Shown here: piece by piece, positions 1 to 64,000 of the stretch
Position numbering within the stretch: position 1 is the stretch's first letter
Layout of the letters: every line of letters starts with the position of its first letter
From: Patescibacteria group bacterium UBA2211
Lineage (GTDB): Bacteria > Patescibacteriota > Minisyncoccia > Minisyncoccales > Minisyncoccaceae
Direction: 5' to 3'
NCBI GenBank assembly: GCA_002327845.1
Contig: DCUP01000006.1
Location: 70,015-134,014 of the forward strand
Length of the DNA: 64,000 nucleotides
Translations under genes and position numbers: made by a program
Notes under the pieces: generated by a model
Seen by the model: only the letters and a program-made list of their open reading frames with translations
The model's database searches: none
Told to the model about the DNA's origin: nothing

Positions 1-707
1 GCATCTTTATTTTCACAAACTAACAAAGGAATAGATGATATTTTTGATTTATTATCAATCATCAAGCTTTGACAATCAATATGTCCTTTAGATTTTTCTT
101 TGGCAATAATTGAACTTTCGGCAACAATATTAGAGTTCTTTCTTCCTACTAATTTCAATTTAGAAATAGCTTGTGCTCCTTTTCCGCTTAAAAAAACTTC
201 TTCTTTTATTTTAATATTAGAATCGATACCGTTAATAGAAATGCTTAAATTAACTGATGAATTATCTCCACAAATTATCTTGTTCTTAATATTTAATTCT
301 TTGGGGGGAAACATATTGGAATAATTATAATCCAAAGACGAACCAGTCTCTAGGATAAATTCATAATCAGGAAAAACATTATCCATACTCCCCCATTTAT
401 GAATATGATTATATTCCAAAGAAGCCCCATTTTTTAAAATTAACTTACCCTTGGCCCTATGTGTTCCCAAAAGATTATTCTTTAAAGAACTGCAAAGAAC
501 GTTCGCCTTAGCTTTTATTCCTTCTTCGATTACCATTAAATTTTGCAAATCTTGTTTCACTTCAAAAGAAGCTATATTAACACAGGTAGATAAAGGAAAA
601 TCAATTTGTTTCTTAACCCAAATAAAATATCCTCCTTTCGGCTTTCCATCAAAATATTTCTTAGTCCAATTCAAAGAGTTCCAAGCGTCAATACTAGATA
701 AAATCAA
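1..707 (-). CDS. SufB/SufD-family Fe-S cluster assembly protein (N-terminal part; continues past window start)
   Basis: Manual minus-strand translation just downstream of sufC stays open to position 1: (TTG)ILSSIDAWNSL...AKEKSKGHIDCQSLMIDNKSKISSIPLLVCENKDA. The end resembles the conserved SufB/D C-terminal core. GAGGAGGT SD at 709-716. Absent from the ORF track because there is no stop in the window. Confidence 0.6.
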   Translation of the reverse strand, partial: MILSSIDAWNSLNWTKKYFDGKPKGGYFIWVKKQIDFPLSTCVNIASFEVKQDLQNLMVIEEGIKAKANVLCSSLKNNLLGTHRAKGKLILKNGASLEYNHIHKWGSMDNVFPDYEFILETGSSLDYNYSNMFPPKELNIKNKIICGDNSSVNLSISINGIDSNIKIKEEVFLSGKGAQAISKLKLVGRKNSNIVAESSIIAKEKSKGHIDCQSLMIDNKSKISSIPLLVCENKD

Positions 708-765
708 TACCTCCTCGCTTTTATTGATAAATTTTACGTCATTATCTATCAATAAAAAATCGGGA

Positions 766-1467
766 TTACATTTTTTTACACTGTCTGCACTTGGCATAAT
801 CATTTTCTTTAATATTTTTTAAAACTTTTCTAAAATCAGTACTTTCACAAATAATTTTTCCTTCCATTGTAATACCGACTCTATTAGGATTGATTTGCTC
901 TAATATTTCTCCTTGATGGGTAATAATTAAAACCGACATTCCGTCTTTAACTTTTTCCTTAATAATATTTACCACTTCTTCTCTTTTTTTAATATCTAAA
1001 CCAGAATCTATTTCATCTAAAATCATTAAGTCAGGATTTAAAGCAAGAACCTGCATCAGTTCAGATATTTTCTTCTCCCCGCCAGAAAAATTAACATTAA
1101 CATCTCTTTCTAAAAGATTTAGATGCTTTTCTTCGTATCCACTCTTTTTTTTAGAAATCAAATTTAATAATTTTTCTAGCTTTATTCCTTGTAAAGCGGG
1201 AGGATTTTGAAAAACTAAAGCAATCCCCTCCTTAACTCGTTTTTCTAAAGCTAACCTCTTGATATCTTTTCCTTTAAAAACAATCTCTCCTTTCTTAATT
1301 TTATATTCCGGTAAACCCATTATAGTTTTAGCAAGAGTGCTTTTACCGCTTGCGTTGGGACCCAAAAGAGCAAAGACTTCTCCTGTCTTAATTTTCAAAT
1401 CAACTCCGTTAAGAATTACTTTTCCATTAGTTTCAACAACTAAATTTTTTATTTCTAACAAACTCAT
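766..1467 (-). CDS. sufC: Fe-S cluster assembly ATPase SufC (ABC-type)
   Basis: Walker A GPNASGKST, ABC signature FSGGEKK, Walker B LMILDEIDSGLD. Typical SufC N-terminus LLEIKNL. Followed by a SufB/D-like gene. Confidence 0.85.
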   Translation of the reverse strand: MSLLEIKNLVVETNGKVILNGVDLKIKTGEVFALLGPNASGKSTLAKTIMGLPEYKIKKGEIVFKGKDIKRLALEKRVKEGIALVFQNPPALQGIKLEKLLNLISKKKSGYEEKHLNLLERDVNVNFSGGEKKISELMQVLALNPDLMILDEIDSGLDIKKREEVVNIIKEKVKDGMSVLIITHQGEILEQINPNRVGITMEGKIICESTDFRKVLKNIKENDYAKCRQCKKM

Positions 1468-1476
1468 TTTAATAAA

Positions 1477-1498
1477 TTAACCCAATGACTTGGGTTAA
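1477..1498 (-). terminator. Perfect 9-bp stem hairpin between the ferredoxin gene and sufC (intercistronic terminator or attenuator)
   Basis: TTAACCCAA-tgac-TTGGGTTAA read directly. T-rich flank on the minus strand. Confidence 0.45.
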
Positions 1499-1521
1499 TT
1501 GTATATAATAATTTAAAATAA

Positions 1522-1740
1522 TTAATCTTCCGTCTCTTCAGCCTCGACTCCATTCTCAACTTCAATTGCTCCGTAGGGACATAAATCTATACCGCCACAT
1601 TCTTCAACCTTAGCAGAGCTAATAACTTTTGCCTTACCATCAGCATCCATTTCTGTTCCTTCTGGACAAGACAAAGAACAACTTCCGCAACCAAGGCACT
1701 TTTCCTTATTTACTTTATATGTCTTGTTTGTATTTTCCAT
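1522..1740 (-). CDS. Small 4Fe-4S ferredoxin
   Basis: CLGCGSCSLSCP (CxxCxxCxxxCP) plus distal C..CP. 72 aa with an acidic tail. Confidence 0.8.
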   Translation of the reverse strand: MENTNKTYKVNKEKCLGCGSCSLSCPEGTEMDADGKAKVISSAKVEECGGIDLCPYGAIEVENGVEAEETED

Positions 1741-1744
1741 AATT

Positions 1745-2218
1745 TTATTTTTTACACTTTTCTATTGCTTCTTCTGCTTCTTCTTTTGATTTGAATCCTA
1801 CTACTTTAACCCACTTATTTGGTTCAAGTCTTTTATATATTTCAAAAAATTCTTGAAGTTCTTTTTTCTGATGTTCTGGCAAATCATCAATACTGTTAAT
1901 ATGTTTAAATCTTGGATCAATTTTGTCATCAGGAACAGCAATAATCTTATAATCAATTCCGCTCTCATCTTCCATGTCTAACATTCCAATAATCTTACAA
2001 GGAATGATACAACCGGGAAAAGTTGGCTCATTGACTAATACTACGGCGTCTAAAGGATCTCCATCTTCTGATAGTGTGTTTTCTATAAAACCATACTCAA
2101 AGGGCCAATAAACAGACGAATACAAGGCTCTATCAAGCATTATCTTTCCTGACTCCTTGTCTAATTCATACTTATTTGAGCTTCCTTTTGGGTTTTCGAT
2201 AAAAATATTTAATTTCAT
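1745..2218 (-). CDS. ppa: Family I inorganic pyrophosphatase
   Basis: NKYELDKESG...LDR...YPFEYGFI...DGDPLDAVVL pattern typical of soluble PPase. Confidence 0.9.
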   Translation of the reverse strand: MKLNIFIENPKGSSNKYELDKESGKIMLDRALYSSVYWPFEYGFIENTLSEDGDPLDAVVLVNEPTFPGCIIPCKIIGMLDMEDESGIDYKIIAVPDDKIDPRFKHINSIDDLPEHQKKELQEFFEIYKRLEPNKWVKVVGFKSKEEAEEAIEKCKK

Positions 2219-2275
2219 TTTTTTTGATTATTATTCTTTATTTAACTTTATCTTAAAAAACCATTTTTTTCAAGA

Positions 2276-3277
2276 CTATTCTGGCTTTCTTTTTCTGGTC
2301 ATCATATCAGCTAAAGCATCCTTAGGATCCTTATTTTTGTATAAAACTTGATACACAGACGAGACAATTGGCATATCTACTTTGTATTTTTTGCTCAATT
2401 GATATACTGCTTCAGTGGTTGTTGCTCCCTCAATTATGCTCGAAGTTGAATTAACAATATCTTCTAATTTCTGTCCTTTCGCAATTTTCTCTCCCAAGGT
2501 TCTATTCCTACTTTCAGGGCTAATGCAGGTAGTAGACAAATCTCCTAATCCTGCCAAGCCATAGAAAGTTTTTCTTTTGGCTCCCATTTTTTCTCCTAAC
2601 CTCTGTATTTCTACAATTCCTCGAGAAAGTACTGCTGCCTTAGCATTGGAACCAAAACCAAGCCCATCAGATATTCCTGCCACCACGGCAATAATATTTT
2701 TTAAAGGTCCGCCAAGTTCCACTCCGACAACATCTGTAGAGGTATAAACTCTAAAATATTCATTACTAAATATGTCTTGAATTCTTTTAGCAACAGAATG
2801 ATTTTTTGAAGCAGCAACGACTAAAGCTGGTAATTCTCTTGCTACTTCAACAGCAATCGTTGGACCAGACAAAATAGCAGTTTGAACATTTCCCAATTCT
2901 TCTTTTAAAATTTCTGTCATTCTCTTTAATGTTTTTTGTTCTAATCCTTTAGCAACATTAATAAATACTTTCCCTCTTAAAGAAACATTTTCTTTTTTAA
3001 TCTTCTTAGCCACGTCTCTAAAAAATTTGGATGGAATACTGAAAACAATATATTCACCAAATTCAATTGCCTTACCCAAATCTTTTTCAAAAACAATATT
3101 AGAAGGAATTTTTATTCCCTTTAAATATGTTTTATTCTCCCTTTCTTTGTCTAAAACATCCAAATACTCAGGAAAAGCGCTCCAAACCGTAACCTCATGT
3201 CCATTTTTAGATAATAGAATAGCCAAGGTTGTTCCCCATGCTCCATCTCCTAATATTGTTAATTTTGTTTTTTTCAT
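2276..3277 (-). CDS. gpsA: NAD(P)H-dependent glycerol-3-phosphate dehydrogenase
   Basis: N-terminal GDGAWGTTLA Rossmann motif, GPLKNIIAV, and length and layout typical of GpsA. Confidence 0.9.
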   Translation of the reverse strand: MKKTKLTILGDGAWGTTLAILLSKNGHEVTVWSAFPEYLDVLDKERENKTYLKGIKIPSNIVFEKDLGKAIEFGEYIVFSIPSKFFRDVAKKIKKENVSLRGKVFINVAKGLEQKTLKRMTEILKEELGNVQTAILSGPTIAVEVARELPALVVAASKNHSVAKRIQDIFSNEYFRVYTSTDVVGVELGGPLKNIIAVVAGISDGLGFGSNAKAAVLSRGIVEIQRLGEKMGAKRKTFYGLAGLGDLSTTCISPESRNRTLGEKIAKGQKLEDIVNSTSSIIEGATTTEAVYQLSKKYKVDMPIVSSVYQVLYKNKDPKDALADMMTRKRKPE

Positions 3278-3292
3278 ATATATAATTATACC

Positions 3293-6200
3293 TCAAATCT
3301 TCCTGTGAGCGCAAATATCTTTAAAATCACAATATTGGCAATGCCATCCGGGTGTAGGCTTAAAATTACTCCTTTTAATTTTCTCTAATAATCCTCTAAT
3401 TTCTGTTTCTGTATTTTCAATATCTCCTTCTTTAATGTTAAAAGAACAAGTTGTTCCATCGTCAAGATAGTAATAGGTTAATTTAAGAGGATTTAATCCT
3501 AAAACCTTTTTTGCTGCCACAGCATAAATCATAAGTTGAAGTTTTTCTTCTTTGGCTAACGTCTTTTTAGGTGAACCTGTTTTGTAATCTATAATTTCTA
3601 CTCCATCACCCAATTTATCTATCCTATCTATAGTACCTATAAAAACATCCCCATTTAACTTTAAATTAAAATTCTTTTCTAATGCTGGTTCTTCATTAAT
3701 AAAAAGAATCTCTGGTTTATTTTTAATAAAATCTTCGTAAAAAAGCTTTAGGCTTTGTTTTCCTTTTTCATAAAATTCTTTTTTAATTATTGAAGATTCA
3801 TACCAATCACTAATCCATTCTTTTTCATAAATTTTTAATAAATCTTCGAAACTCAATACTCCCGAACTAGCATTTTTACCAAAAAGAGATTTCTGTTCAA
3901 CTGAAGAAAATTTTAATGATTCCAAAACAAAACTATGCAATGTCTGATGAATACTTTTTCCAAAACTAAACACTGATTTTCCTCTTATCGGTATTTTAAA
4001 TATACTTCCAAACTTGTACCCCAAAGGACACTTTCTAAAAGATTCTAATTGAGAATAAGAAAAATGATCAGGAAGAAATATTTTTAAATCTCGCCCAGAA
4101 CCATTTGTTTCATTCGATTCTAATTTAAATCCCATCGAACGTTTAATACAAAAACCAGAACTTCTTGTAAATTTCTGCTTATTTAATACTTCTTCAGTTA
4201 TTAATCCTGATTCGATTAAAAACCTTGAAGGTTTCTTTAAATCTTTGCCTCCATAATCAGCAGCCCAAGTTAAAAATATTCCCCTTTTAGCCCTCGTTAA
4301 AGCAACATAAAACAATCTTCTTTCTTCTTGCATATGAAAATCTCCTTCTGGTAGAACTTCTTTAATTAAAGCTTCAGGAATTTCTATTGGATTCTTTTTC
4401 TGATCAGAAGGGAACTTTCTTGAAACTAAATTAGTTAAAAAAACATATTTAAATTCAAGGCCTTTTGAAGAGTGAATGGTCATAACTCTAACCGCTTCAA
4501 AGCTCGAATCGATACTATTTCTTATAGAACCCTCTTCTCCAGCATCTAATTCCATTTGTAGGTTTTCCATAAAAGAAAGAATAGTTGGATCAGCTTGTGA
4601 ATTTTCAAAGTTTTTAATCTTCTCAAAAAATTGATCAATCATCTCCCACTTTTTCAAACTCTCTTCATTGCTTTCTGGAATATACTTTCCATATTCTAAA
4701 TCATTAATAATATGAATAAAAACTTCGCTAGCATTCCTTTCTTTTGATAGTTTGTAATGCTTCTTTAGCCTTTCAACAATCTTTCTTAATTTAACAACCG
4801 TATCCGAAGTAAATTTACTTAAAAGATGACTATCTGTTATGGCTTCGAATATTGGAATTCCTTTTTTGTCGCTGTATTGAATAATTCTCGAAACTTCTTC
4901 GGGAGAAAAATCCATCATCCTTAATATTCTATAGAAATTAGGAGAATCATAAAAATTAAGAATAACCTTAAGATAAGAAATCAAATCAAGTATTAAAGGA
5001 TTAGTATATAAACCTTTTGAAGAAACGAATTGATAAGGAATACCAGCCCGCTCTAATGCTCGACTAAAATTATTAGCCGATTCATTGGTTCTAGTTAAAA
5101 TAGCAAAATCAGAAAACTCTGCTTTATTATCAATTTCTTTCAATTCCCAAATCTTATTAACAACTCCCGACACTTCATCATCAATTGTTTCAAAGCCAAG
5201 TAATTCTATAGCTCCTGATTTTACTTGGTTACTTTTTAGTTTTTTATCAACTTTCTTAAATGATTTTAAATCTATTCCCCTCTCTTCTGCTCTTTTATTA
5301 ATCCCCTCTATTTCATTTAACTGATACTCTAAACGATTAGGATTATTTAATTGTATAAATTGATATGATAAATCAAGAATATTTTGAGGCGATCTATAAT
5401 TTTCAACTAAAACGATTTCTTTTGATTTAGAATAGTCCTGTTTAAACCTCAACACATTATTAAATGAAGCTCCTTGAAAACCCATCACTGACTGATCATC
5501 ATCTCCAACCACTGTAATGTTATTTTCTGGATAAGCTATTTTTTGAATTAACTCATACTGAACCCAATTAGTATCTTGAAACTCATCAACCATTATATAT
5601 TTAAATTGATTTCTATATTTCTCTAAAATCTCTGGTCTTTTGTCGAACAATTTTAATGTATAATTTATTAAATCACCAAAATCTAAAACATTATTATCAA
5701 GTAAAAGTTTTTGATAAACATGATAAGCCTCAGCCACTTCTTTTATTCTCTCGTATTCTGACTGTTTATTAGTTAGGTCTTTTTTGTCTTTTGATTTAAC
5801 TGACTTAGATCCAACAGGAATATCATCTATATTTAATTTTAAAGAATCAGCATGCTCTAGATAATTCTCTGGATAAATGCCTTCATTCTTGCAATGACCA
5901 AAATGAGAAACTAGAGCTTCTATAAACTTAGTTGGATTTCCAAGAGGACGATATTCTTTTAAAAAATTAAACTTATCAAAATTCTTTTTAATTAAAATCC
6001 AGCTTCCAGTCTGTTCTAATAACTTGTAATTAGTCGGAATTCCAATACTTAATCCATATCTTTTTAGAATTCTATCGCAGAAAGAATGGAAAGTTGATAT
6101 CCAAAAATCGTAATATCCAAAAGGAAGTAATTTCTCGACCCTTTCCTCCATTTCTCTGGCAGCTTTTTCGGTAAAAGTAACAGCCAATATTTCTTCTGGC

Positions 6201-6397
6201 TTAATCCCCTTTTCTTTAATTAAATAAGCTATTCGATGAGTTAAAACAGTAGTTTTACCCGTTCCAGCGCCCGCAACAATCAAAAGAGGCCCCTTATCAA
6301 AGGTAACAGCCTCTTTCTGCTCTTTATTTAACTTAGTTAATAAATCAGACTCCATTAATACTCTTATACCACAAATTAGAAAAGCAAAAAAGGACAT
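3293..6397 (-). CDS. UvrD/PcrA-type SF1 helicase fused to a C-terminal Cas4/AddB-like PD-(D/E)xK Fe-S nuclease
   Basis: Helicase motifs GAGTGKT, VDEFQDTN and VMTIHSSKGLEF. C-terminal GTIDRID, IIDYKTG, QLMIYA, plus Cys cluster C...CQYCDFKDIC. True start may be Met15 (MESDLL, coordinate 6355). Confidence 0.85.
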   Translation of the reverse strand: MSFFAFLICGIRVLMESDLLTKLNKEQKEAVTFDKGPLLIVAGAGTGKTTVLTHRIAYLIKEKGIKPEEILAVTFTEKAAREMEERVEKLLPFGYYDFWISTFHSFCDRILKRYGLSIGIPTNYKLLEQTGSWILIKKNFDKFNFLKEYRPLGNPTKFIEALVSHFGHCKNEGIYPENYLEHADSLKLNIDDIPVGSKSVKSKDKKDLTNKQSEYERIKEVAEAYHVYQKLLLDNNVLDFGDLINYTLKLFDKRPEILEKYRNQFKYIMVDEFQDTNWVQYELIQKIAYPENNITVVGDDDQSVMGFQGASFNNVLRFKQDYSKSKEIVLVENYRSPQNILDLSYQFIQLNNPNRLEYQLNEIEGINKRAEERGIDLKSFKKVDKKLKSNQVKSGAIELLGFETIDDEVSGVVNKIWELKEIDNKAEFSDFAILTRTNESANNFSRALERAGIPYQFVSSKGLYTNPLILDLISYLKVILNFYDSPNFYRILRMMDFSPEEVSRIIQYSDKKGIPIFEAITDSHLLSKFTSDTVVKLRKIVERLKKHYKLSKERNASEVFIHIINDLEYGKYIPESNEESLKKWEMIDQFFEKIKNFENSQADPTILSFMENLQMELDAGEEGSIRNSIDSSFEAVRVMTIHSSKGLEFKYVFLTNLVSRKFPSDQKKNPIEIPEALIKEVLPEGDFHMQEERRLFYVALTRAKRGIFLTWAADYGGKDLKKPSRFLIESGLITEEVLNKQKFTRSSGFCIKRSMGFKLESNETNGSGRDLKIFLPDHFSYSQLESFRKCPLGYKFGSIFKIPIRGKSVFSFGKSIHQTLHSFVLESLKFSSVEQKSLFGKNASSGVLSFEDLLKIYEKEWISDWYESSIIKKEFYEKGKQSLKLFYEDFIKNKPEILFINEEPALEKNFNLKLNGDVFIGTIDRIDKLGDGVEIIDYKTGSPKKTLAKEEKLQLMIYAVAAKKVLGLNPLKLTYYYLDDGTTCSFNIKEGDIENTETEIRGLLEKIKRSNFKPTPGWHCQYCDFKDICAHRKI

Positions 6398-6435
6398 GCG
6401 TCCTCAGTTTGCAAAAAATTATTTACTTAATAATC

Positions 6436-6786
6436 TTACTTTTTATTGTTGTTTTTATTCTCATCAACTATCTTGTCATGCAACTCATCTAAACCATATG
6501 CTCCCAAAACTTTTCTGGCTTTATTTATCACCCTAGAACCAAAGATGCGAAATTCTTTAACAAAACCATTAATTTTTTGTTCTTCGGCAATATTTTTTAT
6601 TTCATTACCTTCTATCTTTGCGCCTACCGTACTCTCATTATTGTATATTTTCTTAAGAAAATCTTCTTTGTTCGGTTCTTTACTCTCTCTTATTACTTCG
6701 ATTTCACGATTATCGTCTTGTCCCTCTTTAGTTTGTTCTAAGTTAATAGTCTCTCCTATTTCTGTTTTTTCTATTTTTTCTTGCAT
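6436..6786 (-). CDS. Hypothetical protein (116 aa, E/K-rich)
   Basis: ORF tightly packed (1-nt gap) behind 6788..7096. No recognisable motif. Confidence 0.5.
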   Translation of the reverse strand: MQEKIEKTEIGETINLEQTKEGQDDNREIEVIRESKEPNKEDFLKKIYNNESTVGAKIEGNEIKNIAEEQKINGFVKEFRIFGSRVINKARKVLGAYGLDELHDKIVDENKNNNKK

Positions 6787-6787
6787 C

Positions 6788-7096
6788 TTATTTTTTACTT
6801 AAAAGTTCTTCTTGTAATAAAACAATCTGTTCAGATAATATTTTATCAAAATTAGGAATTTTCTCATCTAATATTTTAATAGTTTCTTCGGTATTTCCAG
6901 AAGTTAATCCAGCATTAATGTTTTTAATTTCTTCTTCGGGGAAGCCCTCCAACGCTTTCATAACACTTCTTCTTAAAACTATATCTGTCATTCTCTCTGC
7001 TATTTTTTCTTGAATTTCAAGGGGAGCTTGATCTACTCCAAGTTCTTTCATTATATCTATCTCTTTTCCTTTAATTATTATTTTATCTGAAGCCAT
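6788..7096 (-). CDS. Hypothetical small helical protein (102 aa)
   Basis: ORF in an operon-like array with the T4CP-like ATPase. No motif I can name with confidence. Confidence 0.5.
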   Translation of the reverse strand: MASDKIIIKGKEIDIMKELGVDQAPLEIQEKIAERMTDIVLRRSVMKALEGFPEEEIKNINAGLTSGNTEETIKILDEKIPNFDKILSEQIVLLQEELLSKK

Positions 7097-7128
7097 AATT
7101 TATTTACTATTTTAATTAATTATATAAA

Positions 7129-8631
7129 TTACTCTATCCAATCTAAATCTTTCTCTTTTGCTCCTTTATTAATTAATTCTTGAACTTTTGCATTTAATCC
7201 TCCCTCAACAGGAACATCCTTATAAGCATCTATTTGTTGATTTCCTTCTTCAGCTAGGTGATTTATCTTATCTTTTAATTCTGAATATATATAAGGTTTC
7301 GCTTTAAATATCTCGTGAAGTTTCTCAAATAAATCTTCGAAATTTTCAACCTGCTTAAACTCATCATCTTTTATTATTTTTTTCTTAGCTAATTCTTTAA
7401 ATAAGCCCTCAAAATCTTCAGCTTGATTAACAATTTGATCAAGTTCTTCCTCTTTTGTTATTTTTTTCTTAATTATTTCATTAAAAAGGTCTATTTCATT
7501 AATAGATTCTATTGGAGGAATAGAAGATTCTGATGTAGAAACTTCCTCTTGTTTCTCTTTTGTATCTTGTGGAATTCTAGATTCTGCATCTTCCAAATCT
7601 CTACATATTTTATGTATCAAAGCTCCTCCGCCACCAATACCAGTAATAGCGAAAGCCGTGTTACCAGCTGCTAATCCTAGAGCAGATGAATAATGAATAA
7701 AAGAATAACCAATTAGTACCTCTCCTAGTCCCATTCCTACAGCTCCAGCCGCTATTCCAGCAACAGGAAAAGCAATCATTCCTCCAGCAATGGCAATTTT
7801 GATAGCAAGCTTTACCCTTTCATCTTTTATTCCTGTAAGCTTTTCTATTAAATCTTTTTTTTCTTTACTTTGTCCTTCTTCGTTTTCTTTTAATATATCT
7901 TCTATATCGCTCAATTTTTTATTTATATTTTCAACAGAACCTTCGTCACTTTCTTTACCGCTTAAATATTCTTTAATGATCTGATCTTCTGTTTTTCCTG
8001 TAAGAGATTGAACATCTCTTAATGCTTCTTCATATTCCTCATAAACAGCCCTATATTCATTTGCTGCTACTGGTTCACCATCTTTAGCACCAAAAAAGGC
8101 TTTGAATTTATATGACAACTCTTTTTGTTTTTCTTTTTGAGCAAACATTTTGTTTTTGTTGTCAAACAAAGCTTTAAGATTTTCGATTGCTCTCTCTGTT
8201 CTAGCTTTCTTCTCTTCTCTAGCTTCTAATTCAGCTTTCTTTGTTTCTTCAGATTTTGTCTCCTCGGGAGTTTTTACTTCTTCTGGTTTCTTTACTTCTT
8301 CTGAAGTTTTCCCTTTCTCAGGAGTTTTTACTTCTTCTGTGTTGGATTGTTTTATTGGTAATTCTTCGTCTTCACCTACATATTTAGTATTAAGTATTTC
8401 CATTTTTGCAAGCTCTTCTTCAGCAATTTGAGCTCTGGTTTTTTCTGGTTGTTGTATTAATGGTTCTTCATCCAAATCTTCGCCCTTATTAGCTAAGTAC
8501 TGATCAAATTCAGGCTTATAATCTCCTTGTTGTTTTGTATTTTCTACTTTCATTTTTGCAAGCTCTTCTTCGGCAATTTGAGCTCTGGTTTTCTCTGGTT
8601 GTTCTTTTAATGGCTCTTTTGATTCATTCAT
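7129..8631 (-). CDS. Repeat-containing E/K-rich protein with central glycine-rich membrane segment
   Basis: Duplicated QPEKTRAQIAEEELAKM modules and EEVKTPE-type repeats. Hydrophobic Gly-zipper-like stretch AIAGGMIAFPVAGIAAGAVGMGLGEVLIGY...ITGIGGGGALI. Confidence 0.6.
   Translation of the reverse strand: MNESKEPLKEQPEKTRAQIAEEELAKMKVENTKQQGDYKPEFDQYLANKGEDLDEEPLIQQPEKTRAQIAEEELAKMEILNTKYVGEDEELPIKQSNTEEVKTPEKGKTSEEVKKPEEVKTPEETKSEETKKAELEAREEKKARTERAIENLKALFDNKNKMFAQKEKQKELSYKFKAFFGAKDGEPVAANEYRAVYEEYEEALRDVQSLTGKTEDQIIKEYLSGKESDEGSVENINKKLSDIEDILKENEEGQSKEKKDLIEKLTGIKDERVKLAIKIAIAGGMIAFPVAGIAAGAVGMGLGEVLIGYSFIHYSSALGLAAGNTAFAITGIGGGGALIHKICRDLEDAESRIPQDTKEKQEEVSTSESSIPPIESINEIDLFNEIIKKKITKEEELDQIVNQAEDFEGLFKELAKKKIIKDDEFKQVENFEDLFEKLHEIFKAKPYIYSELKDKINHLAEEGNQQIDAYKDVPVEGGLNAKVQELINKGAKEKDLDWIE
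8401..8603 (-). repeat. In-frame direct repeat (~53 bp, 150-bp period) inside 7129..8631
   Basis: 8401-8453 and 8551-8603 (catttttgcaagctcttcttc[a/g]gcaatttgagctctggtttt...) differ at 2 positions. Confidence 0.85.
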
Positions 8632-8646
8632 ATTATTTATTGTTTA

Positions 8647-11031
8647 TTAAATTCTTCTTTGTTTTATTTCCTGTTCTATAAAATCCTTACTTCTTCCGTA
8701 AGTTAAAGCATAATATTCTTTAATATCCTTGACTCTTTCAAAGTCTCCCCTAATTGGAGGATAGGTTTTTATATTGAAAGGTTTAGATATCTGTCCATCC
8801 ATCATCATTTTGACATAGAAATTAAAGTTGTCAATATTGATTAAATCTTGAGCATTAAAGATTGGAATGAACTCTTTTTCTAAAAATTGAGCGTCTTCAG
8901 CTCCAACTCTAAAGGAAATTATTGTTCCGATATTACCAAAAACGCTATCCCTAATTAAGTCAGGAAGTTGTCCAATAAATTGATGAGAAATAATTAATGA
9001 TAATCTGTATTTTCTTGCCTCAGATAATATTTGAGAAATGCTGTTTGTAGCAAAGTTTTGAAACTCATCAATATATAGATAAAAATCTTTTCTTTCACTC
9101 TCTTGAGTGTCAGCTCTAGAAAAAGCTGCCATCGCTAATTTACTAGTCATAATCAAACCAAGCAAAGAACTATTCATCTCTCCTAATTTTCCCTTACTTA
9201 GATTAACTAAGAATATTCTTCTATTGTCTAATATTTCTCTAAAATTAAATGAACTTTTGGTTTGTCCAATAATCGGACGCATATAATCATTGGAGATAAA
9301 AGTGTCAAACTTAGAAGTAATATATGGAACCATATTTTTTAATGCTGCTTCTCCTCCAGCCTGCTCAGCTTGCTTTTCCCAAAATTCTTTAACTAATACG
9401 TTTTTACATTTAGCTAATAATCTGTGTCTAAATCCTGCATCAGCCATAACCTTAGGAACCTCCATTAGAGTATATACTTCGTCAGGATCATCCATTAAAA
9501 GCATTAAAGCGTTCCTGGTGTATTGTTCAAACATCGGTCCTCCTGTTTGCTTTAAATCATACAACTTATCGAAAATATTAATCATCTCATTCACAATAAA
9601 GGTTTTTTGTTCGGGAAAACGCTTATCATATTCAAGCATATTTAAACCAACCGATCTCTCTAGATTGGTTGGATCAAACAAAACAACATCTCCTATCCTT
9701 TCATTGGGAATCTTACTCAAAATATCATCAACCAAATCTCCATGAGGATCTAATAATCCGATTCCTTCACCATTCTTAATGTCCTGCAAAGCCATATTAG
9801 ATAATAAAGCAGATTTACCAGTTCCGGTTTGACCAATAACATAAGTATGCCTTCTTCTATCGTCACTTTTCATTTTAATATCTTTCTTTTCTTCTCTATA
9901 TTCATTATATCCCAATAACAATCCTTCTCTCGGTAAGTTGGCGGGAGGAGTAGAGTTTTTCGCTTTTACTCCCTTGATACTAGGAGTTGAAGTTAGTGGA
10001 GTTGGAAAATGAAAAATACTAGTTAATTCTTCAGAATTTAAAATATTTCTTTGTGAGTGCTCAAACAATCTAAAACTGTATTGATAAATTAAATCAGAAG
10101 CACTTCTTCCCTTAAGCATCGTTAATCTAAAGTTATTTGTCTTTGGAGAATTAAATTGTTCAAAAGAATTGGACATTTGCATAAAGACTTCTTCACATCT
10201 CTTTTTGTCTTCTATTGAAACAACCAAACGAATATTTGCTTCAAAATTATCCTTGCTTATTTTTTCTTCAAGCATTTTCAAAAGAGTCTCATCAACTTTA
10301 GGTGAAGTCAATTTATTTTCTTCTTTTCCTTTGGCAGCACTCAAAAAACTAGTAGCTCCAATTGCTTGATTAAAATTCTTTCCTTGAGCAACCTCGTCAA
10401 TAATCATTTTCGCTCTAGTATACCAATCATTGTTACCCTTTTTTATAACAACCTGAATAGCTGCTTCTTCATTCTCATTAAGCTTCGTTAAAACATTAGT
10501 TATACTGGATAATGGATCTGTTTCAATATAATTATATGTTTTTATAGGAAGATAAAAGGGTTTCGTTGTCTTTAAATATCCGCAAGAAATATTTTCAGCT
10601 GGGGAAAATATATTATAATCATCTGTTTTTTCTATCTGAGCATTAGGATAGATACTATATATTTCTTTTTCTATGAAACCTTCAAATCTTTTAGGAGCAG
10701 CAACATAAAAAATTATCTGCTCTTTTATTTTTCCAATTTCTAACGCAATCCATGGATCTATTCCAAAAACTCCTTCCTTATTAAAAGAGGTTAAACTACT
10801 ATAAAAATCTTCCATTAATCTTATCCAATCTTTTTCTTGTTTACCTGCCTTCTGAGTTTCTTCAGTAGAATCTTTAGTCATCCTAACTGAAAATAAAACA
10901 AACTCTAAAGATTCTTTTAATGCTTTAGCTTTGTTTCTCTTATTAAACCAGAAAACAAAAACAAACAGTAAAACAATTAATACTGCAATGACGTAATAAT
11001 AAATATAAAAATTATTAATAAAATCAAACAT
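8647..11031 (-). CDS. Membrane-anchored TraG/VirD4/TraD-like (type IV coupling protein-like) P-loop ATPase
   Basis: N-terminal TM YYYVIAVLIVLLFVFVFWF. Walker A GQTGTGKS, Walker B-like FYLYIDEFQNF. RKYRLSLIISHQFIGQL resembles T4CP C-terminal motifs. Confidence 0.7.
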   Translation of the reverse strand: MFDFINNFYIYYYVIAVLIVLLFVFVFWFNKRNKAKALKESLEFVLFSVRMTKDSTEETQKAGKQEKDWIRLMEDFYSSLTSFNKEGVFGIDPWIALEIGKIKEQIIFYVAAPKRFEGFIEKEIYSIYPNAQIEKTDDYNIFSPAENISCGYLKTTKPFYLPIKTYNYIETDPLSSITNVLTKLNENEEAAIQVVIKKGNNDWYTRAKMIIDEVAQGKNFNQAIGATSFLSAAKGKEENKLTSPKVDETLLKMLEEKISKDNFEANIRLVVSIEDKKRCEEVFMQMSNSFEQFNSPKTNNFRLTMLKGRSASDLIYQYSFRLFEHSQRNILNSEELTSIFHFPTPLTSTPSIKGVKAKNSTPPANLPREGLLLGYNEYREEKKDIKMKSDDRRRHTYVIGQTGTGKSALLSNMALQDIKNGEGIGLLDPHGDLVDDILSKIPNERIGDVVLFDPTNLERSVGLNMLEYDKRFPEQKTFIVNEMINIFDKLYDLKQTGGPMFEQYTRNALMLLMDDPDEVYTLMEVPKVMADAGFRHRLLAKCKNVLVKEFWEKQAEQAGGEAALKNMVPYITSKFDTFISNDYMRPIIGQTKSSFNFREILDNRRIFLVNLSKGKLGEMNSSLLGLIMTSKLAMAAFSRADTQESERKDFYLYIDEFQNFATNSISQILSEARKYRLSLIISHQFIGQLPDLIRDSVFGNIGTIISFRVGAEDAQFLEKEFIPIFNAQDLINIDNFNFYVKMMMDGQISKPFNIKTYPPIRGDFERVKDIKEYYALTYGRSKDFIEQEIKQRRI

Positions 11032-11079
11032 TTTCTTTTGAATCTATTATATAATGAATAAAATAAAAAAGGAAGCTAA

Positions 11080-11781
11080 TTATGCCTCTTTTTTCATATA
11101 TTTTTCTCTTTCTTTTAAATTAAACTTCTCAATCGAATATCTTAACATTGTTCTTGGCATCACTTTATAATATTTTTCTAAAAATTTAATCTCTACATCC
11201 TTATCTCTCTTGCCCAACTCTCTCAACATCCAACCAACTGCCTTGTGTATCAAATCGTGCTTATCTTTTAAAAGAATTTCTGAAATCTTTAAAACGTCTT
11301 CGTATTCTTTATTTCTTAAAAGAGTAAAAGTAGATAAAATAGAAATTCTTCTCTCCCATAAATCTTTTGATTTAACTAAAGAATATAATACTTTTCTTTC
11401 TTTTTTGTTTTCTAAAAGAAAACCGCCAATAATATGAGGAGCGGTTAAATCTACTAAATCCCAATTATTAATATTTTTAGTATTTTTTAAATAAAAATCG
11501 TAAATTTCTTTTTTGTTTTCTGCTCTCTTATTTCTTTCAACTAAGATTAATAATCCAGTAAGCCTATGCTCATGAACTTTGCTATTTAATAATTCCTGAA
11601 TATCTATTAGGGAGGCCTCTTTAAATTTATTAACTATTTCTCTTATAACTGGAACCTTAATTCCCCAAAAAATATCTCCTTCTCCATATTGCCCTTTTCC
11701 GGTTTTAAAAAATCTAGACAATCCCTTTGCTTGTTCAATGTTCTTTTTAGATTTCAACTCTTTAAGTATTTTATCAATCAT
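11080..11781 (-). CDS. DNA alkylation repair protein (AlkD-like HEAT-repeat family)
   Basis: RFFKTGKGQYGEGDIFWGIKVP and WDLVD motifs typical of this family. Confidence 0.75.
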   Translation of the reverse strand: MIDKILKELKSKKNIEQAKGLSRFFKTGKGQYGEGDIFWGIKVPVIREIVNKFKEASLIDIQELLNSKVHEHRLTGLLILVERNKRAENKKEIYDFYLKNTKNINNWDLVDLTAPHIIGGFLLENKKERKVLYSLVKSKDLWERRISILSTFTLLRNKEYEDVLKISEILLKDKHDLIHKAVGWMLRELGKRDKDVEIKFLEKYYKVMPRTMLRYSIEKFNLKEREKYMKKEA

Positions 11782-11782
11782 T

Positions 11783-12520
11783 TTACATTAAAAATTCAAT
11801 TAAAGCTCCCAATAAACAAAGGAATCCGAATATTAAAGTAAACTTAGAAAAATTAACTTTCTTTGAAAAATCTAATAAAAGCTTCAATGATATTATTCCA
11901 AAAATAAAACTAAAAAATACTGCAATCCAAGAGTAAGAAGCAATGGTGGGATTATTTAAGTAAAGATATAAAGACGAGCCCAATACTATCGGCACTGATA
12001 TTATATACGATTTCTTTAATATTTCAGTTGGATTGTTTTCAGTTAAAGACAGTCCAAATATCGTTGAACCAGAACGAGAAACTCCAGGAATAGCTGAAAA
12101 TGCTTGTAATAATCCGACAATAACCGAAGATAAATCTTTATTAATATTTAGCTTGATATTTTTCTTTTGAAACCATGATGTTAATAGTAAACCCAAACCT
12201 GTCAAAGCTAAAAGCCCTGAACCCATAGAAACATCTCTAGCCATTTTATAAACAAAAAATCCCAATGTTCCAGAAATAAAAGTTACGATAATAAAAAATC
12301 TTAAAAACTCTTTATCTTTAAATAAAGTTAAATTAATCCAATCTCTCCAGAAATAAACTATTACTGCAAGCACTGTTCCTAGATGTAGAAATAAAGCTAA
12401 ATCAACACTATTAAAATCTTTAATTAAATAATTAGAAAATATAGCTACCACTCCTTCGCTTGAAACCGGTATCCACTCAAATATCCCCTGTAAAAAACCC
12501 AATAAAACATATTCCCACAT
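11783..12520 (-). CDS. uppP: Undecaprenyl-diphosphate phosphatase
   Basis: FEWIPVSSEG and PGVSRSGSTI motifs. Polytopic membrane protein. Confidence 0.85.
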   Translation of the reverse strand: MWEYVLLGFLQGIFEWIPVSSEGVVAIFSNYLIKDFNSVDLALFLHLGTVLAVIVYFWRDWINLTLFKDKEFLRFFIIVTFISGTLGFFVYKMARDVSMGSGLLALTGLGLLLTSWFQKKNIKLNINKDLSSVIVGLLQAFSAIPGVSRSGSTIFGLSLTENNPTEILKKSYIISVPIVLGSSLYLYLNNPTIASYSWIAVFFSFIFGIISLKLLLDFSKKVNFSKFTLIFGFLCLLGALIEFLM

Positions 12521-12521
12521 A

Positions 12522-13172
12522 TTATTTTTCTATTTTAACAAACCTGTATTTATTAAACTGATCTTTTAAAAAATTGAATCTTGAATATTTGTTCTTAATT
12601 ATTTCTTCTATTGAATCTTTTTGTTCTGGATCAAATTCAAGATAAATAATTCCATTATCTTTTAAATAATTAATTGCTTCCTCCAAGAAAATTTTAATAT
12701 ACTCCATTCCATCTCTACCACCATACAAGGCAATGGATGGTTCGAACATTTTAACATCTTCTCCAACTTCATCGATTCTATCTTCTGCAACATATGGAGG
12801 GTTAGCTAAAATATAATCGTACTTTTTTTTAATGTTTAAAAAAACATTCGTCTTAATTAAATTATATCTTTCTTTATCTATATTATTTAAATCAAGATTA
12901 ATTTTTATTTGTTCTAAAAATAAATCTTCTTTTTCTCCAAAATCACAAAAAGAATTTCTAACATTCTTTAAAATTGATATTCCTATACATCCTGAACCAG
13001 CAAATAAATCAAGACATTCCGCTCCCTCTTTAATTTCTTTAATTGCAACACTTACCCAATATTCGGTTTCATCTCTTGGTATTAACGGCCTTCTTGATAA
13101 ATCAATTTTTACTCTTAAAAAATCTTTAAAACCTTTTTTGTAATCTTCAGGCAAATCCATATTATCCAACAA
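12522..13172 (-). CDS. HemK/PrmC-like N5-glutamine (NPPY) methyltransferase
   Basis: SAM motif LDLFAGSGCIG and catalytic NPPY (LANPPYV). Confidence 0.75.
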   Translation of the reverse strand: MLDNMDLPEDYKKGFKDFLRVKIDLSRRPLIPRDETEYWVSVAIKEIKEGAECLDLFAGSGCIGISILKNVRNSFCDFGEKEDLFLEQIKINLDLNNIDKERYNLIKTNVFLNIKKKYDYILANPPYVAEDRIDEVGEDVKMFEPSIALYGGRDGMEYIKIFLEEAINYLKDNGIIYLEFDPEQKDSIEEIIKNKYSRFNFLKDQFNKYRFVKIEK

Positions 13173-13602
13173 TTAAAATCGCTGCTAATACTCCGATAAT
13201 AATTCCACCAGCTATTTCAATTGCACTATGACCCAATCTTTCTCTTAGCTTATTCATATCTTCCCCCTCTTCTTCGTTGTACATTTCTATCAACACATTT
13301 AAGGATTGAGCTTGTTTTCCAGCTGCACCCCTAATAACCTTTGCATCATATATCATGAAGAAAGCTAGGCTAACTGCGATAGCGAAAGGAACTGAATCAA
13401 ATCCAGACATCATTCCTACCGCCATTGATAATCCAGTAACAGTAGCGCTATGAGAAGAAGGAAATCCTCCTGGCAAAGAATACAAATCAAACCTAAATTT
13501 CTTTTGTTTTATAGTTAAAAAAATAGCCTTTATTGTTTGAGCAGTAAACCAAGCTAATATTGCTGATGCTAACGCTTCATTTAATAATAATTGTTGTATC
13601 AT
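13162..13602 (-). CDS. Divergent PAP2 (DUF212) family membrane protein
   Basis: GGFPSSHSATV motif. Four hydrophobic segments. Confidence 0.7.
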   Translation of the reverse strand: MIQQLLLNEALASAILAWFTAQTIKAIFLTIKQKKFRFDLYSLPGGFPSSHSATVTGLSMAVGMMSGFDSVPFAIAVSLAFFMIYDAKVIRGAAGKQAQSLNVLIEMYNEEEGEDMNKLRERLGHSAIEIAGGIIIGVLAAILIVG

Positions 13603-13622
13603 ATATCTGTATATTATCAGAT

Positions 13623-13844
13623 TTAATCTTTAATATCAAAAATCTTACTAGACTCTTTAAACCCTTTAATCATCTTTGCTTTGTGTTGAGGAACATTAAA
13701 ATAACCTGCTATTAATTCAATAATTCTTTTATTAGCCATATTTCTTTCCGCTTCTTCGCAAACAAAAACATCAAAGCTATCAGCACTTTTTTTAACTATC
13801 TTTTCTTCTCTTGAACAAGGAAAAGCCTTAACTTTAATCAGCAT
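13623..13844 (-). CDS. DUF167 (YggU-like) family protein
   Basis: 73 aa. The pattern ...V.V.A.P...ANK.IIELIA..F.V......I..G..S..K resembles YggU. Confidence 0.55.
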   Translation of the reverse strand: MLIKVKAFPCSREEKIVKKSADSFDVFVCEEAERNMANKRIIELIAGYFNVPQHKAKMIKGFKESSKIFDIKD

Positions 13845-14409
13845 ATTTTTTTAATATTTTAAAATCCTTCTTTAAGACATCTTTCATTTTTGGATTATAT
13901 AATGCTACTGCTGGATGATAAAAAGGAATAATTATTTCTTTTCCTTTAAAAACCTTTCCATGAATTTTTCCAATAACATCAATATCGTTAACAAGTCCGA
14001 ATCTTTCCATGACAAACTTCATTGAATGTCTACCTAGAGGACAAATAACATTTGGAGAAATAATTTCAATCTGTTTTTCGATAAAACGACTACAAGCCTT
14101 AATCTCTTTTTCTCCAGGGTCTCTATTTTCTGGTGGTCTACATTTGATGATATTACAAATATATACTTTTTCCCTGTCTATCTTATTTAATTTCAATAAT
14201 TCGTCTAAAAACTTACCAGACCTTCCACAAAAAGGAATTCCAGTTACATCTTCTTTAGCTCCTGGAGCTTCTCCAATAAACATTATTTTTGCTTTTAAAC
14301 TTCCATATCCAATAACTGGAGCTTTTCTTTTCTTGCATAAAACACACTTTTTACATAAAAAAACATCCTTAGTCATCTCTTCAAATTCTTTCTCTTTTTT
14401 ACTTGACAT
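13834..14409 (-). CDS. Family 4 uracil-DNA glycosylase
   Basis: GEAPGAKEDVTGIPFCGRSGKFLD motif and N-terminal Cys cluster CKKCVLCKK. Confidence 0.85.
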   Translation of the reverse strand: MSSKKEKEFEEMTKDVFLCKKCVLCKKRKAPVIGYGSLKAKIMFIGEAPGAKEDVTGIPFCGRSGKFLDELLKLNKIDREKVYICNIIKCRPPENRDPGEKEIKACSRFIEKQIEIISPNVICPLGRHSMKFVMERFGLVNDIDVIGKIHGKVFKGKEIIIPFYHPAVALYNPKMKDVLKKDFKILKKYAD

Positions 14410-14438
14410 ATGAAAATATTAACATAATTCAGAGAAAC

Positions 14439-14461
14439 AAAAAAGCCCCGAGAGCGGGGCC
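14439..14461 (-). terminator. Rho-independent terminator after the FKBP gene
   Basis: GCCCCG-agag-CGGGGC stem followed by a T-run on the minus strand. Confidence 0.8.
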
Positions 14462-14467
14462 TTTTAA

Positions 14468-14932
14468 TTAATTTATTTTCATTAATTCAACTTCAAATAT
14501 TAGAGTAGCGCCGCCTGGAATAACACCAGGGTAACCTTGGGGACCATATCCTAAGTCTGAAGGAATAGTTAACTTTCTTTTTTCTCCAACTTTCATATTA
14601 AGCATTCCCTGTTCCCAACCTTGAATGACTCTATTTTCTCCTAGTGTGAAAGAAAATGGTGCTCTTCCTACACTTGAATCAAACTGAGTTCCATCTGTTA
14701 ATGTTCCTGTATAGTTAACAGTAAGAGTATCTCCTTTTTTCGAAACCTCTCCTGTTCCTTCTTGTAATACTTCTATTTTAACTTCGTCCATTTTATTTAC
14801 TAAACTGGCTTGATCTGTATTTTCCGCATCATTTGGAGCCATTAATTCTTTCGGCTTCATTAAAAGAAAAATAGCCAGAACAATAACCAGCAATATTACT
14901 ATTAATAAAATTATCTTTTTTTCAACTTTCAT
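14468..14932 (-). CDS. FKBP-type peptidyl-prolyl cis-trans isomerase (membrane-anchored or secreted)
   Basis: [48 protein letters not shown]-terminal hydrophobic anchor. Confidence 0.9.
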
Positions 14933-14935
14933 ATG

Positions 14936-15739
14936 TTATTTGATTTCGTAAGAAACGTTAACCGTTACTTCTATTTTATTTTCTCCAACAACTATTTGGA
15001 AATTACTTCCTGTTCCAGAAGTAGCCACCCCTTTTGAGTTATAAACTGGAGAATAATAAGACTCAGTAAAACTTACTGGATCACCTAGTCCAACTTTTAA
15101 GTTCTTGGCAATTTCTGTTGCTTTAGCTTGAGCATTGGCAATAGCTAATTCCCTAGCTTGTTTTTTAAGTGCTTCTTCGTTACTAATTATAAAGGTTAAA
15201 CCTGAAACTTGACTAGCCCCGGCCTCAAGAGAACCTTGGATATTTCTTCCAATTTCATTATTATCTCTCATGGTTATCTCAACTGATTCAACAGCCTCAT
15301 AACCAACAATGACTCTTTTGCCTAGTGGATAAACAGTTAAATCGACTCCCTTTGTTTGCCATTCATATTGAGGATAAATATTGAAATCGACTGTCTTCAT
15401 GTCAGCTACTGCAATGTTTTGTCTTTTTAAAAAGTCTATAATCCTATTTGTTTTTTCTCTATTATTAGTCAATGCTGCGTTAATTGTTGTAGCATCCGTC
15501 ATTGTCGTAAATGTTACTAAGGCAACATCAGGGACGGAATAAACTGTTCCAACTTCAGAAACATTAATAGTATTCTCACCCGTAGAAGAACCTATGTATT
15601 GAGTTGCTTTTGAGGTATTTTGAATTGCAAAAACAGTATAAATTATTAAAACAAATAAGAAAATAATTCCCGCTATCATTAAAGTCTTAATCATGGGATT
15701 TTCTGTTCTTGCCTCTTTTTCGAAATATTGTGCTTCCAT
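14936..15739 (-). CDS. SIMPL/DUF541-domain envelope protein
   Basis: N-terminal TM, and A..A...A..A.A.A..IA motif region (ELAIANAQAKATEIAKNL). Paralog at 50451..51182. Confidence 0.65.
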   Translation of the reverse strand: MEAQYFEKEARTENPMIKTLMIAGIIFLFVLIIYTVFAIQNTSKATQYIGSSTGENTINVSEVGTVYSVPDVALVTFTTMTDATTINAALTNNREKTNRIIDFLKRQNIAVADMKTVDFNIYPQYEWQTKGVDLTVYPLGKRVIVGYEAVESVEITMRDNNEIGRNIQGSLEAGASQVSGLTFIISNEEALKKQARELAIANAQAKATEIAKNLKVGLGDPVSFTESYYSPVYNSKGVATSGTGSNFQIVVGENKIEVTVNVSYEIK

Positions 15740-15779
15740 TTTTTTAAAAAATAAATTAATTTTATTATCTATGCGACCT

Positions 15780-16115
15780 TTAGCTGATCTTGGAACCGGG
15801 GATTATTTCTTTTTCCGGAACCAAAACCGATAAATTATTATTGTCTTTTACTGCGAGAACCATTCCTTGACTCTCAAGTCCCATTAACATTCTTGGTTCA
15901 AGATTGATTATAGCAATGACTGTCTTATTAATCAATTCCTCGGGCGTATATACTTTACCAATTCCCGCTAAAATCTGTCTTTTTTCTTCTCCCAAATCAA
16001 CTTGCAACTTTAAAAGCTTGTCTGAGTTTTCGACTCTTTCTGCTTCAAGTATTTTTCCTGTCCTTAAATCAATTTTATCAAAATCTTCAAAATTAATTAC
16101 GCTTTTGCTTTCCAT
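15780..16115 (-). CDS. tRNA-binding domain protein (CsaA/Trbp111-like)
   Basis: DFDKIDLRTGKILEAERVENSDKLLKLQVDLGEE...ESQGMVLA, typical EMAP/tRNA-binding OB fold. Confidence 0.85.
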   Translation of the reverse strand: MESKSVINFEDFDKIDLRTGKILEAERVENSDKLLKLQVDLGEEKRQILAGIGKVYTPEELINKTVIAIINLEPRMLMGLESQGMVLAVKDNNNLSVLVPEKEIIPGSKIS

Positions 16116-16480
16116 AGTCCGTGTATATTACAATATGTTCTTACTGAAACCTCTCCCGAAATGTTAAATTCAGCAGAAGGATTATCTCCTGGCTTTAAAA
16201 ATACCTTACAATTATTTGCTTCTATCCATTCAATATAATGATCATCTTCCATCGGATGAAGAACTTCTCCAACTTTAACTAAAATACTGTTTTCTTTTCT
16301 CTCAATCACAGGAACATGCTTCTCTTTTCCCTCGTCAGTTTCTTTTTCTATTTGTTGTTCCATTGGTTGTCCGCAACACACAAGTTGCCCCATACCCGTA
16401 TGAGTTACTTCAACAATATTTCCACAAATATTACATTTATATATTTCTTTTTGTTTTGTCATATAAAAATATTTTAACAC
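16097..16480 (-). CDS. dfx: Desulfoferrodoxin (2Fe superoxide reductase)
   Basis: Desulforedoxin CNICGNIVEV...VCCGQPM plus SOR centre motifs KHVPVI, HPMEDDHYIEW, CNIHGLW. Likely start at Met7 (16462). Confidence 0.9.
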   Translation of the reverse strand: MLKYFYMTKQKEIYKCNICGNIVEVTHTGMGQLVCCGQPMEQQIEKETDEGKEKHVPVIERKENSILVKVGEVLHPMEDDHYIEWIEANNCKVFLKPGDNPSAEFNISGEVSVRTYCNIHGLWKAKA

Positions 16481-16492
16481 TAAAAAGAAAAT

Positions 16493-16518
16493 AAAAAAAG
16501 GCCCTCGAGTAAGGGCCC
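16493..16518 (-). terminator. Rho-independent terminator after the RRM gene
   Basis: GGCCCT-cgagta-AGGGCC followed by a T-run on the minus strand. Confidence 0.75.
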
Positions 16519-16532
16519 TTAGTTGTTAACGA

Positions 16533-16805
16533 TTATTCACCTCTGAAGTTGTTTTCCTTCATTGGTCTTGCTTCATCAACGATCATCTTCCTTCCTTCTA
16601 CTTCTGATCCGTTGAACATTTCTTTTGCCTTAGCAGCCTCTTCTTCAGTGGCCATTTCAACGAAACCGAATCCTTTTGATCTCTTACTAAACTTATCTAT
16701 AATGATGCTAGCTGCTGCTACGTTGCCAGCTGCTGCAAATAAATCCTTAAGAGAAGCATCTGTTGTGCTGTAGGGAAGATTTCCTACGTATAGCTTCTTT
16801 TCCAT
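16533..16805 (-). CDS. RRM-type RNA-binding protein
   Basis: RNP2 LYVGNL and RNP1 KGFGFVEM. Confidence 0.9.
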   Translation of the reverse strand: MEKKLYVGNLPYSTTDASLKDLFAAAGNVAAASIIIDKFSKRSKGFGFVEMATEEEAAKAKEMFNGSEVEGRKMIVDEARPMKENNFRGE

Positions 16806-16887
16806 TTAATTTTGAAAAATTGATTAATTAACGACCTACTCTCACTACTCTGTAGAGAAGAGCACGACACCTAATGTGTATACCATA

Positions 16888-16916
16888 AAGATACAGTAAA
16901 TACATTTAGATGTCAA
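16888..16916 (-). promoter_or_regulatory. Candidate sigma70-type promoter of the RRM gene
   Basis: TTGACA (16911-16916), 17-bp spacer, TATCTT (16888-16893) on the minus strand. Implies a ~75-nt leader. Confidence 0.4.
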
Positions 16917-16971
16917 TGTTTTTATAAAACACTATTCGTGTTATAAATACAGTATAAACACGAAAATAAAA

Positions 16972-18129
16972 ATGAATAACATTTTAAAAATTATTATAAT
17001 TATCGCTATTATTCCTATAATTATTTATTTGGGCGTTACTTATTTTCCAGAAGAAGAAGAAAATTATGAACCAATTAATAATGAAAAATTAAAGGAAAAA
17101 ATAGGACAAATGTTAATTATTGGATTTCGTGGAACTGAAATTGACGAAAACTCTTACATTTCAAAAACAATAAATGAATTAAATATAGGCGGAATAATCC
17201 TTTTTGATAAAGATAATCCTTCGGGAGAATTTCCAAGAAATATCATTAACTATGACCAGACAAAAAAACTAATTGAAGATTTAAATAGATACTCGTCTTC
17301 TCCACTTTTTATTTCTATTGATGCTGAAGGAGGACAAATAAATAGACTAAAAGAAGTATATGGTTTTAAAAATATTCCTTCAGCTAAACAAATGGGAAAA
17401 GAAACTATTGAAGAAACAGAAAATCAAGCTAATATCTTAGGACAAGAATTAAAGGCTCTTGGATTTAATCTAGATTTTGCACCTGATGTTGATGTTAATG
17501 TTAATCCAGAAAATCCAATAATAGGACAATTAGAAAGATCTTTTAGTGCTGATCCAATAAAAGTTTATGAACACGCCTCAAGTTTTATCAAAGGACTTCA
17601 TCAAAATAATATCATCACTGCGATTAAACATTTTCCTGGACATGGTAGTTCAACTACTGATTCTCATTTAGGATTGGTGGATGTAACCAATACATACAAA
17701 CAAAATGAATTAATTCCCTACCAAAAATTAATTGAAAATGGATATTCTGATATGGTAATGACTGCCCATATTATCAATACAAATATTGATTCAGTTTATC
17801 CGGCAACGCTCTCTCCCTTATTTATTAAAAACATTTTAAGAGATGAACTAAATTTCAATGGAGTTGTTGTTTCAGATGATATGCAAATGGGAGCAATTGT
17901 TGATAATTACGGATACGACGAAGCAATTATTAAAGCAATTAATGCTGGATGCGATATGCTAATTATTTCGAACAATGGAAAAACTTACGATGAAAAAGCT
18001 CCATCCGATGCAGTAGATATTATTTTAAAAGCAATTGAAAGAGGAGAAATATCTTCGGAGCAAATCAATGATTCTTACAATCGAATTCAAGTATTAAAAG
18101 AAAAATATAAAATAAAAAAAGACGATTAG
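16972..18129 (+). CDS. Glycoside hydrolase family 3 beta-N-acetylhexosaminidase (NagZ-like), membrane-anchored
   Basis: KHFPGHG, DAEGG, VVSDDM motifs. N-terminal TM. Confidence 0.85.
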   Translation: MNNILKIIIIIAIIPIIIYLGVTYFPEEEENYEPINNEKLKEKIGQMLIIGFRGTEIDENSYISKTINELNIGGIILFDKDNPSGEFPRNIINYDQTKKLIEDLNRYSSSPLFISIDAEGGQINRLKEVYGFKNIPSAKQMGKETIEETENQANILGQELKALGFNLDFAPDVDVNVNPENPIIGQLERSFSADPIKVYEHASSFIKGLHQNNIITAIKHFPGHGSSTTDSHLGLVDVTNTYKQNELIPYQKLIENGYSDMVMTAHIINTNIDSVYPATLSPLFIKNILRDELNFNGVVVSDDMQMGAIVDNYGYDEAIIKAINAGCDMLIISNNGKTYDEKAPSDAVDIILKAIERGEISSEQINDSYNRIQVLKEKYKIKKDD

Positions 18130-18620
18130 GTCTTTATTTCAATTTTTAATTTTTCACAGACTTGAATTGAATATTTTGCATCCTTGGGAGCAAGATTCTT
18201 TATTATTGGAAAAGAGTACTTGTTGCCTTTCTTCCATAGGGCATAAGATAATTCTGAAAATGTTTTACAATCAATAGTCTCATCATTTTGATTTTCTTTT
18301 TCCAACATTTTTAATATGTATTCCCTAAGGTTGCCTATATTATCAACGTTCACGTTGGGAAAAATTTCTATTTCCGGAAATTGATTCAAGGCTCTCAACC
18401 TTACTGCAAATGAAGAATTATAAACTGCAATTTCTTCTGAGATATAATCTACTCTTCTGTGTTCCAGGTAGTGATTAATATAATAAGCTTTGGGAATATT
18501 ATCTTCGGCATAAAGATAGATGTTCATGTTCGATACAGGAAGCTCTTCGATAAAAATCGGCAGCTTTGGATTAAAGTCTACAGCTTCAATAGTGTTCTCC
18601 AGCTTCTCAGCAACATTCAT
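18126..18620 (-). CDS. Hypothetical protein (164 aa from MNVAEK)
   Basis: The ORF track gives 18126..18716. AGGAGG sits 7 nt before the internal ATG at 18620, and the longer form would overlap the divergent gene. Confidence 0.5.
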   Translation of the reverse strand: MNVAEKLENTIEAVDFNPKLPIFIEELPVSNMNIYLYAEDNIPKAYYINHYLEHRRVDYISEEIAVYNSSFAVRLRALNQFPEIEIFPNVNVDNIGNLREYILKMLEKENQNDETIDCKTFSELSYALWKKGNKYSFPIIKNLAPKDAKYSIQVCEKLKIEIKT

Positions 18621-18705
18621 AATCTTACCTCCTTGCTTTGTTCTGTGTGAAAATATTATAAAAAATGCTAACATTGATATATCATAAAAAATACAAATTA
18701 ACAAT

Positions 18706-19350
18706 ATGAAAATCAAGGATCCTATCAGTGGAATAAGTCACCTATTCGGAGCAATACTTTCTTTAGTTGGAACTATTTTTCTTCTTTACTCCGCTTACAA
18801 GCAAAACGATTTAATAAAAATAGTTTCTTTTTTTGTTTTTGGAGGAAGTATGTTTTTCTTATATACCTCTAGTGCTATCTATCATCTTTTCGGTCACTCC
18901 CCCGAAGAAGTCGATATTTTTAGAAAGATTGACCACGCAATGATATATATCTTAATCGCTGGAACATATACTCCTTTTTGTTTGATTGCTCTTAAAGGAG
19001 TCTGGGGAATTTCTACATTGATAACAATCTGGATTATAGCTCTTGCTGGAATATCAACCGTATTCTTTAAATCGTTCTGGACCAAGGTTCCTCGTTGGTT
19101 TGCTACTTCTCTTTACTTATTAATGAGTTGGATGGTATTGATTGTAATTTATCCACTATACAAAGCAACTAGTCTCGAAGCAATTATGTGGCTTCTTATT
19201 GGAGGAATCTTTTATACCGTTGGAGCAGTAATTTATGCAAAAAAGAAACCGAATATTTCAAAAGAATTTGGCTTCCATGAAATATTTCACATTCTTGTTC
19301 TTCTAGGAACGATGTCTCACTTTTTCGCTATTTACAAATATCTTTTATAG
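18706..19350 (+). CDS. Hemolysin III / PAQR family membrane protein
   Basis: Seven TM segments. SAIYH...DH..IY..IAGTYTP...HE.FH motifs. Confidence 0.85.
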   Translation: MKIKDPISGISHLFGAILSLVGTIFLLYSAYKQNDLIKIVSFFVFGGSMFFLYTSSAIYHLFGHSPEEVDIFRKIDHAMIYILIAGTYTPFCLIALKGVWGISTLITIWIIALAGISTVFFKSFWTKVPRWFATSLYLLMSWMVLIVIYPLYKATSLEAIMWLLIGGIFYTVGAVIYAKKKPNISKEFGFHEIFHILVLLGTMSHFFAIYKYLL

Positions 19351-19385
19351 ATGATATATAAATAATATATAAATAATAAAAAATT

Positions 19386-19796
19386 ATGACAAAAGTATCT
19401 ACGGTTATTAAATGTATGGATTTTAGGCAGAATGGTTTCTTTAAAGACTGGCTAAAAAGTATTGGAGCAGAAAATAGTGACATTATTTCAGTTGCTGGCT
19501 CAGTCAAAGAATTGGCTGGAGAAAACAGTGAATTAAAAGAATGGATATTGGACATGATTGCTATTTCATACAATGCTCATGATTCAAGAGAAATGATATT
19601 AACTAATCACAGTACTTGTGGAGCATATAAGATAGATGACGAAGAAGAAGAAAAAGCCGTTCAAATAGAAGACATGAAGAAAGCTGAAGGATTAATTAAG
19701 GGAAGATTTCCTGATATGGAAATTAAAAAATATTGGTTAAAGCTTGACGGAGACCATCATCACTCTGATAATATAGAATTCATTTCAGTTGATTAA
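19386..19796 (+). CDS. Small protein with beta-carbonic-anhydrase-like zinc motifs
   Basis: CMDFR (CxDxR) and HSTCG (HxxCG) about 65 residues apart. Only 136 aa. Confidence 0.4.
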   Translation: MTKVSTVIKCMDFRQNGFFKDWLKSIGAENSDIISVAGSVKELAGENSELKEWILDMIAISYNAHDSREMILTNHSTCGAYKIDDEEEEKAVQIEDMKKAEGLIKGRFPDMEIKKYWLKLDGDHHHSDNIEFISVD

Positions 19797-19798
19797 TT

Positions 19799-19826
19799 AA
19801 AAAAGAGGTGCAAGCCTCTTTTTTTT
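19799..19826. terminator. Bidirectional terminator between convergent genes
   Basis: A-run, AGAGG-tgcaag-CCTCT, then T8 run, between 19386..19796(+) and typA(-). Confidence 0.7.
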
Positions 19827-19831
19827 ATTCA

Positions 19832-21631
19832 TTAACTTTTATTGTCTTTTCTCTTCTGTCTTATTCTTTCAATCTCAGATAAAAACTGTTTTCTTAAACG
19901 AACATTTTTAGGAGTGATTTCTAAATATTCATCATCGCTCATAATACTCAATCCACCCTCCAATGTAACTCTAACAGGAGGTGTTAATTTTATCGCCTCA
20001 TCAGATCCAGAAGCTCTCATATTTGAAAGTTCTTTTCCTTTAGTTGGATTAACAGCCATATCGTTTCCCTTAGAAACATTTCCAATAACCATTCCTTCGT
20101 AAACTTCTTCAGCGTGACCAATATATAATACTCCTCTTTCCTGTAATCCCCATAGAGAAAATCCTGAAGATTTGCCAGTAACCATCGAAGTCATAGAACC
20201 GACAGTTCTCATCTCAATTTCACCAGCATATGGTCTAAAACCTAATACTCTGCTGGCTAAAATGCCCTCTCCGCGAGTGTCCATGACAAAGTCTGGCTTA
20301 TATCCCAATAGTCCTCTTGTTGGCATCTCAAAAACAATCCTAGTGTGTCCCTGTTCTGGCCTCATTTCTGTCATAATTCCCTTTCTTTTAGAAAGCTTTT
20401 CGATAACAATACCAGACATTTCATCAGGAACATCAATAATAACCTCTTCAAAAGGTTCAAGCTTTTTTCCGTCTTCTTCTTTAATAATTACTTGAGGTTG
20501 AGAAACTTGTAATTCAAATCCTTCCCTTCTCATTTTCTCTAAAAGAATAGCAATATGTAATTCTCCCCTTCCGTAAACTTTATAAAAATCTGTTGAAGAA
20601 AAATCTATTTTTAATCCTACGTTTACCTCTAATTCTTTTTCTAATCTTTCTCTTATTTGTCTATTGGTAACATATTTTCCATCTCTTCCAGCAAAAGGAG
20701 AATTATTAACTAAAAAGTTTAATGAAATAGTTGGTTCATCAATGCTAATTACGGGTAATGCTTCTTGATCTGGATTAGCACAAATAGTTTCTCCAATAAA
20801 AATATCTGCTATGCCGGCAATCATAATAACGTCTCCAGCGATAGCTTCTTCTGAGTCTCTTCTGTCTAATCCGTAAAAAGTATATATTTTAATAATCTTT
20901 CCCTTTCTTGCTTCTTCTTTAATTCCTTTAATGTAAACTTCGTCTCCTTTTTTAATCTTTCCTTCATAAATTCTGCAAACAGCTAATCTTCCTAAGAAAT
21001 TATCATATGCAAGATTAAAAGGTTGAGCTCTTAATGGCTTAGCAGTCAATTCTTCAGATGCTGCAGCTGGAACTTTCTCTAAAATTAAATCCAATAATGG
21101 AGTTAAGTCTTTAGATTCATCTTCCATTCTTCTTTTAGCTATTCCGTCTCTTCCGATAGCATAAATACATTCAAAATCAAGCTGTTCGTCGTTAGCTCCT
21201 AGATCCATGAATAGTTCCAAGACCATCTCTTTAACATCTTCTGGTCTAGACGCTGGCTTATCAATCTTGTTAATTACAACAATTGGTTTCAATCCTAACT
21301 CTAATGATTTTTTTAAAACAAATTTAGTCTGAGGCATCGGTCCTTCTTGAGCATCAACAACCAATAAAACAGAATCAATTGATCGCAAAACACGTTCTAC
21401 TTCCGAACCAAAATCAGCATGTCCAGGAGTATCCACGATGTTAATTTTTGTGTCTTTATAAAAGACAGAGGCATTCTTTGAATAAATAGTAATTCCTCTT
21501 TCTTTTTCCAATTCATTTGTATCCATTGTGAAGCCCTCTTCGGCCACTCCAGTTTGCCTCATTAAAGCATCTGTTAGTGTTGTTTTACCGTGGTCTACGT
21601 GGGCAATAATGGCTATATTTCTAATCTCCAT
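19832..21631 (-). CDS. typA: Translational GTPase TypA/BipA
   Basis: [29 protein letters not shown]. 599 aa. Confidence 0.95.
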
Positions 21632-21680
21632 AATTTAAAAAATCTGCTAAGAAGCAGAAAGCTTTTATTTATATATATTA

Positions 21681-21709
21681 TATATAGAATAGATTTAATT
21701 TTTTGTCAA
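21681..21709 (-). promoter_or_regulatory. Candidate sigma70 promoter of typA
   Basis: TTGACA (21704-21709), 17 bp, TATATA (21681-21686) on the minus strand. Confidence 0.5.
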
Positions 21710-21731
21710 AAAAAATACAGCCATCTGGCTG
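21708..21731 (-). terminator. Terminator after the Cys-rich ORF
   Basis: CAGCC-agat-GGCTG followed by T8 on the minus strand. Confidence 0.6.
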
Positions 21732-21734
21732 AAT

Positions 21735-22046
21735 TTAACAATGTTTTAAAAGCTCTTTAGTGTTAAAGCATTGATGATTAATACAATTACTCATCTTACA
21801 ATCGAAACAGACATAATCGCAACCTGTAAAAAATTGACTGTTAGTACACTGCATATTTTTACAGTTTAGACAAAAACGATTCGATTCGTAAAATTCGCAA
21901 AGATTATTAGGGCAAGATAGACAACATCCTCCGCACCTATTTTGAGAGATTAGTCGAGTAGCTTTGGTCATTTCGATCACACCTCTTTCCATTATCTTGA
22001 TCAGTGCTATGCGCTGCTTCCAAGTTCTTTGCAAAACGAAGTTCAT
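21735..22046 (-). CDS. Cysteine-rich small protein (14 Cys in the last 78 aa), higher-GC orphan
   Basis: CGGCCLSCPNNLC...CLNC...CDYVCFDCKMSNC...C. AAGAGGTG SD 8 nt before the internal ATG at 21971 (MTKATR) suggests a 78-aa product. Confidence 0.5.
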   Translation of the reverse strand: MNFVLQRTWKQRIALIKIMERGVIEMTKATRLISQNRCGGCCLSCPNNLCEFYESNRFCLNCKNMQCTNSQFFTGCDYVCFDCKMSNCINHQCFNTKELLKHC

Positions 22047-22124
22047 CCTTGCAAAAAAGTTCAGTAATTAATTTAAGCAAATCCATAACCATCACGCACT
22101 CTTCGCTCTTTATTTTGGCGAACT

Positions 22125-22152
22125 AAAAACAGTATATCATAATACTGTTTTT
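22125..22152 (-). terminator. Terminator closing the surface-protein operon
   Basis: ACAGTAT-loop-ATACTGT flanked by A5/T5 runs, immediately after the stop of 22160..23974. Confidence 0.6.
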
Positions 22153-22159
22153 ATTCAAC

Positions 22160-23974
22160 TTACTCGTCTTCCAAAGAAAATACTATTAGTCCTTTTTCTT
22201 TTATCAATTCCTCTTGTCCAAAATCGTTTAATTTAAAGTTTAAAACATAACCAACTTTTCTTTCAATTTTTCTTCCTGTATATTTGCTTGCATCAGGATC
22301 CCACTCTTCTAAAATAATAATGTCTCCTTCTTTTACTTCGAACTCAGCAACCCTAAGTTCGAAATTCTTCTTTTTTGAATTAACTAAATCAAAATATTCA
22401 GGAGGAATTTTTCTCTTAATTATATTTGGATTTGAATTAGGATTATGATTTAGTGGTGTTTCTTTATTTTTTTTCTTGTTAATAAAAAGTGATTTTGACC
22501 AGTAATATATAACAAGAATAATTAAACCAACAATAATAGCAATAAGTAAAATAATGATAGCGATAACACTTATTGTCCATTGCCCTATATTAAAATTCAG
22601 TGGTTGATTAGTGATAATAATCGTTTTTTCTATTGACTTAATTCTTGCGCCCTCATCATTGACCACCTCAACTGATACTTTATAGCTACCACCTCTTAAC
22701 TCTTCATTAATGGTGAAAGTAAAGTTTCCATCTTTATCGCTTTGAGTGATAAGCGCTTGAGCATCTTCCCCCTCTCTCTGAAGCCATAAAACAACCTTAG
22801 AATCAGAATATGTCGTTCCTTTTATATCAAAAACTTCTCCACTTTTCGCTTTTTCAGGACATTCAGTTATTTTTGGCGTATCTAAAGGATTAATAGTAAA
22901 TTCTACAGAATTGGCTGACATATTTCCAGCCTTATCAACAGCTTTAGCAATTAAAAGATATTTGCCATAACTTAATATTGGAGTTTCATAAATGCCGCTT
23001 CCAGTATCTTGCCAGTCTTGCATTCTTTCTTCATTTATTTGAATTTCATAATGATCAATACCAGAAGTTTCATCTTCGGAAACAAAACTAAATCTAACTC
23101 TAGGATTAGTTAAGTTATCTCTTTTGACTTCTTGGATATCAAAACTATTTGGTTTTTTAGTATCAACTTGAAAACGGAAATGAGAAACCTCTCCCCAGCC
23201 ATTAATATTGCGGAACTGAAGATGAAGATACCAAATTCCATCTTCTATATTATTTAATTCTTTTGAATTAATTAAAGTTGTAGAAATCATTGTCGGAATC
23301 GATTTTGCTATTTTATTAACAAGGATACGAACCCCAGTAATACTTGGAGACAAAGACCAATTAAATTTTGCGGTACTTGCGTTGTACCACCTACTACTAT
23401 CAGGATGAGTTGAAGAAGATATTATCGGTGCAACAGGAACACCTGGAGTTTCTGGCTCTTCTATTGTTATTGCTTTCGCTTCACCCAATGTAAACGTTGC
23501 AGTCCCTAAATTTGAAAGAATATTTGTTCCTTGGCCATCATTCGCAAGAACAGAACTAGAAGAAAAAGAAACAGGAGCTGAGCCAGTAGATTTAACCTTA
23601 AAATTAACTGTTAATATCTTTCCAGACGAACCAGTGAAACCAGACAACGCAATGCCCTCAAAATTAACTGTTCCAGTACTATTAGAAAAAGATGGCTCTT
23701 GGGCCCATAAAGTAAAAATTGATCCCGCCTTAGAAATAGAAACAACCTCAAGTTTATCTTGAGGGAATGATATAGTTCCTGAAGCAGCATTCATTGCTTG
23801 ATCAGAACTAGAGACATAGACATTAACTGGAATAGAACCACCAACAGTATAGGAACCTGAAGCTGGATAAAAAACCAAACTTGCAGCTTGTATAGACGTC
23901 GGCAAAAAACCCAAAAAGGTAAATAATAAAATAACAAAAAATTTTAAAAATATTATTTTTTGTATTTTTTCCAT
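22160..23974 (-). CDS. Cohesin-domain surface protein with Ig/FN3-like repeats, TM anchor and cytoplasmic ASCH/DUF3850-like tail
   Basis: Signal peptide and cohesin-like N-domain (LVFYPASGSYTVGGSIPVNVYV...NAASGTISFPQDKLEVVSI...VLANDGQGTNIL). STHPD...WY module. TM WTISVIAIIILLIAIIVGLIILVIYYW. Tail IPPEYFDLV...FELRV...GDIIILEEWD...YTGRKIERKVGYV. Confidence 0.7.
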   Translation of the reverse strand: MEKIQKIIFLKFFVILLFTFLGFLPTSIQAASLVFYPASGSYTVGGSIPVNVYVSSSDQAMNAASGTISFPQDKLEVVSISKAGSIFTLWAQEPSFSNSTGTVNFEGIALSGFTGSSGKILTVNFKVKSTGSAPVSFSSSSVLANDGQGTNILSNLGTATFTLGEAKAITIEEPETPGVPVAPIISSSTHPDSSRWYNASTAKFNWSLSPSITGVRILVNKIAKSIPTMISTTLINSKELNNIEDGIWYLHLQFRNINGWGEVSHFRFQVDTKKPNSFDIQEVKRDNLTNPRVRFSFVSEDETSGIDHYEIQINEERMQDWQDTGSGIYETPILSYGKYLLIAKAVDKAGNMSANSVEFTINPLDTPKITECPEKAKSGEVFDIKGTTYSDSKVVLWLQREGEDAQALITQSDKDGNFTFTINEELRGGSYKVSVEVVNDEGARIKSIEKTIIITNQPLNFNIGQWTISVIAIIILLIAIIVGLIILVIYYWSKSLFINKKKNKETPLNHNPNSNPNIIKRKIPPEYFDLVNSKKKNFELRVAEFEVKEGDIIILEEWDPDASKYTGRKIERKVGYVLNFKLNDFGQEELIKEKGLIVFSLEDE

Positions 23975-24819
23975 AAAAATTTATAAGTTAGGAATATTAA
24001 AATTATTCCTATCGTTATAATAACATAAAACAAATAATTTTTGTATAGTGTGTTAAGCCTAACTACTCTTTCGTTGCCATTATTGTCTACTGCTTTAACT
24101 AAAATTTCTTCATTTGGATTTTGATTTTGCAAAAGATAAGGACTTTCTGCTCTAACACAAGTTCTTCTTTCTTCGCATACTTCATAATAATTAATTCCCG
24201 AACCCTTATCTTGAGTAGCGAACACTAAAAAGTATTTTCCATTAAAAATTGTTGGATCTTTTGTTATTGTTACATTAAATTCTTCTGGTACATCAATATC
24301 TTTCTTTTCAATTGTCTTTAATTGTGAAGCTGGTGCGTACTGAGAAACAACAAATTGAAAATCAGAAATTGTCGTCTTCGTTTCTGTCCCTTTACCGTCA
24401 TTAAGTAATGCTTTCGTGTTCGTAATTTTAATAGAACCAGCTCCTTCTTGTATCGATTCAAAAATAACTGAAAATATCAAACCTCTTTTATCAAAATAAC
24501 CACCAGGAATTATTCCTGAGAATAAAATATTATTACTTCCTATTTTTGGTCGTTCATTCCAAAAATTAATAATAGAATTTCCATCTCTTATTTCTTTCAG
24601 TTTAAGAAGTTTTTCTGGAAAAATAATATTTCCTTCGATAGCATTAATGTCTTCTTCTTCAGTATTAATAAATAGATTGACTTCAAATTCATCTCCCATT
24701 TTAATTTGCGGACTTTCAACTTCAAAAAAAACTTCTGCCGCAAAAACTGAAGATATAGGGACCAGAAATACGGCTATAAGAATAATTATTTTAAATTTTA
24801 TAATTTGTTGTGTGTTCAT
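23953..24819 (-). CDS. Cohesin-domain protein with C-terminal TM anchor
   Basis: Signal peptide. Cohesin-like FFEVESPQIKMGDEFEVNLFI...INAIEGNIIFPEKLLKLKEI...ALLNDGKGTE. C-terminal LFYVIITIGIILIFLTY. Confidence 0.7.
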   Translation of the reverse strand: MNTQQIIKFKIIILIAVFLVPISSVFAAEVFFEVESPQIKMGDEFEVNLFINTEEEDINAIEGNIIFPEKLLKLKEIRDGNSIINFWNERPKIGSNNILFSGIIPGGYFDKRGLIFSVIFESIQEGAGSIKITNTKALLNDGKGTETKTTISDFQFVVSQYAPASQLKTIEKKDIDVPEEFNVTITKDPTIFNGKYFLVFATQDKGSGINYYEVCEERRTCVRAESPYLLQNQNPNEEILVKAVDNNGNERVVRLNTLYKNYLFYVIITIGIILIFLTYKFLWKKYKK

Positions 24820-24822
24820 ATA

Positions 24823-26328
24823 TCATCCTGTCCAATAATAAGCCATAATACTAAAATCAACTAAATCGACTTTGCCATCATTATTTAAATCAATGTTTGC
24901 TGGCGGTGATGCTTTTTTATACCAATAAGCAGCAATAGAAAAATCGACAAGATTTATCTTCTTATCATTATTTACGTCACCCCTTGAAACAACTTGGGTT
25001 ATTGGATTATAAACATTCTTTGTTCCAACCACAAAAGATACAACTTTACTAAAAGAACTTATATTACCATTAAGCGCTACTTTTGATCTTGTAGAATGAT
25101 CTCCCATCTCAAGGAGTGCTGTATCAAAATTGTATAAATAGACACCGTTTTTATCGGATTGTATTTTGCTAAAAATTTCTTCATCGGAATTAACTGAAAT
25201 TGTTATTTCACTGTTAGGGGTACTTTGTCCAAAAATTTGAATATCATCTCCCCTCTTTACTTCTTTTTTATCAACTGCAATTGTGGGAGCTATAAAAATA
25301 CCTCCGACACTAGTAGTTGCTCCTGAAGTTACGCTTATCGGAAAAGTTAAAAGAGAAGAACGAACACCTTTGCTGTCTTCCGAATATACGCTGAAAATAT
25401 AATTACCACCAGCAAGACCGCTTAAAGTTAAAGAAAAATTAGCATTAGCGTCAGTAATAGTAGTTGCTGCAACTTGAGCGTCTTTTAATAAAGTAATAGT
25501 ACTCTTAGGATAAGCTCGTCCAGAAAAAATAGCACTGGTAACGGGGGGAATATAGACTCCTCCGCCTCCGCCTCCTCCACCACCACCGCCACTAGGACAA
25601 CTTCCACAGTCAGCAGAACAAGTACTACAAGTTTCTGAACCATTGCAAGTACTATCACCACAAGAAGGAGGACAAATTCCACAATCAGTAGAACAAGTAC
25701 TACAAGTTTCTGAACCATTGCAAGTACTATCACCACAAGAAATAAGAGCATCGCCCAAAATAGCAAAATAGCTAAAATTTGAACTAGTTGCTGTAATTTT
25801 GTTTAAATTTTCATCTACAACGCTATCGGTTAAAAGGCTCCAAGCTGAACCATTCCAACGATAAACACCTAGAGTACTTTCGTTTATTCCACTAATGTCA
25901 GAATTTTCATAAGAAAAATCTAATGTAATATCCTTATCAAAAACGTGAACAGGAGTTTCATCGCTTGTTTTTTTGAAAGATATATTATAAAAAACCTCAG
26001 CTCCTAATTTTCCAATTGGTAATTGTTTACTATCTATAACAGATGCTTTGGGAATAGAATGAATAGTAGTTTCTACTTCGTCCCCCGAAGTTAAAACATA
26101 GTCTGGAGTATTAATTTCAAGACTTGAATTATTGGGATTAGTTATTGTTACTATTGATGGTATAGTCGTGTCTATATTCTCAATTTTTTCAGCATAATAA
26201 ATTTGAATTTGAAAATTAGCACTTGATCCTGCCGATACTAATTGTGGAATAAAATTAAAAATGCAAAACAAAAAAACAGATAAAAGAATAAAAAAACTGA
26301 TTTTCAATTTTGTGCTCTTGTTTTGCAT
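24823..26328 (-). CDS. Secreted protein with Cys-rich tandem modules, poly-Gly linker, Ig-like region and C-terminal dockerin
   Basis: Signal peptide. 2x CGDSTCNGSETCSTCS[TA]DCG[IS]CP. G11 run. Dockerin duplicated Ca-loop DVNNDKKINLVDF / DLNNDGKVDLVDF (24826-24987). Confidence 0.75.
   Translation of the reverse strand: MQNKSTKLKISFFILLSVFLFCIFNFIPQLVSAGSSANFQIQIYYAEKIENIDTTIPSIVTITNPNNSSLEINTPDYVLTSGDEVETTIHSIPKASVIDSKQLPIGKLGAEVFYNISFKKTSDETPVHVFDKDITLDFSYENSDISGINESTLGVYRWNGSAWSLLTDSVVDENLNKITATSSNFSYFAILGDALISCGDSTCNGSETCSTCSTDCGICPPSCGDSTCNGSETCSTCSADCGSCPSGGGGGGGGGGGVYIPPVTSAIFSGRAYPKSTITLLKDAQVAATTITDANANFSLTLSGLAGGNYIFSVYSEDSKGVRSSLLTFPISVTSGATTSVGGIFIAPTIAVDKKEVKRGDDIQIFGQSTPNSEITISVNSDEEIFSKIQSDKNGVYLYNFDTALLEMGDHSTRSKVALNGNISSFSKVVSFVVGTKNVYNPITQVVSRGDVNNDKKINLVDFSIAAYWYKKASPPANIDLNNDGKVDLVDFSIMAYYWTG
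25602..25740 (-). repeat. Tandem 75-bp in-frame repeat (2 copies) encoding the Cys-rich module
   Basis: 25602-25665 versus 25677-25740 differ at 2 positions. A 50-bp core is identical. Confidence 0.9.
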
Positions 26329-26336
26329 TTTAATTT

Positions 26337-28253
26337 TTAATTTGCAGTTATGGTCAATACCATATTAATATCATAATCACTTGCCACTGGTTGTTCTGTG
26401 GGAATTTTTTGACTAATAGAAACACCTTGAAGCGTCCAATCTCCAATATCATCAGAAGCTGAGGTTGCACTAAGTAACGTAATAGAATTAACGGGTGTTC
26501 CAGCTACTTCATCGAAAGCAGCTGACGATCCCTTACTAACACCAGTCAAGGTACACGATCCACATTGTCCTATTGCTAAAGTAGCAACAGAAGGATCAAT
26601 TGTCATTTGTCCACCTACAGCATCAGCGTCTGTAGCATGATCAGTACATCCTGTACCTGTTCCCGGATCATTAAAATCATAATCTGTACCAGCACTGTCC
26701 CAAACATTTGTTGTTGCTTGTGCTGCTACAGTTAAAGTCCAACCATTATCAGCAGCATCATTATTATTAACATAAATCTGTTGCGAAGCCGTACCAAAAC
26801 TCCCCGTAATTGTTTGACAAGAAAAAGAAAAAGTCGCACTACTCATGGCCATTGTTGGACTAGAAACAGTAACATAACTAGCATCAACAATATCAGCAGA
26901 TAAAGAACCACAAGATCCTGTCGCTTGGTCAGAAGTTGCAGCAGAATAAGGACCTTCTCCTGAAGCATTAGTCGAACGAACCTGATAACGATAAATAGTA
27001 CCGCCACAAGTTAATCCAGAATCATCATAATAAGCATTTGTTACTCCTGAAGCAATTTCAGAAAAATTTGTACAACCAGTTCCAGAACAACGCTCTACTC
27101 TATAACTAGTCGCTCCGCCAGTTGGAGCAGTCCAATTAAGTCTTAAGCTTGTTCCTTGAACGTTAGTAAAATTAAGAGAAGTCGGTGCCCCTGGACGAGT
27201 TAAAATACTTGCTTCAGCTGATAATGGAGATTCTTCGCTTGCAGTATCATAATCAGTAACTGAATAATAATATGTTGTATTTCCTGTTGTTGAACTATCA
27301 GTATAAGAATTAGTAGTAGAGTTTGCTAAAAATGTTGAAACTGGAGAAGCACCATCTCTATAAACCTTGTAAGGGGTTGTTGCATGAAGTCCATTTGCTC
27401 CAGTTCCAGCCGTACTAGTTGTCCAATTAAGTTGCGCATTTGTTGTTCCTGCTGGCGCAGAAGCACTAAGTCCAGTCGGAGCAAAATTAACAACGATATT
27501 ATCAACAGCAATACTAGTTCCAGCAGCGGAAGAATTTCTCACATTAAAATTAACACGAATAGTATAATTAGTACCACCAGTCAAAGAAACATCACTACTA
27601 AAACTAGTTGTTGTCCATGAAGTACTGGCGGTCATAAGAGCACAACCAAGATTAGCTATACGTGTTGTATTACCAGAATCCCAAATTTCAAGAGAAACCA
27701 TGCCAGTACCCCAGCCTGTACCAGTACCATAATAACTAAATTTTCCTTTTGCTTTTACTGTTCCACTACCAGGAGCAGTAACTGTTTGATAAATCATTCC
27801 TCTATAATTTTTATTTTTTGTTGCTGGAGTACCTGCTGCAAAAGCTGTTTGTCCTCCCATACTACTACTATATATAAAAGTTAAAAAAGTGTATTCAGTA
27901 GCATCAGTACCATTACACGCAGTTGATGATCCGCTTGAAGTACCATCTGTAGATGTCCAACCAGTAGAATTACCATTAAAATTCCAATTATTTGTTTTAT
28001 TTAAAGCAAACACTTCTTCCGTTTCAAAGGGAACTCTAGGATTTTGCCAAATTGGAGGCCAACCAGAAAATAACCAACTAAAAATTAAAGTAAAAACTAC
28101 AAGTTTTATAAAAATCTTTTTAGAGAAAAATTGTTTAGAAAATTTTACTTCTTTAAAAATATTCCGCCAGAAATTTGCAAAAATATCTATCCCTTCATAC
28201 GTTTTTTTATTCTGTTGGTGGGACTTTAATTTTTTGTCTTGTTTTAAGAGCAT
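26337..28253 (-). CDS. Large surface protein: TM anchor, CBM/jelly-roll-like region, two FN3 domains, C-terminal WxL-like domain
   Basis: FN3 signatures (LNWT...YKVYRDG; LRLNWTAP...YRVERC...YRYQVRSTN). IAVDNIVVNF end of a jelly-roll-like module. The last ~190 aa are paralogous to 29387..30094. T/S/G/A-rich. The start overlaps the upstream gene by 47 nt, so it is uncertain. Confidence 0.65.
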   Translation of the reverse strand: MLLKQDKKLKSHQQNKKTYEGIDIFANFWRNIFKEVKFSKQFFSKKIFIKLVVFTLIFSWLFSGWPPIWQNPRVPFETEEVFALNKTNNWNFNGNSTGWTSTDGTSSGSSTACNGTDATEYTFLTFIYSSSMGGQTAFAAGTPATKNKNYRGMIYQTVTAPGSGTVKAKGKFSYYGTGTGWGTGMVSLEIWDSGNTTRIANLGCALMTASTSWTTTSFSSDVSLTGGTNYTIRVNFNVRNSSAAGTSIAVDNIVVNFAPTGLSASAPAGTTNAQLNWTTSTAGTGANGLHATTPYKVYRDGASPVSTFLANSTTNSYTDSSTTGNTTYYYSVTDYDTASEESPLSAEASILTRPGAPTSLNFTNVQGTSLRLNWTAPTGGATSYRVERCSGTGCTNFSEIASGVTNAYYDDSGLTCGGTIYRYQVRSTNASGEGPYSAATSDQATGSCGSLSADIVDASYVTVSSPTMAMSSATFSFSCQTITGSFGTASQQIYVNNNDAADNGWTLTVAAQATTNVWDSAGTDYDFNDPGTGTGCTDHATDADAVGGQMTIDPSVATLAIGQCGSCTLTGVSKGSSAAFDEVAGTPVNSITLLSATSASDDIGDWTLQGVSISQKIPTEQPVASDYDINMVLTITAN

Positions 28254-29361
28254 AGGGCGGTTCTAGTTTATTTACTTTAGCAATAAGCTTCCAGGAAACA
28301 TTAAATTTATCAGCAAGAGATTTAATATTTTCACCCGACTTAACAGAATAATCAACCCAATTATCTTTAATCCATCTCTTTCTCTTCTTTGAAAGCCAAA
28401 GAAGGAATACGGCAAACAAAATCAATAATAAAACTACAATTTCTATTATTAACCCTGGTAGTGTTGGAAAACTAAAAAACCACACAGAAGGACCTACTAG
28501 TTTAGTTAATTTTTTACCACTTTCTATTCCAATTCCAGCTTCTTGGTTTTCATCATACTCAACGGTAAATGTTGACACATACAAACCACCCCAAAAAGGT
28601 TTTTTAAGTTCAAAATTCCAATCAGAAGTTTCTCCTCGTAAAATCGGGTATTGTCCGCCATGAGTGATATATTTTAAGCCAAAAAAATAACGAGTCGTTA
28701 CTTGCGCATTCGCATCGATAGAAACATTACCATTGTTTTTCACTAAAGGATGCAAAGAAAAACCTCCTTTATTGTTTGGTTTTACGGTAAAACCAACTAT
28801 TTCTAAATTTCTTGTAAGATCTCCTGGAATCGTAATTACAACTCGAAGACCGGTACGAAAAGATAAACTAGCTCCACTTTTATCATTCGTTTCTTCCTTC
28901 TTTTCTTGCATAACAATACAACCATTATGCTCTCCCGCGCTTGCATTTTCGGGAACATTAATAGTAAAAGGATCTATTTCGTTTGTTCCTGGCTCAAGAG
29001 TTATTTCAGATTTTTCAAGTTCTATCCATGTGCCAACATCTTTTTGTTTATCTAAAACTTGAGAACAAGCAAAAGCACCCTCAGTGGATGGAACAGAATC
29101 AACCGCATTAATTAATATCGTTTTTCGCTCACTGGTATTATTTAATATTAATACACCTTCTTCTTGAGTATCACCTGGTTCAAGAGTATGAACAAAAATA
29201 GATTCTGTACGAGGATTGCCATCTTGAGGATAAGCAGGTCTACCACCAAAACCACCATATTCAATCGCAAAAACATTATTAATATAAAAAGAAACAACTA
29301 ATATAGGCAAACAAATGGCAATAAGTCGTATCGCTCTTATTTTGATACTCAGGTTGTGCAT
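28207..29361 (-). CDS. DUF916/DUF3324-like (CscA-like) cell-surface protein with TM segment and C-terminal LysM
   Basis: FVHTLEPGDTQEEGVLILNNTSERKTILINAVDS...EGAFAC resembles DUF916. GFTVKPNNKGGFSLHPLVKNNGNVSI resembles DUF3324. TM LIIEIVVLLLILFAVFLLWL+KKRKR. LysM YSVKSGENIKSLADKFNVSWKLIAKVNKL...KIKVP. Confidence 0.6.
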   Translation of the reverse strand: MHNLSIKIRAIRLIAICLPILVVSFYINNVFAIEYGGFGGRPAYPQDGNPRTESIFVHTLEPGDTQEEGVLILNNTSERKTILINAVDSVPSTEGAFACSQVLDKQKDVGTWIELEKSEITLEPGTNEIDPFTINVPENASAGEHNGCIVMQEKKEETNDKSGASLSFRTGLRVVITIPGDLTRNLEIVGFTVKPNNKGGFSLHPLVKNNGNVSIDANAQVTTRYFFGLKYITHGGQYPILRGETSDWNFELKKPFWGGLYVSTFTVEYDENQEAGIGIESGKKLTKLVGPSVWFFSFPTLPGLIIEIVVLLLILFAVFLLWLSKKRKRWIKDNWVDYSVKSGENIKSLADKFNVSWKLIAKVNKLEPPYALKTRQKIKVPPTE

Positions 29362-29386
29362 AAATTTTTTATTAAATTTTAGATAC

Positions 29387-30094
29387 TTATAAAGCAGTTG
29401 CAGTAAGAACTAAATTAATATCATAATCGCTAGCAGCTGGTTGTTCTGCGGGAATTTTTTGACTAATACTAATACCTGTTGCTTTCCAATCACCGATATC
29501 ATTAGAACCACTTGTTGCAGAAATAATATTTATACTATCTGTTACGCCCTCACTAAAAGAGGATGGTGAAGCACCCAAGGTAACACCTGTTGTATCACAA
29601 CTTGCACAAGCTCCTTTTGATAACGTTCCAACCGATGGATCAACAGTCATCTGTCCACCAACAGTATCACCAACATCAGCACCATCAGTACAACCAGAAC
29701 TAGTTGGATCGTTAAAATCAAAATCCACACCAGCACTATCCCATACAGCACTAGTACTTGAACCTGCTAAGGCTAAATTCCAACCAGAATCAGCGGCATC
29801 AGGATTAGAAACATAAATTTGCTGAGTTGCTTCACCAAAAGTACCAGTTTTTGTTTGACAAGAAAAACTAAATGTTGCTGCAGTCATTGCAAAAGAAGGA
29901 CTTGCAACGGTAACATAACTACCATCAACTATGTCTGCCGCAAGAGTACCAGCATTAATAGTTTGAGTAAAGTTTGAGGTTGCTGATGCTAAAACATATG
30001 TTGTTCCTCCTAATCCACCAGCTAACAACACAGCTAAACACAATGTAACTGCTATATTTAATTTTCCTAAAAATATTCTAATTATATTTTTCAT
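29387..30094 (-). CDS. Secreted WxL-like domain protein
   Basis: Signal or anchor peptide. GTLAADIV...FAM...F.F, NPDAADSGWNLAL (GW.L), GDWKATGISI and C-terminal YDINLVLTATAL resemble WxL-domain layout. Confidence 0.55.
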   Translation of the reverse strand: MKNIIRIFLGKLNIAVTLCLAVLLAGGLGGTTYVLASATSNFTQTINAGTLAADIVDGSYVTVASPSFAMTAATFSFSCQTKTGTFGEATQQIYVSNPDAADSGWNLALAGSSTSAVWDSAGVDFDFNDPTSSGCTDGADVGDTVGGQMTVDPSVGTLSKGACASCDTTGVTLGASPSSFSEGVTDSINIISATSGSNDIGDWKATGISISQKIPAEQPAASDYDINLVLTATAL

Positions 30095-30346
30095 AATTAT
30101 TTATTATATTTATTATTTTTTATATTATATAGAAACAAAAAATCGACCAAGAATTTAACTACCTCATAATTATTAATTTAAAATTAAACAAATAAAAACA
30201 ACTATCTATTGTTTTTTTCGCACTAGAAAAATTAAAACTTGGATAAATTAGAACATTCGATAAATTACTATACATCATTTAAAATATTATCTGCATTTTT
30301 ATTGTTTTAACTTGAAAATATTATGACATCACTATCATCATACTTA

Positions 30347-30375
30347 ATTTTATTAAATAATATTTATCCTGTCAA
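30347..30375 (-). promoter_or_regulatory. Candidate sigma70 promoter upstream of the surface operon
   Basis: TTGACA (30370-30375), 17 bp, TAAAAT (30347-30352) on the minus strand. About 245 nt upstream of the ATG at 30094. Confidence 0.4.
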
Positions 30376-30404
30376 GTTTTTTCTAAATTTAAATTATGTA
30401 TAAA

Positions 30405-30434
30405 AAAATATTTTGCTTTTAAACAAAATATTTT
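30405..30434 (-). terminator. AT-rich hairpin after secA
   Basis: AAAATATTTTG-8 nt-CAAAATATTTT perfect inverted repeat followed by T-run on the minus strand. Confidence 0.45.
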
Positions 30435-30440
30435 CTCTTC

Positions 30441-32891
30441 TTAATCTATTTTTCCACAACATTTTTTGTATTTTTTCCCACTTCCGCAAGGACAAGGATC
30501 ATTCCTACCAATTTCTTCTTTGGAAGCACCACTTCCCCTGTCTTCAGAAATAACTTGCATCTGATTAGGAGCACTTTCTACCTTAATTGTTGCCCTCATA
30601 ATGCTCTCTACAAGCATTCTTTCATAGTTCTCTAGTAATTCCTTAAACATTTTGTATCCCTCCTTCTTATACTCAACTAGAGGGTCTCTTTGACCATAAG
30701 CTCTTAACCTGACCGAATCTTTTAAGCTTTCCATGTTCTCCAAGTGTTCAATCCAAAGATTATCTATCACTCTTAAGCCAGCCACTTTTTCAATTTGTCT
30801 CATATTATCTACTCCAACCTCTTTTTCTTTCTTTTCGTAATCTTCTTGAGAATAATCATATTTTTCTAATAAGGGTAAAATTAATTCTTTTAATTCTCCC
30901 TTTTCTGATTTTTCTAGTATTTCAACTCTTTTTGAATAAATTGTTGTTCTTTGTTTATTCAAAACATCATCATATTCCAAAATATGCTTTCTAGCGTCAA
31001 AATTAAATCCTTCTATTTTTCCTTGAGCTGATTCAATGCTTCTAGAAATCATTCCATTCTCAATGGGAGTGTCTTCAGGAATATTGAATTTTTCCATTAA
31101 TGATTTAATTCTATCTCCGCCGAATATTCTAATAACATCATCATCTAGAGAAACAAAAAATTGGGTTGCTCCTGGATCTCCTTGTCTTCCTGCTCTTCCT
31201 CTTAATTGATTATCAATTCTTCTCGCTTCATGTCTTTCAGTTCCAATAACATGTAAGCCACCCAACTTCTTAACTTCTTCGTTTTCTTCTGGTGTTGATG
31301 GTTTTCCTCCTAAATAAATATCAACTCCACGACCAGCCATATTAGTAGCAATAGTAACGCCACCCTTTCTTCCAGCTTGAGCAATAATCTCACCCTCTTC
31401 TTCGTGGTGTTTAGCATTCAAAACTTTATGAGGAATTCCCTCTCTTGATAATAATTTATCTAAATATTCATTCTTTTCAATTGAAGTTGTTCCAACTAAT
31501 ACTGGCTGACCTGTTTTGTATTTTTCTTTAACCTCTTCAGCTACTGCTCTAAACTTAGCTTCTTCTGTTTTATAAACTTTATCTCCTAAGTCTTTTCTAA
31601 CAATATCTTTATTGGTTGGAATAACAACAACATCTAAATGATATACTTTATCAAATTCTTCAGCCGATGTTTCAGCTGTTCCTGTCATTCCAGCAAGCTT
31701 TTCATACATTCTAAAATAGTTCTGGAATGTAATTGAAGCTAAAGTTATTGATTCAGGCATAATTCTCACTCCCTCTTTGGCTTCTATTGCTTGATGTAAC
31801 CCACCAGACCATCTTCTTCCTGGCATCATTCTGCCAGTAAATTCGTCAACAATAATAATTTCACCGTTTTTAATGACATAGTCTTTGTCTTTCTTAAAAA
31901 GAATTTCTGCTTTAAGGGCCTGTTCCATATGATGAAGATATTTTATTCCTCTTTCATCATAAATATTACCAACATTTAAAACTGCTTCTATCTTATCGAT
32001 TCCTTTTTCAGTTAAAGTAACAGCTCTTAATTTTTCATCAACCTCATAATCTTCCTCTTTGTTTAATCTAGGAATAATTTTTGAAAATTCTGTATACCAT
32101 TTTGATCCTTCTTCATCGGGAGCAGAAATAATTAAAGGTGTTCTAGCTTCATCAATCAATATTGAATCTACTTCATCAACGATTGCATAATTAAATCCTC
32201 TCTGCATTCTATTCTTTAAATCATAGACCATGTTGTCTTTCAAATAATCAAAACCAAACTCATTATTTGTTCCATAAGTAATATCGCAATCGTAAGATTC
32301 TTTTCTTGAACAAGGTCTTAAAAAATCTTCTTCAACTAAAAATCCTCCGAGCTCGTCTCTTTCTTCATCTTTCTTCTCTTCAGCTTTTTTGTATTCTGAG
32401 TCATAGATAAAAGATTGGTCATGATTTATACAACCGACAGTTAATCCAAGAAAATTATATATCTGACCCATCCAAACAGCATCTCTTCTTGATAAGTAAT
32501 CATTAACAGTAACTAAGTGACATCCTTTGCCTAAAAGAGAGTTTAAAACCAAAGGTAAAGTTGCAGTTAATGTTTTTCCTTCTCCTGTTCTCATCTCAGC
32601 AATTTTACCTTGGTGTAGAGCTATTCCTCCAATCAATTGACAATCAAAATGCCTTTGATTAAGAGTTCTCTTACCAGACTCTCTTACTAAAGCAAAAACT
32701 TCCGGTAAAACATTGTCTATCACTTCCCCATCAGTTAATCTTTTTTTAATATCCTGTATTTTAACCTTAATTTCTTCAGGACTTAAAGCCGAAACCTCAG
32801 TCTCTAAATCATTAATTTGATTGATTAAAGGCTTTAAACTATTTGCGTATTTAGTGTTTGCGTTGCCAAAAAGGCTTTCTAGAAATGCCAT
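30441..32891 (-). CDS. secA: Preprotein translocase ATPase SecA
   Basis: MRTGEGKTL, DEVDSILIDEARTPLIIS, TNMAGRGVDI, C-terminal zinc motif CPCGSGKKYKKCCG. Confidence 0.97.
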   Translation of the reverse strand: MAFLESLFGNANTKYANSLKPLINQINDLETEVSALSPEEIKVKIQDIKKRLTDGEVIDNVLPEVFALVRESGKRTLNQRHFDCQLIGGIALHQGKIAEMRTGEGKTLTATLPLVLNSLLGKGCHLVTVNDYLSRRDAVWMGQIYNFLGLTVGCINHDQSFIYDSEYKKAEEKKDEERDELGGFLVEEDFLRPCSRKESYDCDITYGTNNEFGFDYLKDNMVYDLKNRMQRGFNYAIVDEVDSILIDEARTPLIISAPDEEGSKWYTEFSKIIPRLNKEEDYEVDEKLRAVTLTEKGIDKIEAVLNVGNIYDERGIKYLHHMEQALKAEILFKKDKDYVIKNGEIIIVDEFTGRMMPGRRWSGGLHQAIEAKEGVRIMPESITLASITFQNYFRMYEKLAGMTGTAETSAEEFDKVYHLDVVVIPTNKDIVRKDLGDKVYKTEEAKFRAVAEEVKEKYKTGQPVLVGTTSIEKNEYLDKLLSREGIPHKVLNAKHHEEEGEIIAQAGRKGGVTIATNMAGRGVDIYLGGKPSTPEENEEVKKLGGLHVIGTERHEARRIDNQLRGRAGRQGDPGATQFFVSLDDDVIRIFGGDRIKSLMEKFNIPEDTPIENGMISRSIESAQGKIEGFNFDARKHILEYDDVLNKQRTTIYSKRVEILEKSEKGELKELILPLLEKYDYSQEDYEKKEKEVGVDNMRQIEKVAGLRVIDNLWIEHLENMESLKDSVRLRAYGQRDPLVEYKKEGYKMFKELLENYERMLVESIMRATIKVESAPNQMQVISEDRGSGASKEEIGRNDPCPCGSGKKYKKCCGKID

Positions 32892-32960
32892 ATATTTTAA
32901 TTATTATACCACTACATACTATATTAAGAAAGATAAAACGTCAAAGCATTTATTCAATAG

Positions 32961-32984
32961 AAAAAGCACCTATTAAGGTGCTTT
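32961..32984 (-). terminator. Terminator after hpf
   Basis: AGCACCT-taat-AGGTGCT followed by T5 on the minus strand. Confidence 0.7.
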
Positions 32985-32987
32985 AAT

Positions 32988-33323
32988 TTATTTTTTTACT
33001 CTTCTTCTTTGTTCTAAAGATATCTTCTCTTTGTGTTTTTTAATTTGAACCTCTAATTCTTCCCTAACATCGGTTAGAGCAGAACGAAAATCTTCTTTCT
33101 TCGAAACGGCTCTCAACATTTTACCACCCGGAACTTCGACTTGAACCTCTACGCGAAATATGTCTCCCTTCTGATGATGCCTAGTTGTCTTTTCTAATTC
33201 AACGTCAATAATTAGGTCTGGATTTTCTGGAAGTAATTTTTCTATCTTCTTAATTTTTTGATCAATTAATTTTAATAAATAATCAGTTAACTCTACATTG
33301 GTCCCTTTTATTTTTATGTTCAT
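32988..33323 (-). CDS. hpf: Ribosome hibernation promoting factor / RaiA family
   Basis: MNIKIKGTNVELTDYL...IEKL... layout. 111 aa. Confidence 0.8.
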   Translation of the reverse strand: MNIKIKGTNVELTDYLLKLIDQKIKKIEKLLPENPDLIIDVELEKTTRHHQKGDIFRVEVQVEVPGGKMLRAVSKKEDFRSALTDVREELEVQIKKHKEKISLEQRRRVKK

Positions 33324-33347
33324 ACTTTTTTAAAAAGACTTTCTAAC

Positions 33348-33374
33348 TAAAACAACTCACTAGGAGTTGTTTTA
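33348..33374 (-). terminator. Hairpin after the small basic ORF
   Basis: AAACAACTC-ctagt-GAGTTGTTT on the minus strand, directly after the TAA at 33383-33385. Confidence 0.5.
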
Positions 33375-33382
33375 GAGAAAAT

Positions 33383-33487
33383 TTATTTTCTTTTCTTTGC
33401 AGTCTTCTTTTTTGCTGCCTTCTTTGCTGGTTTCTTCTTTGCTACTTTCTTTACAGCTTTTTTTGCAGCTTTCTTTTTTGTTGCCAT
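33383..33487 (-). CDS. Unannotated 34-aa Lys/Ala-rich basic protein (histone H1/HC2-tail-like)
   Basis: Manual translation: MATKKKAAKKAVKKVAKKKPAKKAAKKKTAKKRK*. It is below the ORF-track size cut-off, lies in an otherwise empty 270-bp gap and is followed by a hairpin. Confidence 0.5.
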   Translation of the reverse strand: MATKKKAAKKAVKKVAKKKPAKKAAKKKTAKKRK

Positions 33488-33597
33488 TTTATTTTGAAAA
33501 AGTTTGATTTTTAATTAGTCGACCTTTTTCGTTACTCAAAAAATTATCTACTAATTATATTTTCGTCTTTATTAAAAAATTTGTCAATAGTAAAATG

Positions 33598-34581
33598 CTA
33601 AAAAATTTTAATTTCTTCACTTAGATCGATTAAAAATTTTTCTTTCACTGATTTTTTTATTAAATTTATTAAATTTATAACATCATCTGATGTTGCATTT
33701 TTTAAATTGATAATAAAATTTGCATGTTCATCTGAAATTTTTGCATCACCAATTTTTTTTCCTTTCAAACCACACAACTCAATCAATAATCCTGCTGGAA
33801 TAATTCCTTTTTCATTAAAACTTTTTAATTGAGGATAATTTTCAATAATATTTTCTTCTAATTTTCCTTGATAATTTTTAAAAATAGAACCAGCGGAAAA
33901 CCCTTTTGGTTGCTTCACTATTCTCTTGTTTAGATTATCGCTTATTCTTTTTTTAATCTCATCTTCATTGTCTTTTATTAGGTTTAACTCAGCAGAAACA
34001 ATTAATAAATTATTATCATTTTTAAAAATACTTGTTCTATATCCAAAAAGACATTCCTTATTCTTCATCTTCTTTTCTAAAACATTATTAGAAGAAATAT
34101 CCAAAACATCAACACTTTCAATTGAATTAGAAATTGATTCATTGAAAGCACCTGCATTACCATTAATCGCACCACCTAGTGTTCCTGGTATTCCAGCTCC
34201 CCACTCAAGACCAGATAAATTTTTCATTTCAGAAATTAAAAAAGATAATGGAATGGATGTATCAACTTTAACAATCATACTGTTTCCATTTTCTTTTTTC
34301 TCAATATTAAAATTTTCTTTTAATAAATTTTCTGCTCTGTAAGCGACAACTAATCCATCAAAACCATTATCAGAAAAAAGAATATTGCTTCCACCTCCTA
34401 TTACTAAGAAAGGAATATTTTCTTTATTTACTCTTTCAATTATTTTTTTTAATTCTTTTTTGTCAGAAGTTCTTAAAAAATATTTAGCTAAACCACCGAT
34501 TCTAAAAGTAGAATAATTCTTAAGAGGAATATCTTTTTCTATTCTAGGAAAATCATTTTTTAATTCATTAAATACATCCAT
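33598..34581 (-). CDS. murB: UDP-N-acetylenolpyruvoylglucosamine reductase
   Basis: FRIGGLAKYF, VIGGGSNILF, GAGIPGTLGGAINGNAGA, SAGSIFKN. Confidence 0.9.
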   Translation of the reverse strand: MDVFNELKNDFPRIEKDIPLKNYSTFRIGGLAKYFLRTSDKKELKKIIERVNKENIPFLVIGGGSNILFSDNGFDGLVVAYRAENLLKENFNIEKKENGNSMIVKVDTSIPLSFLISEMKNLSGLEWGAGIPGTLGGAINGNAGAFNESISNSIESVDVLDISSNNVLEKKMKNKECLFGYRTSIFKNDNNLLIVSAELNLIKDNEDEIKKRISDNLNKRIVKQPKGFSAGSIFKNYQGKLEENIIENYPQLKSFNEKGIIPAGLLIELCGLKGKKIGDAKISDEHANFIINLKNATSDDVINLINLIKKSVKEKFLIDLSEEIKIF

Positions 34582-34600
34582 ATTTAAATTATAACACGAA

Positions 34601-36478
34601 TTATTGTAATTGATTTATCTTCTTAACAACGTCTTCATCTAAAGGATTTAAATCAAAAGCTTTTTTGTATTCAACTAAAGCTTCGTCATACTTTTCATCT
34701 TCTTCTAATAATCTAGCTACTGCTACATAAATATCATAATTCTGAGGAGCTAGAGACTTAGCTTTCTCATATGCAACAATCGCTTCTTCTGTTTTATCTT
34801 CTATGAGGAAATTAGTATTTTCATAAACTAAACCTAAGTTCTGCCAACTTTGAAAATTATTCTTATCAGTATCGCAGGCAACTTTTGCCGCTGCCTCAGC
34901 TTTTGCAGCACTGTCTTTAATGGATTGCTTCTGCTCTTCTTTCTTGTCTCTAGTAGTCCATTTTTGTTCAAAATCTTCACTGGCTTTTATTAGGTACAAT
35001 TGTGAGAGACCGACATAGTAGTCGCCTGACTTCCACAAACTTGAAGCTTTTTCCATTTCTGATATTGACTCGATAATCGCTCCTTGATTATTAAAATTAT
35101 TTATTGATTTTTGATAATGAATCTCTGCTCTATAATAATTTATAAAATTAAAAATAATAAATCCTAAAATGATAAAAAGTGAGGAAAGAACTATTTTAGC
35201 AATTTTTTGAGAAGGAACGTCGATAATTCTTTCTTGCCCTTTCTGCTGTCCATCCCAAAGACCTAGAGTAAAAAACAATAAAAAGAGGGTGCTTGTATCT
35301 ATCCTGTAAAAGAACATTAATAGAGTAAGACAGAAAAGTGTCGGAAATAATAAATCCAAGACATTCACTGGATTATTTTTCTTTTCTTTTTTAAAACTTA
35401 AAAAATAAGTAAAACCTTGATAGTAGAAAAAAGAAATCAAAAGTAAGAATAAAAAAACTAATAGGAATCCTCCTGTTACGAAAAAAGTTAAAAGAGGAAT
35501 AGATCCTTCTTTAAATATTAAAGAAGAATCAACCGTGTTAAAACTTTTATCCTTGTATAATGAAAATTGATAAGAATAGGTTGATAATCCAGAACCGATA
35601 AAAAAGTTTTTAAAGCTTTCTCCTAAACTTTTTTCTGCTATGTTCCAGCTTGATTCATAAGAAAGTCTTGATTCGTTTACCTTATCAACAAAAGGATTAG
35701 GTAAAAAGAAAAATGATAAGAAAATAAGAATCAAAGAAAAAGAAAGAATTGTTTTTTTTCTTCTGAATACAAAATTACTCTCGAGCATGCTTCTCCAAAA
35801 AACAAAAAACATTCCTATCGCTACAAAAAACCAAGAAAGCTTGAAATCTATTAATATTAGAGAAGTTAAAAGTAGAACAAAAAATGTTCCCATTGAAGCC
35901 ACTCTTACAATATTATAAGACTTTCCTTTTCTAAAATATTCAAGATTATTAAAAACAAAAGAGGTTAAAATAACAAAAGCCATTGAAATGATAATTGCTG
36001 TTCCAGAGATACTATCAAAAACAACTGGACTCGTCCCTGTGAATTTCTTAATAATATAAAGGATTGATAAAACAGATGAACCAGCAACAAAATATTCTAA
36101 TATCTTTACAGTGCCCCTCCTTTTAATAGTACTTGATAGATAAAAAACTATAAAACAAGATAAGAATACTATTAAAGCATCGGCTTGAAATGGACGACCC
36201 CAAAAACTTAAAAATATGTTTTTAGAAAATAAAGAAGATAACAAGAGAGAGAACATTAAAAAAACCACTATTCTTTGCAGCGGACTATCTCTAAAAGTAA
36301 TCTTTTTTGAAAGAAAAATATTTAATAATAAAAGGAAAAAAATAGTAAAAGCAAAAACTAAAAGAAATGCTTTTTCATTTAAAACCTGTGAAACGTTTAC
36401 TTGAGGAATGAAAAAAAATGGAAAAAAGAATACAAATAAGCAAAAGATGTTTTTAGATATTTTCTCAAGATTAATCAT
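34601..36478 (-). CDS. O-antigen ligase-like polytopic membrane protein with C-terminal TPR repeats
   Basis: More than 10 hydrophobic segments. C-terminal TPR-like AIVAYEKAKSLAPQNYDIYVAVARLLEEDEKYDEALVEYKKAFDLNP. Confidence 0.6.
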   Translation of the reverse strand: MINLEKISKNIFCLFVFFFPFFFIPQVNVSQVLNEKAFLLVFAFTIFFLLLLNIFLSKKITFRDSPLQRIVVFLMFSLLLSSLFSKNIFLSFWGRPFQADALIVFLSCFIVFYLSSTIKRRGTVKILEYFVAGSSVLSILYIIKKFTGTSPVVFDSISGTAIIISMAFVILTSFVFNNLEYFRKGKSYNIVRVASMGTFFVLLLTSLILIDFKLSWFFVAIGMFFVFWRSMLESNFVFRRKKTILSFSLILIFLSFFFLPNPFVDKVNESRLSYESSWNIAEKSLGESFKNFFIGSGLSTYSYQFSLYKDKSFNTVDSSLIFKEGSIPLLTFFVTGGFLLVFLFLLLISFFYYQGFTYFLSFKKEKKNNPVNVLDLLFPTLFCLTLLMFFYRIDTSTLFLLFFTLGLWDGQQKGQERIIDVPSQKIAKIVLSSLFIILGFIIFNFINYYRAEIHYQKSINNFNNQGAIIESISEMEKASSLWKSGDYYVGLSQLYLIKASEDFEQKWTTRDKKEEQKQSIKDSAAKAEAAAKVACDTDKNNFQSWQNLGLVYENTNFLIEDKTEEAIVAYEKAKSLAPQNYDIYVAVARLLEEDEKYDEALVEYKKAFDLNPLDEDVVKKINQLQ

Positions 36479-36482
36479 GATA

Positions 36483-37742
36483 TTATTTTACACCACTTGC
36501 TGCATTCTGCCCAGCTACATATCCTGTAGTCCAGCACATTTGTAAATTATATCCTCCACAAGGACCATCCAGATTGATTGCTTCTCCAGCAAAATACAAA
36601 TTATTAATTATTTTAGACTTCATTGTTTTTGAATCTATCGTTTTTAAAGAAATACCGCCATGAGTTGCCATGGCCTTATCAAAACCAAGAAGGCCGACAA
36701 TACTAATTTCAATCTTTTTCATAAACTTAACTAATCTCATCCTTTCTTCTTTAGTAATATCGTTTCCCTTTCTATCAAAAGAAATACTACTAAAATTAAG
36801 AATAAACGCAGAAAACTTTTCTGGAAAGAAATCATTCAAACATTTTAGAATATGTTTCTTTCTGTTTTTATTAAAGACAGACAAAATAAACTTATCTAAT
36901 TGTTCAGCGTTCTTGGTAGGAAATAAATCAATTGTCATTTTAACTTTTCCCTTTTCTAATAGGTCCCCGATTATTCTACTCATATCTAAGATTAACGGAC
37001 CGCTAAAACCAAAATGAGTAAATAATATTTCTCCCCTTCCCTCGCTTTCTTTTTTTTGATTACAAAACAGAGAAATAGAAACATCTTCTAAAGAAATTCC
37101 CTGAAGACTTTTAGTCCATTGCTCTTTAGTTTCAATAGGAGTTAAGGCTGGCTTTGTATCAATAATATCGTGTCCTAATCTTTTAGCCCAGATAAAACTA
37201 TCTCCCGATGATCCGGTACTGGGATAAGACCTTCCTCCTGAAGAAATAATGAATTGATCGGCTTCTATTTCTTTTCCATTCAATAAAGAAATAGAAGTAA
37301 TGAGTTTTCCTTTTTTATTTACTTCCTTAACTTCTGAAGAAAACAAAATATCAACTTTGTATTTTTTCAATAAAGAAACCAAAACATTTAAAATATCTTT
37401 GGCTTTTTCAGAAGCTGGAAATACTTTACCTTTTTCGTTTTTCAATTCTACCCCATTATTTTCAAAAAATTCCATTGTTTCTTTAGTTCCAAAAACAGAA
37501 AAAGGAGATAAAAGAAAATCTCCTTCCTTGCCAAATTTACTACAAAAATCACGAATACTTTTTTCGACGTGAGTTAAATTACATCTTCCACCACCAGTCA
37601 TTAAAAGCTTAATTCCTATCTTTTCATTTTTTTCAATTAAAGCAACTTTTGCTCCCATCTCTCCTGCTTTAATTGCTGCTATCATTCCTGCTGGTCCTCC
37701 TCCAATGACAGCAATATCATATTTTTTTGAAACTTTTTCCAT
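36483..37742 (-). CDS. HI0933/BaiN-like FAD-dependent flavoprotein
   Basis: YDIAVIGGGPAGMIAA, TGGGRCN, FAGE..N.DG.CGGYNLQ. Start at Met17 (37742) abuts the ychF stop. ORF-track start is 37790. Confidence 0.8.
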   Translation of the reverse strand: MEKVSKKYDIAVIGGGPAGMIAAIKAGEMGAKVALIEKNEKIGIKLLMTGGGRCNLTHVEKSIRDFCSKFGKEGDFLLSPFSVFGTKETMEFFENNGVELKNEKGKVFPASEKAKDILNVLVSLLKKYKVDILFSSEVKEVNKKGKLITSISLLNGKEIEADQFIISSGGRSYPSTGSSGDSFIWAKRLGHDIIDTKPALTPIETKEQWTKSLQGISLEDVSISLFCNQKKESEGRGEILFTHFGFSGPLILDMSRIIGDLLEKGKVKMTIDLFPTKNAEQLDKFILSVFNKNRKKHILKCLNDFFPEKFSAFILNFSSISFDRKGNDITKEERMRLVKFMKKIEISIVGLLGFDKAMATHGGISLKTIDSKTMKSKIINNLYFAGEAINLDGPCGGYNLQMCWTTGYVAGQNAASGVK

Positions 37743-37743
37743 A

Positions 37744-38811
37744 TTATTTTCCACTTTTAATTTCAATAACGTCTCCGTCTTGAACAACATATTCTTTTCC
37801 TTCTGTTCTAATCATTCCCTTTTCTCTTGCTGCAGAAAAACCTCCACACTCTATTAATTTTTCCCAATTAATTACTTCTGCCTTAATAAATGTTTCTTCA
37901 AAGTCAGTATGAATTGCGCCTCCGGCTTGAGGAGCTTTATCTCCTTTATGTATTGTCCAAGCCCTTGTTTCGTCTGATCCAGTTGTTAAAAATGTAATCA
38001 ATCCTAAAAGATCATATGACTCTTTAATTAATTCATTCATTTTTGGTTCTGGAGAAAGACCAAAAGATTCTCTTTCTTCGGAACTCATATCTCCACTTTC
38101 TGATTCAGTCAAAACGTCCATAAAGATATACCTCCAATTATTTTTCTTGAACACTTCTAAAACATCTGGAGAAATATCCTTTTCTTCTCCATTTAACAAA
38201 TACAAACGTGGCTTTGATGATAACAATTGATAACTTTTAATTATTTTTGTTTCTTCTTCATCCCAATTAAAATCAGATGGCATCTTTCCTTCTTTTAACA
38301 AAACCTCTACCTTCTTTAATACTTCTAATTCCTTAATCGCTTTTTTGTCTCCCGACTTTACTTCTCTTTCTAAAGAGTACAATCTCTTCTCAACCGTCTC
38401 TAAATCTTTTAATATCATTTCCATGTCTAATATTTCCTTGTCTTTTAATACGTCTATCGTGGGACGAGTATTAACAATTGTTTCATTTTTAAAACAACGC
38501 AAAACATATACGATAGCATCGACTTCTCTAATATTAGCTAAAAATTTATTTCCTAATCCTTCACCCTTACTTGCTCCTTCAACTAATCCAGCAATATCAA
38601 CAAATTCAATCGTGGTATATATTTTCTTTGCTGAATGCGTTAATTCGGCCAATTTATCAACTCTGATGTCTGGCACAGCAACAACACCGACGTTTGGGTC
38701 GATGGTGCAGAAAGGATAATTAGCAATATCCACTTGTTTTTTTGTAATTAGCTGGAATAGGGTTGATTTTCCCACATTAGGAAAACCGACTATTCCGATA
38801 TGTAATGACAT
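37744..38811 (-). CDS. ychF: Ribosome-binding ATPase YchF
   Basis: GIVGFPNVGKSTLF, DIAGLVEGAS, TGSDETRAWTI, C-terminal TGS-like EGKEYVVQDGDVI. Confidence 0.95.
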   Translation of the reverse strand: MSLHIGIVGFPNVGKSTLFQLITKKQVDIANYPFCTIDPNVGVVAVPDIRVDKLAELTHSAKKIYTTIEFVDIAGLVEGASKGEGLGNKFLANIREVDAIVYVLRCFKNETIVNTRPTIDVLKDKEILDMEMILKDLETVEKRLYSLEREVKSGDKKAIKELEVLKKVEVLLKEGKMPSDFNWDEEETKIIKSYQLLSSKPRLYLLNGEEKDISPDVLEVFKKNNWRYIFMDVLTESESGDMSSEERESFGLSPEPKMNELIKESYDLLGLITFLTTGSDETRAWTIHKGDKAPQAGGAIHTDFEETFIKAEVINWEKLIECGGFSAAREKGMIRTEGKEYVVQDGDVIEIKSGK

Positions 38812-38812
38812 T

Positions 38813-39634
38813 TTATTTTAATAATACCTCAGCTTCTCTTTTTAAACTTTCTAACTGTTTCTTTGGTATATTAACCTTTTTAGAGAATTTATCAATATCA
38901 AGACTTAAAATTTCACAAGCGAGCATAATTCCTTCATTCTTAAATATGTCAGCTTGATAACCTTTAAAAGAAGGAAGAATAGTTATAGGATATAGTTTGT
39001 TTCTATCAATTATATCCTCTAGTCCTTCATTTTTAGGATAATCCCATCCCAACAATCTTATTCCTTTACAGGTTGAATATTTAATAGCTTGATCGGTAAA
39101 TCTAACATTGGTTACAATAAAGAAATTAAGATTACCATTAAGCTTTCCGCTATTTTTAATGTCATCTAAGACGGCAAATCCTTTCAAACAAACATTAATA
39201 TCTATCTTATCTCCTCCATTGTTCCTATACTTACATTCTCCGACATAAGTAGTTCCTTCTTTCTCGGCTATAAAATCTGTTTCGTAACTACTACATTTGC
39301 CAGATAATATTCTGCTTCCCTTGACTTTCATTCCTGATTTAGAAAGAACTTGTCTTACAAAATCCTCAAACACAAAACCAGCTGGTCCTAATTTCTTCAT
39401 TCCCTCTTTTAGATTAAATCTTAAAGAAAATTGAAGGTTTTCTCTTTTTAACTTATTCTTAACTTTTTTAAATATTTCTGATGTCTTGATTCCGTCATAA
39501 ATTTCTCCCTCTATTTCATTAGAAATATCTTTAGCTAAAAAAGCAGGAGCCCCTGCTTTGATTGCAGAATAATATACTTTTTTTACAGAAAAGTTTTCCT
39601 TTTCTCCGTTAAGCTTTATTACTTGATAAGCCAT
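38813..39634 (-). CDS. ATP-cone domain fused to a PD-(D/E)xK (restriction-endonuclease-like) domain
   Basis: N-terminal ATP-cone-like VIKLNGEKENFSVKKV. FEDFVRQVL...ETDFIAEKEGTTYVGECKY (D...E.K). The ORF track starts at 39643; the ATG at 39634 abuts the upstream stop. Confidence 0.65.
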   Translation of the reverse strand: MAYQVIKLNGEKENFSVKKVYYSAIKAGAPAFLAKDISNEIEGEIYDGIKTSEIFKKVKNKLKRENLQFSLRFNLKEGMKKLGPAGFVFEDFVRQVLSKSGMKVKGSRILSGKCSSYETDFIAEKEGTTYVGECKYRNNGGDKIDINVCLKGFAVLDDIKNSGKLNGNLNFFIVTNVRFTDQAIKYSTCKGIRLLGWDYPKNEGLEDIIDRNKLYPITILPSFKGYQADIFKNEGIMLACEILSLDIDKFSKKVNIPKKQLESLKREAEVLLK

Positions 39635-39635
39635 A

Positions 39636-39914
39636 TTATTCAAACTTTGATTTAATATTTTCTTTTACTCTCTCGTATTTATTTTTAATTCCTTTAACTT
39701 TAAAACTCAATCTAATGTATTGTAATCCAAAAAGAATAATAATTATTCCGACAAAATAAGCAAATATCTTTAAAGCTTCTTCTGGCCAAGCTATAAAAGA
39801 AAGACCAAGAGCTATAGCTACTAAACCATTCAAGAATACAAGCCACCAATTTCCACTTACTTCTTTAACATAATTATCTACTACATTAATTACGAAAAAA
39901 TTTGATTTTTCCAT
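39636..39914 (-). CDS. DUF308/HdeD-like small membrane protein
   Basis: GNWWLVFLNGLVAIALGLSFIAWP pattern. Two or three TM segments. Confidence 0.6.
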   Translation of the reverse strand: MEKSNFFVINVVDNYVKEVSGNWWLVFLNGLVAIALGLSFIAWPEEALKIFAYFVGIIIILFGLQYIRLSFKVKGIKNKYERVKENIKSKFE

Positions 39915-39921
39915 ATATTTT

Positions 39922-40476
39922 TTAATTACTTCTTATATTATGAAAACATTTTCTACAAACAGGAACATATGTATAAGTTCCATCTTCAGGAACTACAGAT
40001 GGAACACCGTCAATAATTATTTTACCATCCTTAAAGATTGAAGTGTAAACCGCATTCGGTTCTTTACAAATCTCGCAAACTGATCTTTTAAACTTAACTT
40101 CTTTAGGGCCTAGTTCCATCAACTTCTTAACTATCCCAAACATTTCTCCTTTGTAATCCATATCTAATCCAGAAACAAAAACTTTAACATCTCTATTTAG
40201 CAACTCTTTAATTGCACCAACATCTTTCTCGTCAAACATATGAACCTCATCAATTCCGACAACCCTAGCCTCTTCATTAAGAATATCATTAAGAGAAGAT
40301 ATCTTTTTGCAACTAATAGATAGTCCAGTTCTTGACCACATACTTTCATTTCTCACGTCTTTAATCGGCTGATAAACTTGAAAAGGAATATTAGTATACT
40401 GCAAATGATTAAAAAGACTAATCATCTCTAAAGACTTTCCGCTCTTCATTGGGCCGATTATCAATGTTAAATTCAT
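39922..40476 (-). CDS. tdk: Thymidine kinase
   Basis: GPMKSGKS P-loop, GIDEVHMF, C-terminal zinc ribbon C..C ... C..C. Confidence 0.9.
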   Translation of the reverse strand: MNLTLIIGPMKSGKSLEMISLFNHLQYTNIPFQVYQPIKDVRNESMWSRTGLSISCKKISSLNDILNEEARVVGIDEVHMFDEKDVGAIKELLNRDVKVFVSGLDMDYKGEMFGIVKKLMELGPKEVKFKRSVCEICKEPNAVYTSIFKDGKIIIDGVPSVVPEDGTYTYVPVCRKCFHNIRSN

Positions 40477-40478
40477 GC

Positions 40479-40808
40479 CTATCTATTATCTCCACTTCCA
40501 TGAAGTTCATTTCTCTGTTGTCTTGATTGTAATTTTTCCAAATTCTTTTGGGCAACATCTTCTAAGGAAATTTTTAGTTCTTTTGATAAATTAGCAACAT
40601 ACCACAAAACATCTCCTAGTTCTTTTGTTATTTCTTCTTTTTTTTCTTCTGAAACTATTCCATTACCATCTCTAATAACTTTCTTTATTTTTTCGGCCAC
40701 CTCTCCTGCTTCTCCAGCTAAACCAAGTGTTGGATAAATAAAATTATTATCTTTGTTTGGATAGATAGCTGTCTTTCTTGCTTCTTCCTGGTATTCTTGA
40801 AATGTCAT
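40479..40808 (-). CDS. MazG-like nucleotide pyrophosphohydrolase
   Basis: MTFQEYQEEARKTAIYP...LGLAGEAGEVAEKIKK...ELGDVLWYV. ORF-track start 40844 would overlap the upstream gene. Confidence 0.8.
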   Translation of the reverse strand: MTFQEYQEEARKTAIYPNKDNNFIYPTLGLAGEAGEVAEKIKKVIRDGNGIVSEEKKEEITKELGDVLWYVANLSKELKISLEDVAQKNLEKLQSRQQRNELHGSGDNR

Positions 40809-40815
40809 ATTTATA

Positions 40816-41328
40816 TTAATTATTATTTTTATAATTTCTGCCAATTATGAAATAAGCAATGATTCCTCCCATTAAAGCTGTAATTAATTGAGGATAGCTC
40901 ATCATTACCGCTATCTTGTCTGCAATAGCTTGTTTAACAAAAAAACTAATTAAGAAGTTACTTACTAAGAATAAAAATGAAAACTTTAATAGCGCGGCCG
41001 GAATCAAACCTAAAAAGAAATTATTCTTTCTTAGTAGACTGAATATGTATACTAATAAAAAGTTTCCCATTATTATAAAGGGAACCATCGGAGCCATAAC
41101 CATAGGTAATAAACCAAACATTAAGGAAATTACACTTGGTAAAAAACAAAGTAAGGTTGCTCCTCTCATTCCCAATAAAACAACTGATATTAAAAGCGAT
41201 GCATTAACTATTGTTCCTGTTATTATTTGATTATTTATCATTGGTGCAAAACAAACGATAAGAAGCAAAACAAAAAATTGCACTAAAGATAATACTATTT
41301 TTTTGTCTAATGATAATGCCTGTTCCAT
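40816..41328 (-). CDS. Polytopic membrane protein (possibly an ECF-type substrate-binding S component)
   Basis: Five or six hydrophobic segments. Family not identified with confidence. Confidence 0.4.
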   Translation of the reverse strand: MEQALSLDKKIVLSLVQFFVLLLIVCFAPMINNQIITGTIVNASLLISVVLLGMRGATLLCFLPSVISLMFGLLPMVMAPMVPFIIMGNFLLVYIFSLLRKNNFFLGLIPAALLKFSFLFLVSNFLISFFVKQAIADKIAVMMSYPQLITALMGGIIAYFIIGRNYKNNN

Positions 41329-41329
41329 A

Positions 41330-43060
41330 TTATTTTTCTTTTATTATTTTTATCTTATCTTTTTCTTTTTTAGAATAATGAGTATGGCATATCTTATGAA
41401 TATTCTTTTTATTCTTAAAGAAATCCTTATAAAGAAGATCTACTATTGGGCTTTCATGGGCCATTCTTAATCCCCATTTTTTATCTACCTCATATAAAGC
41501 TAATGCTCTCTTCCTTCTTATCTCCTTATCTGTCGGCATTGGTTGTCCTCCTCCTCCAATACATCCGCCAAGACAAGTCATCACTTCAACATAATCATAT
41601 AGTTTGGGATTATCCTTCAACTTCTCTAATAAGTTTTTAGCGTTTCCCAATCCATTAACAATCGCCACATTAACAACGATATCTCCTATTTTAATTTTTG
41701 CTTCCTTACATTCCTGCATTCCTCTTATCTCCTTAAAATCAATTTTCTTTAATTTCTTTCCTGTTACTTTTTCATAGACAGTACGTAATGCTGATTCAGT
41801 CACACCTCCTGTTGCTCCATAAATAACACCGGCTCCAGTATATTTATCCCAGGGAGCATCTGGCTCTTCTTCTTTAATTTCACTAATATCTATTTGCCTC
41901 TTCTTTAATAATCTGCTTAATTCTCTAGTTGTTAAAACGTAATCTATCGGCTTTAAATCGTCAACGTATAATTCTTCTCTTGTTGCTTCATATTTTTTTG
42001 AAGTACAGGGCATAACAGAAACAACGACGATCTTTTTAGGATTAATCTTTTCCTGCTCAGCTAAATAAGTTTTGGTTAGTCCTCCTAAAATTATTTGCGG
42101 AGACCTAACCGTTGTTAAATTTTTCATGAACTGAGGATAATTAAGTTCAACAAACTTAACCCATGAAGGACAACAAGAGGTAAACATTGGTAATCCTTCC
42201 TGATTAGTCAATCTTTCGATCAACTCTCCGCCCTCTTCTATTGTCGTGATATCTGCTCCAACAGAAACATCAAAAACCCTATCTGCTCCTAGCTTCCTTA
42301 TTCCAGCTACCATTTTTCCTGTAACAACTGTTCCGTAGTCCATTCCAAATTCTTCTCCCAAGCTACTTCTAATTGAAGGAGCAAATTGAAAAACAACATA
42401 TTTGTTTTTATCGTCTAGTGCACGTTCAACATCATTAATAGCATCAACTTCTTCAAAAGCCCCACTCGGACAACGAACTAAACATTGACCACAATAGATA
42501 CAATCTTTCTTCTCTTCTTTTGATGGGCCAACTTCCCAAAAAGAATTATTTTCTTCTACAGTTAAAAATCCTACTCCTTGTTTATCGCACATTTCAACGC
42601 AATTATGACAATCAATACATTTTGAAGAATCAAATATAATTGATGGCCCAAACTGATACTTTGGGAAAAACTTCTTCCTATCTTCAAATTTAGTTATTTG
42701 TATGCCACATTCCTTAGCTAAAGCAAGAAGTCGACAGTGATAATTCCTAATACAAGTAGGACACTGCTCGATATGTTGAGAAAAAAGAAGCTCTAAATTA
42801 GTTTTTCTAATTTTCTTTATTTCTGAAGAATCAGTAATAACCTCCATTCCTGGTTCTATTTCAACAGAACAAGAAGTATGTAATCCTTTTCTATCCTTAA
42901 TTGAAACCAAGCATAATCGACAACTGCTTTTCGGTTTTAAATCAGAATGATAACAAGCGGCGGGAATCTTAATATTATTCCTTCGTGCTACCTGAAGAAT
43001 AGTTTCTCCTTTTTCTCCGACTACTTCTTTATTATTAATTTTAAATTTAATATTTTTCAT
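41330..43060 (-). CDS. hydA: [FeFe]-hydrogenase catalytic subunit (2Fe-2S + 4Fe-4S N-terminal domains + H-cluster)
   Basis: H-cluster motifs FTSCCPSW, MPCTSKKYE, EVMTCLGGCIGGGGQP. N-terminal plant-type ferredoxin-like and CxxCxxCxxxCP motifs. Confidence 0.9.
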   Translation of the reverse strand: MKNIKFKINNKEVVGEKGETILQVARRNNIKIPAACYHSDLKPKSSCRLCLVSIKDRKGLHTSCSVEIEPGMEVITDSSEIKKIRKTNLELLFSQHIEQCPTCIRNYHCRLLALAKECGIQITKFEDRKKFFPKYQFGPSIIFDSSKCIDCHNCVEMCDKQGVGFLTVEENNSFWEVGPSKEEKKDCIYCGQCLVRCPSGAFEEVDAINDVERALDDKNKYVVFQFAPSIRSSLGEEFGMDYGTVVTGKMVAGIRKLGADRVFDVSVGADITTIEEGGELIERLTNQEGLPMFTSCCPSWVKFVELNYPQFMKNLTTVRSPQIILGGLTKTYLAEQEKINPKKIVVVSVMPCTSKKYEATREELYVDDLKPIDYVLTTRELSRLLKKRQIDISEIKEEEPDAPWDKYTGAGVIYGATGGVTESALRTVYEKVTGKKLKKIDFKEIRGMQECKEAKIKIGDIVVNVAIVNGLGNAKNLLEKLKDNPKLYDYVEVMTCLGGCIGGGGQPMPTDKEIRRKRALALYEVDKKWGLRMAHESPIVDLLYKDFFKNKKNIHKICHTHYSKKEKDKIKIIKEK

Positions 43061-44036
43061 TTTTAATTACCTTTTCAATTAAAGATATAAAAGGAATTGG
43101 AATTCCTCTTCCTAATGCACAAAAACTTGACTCTTTAAGACTTAAAAACAACTCATCTAAAATATCGTAATCGAGTTTTTTCTTTTTAACCATTTCATAA
43201 ATTCTGTAAGCTCCCTCTCTACAAGGAACACATTTATCACAATTTCCAAGATGAAAAAATTCAGCCCATTTTTCCATTAGTGCAAAAACATTAGTTTTCT
43301 TTCTATCAAAAATAGTAATTGAGCCAGCACCAGAAACTGGCCTATTCAATTCTTCCATAATCATTATCTCTCCAGATGCTCCTCCTCCAACTTGAGCAAA
43401 AAAATCAAATGAAGGATAATTGCCTGTCTTTTTTAAAACTTCAAAAATTGTCATCTCCTCTGGAAGTTCATAAACTCCAGGATTTTCTACGTCTCCATTA
43501 ACAGAATAAAATCTCTTTTTTTCATATTTGCCCTGAGCAATCTTAGAAATATAATAGAAAGTTTCAACGTTGTTCATTAAAGTTGGACAGCCAAACAACC
43601 CACTATCTGTTAAAAAGGGTGGCTTCTTTCTTGGTTCAGCTCTTTTACCTTCTATTGATTCACAAATAGCTGTTTCTTCTCCTCCAATATACCTGGCTTT
43701 TTTTTCAAAAATAATTATTTTTCTTTTCCCGATTGCCAGCTTAATACTCTCTTCCATTTCTTTAAAATATTTACTATTAATGTAAATATATCCAGTTTCC
43801 GCAGAAATAGTTTCCATGGCTAAACTAATTCCGTTAATAACTTCACCTAGGTAGTTTTTTAAAATATATCCATCTTTAAAAACATTAGGTTCTCCCTCTG
43901 AAGCATTACAGATTACGTATTTAACTTTTCCCTTAGCTTTCTTGGCTAATTCCCATTTTAAACCAACGGGAAAGCCTCCGCCTCCACGGCCCTTTAATCC
44001 TGAATCCTTAAGTTTTTTTATTATTGAATTTGCCAT
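43047..44036 (-). CDS. NuoF/HydB-like flavoprotein subunit (short form, 329 aa)
   Basis: GRGGGGFPVGLKW, NASEGEPNVFKD, GNCDKCVPCREG. Confidence 0.8.
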   Translation of the reverse strand: MANSIIKKLKDSGLKGRGGGGFPVGLKWELAKKAKGKVKYVICNASEGEPNVFKDGYILKNYLGEVINGISLAMETISAETGYIYINSKYFKEMEESIKLAIGKRKIIIFEKKARYIGGEETAICESIEGKRAEPRKKPPFLTDSGLFGCPTLMNNVETFYYISKIAQGKYEKKRFYSVNGDVENPGVYELPEEMTIFEVLKKTGNYPSFDFFAQVGGGASGEIMIMEELNRPVSGAGSITIFDRKKTNVFALMEKWAEFFHLGNCDKCVPCREGAYRIYEMVKKKKLDYDILDELFLSLKESSFCALGRGIPIPFISLIEKVIKNEKY

Positions 44037-44037
44037 A

Positions 44038-44520
44038 TTATCTAGTAAAAACTATTGCCAAATTAAGCATTGATGCGAATCCAACCCAATATAAATATGG
44101 AATAAGAAGATATGATGAAATTTTTGAAATCTTACCAAAAGACAATATCATCATAATTATCATAATTAATAAAATTACAATATCAATAAAAGCTAATAAG
44201 TACTGCCCCAAACCAAAGAATATAATTGGCCACAACAAATTAAGAATTAATTGAACAAAGAATAGTATTAATAATTTTTTAACTTTTTGTTTTTCTCTTA
44301 ATTTCCATATTAAGTAAACTGATATTCCCATTAAGGTGTATAAGATTGACCAAACTGGGGCAAATATCCAGGTTGGAGGAAAGAAAGATGGCTTATCACT
44401 TATACTCAAATAAGTTTCAGGTATAGAAACTCCGGTTAATTGAGATCCAAGATATCCAGTCAATAAAGATATAGCTATAAAAGAAAATAGAAAAATGATT
44501 TGTTTTATTTTTTTCTTCAT
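44038..44520 (-). CDS. tspO: TspO/MBR family tryptophan-rich sensory protein
   Basis: PPTWIFAPVWSILYTLMG. Five TM segments. 160 aa. Confidence 0.85.
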   Translation of the reverse strand: MKKKIKQIIFLFSFIAISLLTGYLGSQLTGVSIPETYLSISDKPSFFPPTWIFAPVWSILYTLMGISVYLIWKLREKQKVKKLLILFFVQLILNLLWPIIFFGLGQYLLAFIDIVILLIMIIMMILSFGKISKISSYLLIPYLYWVGFASMLNLAIVFTR

Positions 44521-44597
44521 ATTTTATAGTTAACTTAATAAATTGATTATATTTCCTTTCTCTCTTTTACACAATGTTGACATAATAATAAAGTATT

Positions 44598-46010
44598 TTA
44601 ATTACTTAGCCCGTAATTTGATACTACATCACTTCTTAAAACGTCTTTTAATGATTTAAATGAAAAGATAACATCCTGTCTCCCAGCAGCATAAGCAGCA
44701 ACAACATAAGGATCGAAATAGAAAACAATCGTATCTCTATTAAATGTAAATGTTTTAAAATTATCTTCTTTTGCTCCTGCTCCATCTTTTATCCATTCTT
44801 CATCACTAAATTCATTTTCAGTGTTTAGCTTTAATAAATACTGTATTGTTTTATCAGAAATTATCTTTATGTAATTCTTATTAGAATCAAAAATATCAGA
44901 AAGATTGATTATTTTATTATTCTTTAAATCGTAATTAAAGCTCTGAGAATAGCTTATTGCATGAGCACCACCAGTATATTCAGAAATCTCAAATCTAATA
45001 CTTACAAAATCTTTATTAATTTCATATGGTTCATAAAATATTTTCAATGAATTTTCTCCACTCCAAGCATTGGTCCCAGTTACCTTTTCTTTAAATGAGG
45101 AAATAATATTTTCAACAAAAGTACTTATCTCTTCATTAATTTTTCCATCTTCAATTGCTCCAACAAAAGGATACCTTATTTCAACGGTATAATTTTTTCC
45201 AGATTCATTTCGTTTTTCTAAAAATATATAAGGTCTGGTAATTTTAAAAGTATTTTTAATATCTTCTACTCTGGCAACCATACTTAAATAATCTTCTCCC
45301 CATTGTTTATCGCTCCTTGCTGGATCGGTTGAAAAAATAAAAGCAAAAACATCTACAGCATTTCTTCCTAAAAACTCTCCTTCTTTTTTATCTTGTTTCT
45401 CCCAAAAAGAATAAGGTACTACTGATATTTTGAAAAGATTTGGTTCTCCATAGTTAAAAGAAAGATACCTAATTCCATTTTCACCATCTTCTTTTTTTAC
45501 TTGATACTTACCTTCCCAGGCTCTGGGTATTGTTAATGAAAAACCAAATTCCTCATTTTCGTAAACAATTGCATTAACTGTTCCCTTTTCGCATTTTCCA
45601 TTATATAAATCCCAAACATTACAAATATTTCCATTGAAAAAAGAACAATTACCATTCTCTGTATCGTTATTCATTCCGGTACTGTTATATTTTCCTCCTA
45701 AAATAGCACAATATACTGCTGCTTTTGTAATGTATCCTGTTACTCTCAATCCTCCAATAGGACAATCTCCGCTCAATAAAGAATTTACTTCGCATTGTTT
45801 ATTATCTTCAAAAAAACAAACATTATACTCTTTTCCATCGCCCCTTTGTTCTGTTTTAATAGTGCCACCGTTATCCATACAATTCTTAGAGGCTGCATCT
45901 AAATTACTTAATCCAGGAAGATTAGAAGTCTCAAACTTACCTCCCTTATAGAAAAAGAAAACTGTAAGAAGAAATACTATTAAGCCGATGATCAAAGTCT
46001 TTTTATTCAT
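44598..46010 (-). CDS. Secreted or anchored protein: DUF333-like Cys-rich N-domain plus DUF3298/DUF4163-like C-domain
   Basis: CMDNGGT...YNVCFFEDNKQCE repeated motif. C-terminal ...YTGGAHA... motif. Confidence 0.55.
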   Translation of the reverse strand: MNKKTLIIGLIVFLLTVFFFYKGGKFETSNLPGLSNLDAASKNCMDNGGTIKTEQRGDGKEYNVCFFEDNKQCEVNSLLSGDCPIGGLRVTGYITKAAVYCAILGGKYNSTGMNNDTENGNCSFFNGNICNVWDLYNGKCEKGTVNAIVYENEEFGFSLTIPRAWEGKYQVKKEDGENGIRYLSFNYGEPNLFKISVVPYSFWEKQDKKEGEFLGRNAVDVFAFIFSTDPARSDKQWGEDYLSMVARVEDIKNTFKITRPYIFLEKRNESGKNYTVEIRYPFVGAIEDGKINEEISTFVENIISSFKEKVTGTNAWSGENSLKIFYEPYEINKDFVSIRFEISEYTGGAHAISYSQSFNYDLKNNKIINLSDIFDSNKNYIKIISDKTIQYLLKLNTENEFSDEEWIKDGAGAKEDNFKTFTFNRDTIVFYFDPYVVAAYAAGRQDVIFSFKSLKDVLRSDVVSNYGLSN

Positions 46011-46015
46011 ATTGT

Positions 46016-47041
46016 TTAATTTTTAATTTCTATTTTAGCATTTTTAATACTTTCTCTTAATACTTCACTAGAGTTTTCGGATAAAGAATTTAAAAAATCT
46101 TTCTCTTCTTGATCTTCCATTAATTTAGGTTGAGACAATTTATTTACAATCGAATAAAGAGTGTAAACTTTTTTATCTTTGTATATCTCTATTCCTACAC
46201 CCAATCCTTCTTGTGTTTCTTTAGAAAAATATTGATCAAAGATAAAATTACCTAAAGAATAAAATATTAATTTATTCTTATACTGTTCTATATTTTGAAC
46301 AACGTGAGGATGACCACCAATAATCAAATCTACTCCCGCATCAATCATTGCATGAGCTAAGGTCTCCTGTTCTTTGGAACTAATATTTTTGTATTCTGTT
46401 CCCCAATGAATTAAAACAATTAAAAATGTTTCTGGGTTATAAAATTTAATATCTTCAATTTGGTTTACTATTTCTTTATTGGAACAATTATTAGAAAAAG
46501 TAACATTAATTCCATAATATGTAATTCCATCTTTCTGATGAATAAAATCAGAGTCACATTCTATCGGTTCGCCTATAAAAGCAATATCATTTTCCTTTAA
46601 TATATTTTTTGTCTCATCAAAACCCTCCCAATCCATGTTGAGAGTGTGATTATTAGCTAAAGAAACTAAAGAAAAATTTCCTGCTTTTAAAGATTCGACG
46701 GCTTTTTTGTCAAAGGAAAAAGTCAAAGAAGTATCAGAAAAATCTTTAGGATTTTCATTAATTGGACCCTCTAGGTTACCAATAACAAAATCAAAACTAT
46801 TCAAAAAATCTTTAATAAGCTCTATAGGATAACTAAATGATGATTTTTGCATTAACCTTTCAACCCCCCTATCAAACATCATGTCTCCTACAAATAAAAG
46901 ACTTTCTGGCTCGTATTCTGTCTGTTTTGGAGTTTCATCTACCGAAAATATGCTAGCTGGAGCAGCTTCCGGCTTAAAAACCTGACTTCCGCAAAACAAA
47001 AAAATAGCTACGAAAATAATTAATAGTATTTTCCCTTTCAT
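46016..47041 (-). CDS. CapA-family metallophosphatase-like protein
   Basis: LLFVGDMMFDR, LANNH, IHWGTEY, GGHPHVVQ, SLGNFIFDQ. Confidence 0.85.
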   Translation of the reverse strand: MKGKILLIIFVAIFLFCGSQVFKPEAAPASIFSVDETPKQTEYEPESLLFVGDMMFDRGVERLMQKSSFSYPIELIKDFLNSFDFVIGNLEGPINENPKDFSDTSLTFSFDKKAVESLKAGNFSLVSLANNHTLNMDWEGFDETKNILKENDIAFIGEPIECDSDFIHQKDGITYYGINVTFSNNCSNKEIVNQIEDIKFYNPETFLIVLIHWGTEYKNISSKEQETLAHAMIDAGVDLIIGGHPHVVQNIEQYKNKLIFYSLGNFIFDQYFSKETQEGLGVGIEIYKDKKVYTLYSIVNKLSQPKLMEDQEEKDFLNSLSENSSEVLRESIKNAKIEIKN

Positions 47042-47104
47042 GACTCAATTATATCACAAAAAACCTTGAGAGGAAATGATATAAATGGTATATTAAATAA
47101 AAAT

Positions 47105-47956
47105 ATGAAACAAGAATTACTAATATTACCATTTGATCATCGCTCTTCTTTTTTAAAAGATATCCTTGGCATAACAACAAAGCCAAATAAAGAACAAATC
47201 GATGAAGTCAAGGAACTTAAAAAAATGATTTTTGATGGTTTTCTCTTGGCTGCCGACAAAGAAAAGTCATTTGGTATTCTTGTTGATGAAGAATATGGCG
47301 AAGATATTTTAAGAGAAGCTAAAAAAAGAAAAATTATTACTTGTCTACCAGTCGAAAAAAGTGGAGAAAAATTATTAAAACTGAACTATTCAAAAAAATT
47401 CGAAGAACATATTGATAAATTCAATCCTGACTTCGTGAAGATATTAATCAGATACAACCCTTTAAATAAAAAAGATAACCAAAAACAATTAAAAGTTCTT
47501 TCTCAAATTGACGCTTTTTGTCAAAAAAGAAAATACAAAGTTATTTTAGAACTTCTAGTTCCTCCAACAAAAGAAGAATTGAATATTAAAAACTACGAAA
47601 AAGACATTAGAGCAATAAGAACAATAGGAGCTATTAATGAAATAAAAGAAAAAATCGAAGTCAGTATTTGGAAGCTAGAAGGATTTGAAAAAGATCAATG
47701 GAAAGAAGTAATTAAGGAAACAAACAAAAATAGTAAAATAATATTTTTAGGACGAGGAGAAGATAAAAAGAAAGTAACAAAATGGATGAAAGCTGCATCT
47801 GGCCATAAAGAGATTATTGGGTTTGCTATTGGTAGGACCATATTCCTTGAAACTCTTAAAAAGTATTTCTCGAAAAAAATATCAAGAGAAGTGGCAGTAA
47901 AGTCAATAAGTAAAAACTTTAAAGAATTTATTGATTTATGGAGAAAGGGAGAATAA
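47105..47956 (+). CDS. Class I aldolase-like TIM-barrel protein (DUF2090/LacD-like)
   Basis: LILPFDHRSSF and KLEG motifs. The ORF-track TTG start at 47066 is less likely than the ATG at 47105. Confidence 0.45.
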   Translation: MKQELLILPFDHRSSFLKDILGITTKPNKEQIDEVKELKKMIFDGFLLAADKEKSFGILVDEEYGEDILREAKKRKIITCLPVEKSGEKLLKLNYSKKFEEHIDKFNPDFVKILIRYNPLNKKDNQKQLKVLSQIDAFCQKRKYKVILELLVPPTKEELNIKNYEKDIRAIRTIGAINEIKEKIEVSIWKLEGFEKDQWKEVIKETNKNSKIIFLGRGEDKKKVTKWMKAASGHKEIIGFAIGRTIFLETLKKYFSKKISREVAVKSISKNFKEFIDLWRKGE

Positions 47957-49035
47957 AAACATATAAAGAAAAATTTGTTCCGGTTGAATTCCCTAAAGAC
48001 GAACAAAAACATGACCATATAATTGAATGGTGGTATTTCAATGGAAATCTTAAATCAAAGGATGGACAAAACTTTTCATACATGAACTGCCTTTTTGCTG
48101 CCAATCCCAAAAAGGTTAATATTCCTTTTTTAAAAAATAGCTTAATGAAGCAATTGTTTTTCTCTCATTATCTATTGAGTGATAATAAAAACAATTTCAA
48201 AAACATAACTAATCCTATATCTATTATTGATAAAAATAGCTTTACTAAGCCCCTTTTATGGGTTAATTATGATAATTCCTGTTTAATCGAAGAAATATCT
48301 CCCTTCAAGTATCACATAGTTAATGATTTTATCGACCTTGTTCTAGAATCACAAAAAAAACCTCTTTTATTAAATAAAAGTGGCTTTTTAGATTTAAAAG
48401 TCAAAACAACTTATTATTATTCTTTAACAAATCTTAAAACGTCTGGAATTATAAAACAAAAAGGTAGATGGATTCCCGTTAGTGGACTATCATGGATGGA
48501 CCATCAGTGGGCTCAAACTCCTCTAACCAATGACGATAAGTGGAGATGGTTCTCTATACAATTAAATAATGGTTGCGATATTATCTGCTTTGCTTATGGA
48601 GATAAAATAAAAACCAACCATGCTAGCATGATTGATAAAAATAATATTATTAAAACAACAGATAATGTTGAAATAATTCCTGGAAAAATAAATTATAAAA
48701 ACAAAATGACTGGGAGCGAATACTGTTTAGAATATGAAATTAAAATACCAAATTTTGGTTTAGAAATAAAAACAACCCCCTTTAAGAAAGATCAAGAAAT
48801 GGTATTTGAAACAATTAAATACTGGGAAGGTGGAATAGGAATAGAAGGAAAAATGTATGGAAAAAAAGTCCAAGGAAAAGGATTTTGTGAATTAGTAACC
48901 TCTAAAAGAACAAATCTTATTGAGTATGCGGTTAAAAAAGCCAAAGAAAATCCTATTGAAAACATCAAAAATATTTCTAATATTTCTATTAAGTCAATTT
49001 ATCTCTTAAATGAAAAAAGGGGTAAAAAAGGCTAA
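47938..49035 (+). CDS. AttH/CrtC-like lipocalin-fold protein (carotenoid 1,2-hydratase family-like)
   Basis: HDHIIEWWYFNGNL...G..FSYM and WMDHQW motifs. Confidence 0.5.
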   Translation: MEKGRIKTYKEKFVPVEFPKDEQKHDHIIEWWYFNGNLKSKDGQNFSYMNCLFAANPKKVNIPFLKNSLMKQLFFSHYLLSDNKNNFKNITNPISIIDKNSFTKPLLWVNYDNSCLIEEISPFKYHIVNDFIDLVLESQKKPLLLNKSGFLDLKVKTTYYYSLTNLKTSGIIKQKGRWIPVSGLSWMDHQWAQTPLTNDDKWRWFSIQLNNGCDIICFAYGDKIKTNHASMIDKNNIIKTTDNVEIIPGKINYKNKMTGSEYCLEYEIKIPNFGLEIKTTPFKKDQEMVFETIKYWEGGIGIEGKMYGKKVQGKGFCELVTSKRTNLIEYAVKKAKENPIENIKNISNISIKSIYLLNEKRGKKG

Positions 49036-50390
49036 AAATGAGCCAAACCTCTTTCTTTCCATTTACCATTAACAAAAACAAAGTAACCAATAGCAACTGC
49101 TATCGTATTTGCTATTGGAAAAGACAAACAAATTCCCACAAACCCTAAAATACCAGACAAAACAAAGGCTATCGGTATTCTTAAAACCCAGAGAGAAATA
49201 ATAGCTAAAAACATGGAGGTTTTTGTATCTCCTGCCCCATTAAATGTTCCATTAAATATTTGTTGCAAGCTTAAAAATCCAAAGAATAACGACATGATTC
49301 TAAGATAAATAACGCTTTCGGCTATAACGGCTGGGTCATTAGGAACAAAAAGGATTGAAATCTCCCTAGCAAAACAAAACGATAATACCCCTAAAAAGGT
49401 CATAACCCAAAACGACATTTTAGCCACTGACTTAGTAATAAATTCTGCTCTTTCAAAATTACCATAGCCAACGCTTCTTCCTATCATGACCGAGGTAGCC
49501 ATCATAAATGACATTGAAACAACCATAATTAATCCTAATATTTCTCCTCCAATACCATAAGCGGCAATACTGGTTGTTCCTAGTTTAGCAACCATAAAAG
49601 TAATAAATACAAATCCCATTGATCGAGAAAATTGTTCCATGGAACTAGGAATTCCAACTCTTAAAATCTTCTTCATCTTTTTTAAATTAATCTTAAAGTT
49701 TTCCCTTTTCAGGATAATACCACTTTTTCCTTTTAAGATAATATACCCAGCTATCATCGTATTAATTACTTCACAAAAAATAGTTGATACTGCTGCCCCT
49801 TCAGTTCCCATTTGAGGGATAAAACCAAAACCAAAGATAAAAATAGGATCTATTAAAAAATTAATAAAAACTGTAATTAATATGATATAGACTGGAGTTT
49901 TTACATCTCCTATTGCTCTCATTAATGATTGATAAAGAGCGAAAGCAAAAATAAAAATAGTACTAACAAAGAAAAGCTGTAAATAAGAAATAATACCAAA
50001 AGGAATGAGTTGCTCGGCTCCAATCATTTTGACTAAAAATGGAGAAATAAAATATCCTAAAATTGATAACAACAAAGAAACGGCAATCATTAATAAAATC
50101 AACTGAGCTGAAATTAAATTTATCTTATCTTGATCTTCTTTTCCCTTATGGTGAGAAATTAAAATAGTTCCCGATATAAACAATCCTGCCCCCAAAGAAA
50201 TAATAAGAAAAACTATCGAGGAACAGATGGAAACAGCTGCCAAACTCTCAGAATTCAATCTTCCCAACCAAAAAGCATCAGTAATAGAATATGCTGATTG
50301 TAAAAAGTTGGCGATAGCAATAGGGATAGACAGCTTAAAAAACTGTCTCCATATTGATTCCTCATTAATTTTTCTTTTTTTCTCTTCCAT
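49032..50390 (-). CDS. MATE family efflux transporter
   Basis: 12 TM segments. 452 aa. Typical MATE N-terminus (...PIAIANFLQSAYSITDAFWLGRL). Confidence 0.85.
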   Translation of the reverse strand: MEEKKRKINEESIWRQFFKLSIPIAIANFLQSAYSITDAFWLGRLNSESLAAVSICSSIVFLIISLGAGLFISGTILISHHKGKEDQDKINLISAQLILLMIAVSLLLSILGYFISPFLVKMIGAEQLIPFGIISYLQLFFVSTIFIFAFALYQSLMRAIGDVKTPVYIILITVFINFLIDPIFIFGFGFIPQMGTEGAAVSTIFCEVINTMIAGYIILKGKSGIILKRENFKINLKKMKKILRVGIPSSMEQFSRSMGFVFITFMVAKLGTTSIAAYGIGGEILGLIMVVSMSFMMATSVMIGRSVGYGNFERAEFITKSVAKMSFWVMTFLGVLSFCFAREISILFVPNDPAVIAESVIYLRIMSLFFGFLSLQQIFNGTFNGAGDTKTSMFLAIISLWVLRIPIAFVLSGILGFVGICLSFPIANTIAVAIGYFVFVNGKWKERGLAHF

Positions 50391-50403
50391 AATAATTTTA
50401 AAA

Positions 50404-50429
50404 AATCAAAAGGCTAGGTCGCCCTAGCC
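50404..50429 (-). terminator. Terminator after the SIMPL paralog
   Basis: GGCTAGG-gcga-CCTAGCC followed by TTTTGATTTTTT on the minus strand. Confidence 0.75.
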
Positions 50430-50450
50430 CCATACTTTAACTTTAAAGAT

Positions 50451-51182
50451 TTACTTTAATGAAAACGAAGCTTTGACGGTAATCATGATTTGTTTTTCCA
50501 CTGTAGAGGTATCGTAATTTCCATAATCAGAAATGTCAATTGAGTTTGGTTGCATCACTTGAACTACGCCCATACTGGCTGATTTTAAGGTACCGACTTT
50601 CTTTCCAGTACTTTTTGCAATACTCTCAGCTCTTGCTTGAGCATCTTTCATTGCCTCAGGTAAAAGCGTTACTCTCATTTCTGGTAGCTTGGTATAATAA
50701 TATTCAGGAGAATATGCGGAGAAGATAACGCCTTGATCAATTATGGTTTGAATATTTTTTGAAATAGTCTGTATTTTTGCAATATCTGAAGATTGAACAG
50801 TTACATTTTGAATTAGAGAATATTCAGTTGGAGTGCCAACACCTTTATCGTAGTTATATTGTTCCTGCATTGATACTGGAGAAATAGTCAGTTCGGCATC
50901 TGTAATGCCACTATCTTTTAAAAACTTTAGCACTATAGCTTCATCAGCTTTCATTTGGGAGTAACCGATCTTTAGATTAGAAGAATAAACAGTTCTTGAA
51001 AAACTACTATTCCATTTAACGCTATCTGCTGTGACAGATTGTTTAGCTGAACCAGTTACACTCAATGAGTTATCTGCCGCTTTAATTTGATATAGAGAAA
51101 AAGAAATAATACTAACTCCAATAATTAGAAAAATTCCTAAAATTATCGAAGTTTTAATTAGGCTCTTTTCTAAAATTTCCAT
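50451..51182 (-). CDS. SIMPL/DUF541-domain envelope protein (second copy)
   Basis: N-terminal TM. EAMKDAQARAESIAKSTGKKVG motif. Confidence 0.65.
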   Translation of the reverse strand: MEILEKSLIKTSIILGIFLIIGVSIISFSLYQIKAADNSLSVTGSAKQSVTADSVKWNSSFSRTVYSSNLKIGYSQMKADEAIVLKFLKDSGITDAELTISPVSMQEQYNYDKGVGTPTEYSLIQNVTVQSSDIAKIQTISKNIQTIIDQGVIFSAYSPEYYYTKLPEMRVTLLPEAMKDAQARAESIAKSTGKKVGTLKSASMGVVQVMQPNSIDISDYGNYDTSTVEKQIMITVKASFSLK

Positions 51183-51242
51183 AATTTTTTTTCTTTATTA
51201 TTGTTATACTTTAATAATAACACCATTCAATCTTTTGTAAAG

Positions 51243-52598
51243 TTATATCTCGTAAAACTCTTTATATTTAGGAATTATTGAATCCCCCTTACTAATCCCA
51301 TCTAATGCTTGAGCAAAAGACAAGCTAGATTCTTCTTCTCCGTGAATTATGAATATCTTCTTGGGAAATGGCTTATTAATCGCCTCTATCCAGTTGACTA
51401 AAAAAGTCCTATCTCCATGAGAAGAAAAAGCAAAAATACTTTTTGTTTCTGCCTTAACTTTTATCTTTGCTCTATCTATTTCAATAAATTTTTCTCCTTG
51501 TAAAAGATTTGATCCCAACGATCCTTTTGGTTGGAAGGAAATTATTAGTAAAGTATTTGCAGAATTGCCTAAGTATTTTTTTAAATAACCTTTAATTTTT
51601 CCACCTTCAAACATTCCACTTCCAGCAAGAATTATTTTTGGTGGCATTGTTTTATCAACTTTTCCGGCTTGAGCTTCATTTCTGATTACCTCTAATCCTT
51701 CAAAATCAAATAAATCATCTCCCTTAGAAATTAATTCTTTTGATTCTTTATCATAAAAATCGGCATACTGTTTATATATCCCCGTAGCTTTTATAGCTAA
51801 AGGACTATCTAGAAACACTGATATGTCTCCCACTTTTCCATTTTCTATAAAATCATTTAATGTATAAAGTAATTCTTGAGTTCTTTCTAGTGCAAAAACT
51901 GGAATCATTAATACCCCTCCCTTTTTAATTGTTTCTTGAATTGTTTGCCTCAATACTTCTATTCCCTGCTCTTTAGATTCATGTAATCTATCTCCATAAG
52001 TAGACTCTACAAAAACAGCATCGGCTCCAGATATAAACTCCGGATCATTAACAATTGGTGCTGGAGGGTTACCTAAATCTCCTGAAAAAACAAGTTTCTT
52101 TTCTTTTCCTTTATCATTTATCCAAACCTCAAAAATAGATGATCCTAAAATATGTCCAGAATCTCTCATCCTTATTCTTACATTTTCATTAATACTTTTT
52201 TCTTCTCCATATTTTAAACAAGTAAAAAAGTTTCCTAATGATAAAATATCGCTCTCTGTAAAAAGGGGGGCACAAAAAAGACGCCCCTCAATCTGAGCAA
52301 CCTTAAGAGCATCTAAAAGTATTATTTCTGTTAAATCTCTAGTTGGAGCCGTAGAATATACTCTACCGCAAAATCCTTCAGCAAAAAGCTTGGGTAATCT
52401 TCCACAATGATCAAGATGAGCATGCGTCAAAAGAACAAAGTCTATTTCTTTCGGATCAAAAGAAAAATCTTCTAAATTTTTATTAGAACTATTTCCTTGA
52501 AACATTCCGCAATCAACTAAAAATTTAGTTTCACCAGATTCAATTAATATGCAAGAACCAGTTACTTCTCGACAGGCACCATTAAAAGATATTTTCAT
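51243..52598 (-). CDS. Metallo-beta-lactamase / beta-CASP family RNA-metabolising hydrolase
   Basis: LTHAHLDHCG, beta-CASP-like layout, C-terminal HGE. Confidence 0.8.
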   Translation of the reverse strand: MKISFNGACREVTGSCILIESGETKFLVDCGMFQGNSSNKNLEDFSFDPKEIDFVLLTHAHLDHCGRLPKLFAEGFCGRVYSTAPTRDLTEIILLDALKVAQIEGRLFCAPLFTESDILSLGNFFTCLKYGEEKSINENVRIRMRDSGHILGSSIFEVWINDKGKEKKLVFSGDLGNPPAPIVNDPEFISGADAVFVESTYGDRLHESKEQGIEVLRQTIQETIKKGGVLMIPVFALERTQELLYTLNDFIENGKVGDISVFLDSPLAIKATGIYKQYADFYDKESKELISKGDDLFDFEGLEVIRNEAQAGKVDKTMPPKIILAGSGMFEGGKIKGYLKKYLGNSANTLLIISFQPKGSLGSNLLQGEKFIEIDRAKIKVKAETKSIFAFSSHGDRTFLVNWIEAINKPFPKKIFIIHGEEESSLSFAQALDGISKGDSIIPKYKEFYEI

Positions 52599-53053
52599 TA
52601 TTGTTCTTTACTATTAAAAATAATCCTTAATCCAATTAAAATTATAATCAACGCCCAAACAATTCCCCAGTTAATAATTGAAAATGGATTAAAATCAAAA
52701 ATTTGCTCGAAAAGAATATCTAGCCCTATAAAAATAATAATCAATCCTATGATATTCTTAATATTTACAATCCAATTTCTATTTTTCTTTATTTCTTCGG
52801 CAAGTTGTTGGGTTTTCTCCCGCGTTCCACTAATCACTTCTCCAATATTTTTATTGGCCTTTCCTTCACTATTAGGAATCAATATAGCCAAAATTAAATA
52901 AATAATAATTCCTGAACCACCAGTAAAAGTTAAAAGAACAAATAAAATCCTAACAATTAAAGGATCTATTTCGAAATACTCGCCCAGTCCTCCACAGACT
53001 CCAAAAATAATACTATTAGTCTTTGAGCGATAAAGTTTCTTTGTGTTATTCAT
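52598..53053 (-). CDS. PspC-domain membrane protein
   Basis: LYRSKTNSIIFGVCGGLGEYFEIDPLIVRILFVLL. Confidence 0.8.
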   Translation of the reverse strand: MNNTKKLYRSKTNSIIFGVCGGLGEYFEIDPLIVRILFVLLTFTGGSGIIIYLILAILIPNSEGKANKNIGEVISGTREKTQQLAEEIKKNRNWIVNIKNIIGLIIIFIGLDILFEQIFDFNPFSIINWGIVWALIIILIGLRIIFNSKEQ

Positions 53054-53102
53054 TTTAAAGTTTTAAATTATTATTATTTATTATACCATAAAGTACAAAA
53101 GT

Positions 53103-53124
53103 AAAAAATCGCCGAAGCGATTTC
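53103..53124 (-). terminator. Terminator after the DUF378 gene
   Basis: AATCGC-ttcg-GCGATT followed by T6 on the minus strand. Confidence 0.7.
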
Positions 53125-53136
53125 TTACTTTTATAA

Positions 53137-53331
53137 TTATTCTTTACCCATAAAATAAGCGAAAAGTAGATATAGGGCTGACAATCCGACTAAATCATAT
53201 ATCACGTAAGACAGGCTGCCAAAAAGTGAGGAAACGAGATTAAAACTAAAGAAACCAACCAACCCCCAGTTTAATCCTCCAACAATTACTAATATCAGAG
53301 CAATTAAACCCACAGTGTTTAGTTTTTTCAT
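53137..53331 (-). CDS. DUF378-family small membrane protein
   Basis: GGLNWGLVGFF motif. Two TM segments. 64 aa. Confidence 0.7.
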   Translation of the reverse strand: MKKLNTVGLIALILVIVGGLNWGLVGFFSFNLVSSLFGSLSYVIYDLVGLSALYLLFAYFMGKE

Positions 53332-53376
53332 TTTATTTCTTTTGGTTTATTAAGCGACCTTTGATGTGCTAATAAT

Positions 53377-53405
53377 ATTTTATCTTGCTCCGCTTTTATT
53401 GACAA
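53377..53405 (-). promoter_or_regulatory. Candidate sigma70 promoter of the DUF378 gene
   Basis: TTGTCA (53400-53405), 17 bp, TAAAAT (53377-53382) on the minus strand. Confidence 0.45.
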
Positions 53406-53426
53406 CAAAATTATCCCCAAAAAAAT

Positions 53427-53801
53427 CTAATTTAATGTTTCTATTTTTTCAAGCTTTTTAACTAAAACCTCTCCATTATTTTCTAGCCCTCTAATTTCAA
53501 CTCTGTCTCCAATAGTTAAATCTAAACATGAATTTGTTTCATTTTCACAAATACTATCTTCATTGAAAATTAATTTAACACTATTAGCTGGAGCACCCAC
53601 AGTCTCATATGATAAATACCAAATATTTTCAACAAAACCAGGATTATTAATAATAATATTTCCTTCTTCAATGAAATTTATATTCTCTTTTTCTCCCGTA
53701 GAAGAAAAAAATTGCCAATAAACAAAAAGGCTAATAATTATTAATACTATTACGCTTAAAATTATGATAACTAAAGAAGTTCCCTTATTTGTCTCAATCA
53801 T
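53427..53801 (-). CDS. Membrane-anchored hypothetical protein (124 aa)
   Basis: N-terminal TM, then a small beta-rich domain. No family recognised. Confidence 0.5.
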   Translation of the reverse strand: MIETNKGTSLVIIILSVIVLIIISLFVYWQFFSSTGEKENINFIEEGNIIINNPGFVENIWYLSYETVGAPANSVKLIFNEDSICENETNSCLDLTIGDRVEIRGLENNGEVLVKKLEKIETLN

Positions 53802-53811
53802 GTTATTTTAT

Positions 53812-54627
53812 TTATGGCTGAAGAATATCTTCTGTTCTCCCGTTTATACTAATTATTACATTTTTAACCGTAGAAAATTGCATTAAAGTTTGAATAATTT
53901 GCTCTCTAATCGCTAAGACTCGACAAGAACCTCCGACTCCTTGTTCTAAAGTTTCATCAAAATCTATCTTTGCGGTTCCATTGGTAATTGTTAAACCATT
54001 AATCTTCACCCCCTCATTTATACTAGTAAAATATCCTGCTTCTTTTTCTTCCTCACTTAATCCCTTTAATAATTCTTCAATCGTTGCTCTCGCTATTCCT
54101 TCTGTTTTAATGATTTCCCTTTCTATTGGATAGTTATTTTTACAAGAATCGTCTCCTTGTTTTCCGAAATACAAAATAACTTTGACTTTTTCTTGAGAAG
54201 CTTTAACTGGAATACTAAACATTTCTGAATGCTCTGGTAATCCGCTTGGATTTTCATTATAAAAATTTAGAAATACTTCATTTTCTTTAAGAATAGTAAA
54301 ATTTAAGTTTGCTTCGAAAGTAATAGGAAATTTCATAAAATCGGAAGTAGCCATTAAGGGAGCAAGACCCAATATTGTTCCGTCTGACTCAACTAATTCA
54401 ACTCTTCCAACTTGTCCTTCAAAACCAGCCCATTTTCCTCCAGTAACAATTCCTTCAATAAATAGGGGTGATTTAATAATTTGCCCCTCTTTAATATTGC
54501 TTATTTCTATTTCATTGTTAATAATAGCTCCTTCTTTATTCTTTAAAAAATATCCTGTCCAAAAGGCTGCTCCAATTACTAAAAGCAATATTAATCCGAT
54601 AACTAATTGATTGTTTTTTATTGTCAT
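53812..54627 (-). CDS. Membrane-anchored GerMN-domain protein (Ig-like N-domain plus GerMN)
   Basis: ATIEELLKGLSEEEKEAGYFTSI...GTAKIDF...RVLAIREQIIQTL typical of GerMN. Confidence 0.6.
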   Translation of the reverse strand: MTIKNNQLVIGLILLLVIGAAFWTGYFLKNKEGAIINNEIEISNIKEGQIIKSPLFIEGIVTGGKWAGFEGQVGRVELVESDGTILGLAPLMATSDFMKFPITFEANLNFTILKENEVFLNFYNENPSGLPEHSEMFSIPVKASQEKVKVILYFGKQGDDSCKNNYPIEREIIKTEGIARATIEELLKGLSEEEKEAGYFTSINEGVKINGLTITNGTAKIDFDETLEQGVGGSCRVLAIREQIIQTLMQFSTVKNVIISINGRTEDILQP

Positions 54628-55094
54628 ATTGTTTTAAGATTATAATCTAATAATTTATCATTATTCTCAAAAACAAACTTGCCATTAAATTTATCTCCAT
54701 TTAAAAATAATGGTATCCAATAAATATCATCAGCCCACATCTTTTCAAAAGGAATTTCTCTAATATTAAACCATTTTGGGCTCATTTCTTCAGTTTCTGT
54801 TATCTCTCCACTGTATTTCAAGACATCAAAAATGTGAACCTCTAAAAGTTTTCCTGTATCAAGGAAATGAAAAAGAATTATTCCTTTTTCTTCTAATTCT
54901 TCTGCCTTTAATCCTGATTCCTCTTCCATTTCTCTTATCGCCGCCTCAATAATTGTTTCTCCTTCTTCAACCTTACCGCCAAATCCATTCCATCTACCCT
55001 CACCAAATCCTCGTTTCTTCATTCCCAAAAGAATCATTTCGTCTTTTTTAGCAAGACAAAGTGTTAATATTTTTGGTTTCGACAATGTATCCAT
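54624..55094 (-). CDS. NUDIX hydrolase (MutT/MTH1-like)
   Basis: Nudix box GFGGKVEEGETIIEAAIREMEEESGL. Confidence 0.85.
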   Translation of the reverse strand: MDTLSKPKILTLCLAKKDEMILLGMKKRGFGEGRWNGFGGKVEEGETIIEAAIREMEEESGLKAEELEEKGIILFHFLDTGKLLEVHIFDVLKYSGEITETEEMSPKWFNIREIPFEKMWADDIYWIPLFLNGDKFNGKFVFENNDKLLDYNLKTI

Positions 55095-55165
55095 ATATAT
55101 ATCTTAATACAAAATAAATATTAAGACAACTTCCTAAGATTTTAAACTTAAGATATAATCAAAAT

Positions 55166-55813
55166 ATGATTGAACAATTTTTAACTGCTATCTTAATGGG
55201 AATATTGATAAACATTGATGTTTGCCCCTTAATGGCTAATTTAGCGGCCATTACTTATATTTCCAAAAACTCAAAAAATAAAAGCATAATCCTACACGGA
55301 TTATTTTATTCATTGGGAAGAATTTTAAGCTATACTAGCATAGCACTTCTTATCTATTTCGGACTATCTTCTTTTCACTTTTCTTTCTTAACTCAATATG
55401 GAGAAAGAATAGCTGGGATAGTTTTAATTATTTCTGGAATAATAATGTTCATTTTGGCTAACAAGGATGATGATGAAAATGAGAAAGAAATAAAAAACTC
55501 AACAATATCAAAAGGCTATTTTGGCTCTTTTTCCTTGGGGACAATGCTCTCTCTAGCTTTTTGTCCTCACAGTGCTGCTCTTTTCTTTGGAATATTAATT
55601 CCTTTAACAATAAAATCTGCTGTCGGATTACTTCTTCCTCCTTTTTTTGCCATAGGAGCAAGTCTACCAATTATAATCTTTTCATTTTTCTTAAGTTATA
55701 ATACTGAAAAAATAGAAAGTATTTTTAATAAAATGGAAAAATTAGAACAACCGATAAGATATTTTACAGCTATAATATTTTTACTAACAGGATTAATATT
55801 TTTCTTCAATTAA
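55166..55813 (+). CDS. DsbD_2/CcdA-like membrane protein (two intramembrane Cys-Pro motifs)
   Basis: Six TM segments. VCPL in TM1 and FCPH in TM4. Confidence 0.45.
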   Translation: MIEQFLTAILMGILINIDVCPLMANLAAITYISKNSKNKSIILHGLFYSLGRILSYTSIALLIYFGLSSFHFSFLTQYGERIAGIVLIISGIIMFILANKDDDENEKEIKNSTISKGYFGSFSLGTMLSLAFCPHSAALFFGILIPLTIKSAVGLLLPPFFAIGASLPIIIFSFFLSYNTEKIESIFNKMEKLEQPIRYFTAIIFLLTGLIFFFN

Positions 55814-55836
55814 AAAAAGGATGACTGGTCCTTTAA
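55812..55836. terminator. Bidirectional hairpin between convergent genes
   Basis: A7, AAAGGA-loop-TCCTTT, then a T-rich flank. Confidence 0.45.
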
Positions 55837-55839
55837 TTT

Positions 55840-56160
55840 TTAATTATGACATCCGCCACTGCAAAGCTTGAAACAAGAAAAATTCTTGAAAAGTTTTGAA
55901 TACTTTGCTTTAACAAAGTCGATGGCATCACTCTTGGAAACGAAGTATAGGATACTACCATCAGTAAATGATGGATTGTAGATTGCTCCGCTATCTCTGT
56001 CTGAAAGAATAATCCAGTTCCCTCCTGGGCGCCTTGAAAGTCTTCCTTGACTCAATAGCTTTCCTAAAAATTCGTTTTGGTCTTCTGGCTTCATTTTTAC
56101 ATAATCAATCCAAGGATTGATTAATGGTTTGGTCACTGTTACTGACTCCAAAAACATCAT
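55840..56160 (-). CDS. Orphan higher-GC protein (106 aa) ending CFKLCSGGCHN
   Basis: Complete ORF with its own consensus promoter. No recognisable family. Confidence 0.5.
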   Translation of the reverse strand: MMFLESVTVTKPLINPWIDYVKMKPEDQNEFLGKLLSQGRLSRRPGGNWIILSDRDSGAIYNPSFTDGSILYFVSKSDAIDFVKAKYSKLFKNFSCFKLCSGGCHN

Positions 56161-56195
56161 TCCTGCGCAGATAGTATTGTAAAAGCGCTACAAAA

Positions 56196-56224
56196 ATATT
56201 ACAAAAATTAAAGACTATTGTCAA
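56196..56224 (-). promoter_or_regulatory. Near-consensus sigma70 promoter of the 106-aa orphan gene
   Basis: TTGACA (56219-56224), 17 bp, TAATAT (56196-56201) on the minus strand. Confidence 0.6.
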
Positions 56225-56225
56225 T

Positions 56226-57470
56226 TTATTCCTGCCTTAAAGCATTAATCGGATCCATACTAGCAGCCTTTTGAGCCGGATAAACTCCAAAAAACATTCC
56301 AATTAAAACCGAGAAAAGTAAAGATGAAATTATTGAAAAAGGAGAAACCGCATATGTCCAATCAATTCCAAAAGAAACAGCAACGTAGAAAATCAAAAAA
56401 GAAATTCCCATTCCAACAATAATTCCAAATAATCCCCCCAAGAATGTTAATATTCCTGCTTCCAATAAAAATTGCCAAAGAATATCTTTTCTTTTTGCTC
56501 CTACTGCCCTTCTTAATCCAACCTCAAAGGTTCTTTCGATAACCGAAACATACATTATATTCGTAATACCAACTCCTCCAACTACCAATGATACTGCTGC
56601 TATAACAACCAAGAGCATTGTAATAGCTGATAGAACCGTTTCAACCATAGTTTGAGCATCGGCCATGGTCATAGCTTCAAAATCATCTTCATCCGGATTA
56701 TCAATGTTATGTAATTCTCTTAATAAAGCTATTAATTCATCTTTTGTTTCATTTATTTTATTAACATCTTTAACCTTTGCCGATAATCCAATAATATAGT
56801 CTGTACCTAAAAGTTTCTTTTGCATGGTTAGAGTGGGAATATAAACCATTGAATCCATATCAAATCCAAAAGTGGCTCCTCTTTCTTCTAAAACCCCGAC
56901 AACCTTAAATGGCTTTCCTCTAACATAAACTGTTTTATCTAATGCATCATCGTCTCCAAAAAGATTATCTTTAATTTTGCTTCCCAAGACAATAACCGAA
57001 GACAAAGATTCTTCTTCGTCTACGGTATAAAATCTTCCCAAATTAACTGGTATTTTTTCAATTAACGGTGCATTAGCTCCATAACCAAAAATCATCGCAC
57101 TCTTAGCCACTTCTTGATATTTAATAATTTCTTGTCCAGTAATATATGTATATAAAAGCTCAACATTATCAACTTTTTTGATTTCATCAACATCTTTATT
57201 TTTAAATGTCGTAATTGTTAAACCTGAAGCAAAACTGGTACTACTACCAGCCGCACCTTTTCCTGGAACCCTAACTTCAATATTTATCGCATCAGATCCA
57301 TAAGCTTCTAATTCCTTTAAAACCATGTCCCTAAGTCCATCTCCCGCAGTAATCATGGTAATTAAAGATGCTATCCCAATTGCAACTGCTACAATAGTTA
57401 AAATCGTCCTTGATTTTTGACGCATCAAGCTAATAAAGGCTGACTCAATTTGTGTAAATATTTTATTCAT
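56226..57470 (-). CDS. MacB/FtsX-type ABC transporter permease
   Basis: N-terminal TM, large periplasmic domain, C-terminal FtsX 3-TM bundle (GGVGITNIM...ERTFEVGLRRAVGA). Confidence 0.85.
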   Translation of the reverse strand: MNKIFTQIESAFISLMRQKSRTILTIVAVAIGIASLITMITAGDGLRDMVLKELEAYGSDAINIEVRVPGKGAAGSSTSFASGLTITTFKNKDVDEIKKVDNVELLYTYITGQEIIKYQEVAKSAMIFGYGANAPLIEKIPVNLGRFYTVDEEESLSSVIVLGSKIKDNLFGDDDALDKTVYVRGKPFKVVGVLEERGATFGFDMDSMVYIPTLTMQKKLLGTDYIIGLSAKVKDVNKINETKDELIALLRELHNIDNPDEDDFEAMTMADAQTMVETVLSAITMLLVVIAAVSLVVGGVGITNIMYVSVIERTFEVGLRRAVGAKRKDILWQFLLEAGILTFLGGLFGIIVGMGISFLIFYVAVSFGIDWTYAVSPFSIISSLLFSVLIGMFFGVYPAQKAASMDPINALRQE

Positions 57471-58701
57471 ATCTTAAAGCTTCTATTGGATTTAAAAGAC
57501 TAGCCTTTCTCGCTGGAGCAATTCCAAAAATTAAACCAATACCTATTGAAACAAAACACCCTAAAATTATTGAAATCGGAGAAATTATTAAATCCCAATG
57601 ATAATTCAAAGTATTAATAATTATAGAAATTAAAACCAATATAAGAACTCCTATTATTATTCCAATTATTCCACTGATAAAGGTAATCGCCATTGCCTCA
57701 ATTAAAAATTGCCAGACAATATCATTATTCTTTGCTCCAATTGCTTTTCTTAATCCAATCTCCTTGGTTCTCTCTTGAACCGTAGCCAACATAATATTCA
57801 TAATCCCAAAACCGCCAACAACTAAAGAAATAGCAGCAATCGCAGCTAGAAAAAATCTCAAAGCGTTTGTAATAATTGAAATGCTTTCTAGTGCTTGAGC
57901 AGTTGAGGTCACTGTAAAATCATCTTCCTTAGAATTAGATATATTGTGTTTATCGCGTAAAACATCTTTAACATATTCTATCGTTTCATCTATATTTTCC
58001 GTTTTATCAACCCTCATCCTCATCAAACTAATGTGATTGATTCCTAAAAGAATATTTTGAGCGGTTGATATGGGAATGAATAAATTACTATCTTCGTTCT
58101 GAACCAAACTACCTCCTTTTGCTTTAAGAATTCCGATAATTATAAAATTAGTTTTTTTGATTTTAATTTTTTGCCCAATTGGATTTTGGTCTCCAAATAA
58201 ATCTTTAGCAATTTGATTACCTAAAACTACAACTTTAGCGTTAGCCACTTCTTCTTCTTTAGTAAAAAATCTTCCATCTTCTATTGATGAATTTTGAACA
58301 TCAAGATAACTAGCCGTAGTTCCGTAAAAAGTGGAGCTCGCTTTATTATCTTCTACTGTTATTATGTCACTTCCAGAAACATACATTGCTAATGATTCTA
58401 TGTGTGAATAGTTTCCTTTCAGCATTGCTTCCCCGTCTTCGTATTTTAAAGAAGTAATAATTATTCCAAAAACAGAAGATGGAGGACCAGCCTCTTCTGA
58501 GTGTCCAGGCATAACCCCAACCAAGTTTGAACCAATACTTTTGACCTCATTTAAAATTAATCCTTGTACGCTTTCTCCTACAGACAAAACTATCATAACT
58601 GCGGTAATTCCTATTATAATTCCAAGCATAGTTAAAAAAGAACGCACTTTATTGCGAATTATCATCTGCCAAGCATTTTTTGTAGATTCAAAAATGTTCA
58701 T
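57463..58701 (-). CDS. MacB/FtsX-type ABC transporter permease (second copy)
   Basis: Same architecture (GGFGIMNIM...ERTKEIGLRKAIGA). Start at MNIFEST (58701) abuts the ATPase stop. ORF-track start is 58773. Confidence 0.85.
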   Translation of the reverse strand: MNIFESTKNAWQMIIRNKVRSFLTMLGIIIGITAVMIVLSVGESVQGLILNEVKSIGSNLVGVMPGHSEEAGPPSSVFGIIITSLKYEDGEAMLKGNYSHIESLAMYVSGSDIITVEDNKASSTFYGTTASYLDVQNSSIEDGRFFTKEEEVANAKVVVLGNQIAKDLFGDQNPIGQKIKIKKTNFIIIGILKAKGGSLVQNEDSNLFIPISTAQNILLGINHISLMRMRVDKTENIDETIEYVKDVLRDKHNISNSKEDDFTVTSTAQALESISIITNALRFFLAAIAAISLVVGGFGIMNIMLATVQERTKEIGLRKAIGAKNNDIVWQFLIEAMAITFISGIIGIIIGVLILVLISIIINTLNYHWDLIISPISIILGCFVSIGIGLIFGIAPARKASLLNPIEALRYE

Positions 58702-58702
58702 A

Positions 58703-59431
58703 TTATTTGTTAAGCATGTCTCCATTAGCCCTTTGTCTCTGGGCAACCTTAACGTCTTCGAGAATGGCTCCATCTTTTATGCTGATTATTCTTCCAGCAT
58801 GTTCAGCGGTTGATTTCTCGTGAGTAACTAAAATAATAGTATGACCATTATCGTTCAAATCTTGAAGAATTTTCATAACTTGAGCTCCTGACTTAGAATC
58901 AAGATTTCCTGTTGGCTCATCAGCAAAAATAACTTCTGGATTATTAATCAAAGCTCTAGCTATAGCTACTCTCTGTTTTTCTCCTCCAGAAAGTTTATTG
59001 GGAGAATAGTTTAATCTATGACTTAACCCAACTCTTTCTAATAAATTTTTAGCCTTTTTCACTCTTTCTTCTGCTGATGTATCAGTGTAAACTAGCGGGA
59101 GCATTACATTTTCTAAAACAGAAGATCTATTTAAAAGATTAAAAGATTGAAATATGAAACCAACTTTATTGCTTCTCATTTCAGCCAATTCATCATCATT
59201 TAACTTGCTAACATCTCTATCTTCAAAATTATAAATTCCTCCCGTTGGTTTATCTAAAAAACTCAAAATGTGCATTAAGGTGGACTTTCCTGAACCAGAT
59301 GGGCCCATTATAGATACAAATTCTCCTTTTTTAATATCGAAAGTCAATCCTTTTAGAACTGACGTAATTACGTCATCATTAATAAAATCTTTTTTTAAAT
59401 TATTAACGCTGATTAACATATTATTTTCCAA
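58703..59431 (-). CDS. MacB/LolD-type ABC transporter ATP-binding protein
   Basis: [35 protein letters not shown]. Confidence 0.92.
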
Positions 59432-61031
59432 TTTTTAATACTATTTCTTCACCCTCAGATAATCCTGATAAAATTTCTACCTTGCCATCATCGGCTTTTA
59501 ATCCTAATTGAACATTTTTTTCTTCAATCTTTTCATCGATTAAAACTCTTACATATTTCTCATCGCTCTCACTTCTTGATAATACAGCTCTATAAGGAAT
59601 ATATAAAACATTATCTCTGTTGTCTGTCTTAATTAAAACATCTGCGGTCATTCCTGATTTAAATAACTCAGCATCATTATCGCTAATGCCAACTTTTACC
59701 TTGTAGTAAACAACATCTTGAATGTCTGTTGAGGCAGGATCGATTGATAGAACGCTTCCTGTAAACTTGGTATCGCTACCCAATGCGTCTAAAGTAATAG
59801 TAACATCATTTCCTGTTTTTAATTTAACAACGTCTGTTTCGGGAATATCAACCTGAATTTCATAATGAGGTGAAAGAATTTCTATCATTGTTTCAGCTGA
59901 AGAAATTAATTCTCCCTTTTTCTTATTAACCTTAGTTATCACTCCTTCAATTGGAGCATAAATTATAGCTTTGTTTCTATTGGCAATAGCCTGATTTAAA
60001 ATAGCCTGATAATATGCAATATCAATATCTCTTGGTTTGGCTACTAAAGAATTGTAATTAGCTTGTTGTAATTCAAAAGCAGCTTTAGCAGAATCAACAG
60101 CAGCTTGAGCTGAATTCAAACTATTTTCATTTTGAATTTTTAAAATAGATATTTCATTCTCTAAAGAAGAAATTGATGTTTGGGCTGTGCTAATATATGA
60201 CTTCTGAACATCAAGAGATGTTTTTTCTGTTGAAGTAACCTTATTTTGATAAGCTGACTCATCGCAAATGTTTCTAATTATGGTTAATCCGTTAAGTATT
60301 TTACCTAAAGATGTTTTGGCACTTAAAATTGCATTATCAATATCTTCTGTTTTTCCACTAGCCCTAGCAGTATCGATATAAGTCTTAGTTTCATCTTTAG
60401 GTCTCTTTATTTGATATTCTTCATTATTTCTTACTGTCAAACCTTCTTGATCGTTGCTTTCAAAATAATTATCTTTTACTCCCTCAACAGTAGTATAGGC
60501 ATTGTACATTTTAATATAGGTGTCATCTAGAACGTTTAAAGCATATGAATACTTAGCAGCTAAATTTTTATCAGCTAAAATCTGTGTATCATTTAATGTT
60601 TCTTCAGCCTTATTTAGGGCAATTTGTGCCGATTCAACCTGTTTCTGGACTACATTTATCTGTTCAATTGTCGCTCCTGCTAACTTTTGATCTAAAGAAG
60701 CTTGAGCCTGAGCAATGGCAGCATTTAATTGAGATAAAGATAAGTTAGCTAGCCATTGTCCAGCCCTTACCGTATCTCCTTCTTTTACTCTAACATTTTC
60801 AACTATTCCTACCCCGTCAAAATGAAGAGACAAATTATTGGCTGATTCTACCTTTCCGGTTGCATCAACTGTTTGAACTAATTCTCCTCTTGCCACCTTA
60901 ACTGTTTCGTATTTTGAAGCCTTTTTTCCACCAAACAGAAAGGAAAAAGCAACAATTAAAACTAGAACTATTGTTGCTAATATAATCCATGTTTTTTTAG
61001 ATTTAAAATTGGGCTTAAATTTATATTTCAT
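59421..61031 (-). CDS. HlyD/MacA-type periplasmic adaptor with long coiled-coil hairpin
   Basis: N-terminal TM, lipoyl-like GDTVRAGQWLA, extended coiled-coil, beta-barrel C-terminus. Confidence 0.8.
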   Translation of the reverse strand: MKYKFKPNFKSKKTWIILATIVLVLIVAFSFLFGGKKASKYETVKVARGELVQTVDATGKVESANNLSLHFDGVGIVENVRVKEGDTVRAGQWLANLSLSQLNAAIAQAQASLDQKLAGATIEQINVVQKQVESAQIALNKAEETLNDTQILADKNLAAKYSYALNVLDDTYIKMYNAYTTVEGVKDNYFESNDQEGLTVRNNEEYQIKRPKDETKTYIDTARASGKTEDIDNAILSAKTSLGKILNGLTIIRNICDESAYQNKVTSTEKTSLDVQKSYISTAQTSISSLENEISILKIQNENSLNSAQAAVDSAKAAFELQQANYNSLVAKPRDIDIAYYQAILNQAIANRNKAIIYAPIEGVITKVNKKKGELISSAETMIEILSPHYEIQVDIPETDVVKLKTGNDVTITLDALGSDTKFTGSVLSIDPASTDIQDVVYYKVKVGISDNDAELFKSGMTADVLIKTDNRDNVLYIPYRAVLSRSESDEKYVRVLIDEKIEEKNVQLGLKADDGKVEILSGLSEGEEIVLKIGK

Positions 61032-61076
61032 TTTTGTATTGTTTTATTATGTATTACAACAATACCATTTTAAGGC

Positions 61077-62888
61077 CTATTTTTCAACAACAACAATTTC
61101 CATCTGACAATCAGCACAATTGAATTTTAGGAGAAATTTTTGACCTTTTTCGTTTATTAAATAAAGAGGTTCTTTAATTGTTTTATTTTCTTTGGGGCAA
61201 AAACCGAAATAATTCTTCAAGCAATGCCTAGTAGTCATAACCTTATCTCTTTTCTTAATCTCAAAAGCTGGCTCAATATTAACTACTCCATGCTTTTTAT
61301 AAAATTGCTCGGCTAATTTATTAGAAACATTCCATTCATAAGATAAATCTTTTGTTATAAATGGAATATTATTATCTTTAATTTTAAATTCTTCTATTTT
61401 GTAATTCTTTTTTCTTTCTAAAGTAATTTTTGTTATTGCTTCCCTCCTCATTTCATTAATTTGTGACACCGGAATAAAATATGGTTTTTTCCATTTAATA
61501 TTAATTTCTTTAGTTGTATAAATTGTTTCTCCTAATTTTCCTAATTGATTAATTATATTATTTATAGCATTTTCTTTTTTCTCTGCTTCTTTTTTTTCTA
61601 TCTCAATCTCACTAACTCCTTGATTATTGTCATCATCTTTAATAATTAAAGAAAATCCTTTATTGTTTTCTTCGAAGAAAAAAGATAGTGGTATTTTTCT
61701 TTCTGTTTTTATGTTTTTTAAAAACTTTGTATCGGTATTACGATAAATATCGATTCCCTTAATAATTCCAGACATATCGTTTAAATATATCTTATCTTTT
61801 AAAACGGTGTTTACGTTGCTTCCTATAAGATTACCTGATTTGTCAAAGAAACAAAGTCCATCTCCATTAGTTACTTCAATGTTTTTATCTAGAACAAAAT
61901 AATCATCAAAAACATCTTTTACTTTTCCCAATAATTTACCAACCGATTTAGAAGAAGGAGAAAGAATGTCTTTTTGTCTTCCTTTTAAAAAGTATGTTGT
62001 ATATGTTCGATTGAATGTTTTTTCTAAATCCGGTTCAAAATCTAAAGAAATAACCCCCAAAGAAGACCTTTCAAATCCTTCTTTTTTTGAAATTACCTCA
62101 TTCAATCTTTTATTGTAATAAGCCACAACATTAGAAACATAGTCCTCATCTTTTAATCTTCCTTCTATCTTAAAAGAAGTAATTCCCGCATCTACAAGCT
62201 CTTCGAGGTTATTAGAAAGATTGAAATCTTTCAAACAAAGAAGGGGTCTATTTTTAACGATAATATTATTATCTCCATCAATCAGCGTATATGGTAAGCG
62301 ACAAGCCTGGATACATTCACCTCGATTTGCACTTCTTCCACTTAAATATGAACTTAAATAACAACGACCAGAAAAGCTGACGCAAAGAGCCCCATGAACG
62401 AATGATTCTAGTTCTAAATTAGTGTTCTTTTTTATTTCTTTAATTTGCTCTAAAGAAAGTTCTCTAGCTAAAATTACTCTTTTAAATCCAATACCTTCTA
62501 AAAACTTTATTCTTTCTAAAGAATAATTATCTGTTTGTGTGCTTGCAATCAAAGGAATTGGTGGCAAATCCATTTCTAATATTCCCATATCTTGAATTAT
62601 TATCCCATCTGCCTTTAAATTATAAAGACTCCAAATTAAATCTTTAACTTCTTTTAGTTCACTATTAAATAAAATAGTATTTAAAGTAATATAAACCTTA
62701 ACCCTAAATTGATGAGCATACTCTATTAATTTTCTTATTTCCTCTAAAGAATTAGAAGCAGCCAGTCTCGCTCCGAATTTAGGAGCTCCAATATATACAG
62801 CATCGGCTCCGGCATTAATAGCAGCTATTCCGACATTTAAGTTCTTGGCTGGAGCTAAAAGTTCTATTTCTCTAATTTGTTTTTTCAT
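61077..62888 (-). CDS. Peptidase U32 family protein
   Basis: ELLAPA...AIN.GADAVY.G...F..R and E.FVHGALC.S.SGRC motifs. 603 aa with a C-terminal extension. Confidence 0.85.
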   Translation of the reverse strand: MKKQIREIELLAPAKNLNVGIAAINAGADAVYIGAPKFGARLAASNSLEEIRKLIEYAHQFRVKVYITLNTILFNSELKEVKDLIWSLYNLKADGIIIQDMGILEMDLPPIPLIASTQTDNYSLERIKFLEGIGFKRVILARELSLEQIKEIKKNTNLELESFVHGALCVSFSGRCYLSSYLSGRSANRGECIQACRLPYTLIDGDNNIIVKNRPLLCLKDFNLSNNLEELVDAGITSFKIEGRLKDEDYVSNVVAYYNKRLNEVISKKEGFERSSLGVISLDFEPDLEKTFNRTYTTYFLKGRQKDILSPSSKSVGKLLGKVKDVFDDYFVLDKNIEVTNGDGLCFFDKSGNLIGSNVNTVLKDKIYLNDMSGIIKGIDIYRNTDTKFLKNIKTERKIPLSFFFEENNKGFSLIIKDDDNNQGVSEIEIEKKEAEKKENAINNIINQLGKLGETIYTTKEINIKWKKPYFIPVSQINEMRREAITKITLERKKNYKIEEFKIKDNNIPFITKDLSYEWNVSNKLAEQFYKKHGVVNIEPAFEIKKRDKVMTTRHCLKNYFGFCPKENKTIKEPLYLINEKGQKFLLKFNCADCQMEIVVVEK

Positions 62889-62934
62889 ATCTTTTCCCTA
62901 ATCATATTACCATTAACGATAATTTTCAATCTTT

Positions 62935-62964
62935 AATAAAAAGGGCTCCTCAAAATGAGGAACC
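62935..62964 (-). terminator. Terminator overlapping the stop of the 265-aa orphan gene
   Basis: GGTTCCTCA-ttt-TGAGGAGCC (one mismatch), followed by CTTTTTATT on the minus strand. Confidence 0.6.
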
Positions 62965-63747
62965 ATATATCTCTCTTCCTGCTTCTTCGCAAAGAACAGA
63001 TAGACCAGAAAGAAGGACCAAGACTTCGGCTCCGTGACACACCTCACTTGAATCGAATTCTACTCCTCCATATTTTAATCTTGATGATCTCGAATAAACG
63101 ACGCAATGTGAGGGGCATTGCAAAATTAAGCAACATTCATCTTGAAGTTGAGCCGAAAAGATTCCGTATCCAGGCCTATCCCAAATATAGGAATAGGTCT
63201 GCTCCATCGCTTTAGCAATATTATCTATGTCGCTCTTCGAAGCTATGTTCTCAAGCCAATCACAGAGAGTAGAAGAATAATCTCCGGCCACCGCATATTT
63301 TCCACGCTCATGATTAGCAACAACATATAGAGCAAGAAGTTGTTTCTTTTCCATACGAGTCGGCTGATTAACTCTGTAAACACAACGAGCAAGCTCAGTA
63401 AATAATGCTATTGATTGAACAGCTGCATGAATCGACTTCCATGGCGGACCATTAATAGTCGAAATTTTGGGAATCGGAACAACGTATTCAACGAAGCCCC
63501 CTTGCTCTTTTTTTCTTCGGAAAGCGTTGTCGAAACCAAAATCACCGTCAAAACCAGAAAAGCTTTGGAATCCAAATTGCTTTACTTTTTCATCAACCAC
63601 AGTCTGATCAATTTTGAAAGAATCCAAAATTTCTTCTCGGACCCTTATTGATAAGGCTGGATTTGCATCAGGAATAAATCCCAACTGATACAACAATACG
63701 CAATTCTCACTTAAAATGAACATATAATCACCAATGTACTGCCACAT
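62950..63747 (-). CDS. Orphan higher-GC hypothetical protein (265 aa)
   Basis: Uninterrupted ORF in a segment with about 45-48% GC (hand count), versus about 30% in flanks. No motif recognised. Confidence 0.55.
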   Translation of the reverse strand: MWQYIGDYMFILSENCVLLYQLGFIPDANPALSIRVREEILDSFKIDQTVVDEKVKQFGFQSFSGFDGDFGFDNAFRRKKEQGGFVEYVVPIPKISTINGPPWKSIHAAVQSIALFTELARCVYRVNQPTRMEKKQLLALYVVANHERGKYAVAGDYSSTLCDWLENIASKSDIDNIAKAMEQTYSYIWDRPGYGIFSAQLQDECCLILQCPSHCVVYSRSSRLKYGGVEFDSSEVCHGAEVLVLLSGLSVLCEEAGREIYGSSF

Positions 63748-63779
63748 TATTTGTGGTAATCATACATTATCAAAGACAA

Positions 63780-64000
63780 TTAAGAAGTCAAGTTACGCCT
63801 TTTTAGTTCTCTCTGATAATTAATAGCAAACCTATGAGCCTCATCTCTAACTCTGATTAAAAGATTTTCGTTGTTTGTAACAAAACTATTGTTTTTATCA
63901 AAAAAGAATTCATTCTTTTTTCTTTCCGGCCCCTTAGCAATACCAACCACATCGATATTTAAATTATTCTTTTTTAAGACATTATTAATTGTATTGACTT
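63780..64000 (-). CDS. uvrC: UvrC-like excinuclease, C-terminal end (5' part outside the window)
   Basis: Manual translation: ...NIDVVGIAKGPERKKNEFFF...LLIRVRDEAHRFAINYQRELKRRNLTS*. The RDEAHRFAI motif is characteristic of the UvrC endonuclease domain. Stop at 63780-63782. Confidence 0.6.
   Translation of the reverse strand, partial: VNTINNVLKKNNLNIDVVGIAKGPERKKNEFFFDKNNSFVTNNENLLIRVRDEAHRFAINYQRELKRRNLTS

Follow-up and report, generated by a model that had tools for sequence, protein, structure and literature searches.

The 794-aa protein encoded at positions 8647..11031 of the window, the whole 64-kb stretch of Patescibacteria DNA that was analysed, is a membrane-anchored ATPase of the coupling-protein type (VirD4/TraD/TrwB-like) and of the monoderm class, with a DUF8128 domain between its anchor and its motor. 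We found that three neighbouring genes are its real partners, in an order permuted with respect to most lineages, and that the helicase-nuclease encoded beside them is not co-conserved and is a chance neighbour, an unrelated housekeeping repair gene. Also new here are a predicted fold of DUF8128 that is like the N-terminal part of VirB4, and the occurrence of the DUF8128+ATPase architecture on Bacillus plasmids, in the position of the coupling protein, and in Bacillales phages.

Architecture of the ATPase

All features described here lie on the minus strand. In accordance with the N-terminal TM helix reported in the earlier note, residues 4-33 (10933..11022) are hydrophobic in a hydropathy scan, and one helix, unbroken over residues 8-42, is seen in the AF2 model (pLDDT 86). 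This is the single N-terminal TM of the protein; many homologues have two. The remainder of the ATPase would be cytoplasmic, judging from the KRNKAK stretch that comes after the helix and the positive-inside rule.

The nucleotide-binding domain (NBD) is T4CP-like and covers residues ~371-760 (8752..9921), on the evidence of motifs, alignment with TrwB, Foldseek and hhalign. It contains the Walker A motif GQTGTGKS (residues 400-407, 9811-9834) and the Walker B motif FYLYIDEF (9061-9084). Its inserted all-alpha domain appears in the predicted model as a helical insertion at residues ~470-603 (9223-9624). The GQTGTGKS, YLYIDEFQNF and LIISHQFIGQL motifs listed previously are all there, and their columns are invariant over 54 homologues (G400, G403, G405, K406, D655 and E656). 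HMM searches also bear out the T4CP-like assignment: Pfam TrwB_AAD_bind (26.8 bits, cutoff 20.5) and T4SS-DNA_transf (26.5 bits, cutoff 20.1) score over their cutoffs, whereas DUF87 stays sub-threshold (22.1 bits vs cutoff 23.2) and FtsK_SpoIIIE gives no Pfam match. The best NCBIfam matches are all TraD/VirD4-type, at scores that fall far short of the equivalog cutoffs (TraD / VirD4-like CD1115; 45.8 vs 366, 40.2 vs 250 and 31.3 vs 647 bits).

By sequence, the top match in the PDB is TrwB (E 3e-6), with the Walker A, DE and RK...HQ motifs aligned, and hhalign assigned a probability of 79.8% (E 1.5e-5) to F TraD and of 8.7%, over the NBD alone, to F TraC. Foldseek matched the predicted model to TrwB, VirB4, HerA (a weaker relative), DotL and Cag-beta, and ~420 of the 417-427 residues of TrwB-deltaN70 (NBD + AAD) were aligned at a TMt of 0.59-0.64. 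The window ATPase has in common with TrwB (R388), TraD (F) and VirD4 an N-terminal membrane anchor, a GxTGxGKS Walker A, an hhhhDE Walker B and the inserted all-alpha domain; its oligomeric state is presumably hexameric. Unlike these proteins, it carries the ~330-aa DUF8128 between TM helix and NBD, has one predicted TM instead of two, and is without relaxase or T4SS linkage.

The region between anchor and motor, earlier described as a ~350-aa unassigned domain, is present but now has a Pfam name, DUF8128 (PF26449). We place it at residues 43-368 (9928..10905) on the basis of precomputed PF26449 annotation (residues ~40-370 of the window protein, and essentially all homologues listed) and a domain-only AF2 model (pLDDT 82.5, pTM 0.83). 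All 14 PDB matches of this model at E<=1e-3 are TrwK/VirB4 chains, with a best E of 2.4e-6 and a borderline TMq of 0.44-0.50, the aligned target region not being displayed; the full-length model is collinear with VirB4 over ~880 columns in Foldseek. The predicted fold of DUF8128 is similar to that of the VirB4 N-terminal domain, which docks to the membrane complex, at a TM of ~0.5, and the layout of an N-terminal domain followed by a C-terminal ATPase may be common to the window protein and VirB4 (TrwK, R388). The ATPase differs from VirB4 in its sequence matches, its NBD being nearer to T4CPs: VirB4-type models (CagE_TrbE_VirB, AAA_10, TIGR VirB4) gave no Pfam/NCBIfam match at E<=0.01, hhalign against F TraC revealed no sequence-level homology of DUF8128 with the VirB4 N-terminal domain, and TrwK, though in the PDB, is missing among the profile matches. 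The DUF8128 model also matched gp156 of phage G (TMq 0.70, E 1e-19), and the domain profile recovered 2,535 clusters (50% identity) with E<=1e-10. Literature searches on DUF8128 and DUF5663 turned up no papers.

Partner genes and the adjacent helicase-nuclease

In the window, the ATPase gene is followed by genes for a 500-aa E/K-rich repeat protein (7129..8631), a 102-aa DUF5663 protein (6788..7096) and a 116-aa small partner of the p116 family (6436..6786), with gaps of 15, 32 and 1 nt, and then by the helicase-nuclease (3293-6397; Pfam UvrD-helicase + UvrD_C + PDDEXK_1). When re-derived, the five ORFs, their motifs and their gaps all agreed with the earlier description. A terminator-like hairpin (GAGGAC-GCAT-GTCCTT + T-run, 6390..6405) lies directly after the p116 gene, and another (11072..11088), with a TATAAT-like box after it, lies in the 48-nt gap 5' of the ATPase gene; support for the latter is weak, with 5 such sites found across the 9-kb region vs 3.0 +/- 2.1 expected. 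The hairpins at 11088-11072 and 6405-6390 bracket the four-gene unit and leave the helicase-nuclease outside. The gap between p116 and the helicase gene is 38 nt from ATG 6397 or 80 nt from Met15 (6355); Met15 is the most likely start, because the first hairpin overlaps ATG 6397, and the NCBI gene call in locus L001 likewise starts the helicase from Met15 (1020 aa). The ATPase, the 500-aa protein, DUF5663 and p116 probably form a single operon in the window.

Comparison of 79 loci upheld the conservation of the ATPase with its three following genes but not that of the proposed five-gene neighbourhood. The partners lie mostly upstream elsewhere: the order in most lineages is [Gly-zipper protein]-[DUF5663]-[p116-like]-[ATPase], and in 61 of 73 loci the gene immediately upstream of the ATPase encodes a small partner, at a median gap of 4 nt where this is of the c8 family and 33 nt where it is of the p116 family. 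The helicase-nuclease is adjacent to the ATPase in three loci only (L005-L007), whose ATPases are the three closest relatives (64-89% identical), and the 76 others have none within +/-10 kb; its membership in the module was ruled out by this neighbourhood analysis. The remaining flanking genes are assorted housekeeping genes.

The p116 family was recovered by iterated HMM searches in 43-49 loci, in 45 directly upstream of the ATPase. The members of the family have an acidic, low-complexity N-terminal half, which from its composition is probably disordered. Their C-terminal segment is conserved and bears the motif A-x-K-V-A...Y-x-L-D-x-F/L-H-D, of which LDELHD is the version in the window protein. 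No Pfam model matches p116, and a word-based database search found 6 close relatives only, because p116 evolves fast. In ABY1 lineages its position is taken by the c8 family (~160 aa). Homology of p116 and c8 was considered and dropped at an hhalign probability of 0.1%, and we therefore treat the two as non-homologous positional analogues.

The 102-aa protein matches PF18908 (DUF5663) at 27.9 bits vs a cutoff of 23.7 (residues 15-97, profile 1-83 of 84). DUF5663 was found near the ATPase in 23/73 loci, directly upstream of a p116-family gene in 15, and the DUF5663-p116 pair stays together whichever gene order is found. In the 500-aa protein, the repeats and the Gly-zipper membrane segment claimed previously are both present: the gene has direct repeats, two of 97 nt with a spacing of 150 nt and further units of 18 nt, and the protein has a central Gly/Ala-rich membrane segment at residues ~273-340. 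It has no Pfam, NCBIfam or PADLOC match, and phmmer and iterated HMM searches with the Gly-zipper segment returned its closest relative and no further homologues. Large E/K-rich proteins with a central Gly/Ala-rich segment occur in about 16-20 of the 79 loci, as picked by a composition rule that is descriptive and does not imply homology; they were found next to the ATPase only, in 16 loci each within 6 genes of it and on the same strand.

Relatives in Patescibacteria, plasmids and phages

The ATPase family comprises >5,000 clusters from at least 593 GTDB species, and NCBI names its members 'type IV secretion system DNA-binding domain-containing protein'. Patescibacteria have been known to carry orphan T4CP homologues since 2025, when the parts of the study by Quinonero-Coronel et al. 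(2025, Microb Genom; PMC12102498) that deal with them counted 5,713 VirD4-type homologues in 2,918 genomes, only 148 of them near virB4. These homologues, ~two per genome, are chromosomal and almost always far from virB4, the T4SS of the phylum is FATA-related and without relaxase, and the same parts of the paper leave the function of the homologues open and exaptation possible. The window ATPase and these orphans are almost certainly the same proteins, as far as those sections describe them; the paper's passages on T4CP and VirD4 do not mention DUF8128, a VirB4-like fold, small partners or plasmid and phage homologues.

The orphan state of the ATPase noted previously is evident in the window, in that neither T4SS nor relaxase linkage was seen over its 64 kb and precomputed Pfam annotation (window 1 to ~62.6 kb) contains no VirB4, VirB6, relaxase, pilin or integrase. 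Among the 79 loci, no VirB4-like gene was found within +/-10 kb of the ATPase by phmmer with F TraC/TraD queries, a search that is weak at such divergence. VirB4 is carried by 7/7 of the loci's genomes that appear in the part of Table S1 of PMC12102498 compared here, a co-occurrence that is not discriminating because VirB4 is very common in the phylum.

The closest relatives outside Patescibacteria are on plasmids and phages. On Bacillus plasmids (for example NZ_CP154917.1 and NZ_OX419581.1, where the ATPase is annotated DUF87) the gene order is DUF8128-ATPase, Replic_Relax (relaxase-like), TcpC, TcpE and AAA_10 (VirB4-type), so that the ATPase gene heads a Tcp-type conjugation locus. The plasmid proteins match the DUF8128 HMM (E 1e-22 to 1e-29) as well as the full-length profile (E 1e-59 to 1e-63), and tblastn aligned them with residues 94-759/773 of the window ATPase at 24-25% identity. 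The ATPases of these Tcp-type plasmids have the two-domain architecture in common with the window protein; the genes differ in their neighbours, the plasmid gene adjoining Replic_Relax, TcpC, TcpE and AAA_10 and the window gene having p116, DUF5663 and the Gly-zipper protein instead. To our knowledge, the Bacillus plasmid systems themselves have not been experimentally characterised. The earlier statement that this is not a canonical conjugation locus thus holds for the window, but homologues on conjugation-type Bacillus plasmids hold the coupling-protein position, and the connection to T4SS is therefore stronger than had been assumed. Full-length DUF8128+ATPase homologues also occur in Bacillales phages; among IMG/VR viral contigs there was one match only, an NBD-only relative. 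None of p116, DUF5663 and the Gly-zipper protein was found in the plasmid or phage loci.

Possible roles of the module

Our best explanation, to which we would give an even chance, is that the ATPase serves the chromosomal T4SS of Patescibacteria, which has no relaxase, as a coupling ATPase that has been relocated and is equipped with its own adaptors. Its gene would have parted from the chromosomal T4SS while the protein still recruits substrates to that system and energises it, docking at the membrane by means of its TM helix together with the VirB4-like domain. It may form a complex with the neighbouring small partner, p116 here and the ~160-aa family in ABY1, and DUF5663 and the large Gly-zipper protein may serve as adaptors, regulators or a membrane scaffold in many lineages. 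Cag-beta (VirD4) with CagZ and DotL with its adaptors, complexes to which the NBD also has structural matches, are T4CPs working with small dedicated partners and could by analogy be a model for p116/c8. Against this coupling role stand the lack of any T4SS gene in the 64-kb window, the lack of a recognisable coupling protein in the Se T4SS (Wang 2023) and, in the sections of PMC12102498 on S. epibionticum ML1, a t4cp homologue (which may not be of the DUF8128 type) that is non-essential where T4SS genes are essential.

The same ML1 mutant, with the same caveat as to its type, also speaks for the main rival, in which the DUF8128-ATPase and its three partners, the Gly-zipper protein included, would make up an autonomous membrane machine that takes up or exports DNA, or moves proteins, with no need of a VirB4-type T4SS, the two small proteins being subunits, chaperones or even substrates in a layout that recalls, by analogy, T7SS EssC and its ~100-aa helical proteins. 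The module is conserved as a unit apart from T4SS genes and has its own membrane protein and TM anchor, and the full-length homologues in Bacillales phages function without a T4SS, which indicates that the architecture can work outside one. However, no channel-forming component is recognisable, the plasmid homologues sit in the classic T4CP position, and the Gly-zipper protein and DUF5663 are patchy at the frequencies given above, so that the universal core comes down to the ATPase and one small soluble protein, unable to span the envelope; we regard such independence as unlikely, though worth serious consideration. In a bolder form, which we hold slightly more doubtful still, these proteins would be a self-contained and hitherto unrecognised machine for translocation across the envelope of Patescibacteria. 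It would represent a third branch of the T4SS ATPase family, intermediate between VirB4 and VirD4 and operating with no VirB-type channel. If true, it could for example acquire DNA or nucleotides from the host cell, and its relatives would have been co-opted by Bacillales phages.

An FtsK-like housekeeping role, in which the protein would be anchored in the membrane and pump DNA to segregate chromosomes or to clear the septum, is improbable. The ATPase belongs to the FtsK/HerA/VirD4 superfamily and is encoded by a core chromosomal gene, often near ftsQ, dnaX and cell-envelope glycosyltransferases; these flanking genes vary between lineages and therefore look like lineage synteny. The protein has neither an FtsK_SpoIIIE Pfam match nor a gamma domain, its closest relatives outside the phylum are on plasmids and phages, and a genuine ftsK is present in at least one phylum member, the Saccharibacterium TM7x. 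Least probable by far is a DNA-processing or defence module of the ATPase and the UvrD/PD-(D/E)XK helicase-nuclease, HerA-NurA-like or MADS/Gabija-like, a reading that is now largely refuted. In the window the two genes are neighbours and share a strand, HerA-NurA is among the Foldseek matches of the ATPase, PADLOC mad8 matches its NBD (E 6.7e-18; HerA models match it weakly) and the helicase matches PADLOC GajB models. Yet the mad8/HerA and GajB matches reflect generic P-loop and UvrD likeness, no GajA, methyltransferase or other MADS genes lie nearby, and the remaining four proteins have no system-specific PADLOC match. Moreover, the helicase-nuclease accompanies the ATPase in three of the 79 loci only, a terminator-like hairpin separates it from p116, and the ATPase gene is a near-universal, single-copy-like core gene and not a patchy island gene. 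A false lead is thereby removed, as there is no conserved link between the ATPase and the helicase-nuclease.

In the one member of the phylum studied that is genetically tractable (Se, ML1), the T4SS is essential and has no recognised coupling protein, according to Wang 2023 and the relevant sections of PMC12102498. A near-universal coupling-type ATPase with conserved partners offers handles on what this system transports, the partner proteins being candidate adaptors or substrates. Taken together, the predicted fold of DUF8128 and its occurrence on monoderm plasmids, on archaeal plasmids and in Bacillales phages point to a widespread class of coupling proteins that may keep a VirB4-type docking domain, and such a class would bear on the divergence of VirB4 and VirD4.

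Gene order and partner genes of the ATPase

The window has a G+C content of about 30%, and its minus strand holds nearly all of its genes, including the five studied here. We found these five ORFs, with their positions and spacing, exactly as the earlier note had described them: a 794-aa protein that combines a DUF8128 domain with an ATPase resembling type IV coupling proteins (T4CPs) (8647-11031), the 500-aa protein p500 (7129-8631), a 102-aa DUF5663 protein (6788-7096), the 116-aa protein p116 (6436-6786), and a helicase-nuclease with UvrD-helicase, UvrD_C and PDDEXK_1 matches (3293-6397). The intergenic gaps from the ATPase to the helicase-nuclease gene are 15, 32, 1 and 38 nt, the last being 80 nt with the alternative helicase start. 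The description of p500 as a repeat protein with a membrane segment was borne out by DNA repeats in its gene and by a Gly/Ala-rich membrane segment. A hairpin scan, which is weak at five sites against 3.0 ± 2.1 expected, placed terminator-like hairpins on the minus strand in the gap ahead of the ATPase gene (11088-11072) and directly 3' of the p116 gene (6405-6390). Since the latter overlaps the ATG at 6397, the helicase-nuclease probably starts at Met15 (6355), which is also where the 1020-aa protein called by NCBI begins. The hairpin positions are compatible with a four-gene operon that leaves out the helicase-nuclease.

To assess the conservation of this neighbourhood, we called, clustered and profiled the ORFs of 80 loci, taken from different species and extended by 10 kb on either side. 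The helicase-nuclease, which had been taken for part of the gene cluster, adjoins the ATPase in no loci but those of the three closest relatives (L005-L007), and the other 76 lack it; its adjacency is a lineage-specific coincidence. The rest of the proposed neighbourhood recurs, usually upstream of the ATPase. Upstream sequence was sufficient in 73 loci, of which 65 carry a small partner within 4 kb (p116 family in 49, the ~160-aa c8 family in 16). In 61 loci this gene immediately precedes the ATPase; the gap has a median of 33 nt for p116 and of 4 nt for c8, and some of the genes overlap. What defines the p116 family is a conserved pair of C-terminal helices containing an LDxF/LHD motif, which reads LDELHD in the window protein. 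DUF5663 is found in 23 of the 73 loci, directly ahead of p116 in 15, and this in either gene order. Large E/K-rich proteins like p500, with a central Gly/Ala-zipper membrane segment, were found in 16 loci, all on the same strand as the ATPase, at most six genes from it and nowhere else in the 20-kb loci; sequence homology among them was not detectable by phmmer or iterated HMM searches. Otherwise the ATPase is flanked by housekeeping genes of various kinds (dnaX, ftsQ, GT39 and GtrA-like proteins, serS). The ATPase, p500, DUF5663 protein and p116 thus form a genuine conserved module.

In ABY1-type loci (for example L041, L043, L050, L053, L059, L064, L071, L075 and L083), c8 holds the slot directly upstream of the ATPase, and a ~230-aa family, c15, often follows it. 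Homology between c8 and p116 was not detected by hhalign; either non-homologous partner replacement or divergence beyond recognition would account for the two families. One clade (L058 5626-9390; also L033, L038 and L056) has one or more pilin-like genes immediately ahead of the p116-ATPase pair; L058 has three in tandem, and the representative scanned from it carries a prepilin N-methylation motif and a Laminin_G_3 lectin domain. This arrangement hints that the module in that clade may be linked to type IV pili.

The 62 kb around the module hold ordinary housekeeping genes according to precomputed Pfam matches, and VirB4, VirB6, relaxase, pilin and integrase genes are all missing from that annotation, as the earlier note had also stated for the window. 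Elsewhere in the window, a minus-strand run of large predicted surface proteins (22160-30094; 604, 288, 501, 638, 384 and 235 aa) has cohesin, dockerin, fn3, Big, LysM and WxL-type domains and, judged by these, encodes a putative cohesin-dockerin-like cell-surface assembly in a Patescibacterium. Redox genes of this otherwise minimal genome include an [FeFe]-hydrogenase-like large subunit and an accompanying NADH-dehydrogenase 51K-type subunit (41330-44036) and a desulfoferrodoxin-type superoxide reductase (16097-16480).

The motor domain and the DUF8128 domain

The C-terminal half of the ATPase appears, weakly but consistently, to belong among the T4CPs. In the Pfam search suggested earlier, TrwB_AAD_bind and T4SS-DNA_transf scored just over their cutoffs, and TraG-D_C and DUF87 just under. 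The top NCBIfam matches are all of TraD/VirD4 type, yet far under equivalog thresholds. With a profile of 11 homologues, TrwB is the best solved relative; the Walker A, DE Walker B and RK...HQ motifs align. The catalytic motifs are intact, and the motifs quoted in the earlier note are indeed present and lie within invariant alignment columns. The hhalign probability is 79.8% for F TraD versus 8.7% for the VirB4 homologue F TraC. An AlphaFold2 model built from a 54-sequence alignment is confident (pLDDT 86), and in a Foldseek search its C-terminal half matches nearly the whole of TrwB-deltaN70, including the inserted all-alpha domain (TMt ~0.63). According to a hydropathy scan and the model, residues 1-40 form a single TM helix, after which comes a basic stretch. 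In any library, the best-scoring sequence-model match of the nucleotide-binding domain (NBD, residues 389-716) is PADLOC mad8 (E 6.7e-18), which beats every T4CP Pfam model.

The formerly unassigned ~350-aa domain is Pfam DUF8128 (PF26449); neither DUF8128 nor DUF5663 was found by name in any paper of the literature searched. When the domain was modelled alone (pLDDT 82.5, pTM 0.83), all PDB matches at E<=1e-3 were TrwK/VirB4 chains of R388 (best E 2.4e-6, TMq 0.44-0.50). The full-length model is collinear with VirB4 over ~880 columns and reaches a better E-value there than against TrwB; the VirB4 residues that are aligned are not displayed in either comparison. Because of these two matches, the ATPase is predicted to have a VirB4-like layout, a docking-type N-domain and then a motor, although the motor itself appears nearer in sequence to VirD4. 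An hhalign comparison of DUF8128 with the F TraC N-domain gave no sequence-level signal.

Relatives on plasmids and in phages

The ATPase family comprises more than 5,000 clusters at 90% identity; at least 593 representatives of GTDB species, spanning Paceibacteria and ABY1 lineages, carry a member. Used by itself, the DUF8128 profile matches 2,535 clusters (50% identity) at E<=1e-10; among the best 150 of these, the domain begins mostly 40-90 and at most ~180 residues from the N-terminus, truncated proteins excepted, and full-length proteins have ~800-860 aa. The DUF8128 plus ATPase architecture also occurs outside Patescibacteria. By tblastn, homologues lie on 356 plasmids, from Bacillus, Streptomyces, Staphylococcus, Clostridium, haloarchaea and Sulfolobus. 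On Bacillus plasmids the gene order is DUF8128-ATPase, Replic_Relax protein, TcpC, TcpE and AAA_10 (VirB4-type) ATPase, as in the Tcp-type conjugation operon look-alikes of two Bacillus subtilis plasmids (L091 8836-18685; L092 3558-14333); the homologue, first in a conjugation-type operon, is in the coupling-protein position. MOB-suite typed 288 of the 356 plasmids, including these two, as non-mobilizable; as the Tcp-type operon is seemingly full, mobility may be under-called.

Full-length homologues were also found by tblastn in 56 phage records, nearly all of Bacillales phages, and a viral-protein structure search with the N-domain gave strong matches, including Bacillus phage G gp156 (E 1e-19, TMq 0.70). 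In Geobacillus phage TP-84 (gp48; L089 6821-9085) and phage D6E (gp23; L090 6890-9148), the gene sits between the lysis and the lysogeny or early regions. Scored with the DUF8128 HMM, these plasmid and phage proteins reach E-values between 1e-16 and 1e-29; the N-domain is therefore common to them at the sequence level. None of the partner families turned up in the loci from plasmids and phages. Phage G gp155/gp156 are likewise DUF8128 plus T4CP-like ATPase entries; phages have no T4SS. On an IMG/VR viral contig (L087), whose long ORFs overlap on both strands, stand-alone proteins of 405 aa (4823-6040) and 431 aa (7907-9202), without DUF8128, strongly match the family NBD only (E 1e-71 and 3e-54).

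Possible roles of the module

In the literature searched, T4CPs in Patescibacteria are treated only by Quinonero-Coronel et al. 2025 (PMC12102498) and Wang et al. 2023. The former count 5,713 VirD4-type homologues across 2,918 genomes of Patescibacteria, with virB4 near just 148 of these homologues, and describe a chromosomal T4SS that is FATA-related and mostly without a relaxase; they note that in S. epibionticum ML1 the t4cp homologue is non-essential although the T4SS genes are essential, and therefore regard exaptation as possible. Wang et al. report no recognisable coupling protein in the S. epibionticum T4SS, and a 2025 review restates these points. All seven genomes of our loci listed in Table S1 of PMC12102498 are VirB4-positive, VirB4 being too common in the phylum to discriminate. 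Orphan T4CP homologues are already known, and this ATPase family was flagged in 2025; the novelty lies in the partner-gene module, the VirB4-like predicted DUF8128 fold and the tie to a plasmid/phage coupling-protein class. The T4CP passages of the two papers mention neither partner genes nor phage or plasmid relatives.

It is possible, but rather unlikely, that the module is an autonomous translocase: it is detached from T4SS genes, homologues occur in phages and the ML1 homologue is non-essential, whereas the universal core is just the ATPase and one small soluble protein. An FtsK-like role in division seems improbable given the real ftsK in TM7x and the plasmid and phage relatives. The DNA-processing or defence module with the helicase-nuclease, as the earlier note had speculated, is scarcely credible, since the gene neighbourhoods contradict it; the mad8, HerA and GajB matches in PADLOC reflect generic P-loop/UvrD similarity, and no other system genes are present.

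We hold with middling confidence that the ATPase is a coupling-type motor for the chromosomal relaxase-less T4SS encoded elsewhere in the genome. Presumably a hexamer, it would be held at the membrane by its own TM helix, use its VirB4-like DUF8128 domain to dock to a membrane complex and bind a small dedicated partner, and in many lineages it may also bind the DUF5663 protein and the Gly-zipper membrane protein.

Follow-up and report, generated by a model that had tools for sequence, protein, structure and literature searches.

A six-gene surface-protein operon that looks like an undescribed display or attachment apparatus of Patescibacteria

Six genes, g1 to g6, on the minus strand of the window (the whole 64,000-nucleotide stretch analysed here, from contig DCUP01000006.1 of Patescibacteria group bacterium UBA2211) form a genuine operon for cell-surface proteins. 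The most fitting interpretation of the cluster is a variant of WxL-type surface display for which the literature we searched has no description; as the preliminary description of the locus had supposed, no system combining a DUF916/WxL-type cluster with cohesin-dockerin is reported there. Here the ultra-small Patescibacteria appear to have a surface apparatus for display or attachment that has escaped description. We lean, at somewhat better than even chances, towards an ancestral Patescibacteria operon encoding an apparatus for display on the cell surface, in which two tethering modules, both non-covalent, are combined. Its purpose would be outward display and adhesion, and the lectin, Ig, fn3 and beta-helix passengers found in homologues suggest attachment to a host.

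The features of the locus are as follows, in the direction of transcription.

30347..30375, minus strand: sigma-70-like promoter candidate, TTGACA-17-TAAAAT, ~250 nt upstream of the g1 ATG
29387..30094, minus strand: g1, small secreted protein, 235 aa; signal peptide, mature N-terminal peptide, W domain
28207..29361, minus strand: g2, WxLIP-like platform protein, 384 aa; signal peptide, DUF916, beta domain, TM helix, LysM
28906..29229, minus strand: WxLIP_PGBD/DUF916 (PF06030) of g2, aa 45-152; 33.3 bits against a cut-off of 27.3 bits
g2, ~aa 300-327, minus strand: TM helix, then KKRKRW (read from the sequence)
28219..28350, minus strand: LysM of g2, aa 338-381; Pfam, above gathering threshold
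26337..28253, minus strand: g3, large W protein, 638 aa; N-terminal signal anchor, passenger, C-terminal W domain
26931..27476, minus strand: tandem fn3 of g3, ~aa 260-441; Pfam fn3, tandem by phmmer against the PDB
26340..26909, minus strand: C-terminal W domain of g3, aa 449-637; 64% identical to g1
24823..26328, minus strand: g4 (D family), 501 aa; signal peptide to C-terminal dockerin
24826..24981, minus strand: dockerin of g4, aa 450-501; Dockerin_1 (PF00404) at aa 450-496, 30.0 bits against a cut-off of 22.9 bits
23953..24819, minus strand: g5 (C family), 288 aa; signal peptide, cohesin-like domain, second Ig-like module, C-terminal TM helix, KKYKK
24340..24738, minus strand: cohesin-like domain of g5, ~aa 28-160; paralogue of the g6 cohesin region
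22160..23974, minus strand: g6 (C family), 604 aa; signal peptide, cohesin, Ig-like modules including Big_13, TM helix, DUF3850
23531..23848, minus strand: cohesin (PF00963) of g6, aa 43-148; 31.9 bits against a cut-off of 24.1 bits
g6, ~aa 457-480, minus strand: TM helix, then a K-rich stretch
22238..22420, minus strand: DUF3850/ASCH-like domain (PF12961) of g6, aa 519-579; 57 bits, E 2.3e-15, with a weak ASCH match
~22119..22157, minus strand: intrinsic-terminator-like hairpin and U-run, directly after the g6 stop codon

Both domain content and operon structure bear out the surface-protein operon of the preliminary description. The six co-directional open reading frames occupy exactly the coordinates first noted (22160-30094) and are tightly spaced. 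Going from g1 to g6, the junctions are a gap of 25 nt, an overlap of 47 nt, gaps of 8 nt and 3 nt and an overlap of 22 nt, and the gene calls for this locus are the same in the public record GCA_002402885.1 (DHGS01000004.1). The DUF916 and LysM domains of g2, the fn3 domains of g3, the dockerin of g4 and the cohesin and DUF3850 domains of g6, all named at that stage, score above the Pfam gathering thresholds. The terminator proposed after g6 was likewise upheld: its hairpin has an MFE of -13.7 kcal/mol (z = -4.48), none of 200 shuffles folds equally well, and a consensus scan missed it because its stem is AT-rich. The candidate promoter fared less well. With 11 of 12 matches, the site at 30375-30347 is the best-scoring one of the region in a consensus scan, but shuffled sequence has nearly as many promoter-like sites (39 observed, 35.5 expected), so that no enrichment is seen, and the site is therefore consistent with a promoter without being evidence for one.

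By sequence, g2 is a true DUF916 homologue. Pfam finds WxLIP_PGBD in 29 of 35 members of its family and LysM in 32, and the family profile matches EfmWxLIP1 (9i25_C/9i1y_A) with an E value of 3.8e-7 in an alignment that starts at the mature N-terminus. The DUF3324-like part initially ascribed to this protein was not recovered: WxLIP_HBD/DUF3324 (PF11797) matches none of the 35 family members at E<=0.01, against 1.5e-32 for the E. faecalis control. At the position of the HBD, g2 has a beta-rich segment of HBD-like size (~aa 160-300). The LysM of g2 lies beyond the TM helix and hence, by prediction, in the cytoplasm, a placement that the display model leaves unexplained.

The domain shared by g1 and g3, here called W, belongs to an all-beta family that has no annotation, is restricted to Patescibacteria and is very highly conserved. 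In the family alignment it spans ~190 aa, with four conserved Cys residues and two invariant Trp residues (W105 and W203 of g1), both in W-x-[LV] contexts; its AF2 model has a pLDDT of 94.6. The family comprises 678 representative clusters, whose members fall into a small type of ~230 aa and a large type that reaches 1961 aa and has the W domain at its C-terminus. Their N-terminal passengers vary among homologues and include lectin, PATR, Ig, fn3 and beta-helix modules; no cohesin or dockerin occurs on them among the homologues annotated. In g3, a signal anchor is followed by a domain at ~aa 70-255, the tandem fn3 and the W domain. The first of these domains had been called CBM-like, a label that finds no match in Pfam or the PDB.

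The W domain had also been taken for a WxL-like domain, an identity that no direct test supports. Among 35 W-family members, Pfam gives no match at E<=10, PF13731 (WxL) included, whereas control WxL proteins score 143-229 bits with PF13731; a caveat is that Pfam also misses the large WxL protein of E. faecalis. A comparison of W with true WxL by hhalign gives an E value of ~0.04 and a probability of ~1%, a level also reached by reversed-profile controls. In a Foldseek search with the W model, the solved long-WxL chain 9i25_A is not among the 50 matches listed. True WxL domains are themselves hyper-divergent, a small-WxL profile reaching 9i25_A at an E value of only 0.12. W resembles WxL in the anatomy of its cluster only.

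We propose that g1 to g3 make up the first module. In it g2 would be the platform, held in the membrane by its C-terminal TM helix, and would dock the W domains of g1 and g3, probably by beta-strand complementation, so as to point the passenger outward. As W is not demonstrably WxL, the case for this docking is made by the adjacency of the genes and by the parallel with the solved WxLIP-WxL complex of Firmicutes, and not by homology of both partners. The large W passenger would be interchangeable: here the domain at ~aa 70-255 with two fn3, elsewhere lectins, beta-helix repeats or Ig domains.

It is tempting to consider that the W proteins instead form a donor-strand-exchange surface fibre, a pilus-like appendage of the monoderm Patescibacteria, although we regard this as rather unlikely. 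g1 would polymerise head-to-tail through its N-terminal peptide and the large W protein g3 would cap the fibre as a variable tip adhesin. The basal subunit would be completed by g2, which would also anchor it, and g4 would insert its peptide into a W groove, with its dockerin holding it at the membrane cohesins. What makes this attractive is the mature N-terminal peptide of g1, SATSNFTQTINAGTL in the family alignment, which is nearly invariant and lies outside the confidently folded core. Its SNF motif is found in 43 of 75 small W proteins and in 15 of 23 D proteins, against 0-2% in the other three families; g1 and g4 thus have a common mature N-terminal motif, which the large W proteins do not. 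Moreover, g1 is more conserved than TypA, as expected of polymer interfaces, and a structural or polymeric role fits this better than that of a simple anchor. Among the Foldseek matches listed for the W model, all those with a probability >0.4 are donor-strand-complemented fibre subunits (CsuA/B, FimA, Pyrodictium cannulae), and a WxLIP has been reported to donate a strand to WxL (PMC10599100; PDB 9i25). However, no neighbour in the PDB is significant among the matches listed, the top ones (CsuA/B, FimA, SafA, cannulae) having E values of 0.03-0.2 and TM scores of 0.3-0.43. The W monomer model is also confident and compact, and the N-terminal motif might just as well serve in sorting or processing. 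If such a fibre existed, it might be the host-contact structure, shared by the entire superphylum, that has long been sought, and the WxL systems of Firmicutes would work likewise.

The second module of the display apparatus that we favour would consist of g4 to g6. After its signal peptide, g4 has a mature N-terminal SSANFQIQI motif, a variable N-terminal region, two Cys-rich repeats, a poly-Gly linker, two Ig-like (Big_6-type) domains and a C-terminal type-I dockerin with two DxNxDxxxxLVDFSI F-hand repeats, DVNNDKKINLVDFSI and DLNNDGKVDLVDFSI. Dockerin_1 is matched in 17 of 22 D-family members. Of the two cohesin proteins announced in the preliminary description, g6 is recognised as such by Pfam; g5 itself has no Pfam match and qualifies as a paralogue, since it matches the cohesin region of g6 by BLASTP at 1e-16. 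Pfam Cohesin is found in 2 of 21 members of the g5 family, and the profile of that family picks out two cohesins of the PDB, 5aoz and 5m2o, with E values between 2e-4 and 1e-3. Among 12 g6 homologues, Cohesin is present in eight, Big_13 in all and DUF3850 in the window protein only, where, following the TM helix and the K-rich stretch, it is predicted to be cytoplasmic.

Every C protein carries one cohesin, and cohesin genes follow the dockerin-tailed D genes in all 22 assessable cases. Conversely, the D proteins of two loci (L016 and L036) have no dockerin but a terminal TM helix with K/R behind it, and no cohesin gene lies downstream of them within 5.1 kb and 2.5 kb, respectively. This complementarity between dockerin and cohesin on the one hand and an own TM helix on the other argues for the cohesin-dockerin pair as a membrane tether, which seems to take the place of the TM helix that anchors other proteins of this family directly. 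Secreted g4 would then be tethered by contact of its C-terminal dockerin with the cohesins of g5 and/or g6, themselves presumably anchored in the membrane by their C-terminal TM helices.

How general this arrangement is can be judged from 81 species-level loci. The core of g1, g2 and a large protein is nearly universal among them: 68 loci have g2 downstream of g1 at a distance of no more than 2 kb, and of the 48 loci whose downstream sequence is long enough, 46 have at least two W domains. The D family occurs in 35 loci, after the large W gene and in the same order, and the C family in 23. The gene order W-I-W-D-C-C is kept, while flanking genes are not conserved. Scattered orthologues, which the preliminary description had named as a refutation, are not what is seen, since both modules recur together and in the same order in many distant genomes. 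Against the display apparatus stands that, in the only genetic study of a Patescibacterium, a counterpart of the cluster could not be recognised.

Alternatively, W-I-W and D-C-C might be two independent surface modules that merely lie side by side in some lineages. About 60% of the loci with enough flanking sequence have no cohesin-dockerin trio beside the core, which implies that the coupling is facultative or that the trio is elsewhere in those genomes. Each module also has its own membrane anchor, and, as noted, the large W passengers carry neither cohesin nor dockerin. Yet D follows the large W gene in a constant order amid differing flanking genes, g3 and g4 are separated by just 8 nt with no internal terminator between them in the scan, and g1 and g4 have their N-terminal motif in common, and we consider independence rather improbable, on a par with the fibre. 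In the two-module apparatus that we prefer, both modules would act together, as suggested by their single order, single transcription unit and the N-terminal peptide common to g1 and g4.

The distribution of the cluster over the whole Patescibacteria superphylum and the very high conservation of g1 and g2 might also befit a general envelope component needed by all Patescibacteria, in wall organisation or as an S-layer-like coat, rather than an attachment device. Peptidoglycan-related modules (DUF916/PGBD and LysM) and a beta-lactamase-like gene that recurs inside the cluster in ~15 loci agree with this. Nevertheless, the hypervariable, adhesin-like passengers of the large W proteins point to variable external targets, and the conservation of S-layer proteins is usually poor. 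In addition, the Southlakia annotation tables show no homologue that could be recognised. We hold such a role to be improbable, more so than the two preceding alternatives. Least plausible is a cellulosome-like or Csc-like complex that captures or degrades polysaccharides for nutrition: carbohydrate utilisation was the first role ascribed to cohesin-dockerin pairs and Csc clusters (PMC1534035), some homologues have lectin-type passengers and the Firmicutes WxL cluster that we examined adjoins a GH-domain gene and an LPMO gene, but no glycoside hydrolase, lyase or esterase is found in the window cluster or the conserved accessory families, in line with the absence of glycoside hydrolases first noted for g1-g6, single cohesins make no multi-cohesin scaffoldin, and the sole protein with a dockerin combines it with Ig-like domains and lacks any enzymatic one.

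Three known systems invite comparison. With donor-strand fibres (chaperone-usher pili, TasA, Pyrodictium cannulae) the cluster has in common the weak fold resemblance of W to its top Foldseek matches, a conserved N-terminal peptide outside the core of g1 and a partner of a type reported to donate a strand; the matches are non-significant (E >= 0.03, TM <= 0.43), and, unlike in those systems, no usher, chaperone or SipW-type gene is present in g1-g6. Non-cellulosomal cohesin-dockerin pairs resemble the cluster in several respects: the C-terminal dockerin of g4 is of type I and has its Ca-binding F-hand in duplicate, each of g5 and g6 has one cell-anchored cohesin, and the partner genes are adjacent and co-occur in 22/22 cases. 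Here, however, a C-terminal TM helix takes the role that SLH domains or sortase would have in anchoring, a multi-cohesin scaffoldin and enzyme cargo are absent, and the genes are embedded in a DUF916-type cluster. As for cellulosomes proper, each C protein has one cohesin, and no CAZyme domain occurs in g1-g6 or the conserved accessory families.

The WxL/Csc clusters of Lactobacillales and Bacillales comprise a small and a large WxL protein along with a WxLIP of DUF916-DUF3324-TM architecture (PMC1534035, PMC9772566, PMC10599100), and a WxL gene cluster has been defined as a minimum of one WxLIP together with two WxL proteins within adjacent genes (Hassan et al. 2023, PMC10599100). Measured against these, our cluster has a DUF916 WxLIP with a C-terminal TM helix and a small and large pair beside it, but neither an HBD/DUF3324 signal in g2 nor two proteins with a PF13731 match. 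It further departs from them in a W domain not detectably WxL by Pfam, hhalign or Foldseek, in an extra LysM after the TM helix of g2 and in the absence of an LPxTG protein. Its small and large copies are of the same domain type (64% identical), whereas the small and large WxL of Firmicutes differ; its hosts are Patescibacteria and not Bacilli, and it is coupled to cohesin-dockerin genes. Like WxL/Csc clusters, it nevertheless encodes a small secreted protein made up of the anchor domain only, a large protein in which variable binding passengers precede a C-terminal anchor domain, and, adjacent to them, a protein with a signal peptide, DUF916, a second beta domain and a C-terminal TM helix, and the anchor domain itself is an all-beta unit of ~190 aa with two invariant Trp residues in W-x-[LV] contexts.

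As the preliminary description had it, six co-directional genes (g1 to g6 in transcription direction) lie on the minus strand, and the ORFs are found at precisely the positions proposed for them.

Genes of the cluster in transcription order (W, an all-beta domain of ~190 aa)
29387-30094, minus strand: g1, 235 aa, small W protein
28207-29361, minus strand: g2, 384 aa, DUF916/WxLIP family (I)
26337-28253, minus strand: g3, 638 aa, large W protein, W at the C-terminus
24823-26328, minus strand: g4, 501 aa, D family, dockerin-tailed
23953-24819, minus strand: g5, 288 aa, cohesin family (C)
22160-23974, minus strand: g6, 604 aa, cohesin family (C)

Consecutive genes overlap by 47 nt (g2/g3) and 22 nt (g5/g6) and are otherwise 25 nt (g1/g2), 8 nt (g3/g4) and 3 nt (g4/g5) apart. 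SecA (30441-32891) is the neighbour on one side and TypA/BipA (19832-21631), beyond a small Cys-rich ORF, on the other; the same genes are called in the public MAG contig that the window matches (GCA_002402885.1, DHGS01000004.1). Folding bears out a terminator after g6, with a hairpin directly 3' of the stop codon followed by a U-run (-13.7 kcal/mol, z = -4.5; all 200 shuffles fold less stably), which a consensus terminator scan missed because of its AT-rich stem. As for the promoter candidate, the site does exist (TTGACA-17-TAAAAT, 30375-30347, 11 of 12 matches) and is the best of the region, but sites of this type are no commoner in the scan than in shuffles (39 versus 35.5), so that it is compatible with a promoter and unproven. 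An AT-rich leader of ~250 nt (30095-30346) without an obvious Shine-Dalgarno sequence separates it from the g1 start. A search of the whole 64 kb, leader included, against Rfam at gathering thresholds returned no RNA family, not even tRNAs. The Cys-rich ORF between the g6 hairpin and TypA (21735-22046, minus strand; 103 aa, 14 cysteines) lacks a signal peptide and matches nothing in Pfam or NCBIfam; it has its own terminator-like hairpin (21731-21718) and is uncalled in the NCBI record of the contig.

Homologous loci, 79 of them from a scan of species-representative genomes and more through exact-protein look-ups, were compared by tblastn with the window proteins and by all-against-all ORF clustering. 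Across the 81 loci, orthologues are co-localised in a recurrent order, and the flanking genes vary from locus to locus, which indicates that the cluster itself is the conserved unit. In 68 of the 81, g2 follows g1 within 2 kb, most exceptions being Gracilibacteria/Peribacteria-type loci or truncated contigs. Of 48 loci with 9.5 kb or more of downstream sequence, 46 have at least two W domains, small and large; the D family is present in 35 loci and the cohesin family in 23. W-I-(e)-W-D-C-C recurs as the gene order, 'e' standing for a beta-lactamase-like gene that ~15 loci contain. Most major lineages sampled have the cluster with its order conserved: Parcubacteria-type, Microgenomates, Dojkabacteria, Gracilibacteria/Peribacteria-type, Peregrinibacteria and Saccharimonadales.

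Several loci depart from the arrangement seen in the window. The 'e' gene (PF13354, ~320 aa), which may encode a wall-related accessory enzyme of the system, sits between the DUF916 and large W genes (locus L004, 11819-12778; also L018, L020, L023, L035, L036, L075 and others) and is absent from the window, where no further W, I, D, C, 'e' or 'f' genes were found outside the cluster. It is this gene, not a large W gene, that overlaps the end of the g2 homologue in L004; the 47-nt overlap of the window (28207-28253) is kept there (11819-11865), and the N-terminal peptide of the gene after g2 is alike in both, M[LR]L[KN]Q[DE]KKL[KR]S. In Gracilibacteria/Peribacteria-type loci (L019, L026, L030, L037, L044, L048, L062), small W genes stand three or four in tandem ~7 kb downstream of the DUF916 gene, and table 11 yields fragmented ORFs, probably owing to UGA recoding (code 25). 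Finally, 11 loci with typical clusters carry non-CPR labels (L009, L014, L024, L028, L038, L043, L053, L056, L069, L070, L072; uncultured Gammaproteobacteria, Ectothiorhodospiraceae, Christensenellaceae, Pseudomonadales; binchicken MAGs). Their GC contents of 36-50% fall inside the range of the other loci, and these labels are probably unreliable.

By its profile matches, g2 is a genuine DUF916/WxLIP relative. It scores 33.3 bits on WxLIP_PGBD, the former DUF916, and has a LysM domain (Pfam calls here are above gathering threshold unless stated otherwise), so that both assignments of the preliminary description hold. WxLIP_PGBD is matched individually by 29 of 35 family members and LysM by 32 of 35, and the family profile finds the solved EfmWxLIP1 (9i25_C, 9i1y_A) at 4e-7, in an alignment that starts at the mature N-terminus. 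The DUF3324 domain also proposed for g2 is matched by none of 35 relatives and is not confirmed. From the N-terminus, g2 comprises a signal peptide, DUF916, a second beta domain, a TM helix, KKRKRW and LysM, whereas the canonical WxLIP of Firmicutes stops at the TM helix (PMC10599100). This LysM (aa 338-381; 28219-28350), which 32 of 35 homologues share, follows the sole C-terminal TM helix and KKRKRW; although LysM is a peptidoglycan-binding module, the positive-inside rule predicts a cytoplasmic location for it.

The W domain is harder to place. Identity between g1 and the last 190 aa of g3 is 64%, and g1 has relatives at 60-72% identity in Nomura-, Azam-, Falkow-, Doudna-, Colwell-, Kerfeld- and Peregrinibacteria-labelled lineages; all named members are 'hypothetical', none with a precomputed Pfam domain. 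An exhaustive profile search yielded 678 representative clusters at 50% identity, of small (~230 aa) or large (up to 1961 aa, W at the C-terminus) proteins. Two tryptophans are invariant in the family alignment, within GW-x-[LV] and DIGDW-x-L, and four cysteines are conserved. In the same genome pairs (with L039 and L083), the mature g1 domain (29390-29962) is 64% identical where TypA is 42%, and 52% where TypA is 48%; by this measure it is more conserved than the translational GTPase in the pairs compared.

WxL-like domains had been assigned to both g1 and g3; we do not file W under WxL. With the EfmWxLIP1 segment as query, annotated plasmid clusters were retrieved as a WxL reference set, to which ~120 more PF13731 proteins were added; the plasmid-cluster controls score 143-229 bits on PF13731. 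No g1-family member matches this model at E<=10, and all of Pfam is blank for g1, the g3 C-terminus and 35 relatives. In hhalign comparisons of W with WxL, with shallow and deep profiles, only ~25-40 columns around the first motif align (IYVxNPDAADNGWxVSL against IQVTDKRGTxxGWxLxV; E ~0.04, probability ~1%), with a score of 17 versus 14-15 for reversed-profile controls, which is noise level. The g1 family profile has no match at E<=10 among PDB sequences. An AlphaFold2 model of W from a diverse alignment is all-beta (pLDDT 94.6, pTM 0.89; an earlier model reached pLDDT 65), and Foldseek finds no significant PDB neighbour for it (best E 0.03, TM at most 0.43), the solved long-WxL chain 9i25_A not being among the 50 matches listed. 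By the Pfam, hhalign and Foldseek results together, W is not detectably a WxL domain, and direct membership was rejected. The power of this negative is limited, since even the small-WxL profile recovers 9i25_A no better than at E 0.12 and Pfam also misses WxL in the large protein of an Enterococcus faecalis cluster. This bona fide WxL cluster, on a plasmid (L085; NZ_CP124902.1, 23530-35970), adjoins glycoside-hydrolase-domain and LPMO genes; its large protein, a pectate-lyase-like adhesin of 1424 aa, lacks a PF13731 match, so that large-type WxL domains easily escape the Pfam model.

The N-terminal passenger of the large W proteins is not conserved. Among 43 representatives, passengers include ConA-like and H-type lectins, PATR beta-helix repeats, Ig-like domains and several DUFs, and never a cohesin or dockerin. 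In g3 itself, the two FN3 domains noted previously are corroborated by Pfam fn3 and by phmmer matches to PDB fibronectin fragments, in tandem at ~aa 260-440. The suspected CBM could not be upheld, aa 62-255 having no Pfam or PDB match.

As for the three distal genes, the predicted dockerin, cohesins and ASCH-like domain were all recovered. g4 carries a Dockerin_1 domain (30 bits) and a near-threshold Big_6, and g6 a Cohesin domain (31.9 bits), Big_13 and DUF3850 (57 bits), which is the ASCH-like domain. g5 has no Pfam match of its own; it is paralogous to the first half of g6 (BLASTP 1e-16 across the cohesin region, plus a second common module), and its family profile matches solved cohesins at 2e-4 to 1e-3. 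In both, the C-terminal region ends in a TM helix. The DUF3850 tail of g6 (aa 519-579; 22238-22420), predicted to be cytoplasmic, occurs only in the window lineage among 12 homologues; in the other 11, the TM helix is followed either by a helical, charged stretch of ~65 aa or by hardly any sequence.

The dockerin tails of D proteins, tallied by Pfam scan and by reading of C-terminal sequences, have two ...L[IV]DFSI... F-hands and a terminal WTG. In all 22 assessable loci, a dockerin-tailed D gene is directly followed by one or two cohesin-family genes (a 23rd, whose sequence ends 866 nt after D, was left out). The D proteins of L016 and L036 have no dockerin; at their C-terminus is a hydrophobic TM segment with lysines and arginines after it, and no cohesin gene is found downstream within 5.1 and 2.5 kb, respectively. 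The D protein of L078 has a similar tail, with just 419 nt of downstream sequence. This complementarity suggests that the dockerin-cohesin pair replaces the membrane anchor of D and would itself serve as one, the strongest functional inference that we draw.

The two halves of the cluster also have a sequence feature in common. Directly after the predicted signal-peptide cleavage site, small W and D proteins share the motif (S/T)(S/T)xSN(F/L)x(I/Q)x(I/V), which reads ASATSNFTQTI in g1 (aa 36-46) and AGSSANFQIQI in g4 (aa ~33-43). It is present in 43/75 small W and 15/23 D proteins, versus 1/51 large W, 1/62 I and 0/33 C proteins. Whether the motif is recognised in sorting, in processing or by a binding groove, its reader would act on one component per module. 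Bona fide small WxL proteins start with a similar TSNGxVxF.

In the best-supported reading, towards which we lean on balance, the cluster encodes a surface display apparatus with two tethers. The membrane-anchored g2 would dock the W domains of g1 and g3, as proposed from the precedent of WxLIP, reported to donate a beta-strand to WxL (PMC10599100; PDB 9i25). The large W protein would present a lineage-specific binding passenger, and the membrane-anchored cohesins would hold the dockerin-tailed g4. Domain identities, synteny, anchor complementarity and the common motif are shown by the analysis; all the protein contacts, the outward display and adhesion as its purpose are inferred. It is tempting to consider that W subunits polymerise instead into a fibre, using the SNF peptide for donor-strand exchange, with the large W protein as tip and g2 as base. 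That would explain both the extreme conservation of g1 and the lack of the SNF peptide in large W, and all weak Foldseek matches of appreciable probability are donor-strand fibre subunits (Csu, Fim, cannulae); none of these is significant, however, and we find a fibre unlikely. That two independent modules are merely adjacent is similarly doubtful, as conserved order, tight spacing and the motif common to g1 and g4 are evidence that they belong together. A purely structural role in the envelope seems distinctly improbable, and a cellulosome-like nutritional complex highly so, as no enzymes are present.

Patescibacteria account for much of bacterial diversity, and their apparent way of life is attachment to other cells. 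To our knowledge, almost nothing has been described of their surface molecules. The cluster is a superphylum-wide, unannotated surface system with testable parts and a putative function, whose key component is a secreted protein called only 'hypothetical', without a Pfam family and more conserved than a translational GTPase. The conserved anchor domain, the DUF916 platform, the swappable adhesin passengers and the cohesin-dockerin membrane tether are targets for cryo-ET, proteomics, antibodies and multimer modelling, and the exchange of a transmembrane anchor for a cohesin-dockerin pair is a clean natural experiment.

The view that the combined system was undescribed is in keeping with our full-text literature searches, which returned no paper that describes this cluster or links its components with Patescibacteria/CPR lineages; the paper found for WxL with Patescibacteria is unrelated, none of those listed for CPR lineage names has DUF916 or PF06030, and nothing was returned for 'cohesin domain' with Saccharibacteria. 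Three apparent links were discarded: the essential dockerin protein SEML1_0315 of the Southlakia Tn-seq study is a standalone gene outside any such cluster (the genome annotation table has no DUF916, WxL or cohesin Pfam entry), the 'PGBD' proteins of an mBio 2024 metatranscriptome are of the PG_binding_1 type (PDB 1lbu), not DUF916, and a Nat Commun 2025 'signal-strapping' paper mentions DUF916 only as a gene neighbour. Among known systems, the WxL/Csc cluster of Lactobacillales and Bacillales comes closest, being alike in anatomy and in its DUF916 partner; published surveys place >91% of WxL sequences in Firmicutes (PMC9772566). Unlike it, the Patescibacteria cluster shows neither WxL domains nor DUF3324 in our searches, adds a LysM, has no LPxTG partner and is joined to a cohesin-dockerin tether; it extends DUF916-type display systems far beyond Bacilli.

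Follow-up and report, generated by a model that had tools for sequence, protein, structure and literature searches.

What might a dockerin protein and two cohesin proteins, encoded side by side, be doing in the very small genome (526 kb, 92% complete) of a Patescibacteria group bacterium? The genes lie in the window analysed here, a stretch of 64,000 nucleotides from contig DCUP01000006.1, and an earlier note had read them as a cognate dockerin-cohesin trio. The reading that we favour, at a probability of roughly three in four, is that the trio forms a conserved Patescibacteria cell-surface anchoring cassette based on a non-cellulosomal cohesin-dockerin pair. The three genes (doc501, coh288 and coh604) are mutually adjacent and all called on the minus strand, with 22 nt shared between the end of coh288 and the start of coh604. 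Their features, with the evidence for each, are as follows.

24823..26328, minus strand: doc501, secreted 501-aa dockerin-bearing protein (ORF; Pfam Dockerin_1, 30 bits; hydropathy)
26230..26328, minus strand: doc501 signal peptide, aa 1-33, ending QLVSA before GSS (hydropathy and sequence; cleavage site judged by eye)
25744..26229, minus strand: doc501 lineage-variable N-terminal head, aa 34-195 (weak NCBIfam PGF-pre-PGF match, 21.7 bits, below cut-off)
25558..25737, minus strand: two 23-aa Cys-rich repeats of doc501, aa 198-220 and 223-245, then an 11-Gly hinge, aa 247-257
25009..25557, minus strand: two Ig-like stalk domains of doc501, aa 258-440 (Pfam Big_6 at aa 268-328; boundaries approximate)
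24826..24987, minus strand: type-I-like dockerin of doc501, two Ca-loop and helix repeats with a 7-aa linker (Pfam, PDB sequence match, repeat analysis)
23953..24819, minus strand: coh288, short cohesin anchor (ORF, BLASTP against coh604, AF2 model, Foldseek, hydropathy)
24325..24738, minus strand: coh288 cohesin domain, aa 28-165 (Foldseek; own-genome HMM search, E 6e-69)
24052..24300, minus strand: second beta-sandwich domain of coh288, aa 174-256, motif QDKGSGINYYEV (second BLASTP segment, E 6e-5; beta strands in the model)
23968..24051, minus strand: C-terminal TM helix of coh288, aa 257-284 (hydropathy; model helix 259-287)
22160..23974, minus strand: coh604, long cohesin anchor of 604 aa (ORF, Pfam, NCBIfam, hydropathy)
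23459..23884, minus strand: coh604 cohesin domain, aa 31-172 (Pfam Cohesin; whole-genome search, E 3.6e-9)
22640..23179, minus strand: coh604 stalk, an OmpL47-type/FN3-like domain (aa 266-361) and a Big_13 Ig-like domain (aa 362-445)
22505..22579, minus strand: coh604 TM helix, about aa 466-490 (hydropathy maximum 3.78 at aa 459-499)
22163..22435, minus strand: DUF3850 (ASCH-like) domain, forming a fused cytoplasmic tail of coh604 (Pfam DUF3850, 57 bits; PDB 3iuw, E 5e-4)

Doc501 runs from its signal peptide through the variable head, the Cys-rich repeats, the poly-Gly stretch and the two Ig-like domains to the dockerin. By hydropathy its only hydrophobic segment is the N-terminal signal (aa 5-34), leaving the protein without a membrane anchor of its own. 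The C-terminal module belongs by profile to Dockerin_1 (PF00404; 30.0 bits, cut-off 22.9, E 5.8e-7, aa 450-496), scores 32 bits in a six-frame search of the genome, and has a dockerin chain, 2y3n_B, as its best PDB sequence match (E 0.003). The repeats DVNNDKKINLVDFSIAAYWYKK (aa 451-472) and DLNNDGKVDLVDFSIMAYYWTG (aa 480-501) are identical at 13 of 22 positions and place D or N at loop positions 1, 3, 5, 9 and 12 (D-N-D-N-D and D-N-D-D-D), in the manner of a two-segment dockerin. Both the position and the content that the earlier note gave for two Ca-loop repeats at the end of the 501-aa protein are therefore correct. In the family alignment DFSI is invariant in both dockerin helices, as is the C-terminal WTG, and no other part is as conserved as the dockerin (mean p-distance 0.33), a pattern in keeping with a fixed protein-protein interface. 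More than 120 Patescibacteria proteins share 66-79% identity with the C-terminal 252 aa of doc501. The head is missing in most relatives, which measure about 340-350 aa, while the Cys-rich region (matched by Pfam DUF4215 in one relative) and the poly-Gly are kept; in some relatives much larger proteins end in the same dockerin directly upstream of cohesins (1473 aa in L036; a frame of 1858 aa in G095). The Big_6 score of doc501, 26.3 bits, falls slightly below the Pfam cut-off, and the second Ig-like domain is also matched by Big_13 in relatives. Pfam and NCBIfam detected no catalytic or CBM domain in doc501.

The two downstream proteins were predicted in the earlier note to combine a signal peptide, a cohesin and a TM anchor, and each does. 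In coh604 the order is signal peptide, cohesin, a middle domain, the OmpL47/FN3-like domain, Big_13, TM helix and a cytoplasmic DUF3850 tail, hydropathy placing a signal segment, a TM segment within aa 459-499 and then a tail of 105 aa. Its cohesin domain exceeds the Pfam Cohesin (PF00963) cut-off (31.9 bits against 24.1, aa 43-148). In the stalk, NCBIfam barrel_OmpL47 scores 28.5 bits, below its cut-off, and Pfam Big_13 scores 43.3 bits, the latter domain being retained in five orthologues. The DUF3850 fusion is lineage-specific, being missing in coh604 orthologues, and in a length-restricted search of a set of 5.8 billion proteins coh604 was the sole cohesin protein with such a tail. Coh288 is simpler, with a signal peptide, cohesin, FN3-like domain, C-terminal TM helix and the tail WKKYKK, and with one TM besides the signal segment by hydropathy. 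It belongs to a family of at least 1766 proteins, of which every named member is from Patescibacteria. Coh288 gave no match in Pfam or NCBIfam, staying below the PF00963 cut-off, and its profile matches to R. flavefaciens cohesins were sub-threshold (E 0.05-0.2). It is nonetheless assigned to the cohesins by homology to the coh604 cohesin domain (BLASTP E 1e-16) and by fold, for its AF2 model (pLDDT 80.5) superposes on solved cohesins, which are nine-stranded jelly-roll sandwiches: all of its 50 best Foldseek PDB hits are cohesin entries (probability 1.0, E between 1e-10 and 2e-5), and single-cohesin chains are matched at a target-normalised TM of about 0.7 (roughly 0.55-0.76). These matches include the complexes 3ul4, 4dh2, 2vn5 and 6kgc, and the top one, 2w1n, is a cohesin and FN3 pair. 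The second domain of coh288 is homologous to aa 271-351 of coh604, with many residues invariant in the alignment. The alternative named in the earlier note, a fold of the N-domains unlike the cohesin-type sandwich, finds no support in the fold model of coh288 or in the Pfam score of coh604.

Whole-genome profile searches of the 526 kb returned one dockerin and two cohesins, these three neighbours and no others, so that their adjacency is not a matter of chance. In the order to which this genome belongs, 63 of 251 genomes carry both modules, 2 the dockerin only, 14 a cohesin only and 172 neither (Fisher p 1e-42, a statistic that ignores phylogeny). In several of the cohesin-only genomes the cohesin is located at a contig end. 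All 57 dockerin loci in this order (52 genomes) have a same-strand cohesin downstream, 64-3672 nt away. The arrangement recurs in 80 loci of named Patescibacteria lineages (Portnoy-, Wolfe-, Kaiser-, Magasanik- and Nomurabacteria, Paceibacterota, Ca. Microsyncoccus archaeolyticus and others), where a dockerin gene is followed first by the gene for a shorter cohesin protein (about 300 aa) and then by that for a longer one (about 450-600 aa). The gap between the dockerin and first cohesin genes has a median of 6 nt, the two cohesin ORFs mostly overlap, and at least two cohesin genes are present in 64 of the 66 loci with enough flank. Genome uniqueness, coupled presence and absence, and invariant order all favour the cognate pairing proposed in the earlier note. 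We found no paper describing a dockerin-cohesin-cohesin cassette in the searchable literature, nor any description in searchable text of a conserved operon of this kind with membrane-anchored cohesins; NCBI has already given domain-based names to proteins of the trio type.

The trio itself probably belongs to a longer, conserved operon of surface-protein genes, to which two further features of the window relate.

26337..30094, minus strand: upstream same-strand genes, probably in one operon with the trio
30375-30347, minus strand: best sigma-70-like site, TTGACA-17-TAAAAT, upstream of the operon genes

The upstream genes encode a 235-aa secreted protein, a 384-aa membrane protein with WxLIP_PGBD (33.3 bits, cut-off 27.3) and LysM, and an FN3 protein of 638 aa that has at its C-terminus a domain similar to the 235-aa protein. 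They recall the Csc/WxL cell-surface complex clusters of Firmicutes, in which DUF916, or WxLIP, proteins occur with WxL-domain partners. The likeness consists of a WxLIP_PGBD protein in the operon and a logic of non-covalent surface display; the cohesins and dockerin set the present cluster apart, since we know of none in Csc clusters, as does the LysM that here follows the TM of the WxLIP protein. No WxL domain was matched by Pfam at E<=5 in the 235-aa protein or the 638-aa C-terminal domain. GW-x-L motifs in these two candidate partners are visible by eye only.

How the trio might work is suggested by its topologies, which fit an arrangement of anchors and cargo. Doc501 would be exported by its signal peptide, and its C-terminal dockerin, in which both EF-hand-like Ca2+ loops lead into a helix with the invariant DFSI, most likely plugs non-covalently, and probably in a Ca2+-dependent manner, into the membrane-distal cohesin of coh288, of coh604 or of both. 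The face by which cohesins bind dockerins is that of the 8-3-6-5 sheet. Coh288 and coh604 are predicted type I membrane proteins, each anchored through one C-terminal TM helix and differing mainly in the stalk between cohesin and membrane (about 90 residues in coh288, about 290 in coh604). Such a tether would keep the other modules of doc501 on the cell surface, namely the lineage-variable head, the Cys-rich module, the Gly hinge and the stalk of Ig domains. A read-through fusion model of dockerin and cohesin was confident for both modules (pLDDT 90.5), with dockerin helices at 27-35 and 56-66 (mean pLDDT 93-96 in 10-residue blocks) and a bridge joining the two loops; its pTM of 0.67, set against a rough estimate of about 0.56 for an undocked cohesin, could mean packing of the signal-peptide helix rather than docking. 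The earlier note took the presence of two different cohesins as a sign of alternative or dual binding modes, but it is no evidence for a dual mode; a hint of one may instead be seen in the internal symmetry of the dockerin.

The same data can be arranged differently. The trio may cooperate without plug and socket, as parts of a larger envelope structure with the WxLIP-like and large surface proteins, the dockerin-like module being only a Ca2+-stabilised fold or a binder of glycan, peptidoglycan or a host molecule, and the cohesin-like sandwiches binding something else. A WxLIP_PGBD-like gene stands directly upstream of the dockerin gene in 44 of the 80 loci; further genes for surface proteins regularly occur on the upstream side. 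In a mirror-tree analysis the partial correlations between the dockerin and the cohesins (0.24 and 0.33) do not exceed those between the dockerin and non-cohesin parts (0.18-0.31) and so give no specific signal of co-evolution. The stoichiometry, one dockerin to at least two cohesin proteins, reverses that of cellulosomes, and the cohesins may therefore also have other ligands. We nevertheless consider this arrangement unlikely, given the near-perfect co-occurrence and adjacency of the modules and the invariance of the dockerin helices across the phylum; moreover, every experimentally studied canonical duplicated dockerin adjoining cohesins that is known to us (in cellulosomes, C. perfringens and A. 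fulgidus) binds a cohesin. Less probable again is adhesion in trans, whereby the doc501 of one cell, secreted or held on its surface, binds the cohesins of a same-species neighbour, or a cohesin-like host receptor, in aggregation or host attachment instead of self-display. Most Patescibacteria are episymbionts, doc501 lacks its own anchor, and one carrier of the cassette, Ca. Microsyncoccus archaeolyticus (locus L067), attaches to methanogens (PMC10936435); against this, the close operon linkage of the dockerin and cohesin genes and their translational coupling suggest assembly in cis, nothing found points to a host cohesin, and the dockerin is highly conserved across lineages with presumably different hosts.

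Cohesin and dockerin are the defining modules of the cellulosome, and a minimal enzyme rack of that kind for polysaccharide degradation might be imagined. We regard it as scarcely credible, for the sole dockerin of the 92%-complete genome sits on an Ig-like and Cys-rich protein, each cohesin protein has a single cohesin, and the same non-enzymatic architecture recurs in relatives; a cellulosome proper was rejected, there being neither enzymes nor a multi-cohesin scaffoldin. The cell-surface anchoring cassette that we prefer has closer parallels. In the single-cohesin anchoring scaffoldins OlpA and OlpC of Clostridium thermocellum (complexes 3ul4 and 4dh2), as predicted here, a type-I-like cohesin on a surface-anchored protein directly captures a dockerin-tagged secreted protein, and the dockerin combines a pair of Ca loops with near-symmetric helices. 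Their anchors are SLH repeats, however, rather than a C-terminal TM helix, and their cargo is a set of glycoside hydrolases rather than a single non-enzymatic protein; the dockerin linker of only 7 residues and the 0.5-Mb Patescibacteria host also differ. The non-cellulosomal modules of Clostridium perfringens glycoside hydrolases (GH84C in 2w1n; also 2jh2 and 2vo8) share with coh288 an FN3-type domain directly after the cohesin, and assemble secreted proteins outside cellulose degradation, although both modules there lie on mutually linking secreted enzymes or toxins, in contrast to the dedicated, enzyme-free membrane anchors found here. The second-best fold match of coh288, the non-cellulosomal cohesin 2xdh of Archaeoglobus fulgidus, likewise belongs to an isolated pair in an organism without a cellulosome. 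The survey of non-cellulosomal cohesin and dockerin modules by Peer et al. 2009 (PMC3035643, cited in PMC10066038) is presumably older than most Patescibacteria genomes.

For an ultra-small bacterium that depends on a host, the likely role of the cassette is to display an adhesin or a protein that organises the envelope. A bolder and rather doubtful proposal is that the three-gene cassette, together with the WxLIP-like and large variable upstream proteins, may form the conserved base plate of a host-contact apparatus in episymbiotic Patescibacteria. A universal, invariant dockerin socket would then allow heads or giant fibres to be swapped between lineages, and in this genome the cytoplasmic ASCH/DUF3850 tail of coh604 would perhaps link events at the surface to a response inside the cell, at the level of RNA or nucleotides. 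The cassette is dispensable, as argued by its absence from all nine sampled genomes of the same genus and from about 74% of the order. Its gene order is repeated across the phylum, which argues that it is probably a general means by which a surface protein is attached to the cell.

The 501-aa secreted protein doc501 and two membrane-anchored cohesin proteins, the short coh288 and the long coh604, are encoded by three consecutive open reading frames filling 22160-26328, all on the minus strand:

24823-26328, minus strand: ORF of doc501
25558-25737, minus strand: within doc501, two 23-aa Cys-rich repeats, then eleven glycines
23953-24819, minus strand: ORF of coh288
22160-23974, minus strand: ORF of coh604
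22163-22435, minus strand: within coh604, a DUF3850/ASCH-like domain in the cytoplasmic tail (57 bits; PDB match 3iuw)

When the ORF of coh604 is taken from its first start codon, its start overlaps the end of coh288 by 22 nt. The three genes form the 3' end of a row of six same-strand surface-protein genes (22160-30094), in a window of about 30% G+C where nearly all genes lie on the minus strand. The best promoter-like site lies ahead of the six-gene run (30375-30347), and an AT-rich hairpin is found in the sequence 3' of coh604. Just downstream of this operon is a very Cys-rich 103-aa ORF without a family match (21735-22046, minus strand).

The duplicated dockerin that the earlier note had read at the C-terminus of doc501 (24826-24987) is borne out by Pfam Dockerin_1, which scores 30.0 bits over aa 450-496 against a cut-off of 22.9, and by two repeats at the sites that it named. 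These (aa 451-472 and 480-501) are identical at 13 of 22 positions, are separated by a 7-residue linker and each carry D or N at loop positions 1, 3, 5, 9 and 12; the top PDB sequence matches of the protein are dockerin-containing chains (2y3n_B, CelD, CelS). In an alignment of 24 family proteins, DFSI is invariant in both dockerin helices and every protein terminates in WTG. Position by position, at least 87% of sequences keep L10, D12-F-S-I15 and A17 of each repeat, and at least 62% keep Y18. Ahead of the dockerin, doc501 consists of a signal peptide (aa 1-33), then a head domain missing from most relatives (aa 34-195), the near-identical Cys-rich repeats with six Cys each, the glycine tract, and two Ig-like domains; Big_6 scores 26.3 bits, just under its cut-off, and relatives score above it. 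Most family members keep the Cys-rich region, which in one relative is DUF4215-like, and nearly all have a hinge of 8-11 glycines, suggesting that head and Ig stalk are flexibly joined. No second hydrophobic segment was found in doc501 by hydropathy, leaving the dockerin as its only candidate anchoring device. At least 2768 proteins belong to the Ig-Ig-dockerin family; over 252 residues the best 120 share 66-79% identity with doc501, an unusually high value among surface proteins. One orthologue (G125:C3:8042-9041), from a genome 59% complete, contains several in-frame TAG/TAA stops and is probably a pseudogene or an assembly problem.

Both downstream products had been described in the earlier note as bearing a signal peptide, an N-terminal cohesin-like sandwich and a TM anchor, and hydropathy, Pfam, BLASTP and a fold search of coh288 together uphold that description. 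The long protein, coh604, matches Pfam Cohesin over aa 43-148 (31.9 bits, cut-off 24.1). The short one, coh288, has no family match in Pfam or NCBIfam, and since PDB sequences gave nothing significant with either a single sequence or a profile, a search by fold was needed. Its N-domain aligns by BLASTP to the coh604 cohesin (E 1e-16), and its second domain to coh604 aa 271-351 (E 6e-5). An AF2 model of coh288, built from an alignment of 35 homologues (pLDDT 80.5), was compared with the PDB by Foldseek; the 50 best matches were all cohesins, led by 2w1n, the cohesin+FN3 pair of C. perfringens GH84C (E 1.3e-10), with the A. fulgidus cohesin 2xdh in second place and many cohesins from dockerin complexes after it, so that a fold other than cohesin, as the earlier note had contemplated, did not appear. 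Each protein has an N-terminal signal segment and a single TM helix near the C-terminus by hydropathy, in agreement for coh288 with a modelled helix at 259-287, and this arrangement places the cohesin at the membrane-distal tip. The intervening stalk is one FN3-like domain of about 90 residues in coh288, and in coh604 about 290 residues made up of a middle domain, an OmpL47/FN3-like domain and Big_13. The short-cohesin family numbers at least 1766 members.

Within this assembly (526,355 bases in 11 contigs, 92% complete) the modules are confined to the locus. Six-frame searches of the whole genome with Pfam Dockerin_1 and Pfam Cohesin each returned a single domain, at the locus; an HMM built from the cohesin family itself recovered exactly coh288 and coh604, and a Ca-loop pattern search found the paired dockerin only here, together with two unrelated single loops. 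The same genes travel together in relatives. Among 251 evenly sampled genomes of the order Minisyncoccales, with both components scored at E<1e-30, the Ig-Ig-dockerin orthologue (Doc) was present in 65 (26%) and a strong cohesin (Coh) in 77; 63 genomes had both, 2 Doc only, 14 Coh only and 172 neither (Fisher p 1e-42, uncorrected for relatedness). Several Coh-only genomes have their cohesin at a contig end. In all 57 Doc loci (52 genomes) with a cohesin among the matches listed on the same contig, a cohesin domain lies downstream on the same strand, 64-3672 nt away.

The order of genes is conserved too. In six genomes from other families of the order a doc501 orthologue is followed by cohesin genes, as a short-then-long pair in four, with the contig ending after the short gene in one and with a single long cohesin in one. 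A scan of one genome per species yielded at least 558 confirmed loci, and the best 80 run from Doc through a cohesin protein of about 300 aa to one of about 450-600 aa, with exceptions essentially only at contig ends. Of the 66 loci whose downstream flank extends 2.8 kb or more, 64 contain at least two cohesin genes (a filtered count gave 59 of 66, five of its seven misses being filter artefacts in which two cohesins are visible). The gap between Doc and the first cohesin gene has a median of 6 nt, and the two cohesin ORFs mostly overlap. These 80 loci include Portnoy-, Veblen-, Wolfe-, Kaiser-, Campbell-, Jorgensen-, Colwell-, Magasanik-, Taylor-, Zambryski-, Sung-, Komeili- and Nomurabacteria, Paceibacterota, Minisyncoccia and Ca. 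Microsyncoccus archaeolyticus PMX.50, and all named homologues of the cassette proteins belong to Patescibacteria/CPR. The distribution is wide and patchy, as seen from a Doc orthologue in 38 of 401 genomes sampled across the phylum (about 9%) and in none of nine sampled from the same genus. Behind Doc and the short cohesin, locus L019 of one relative (G028:C1:104000-122000) carries a tandem row of five long-type cohesin paralogues, and other genomes have three to five. It follows that the number of sockets varies, Doc usually being single per locus.

The best-supported mechanism is a non-covalent surface tether, in which exported Doc would dock, by way of a Ca2+-loaded dockerin, on the tip cohesin of one anchored protein; we infer the binding and its Ca dependence, as we do the cohesin used and the biological role. 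In its working such a tether would resemble the single-cohesin anchoring scaffoldins of cellulosomes and the non-cellulosomal cohesin-dockerin pairs of C. perfringens and A. fulgidus. It differs from these in cohesins held by a TM helix, a stoichiometry of one Doc to two or more cohesins, non-enzymatic cargo, and a fixed three-gene set in a phylum of ultra-small bacteria. A cellulosome can be ruled out, there being no enzymes, no CBM and no multi-cohesin scaffoldin. In some relatives the gene directly ahead of the cohesins encodes a much larger protein with the same dockerin at its end (1473 aa in L036, a frame of 1858 aa in G095), in keeping with a socket of general use for surface cargo.

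Type I dockerins owe their dual binding mode (180-degree flipped) to an internal symmetry, and the symmetry read from the doc501 repeats matches it; this is a matter separate from the presence of two cohesins. In type I complexes both dockerin helices lie on one face, so that one dockerin should bind one cohesin at a time, and the two anchors are thus likelier to be alternatives, on a short and a long stalk, than parts of a ternary complex. As to which anchor is favored, mirror-tree comparison with partial Mantel tests on 51 loci gave dockerin partial correlations of 0.24 with the short and 0.33 with the long cohesin, and of 0.31 and 0.18 with non-cohesin parts, and did not discriminate between the two as partner. 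The one hint lies in the cohesin domain, which is more conserved in the long protein (p-distance 0.47) than in the short (0.66).

The TGA of doc501, a single TAT codon and the ATG of coh288 share one frame (24819-24825, minus strand). Programmed read-through is unlikely, as an in-frame junction occurs in 22 of about 77 related loci, close to the one-third expected by chance. The shared frame allowed the doc501 dockerin and coh288 cohesin to be modelled as one chain of 240 aa (dockerin, WY, signal peptide, cohesin), the TGA being translated through (table 4), from an alignment in which related loci supplied 18 paired rows, likewise read through, and 82 unpaired fragments. Both modules folded (pLDDT 90.5), with a pTM of 0.67 that is compatible with docking and that the linker helix could also produce; a rough calculation puts the value expected for a confidently folded cohesin on its own near 0.56, and that for a dockerin docked with confidence at about 0.7 or higher. 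The modelled dockerin has the expected dockerin shape: a small bridge connects its two loops, and its helices (27-35 and 56-66) belong to blocks whose mean pLDDT is 93-96.

The window carries a typical member of the cassette, with one unusual feature, the ASCH tail of coh604. This DUF3850 domain is missing from five coh604 orthologues and from all 80 related loci, and a length-restricted search of a 5.8-billion-protein set with the tail returned coh604 itself and one unrelated 366-aa DUF3850 protein; on this sequence evidence the cohesin-DUF3850 fusion appears unique. It is probably no assembly accident, because the identical protein is recorded on four contigs.

Upstream of Doc, the six-gene run encodes a 235-aa secreted protein, a 384-aa WxLIP_PGBD protein and a 638-aa FN3 protein, with these features:

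29387-30094, minus strand: 235-aa protein, sharing one common domain with the next
26337-26930, minus strand: last ~190 aa of the 638-aa FN3 protein
28207-29361, minus strand: 384-aa protein, WxLIP_PGBD (DUF916-type) before a TM helix, LysM after it
27993-28127, minus strand: region surrounding the N-terminal hydrophobic anchor of the 638-aa protein (aa 43-87, ...WPPIWQNPRVP...)

A WxLIP-like gene adjoins Doc on its upstream side in 44 of the 80 related loci, and the conserved cassette is therefore often one of at least four genes. In at least eight related loci, large proteins encoded farther upstream share this anchor region at their N-termini; it may be a common signal for anchoring or sorting. 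The domain of the 235-aa protein is found also in loci L021, L038, L047, L087 and L091, and GW-x-L motifs can be discerned in it by eye; Pfam lends no support to a WxL label for the protein, with no WxL match even at E<=5. Single-linkage clustering of neighbors joined Doc to upstream surface proteins through shared Ig-like domains and gave no clean families, and the genes that follow the long cohesin include no conserved family.

Some members are labelled at NCBI as 'cohesin domain-containing protein' or 'dockerin type I repeat-containing protein', and we found no description of the cassette in the searchable, incomplete literature. The full cassette is carried by Ca. Microsyncoccus archaeolyticus PMX.50, a patescibacterium that parasitizes methanogenic archaea and has been enriched in culture (PMC10936435); its locus (L067, 6683-10292, plus strand) consists of a WxLIP-like protein, Doc (352 aa) and cohesin proteins of 290 and 571 aa; that article and its supplements make no mention of cohesin or dockerin. 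Cultured with its archaeal host, PMX.50 offers a place to examine localization and expression of the cassette. Small recombinant domains make the question of dockerin-cohesin binding directly testable, and protein engineering could employ the pair, whose binding is predicted, as a cohesin-dockerin system that is compact and orthogonal.

The Patescibacteria (CPR), ultra-small bacteria that depend on hosts, make up a very large group that is mostly uncultured, and little of their cell-surface biology is known. The retention of the cassette in a 0.5-Mb genome, its presence in 26% of the order's sampled genomes and in about 9% of those sampled across the phylum, and the conservation of the dockerin across classes point to a basic, reusable means of fastening surface proteins, giant ones in some relatives, to the membrane.
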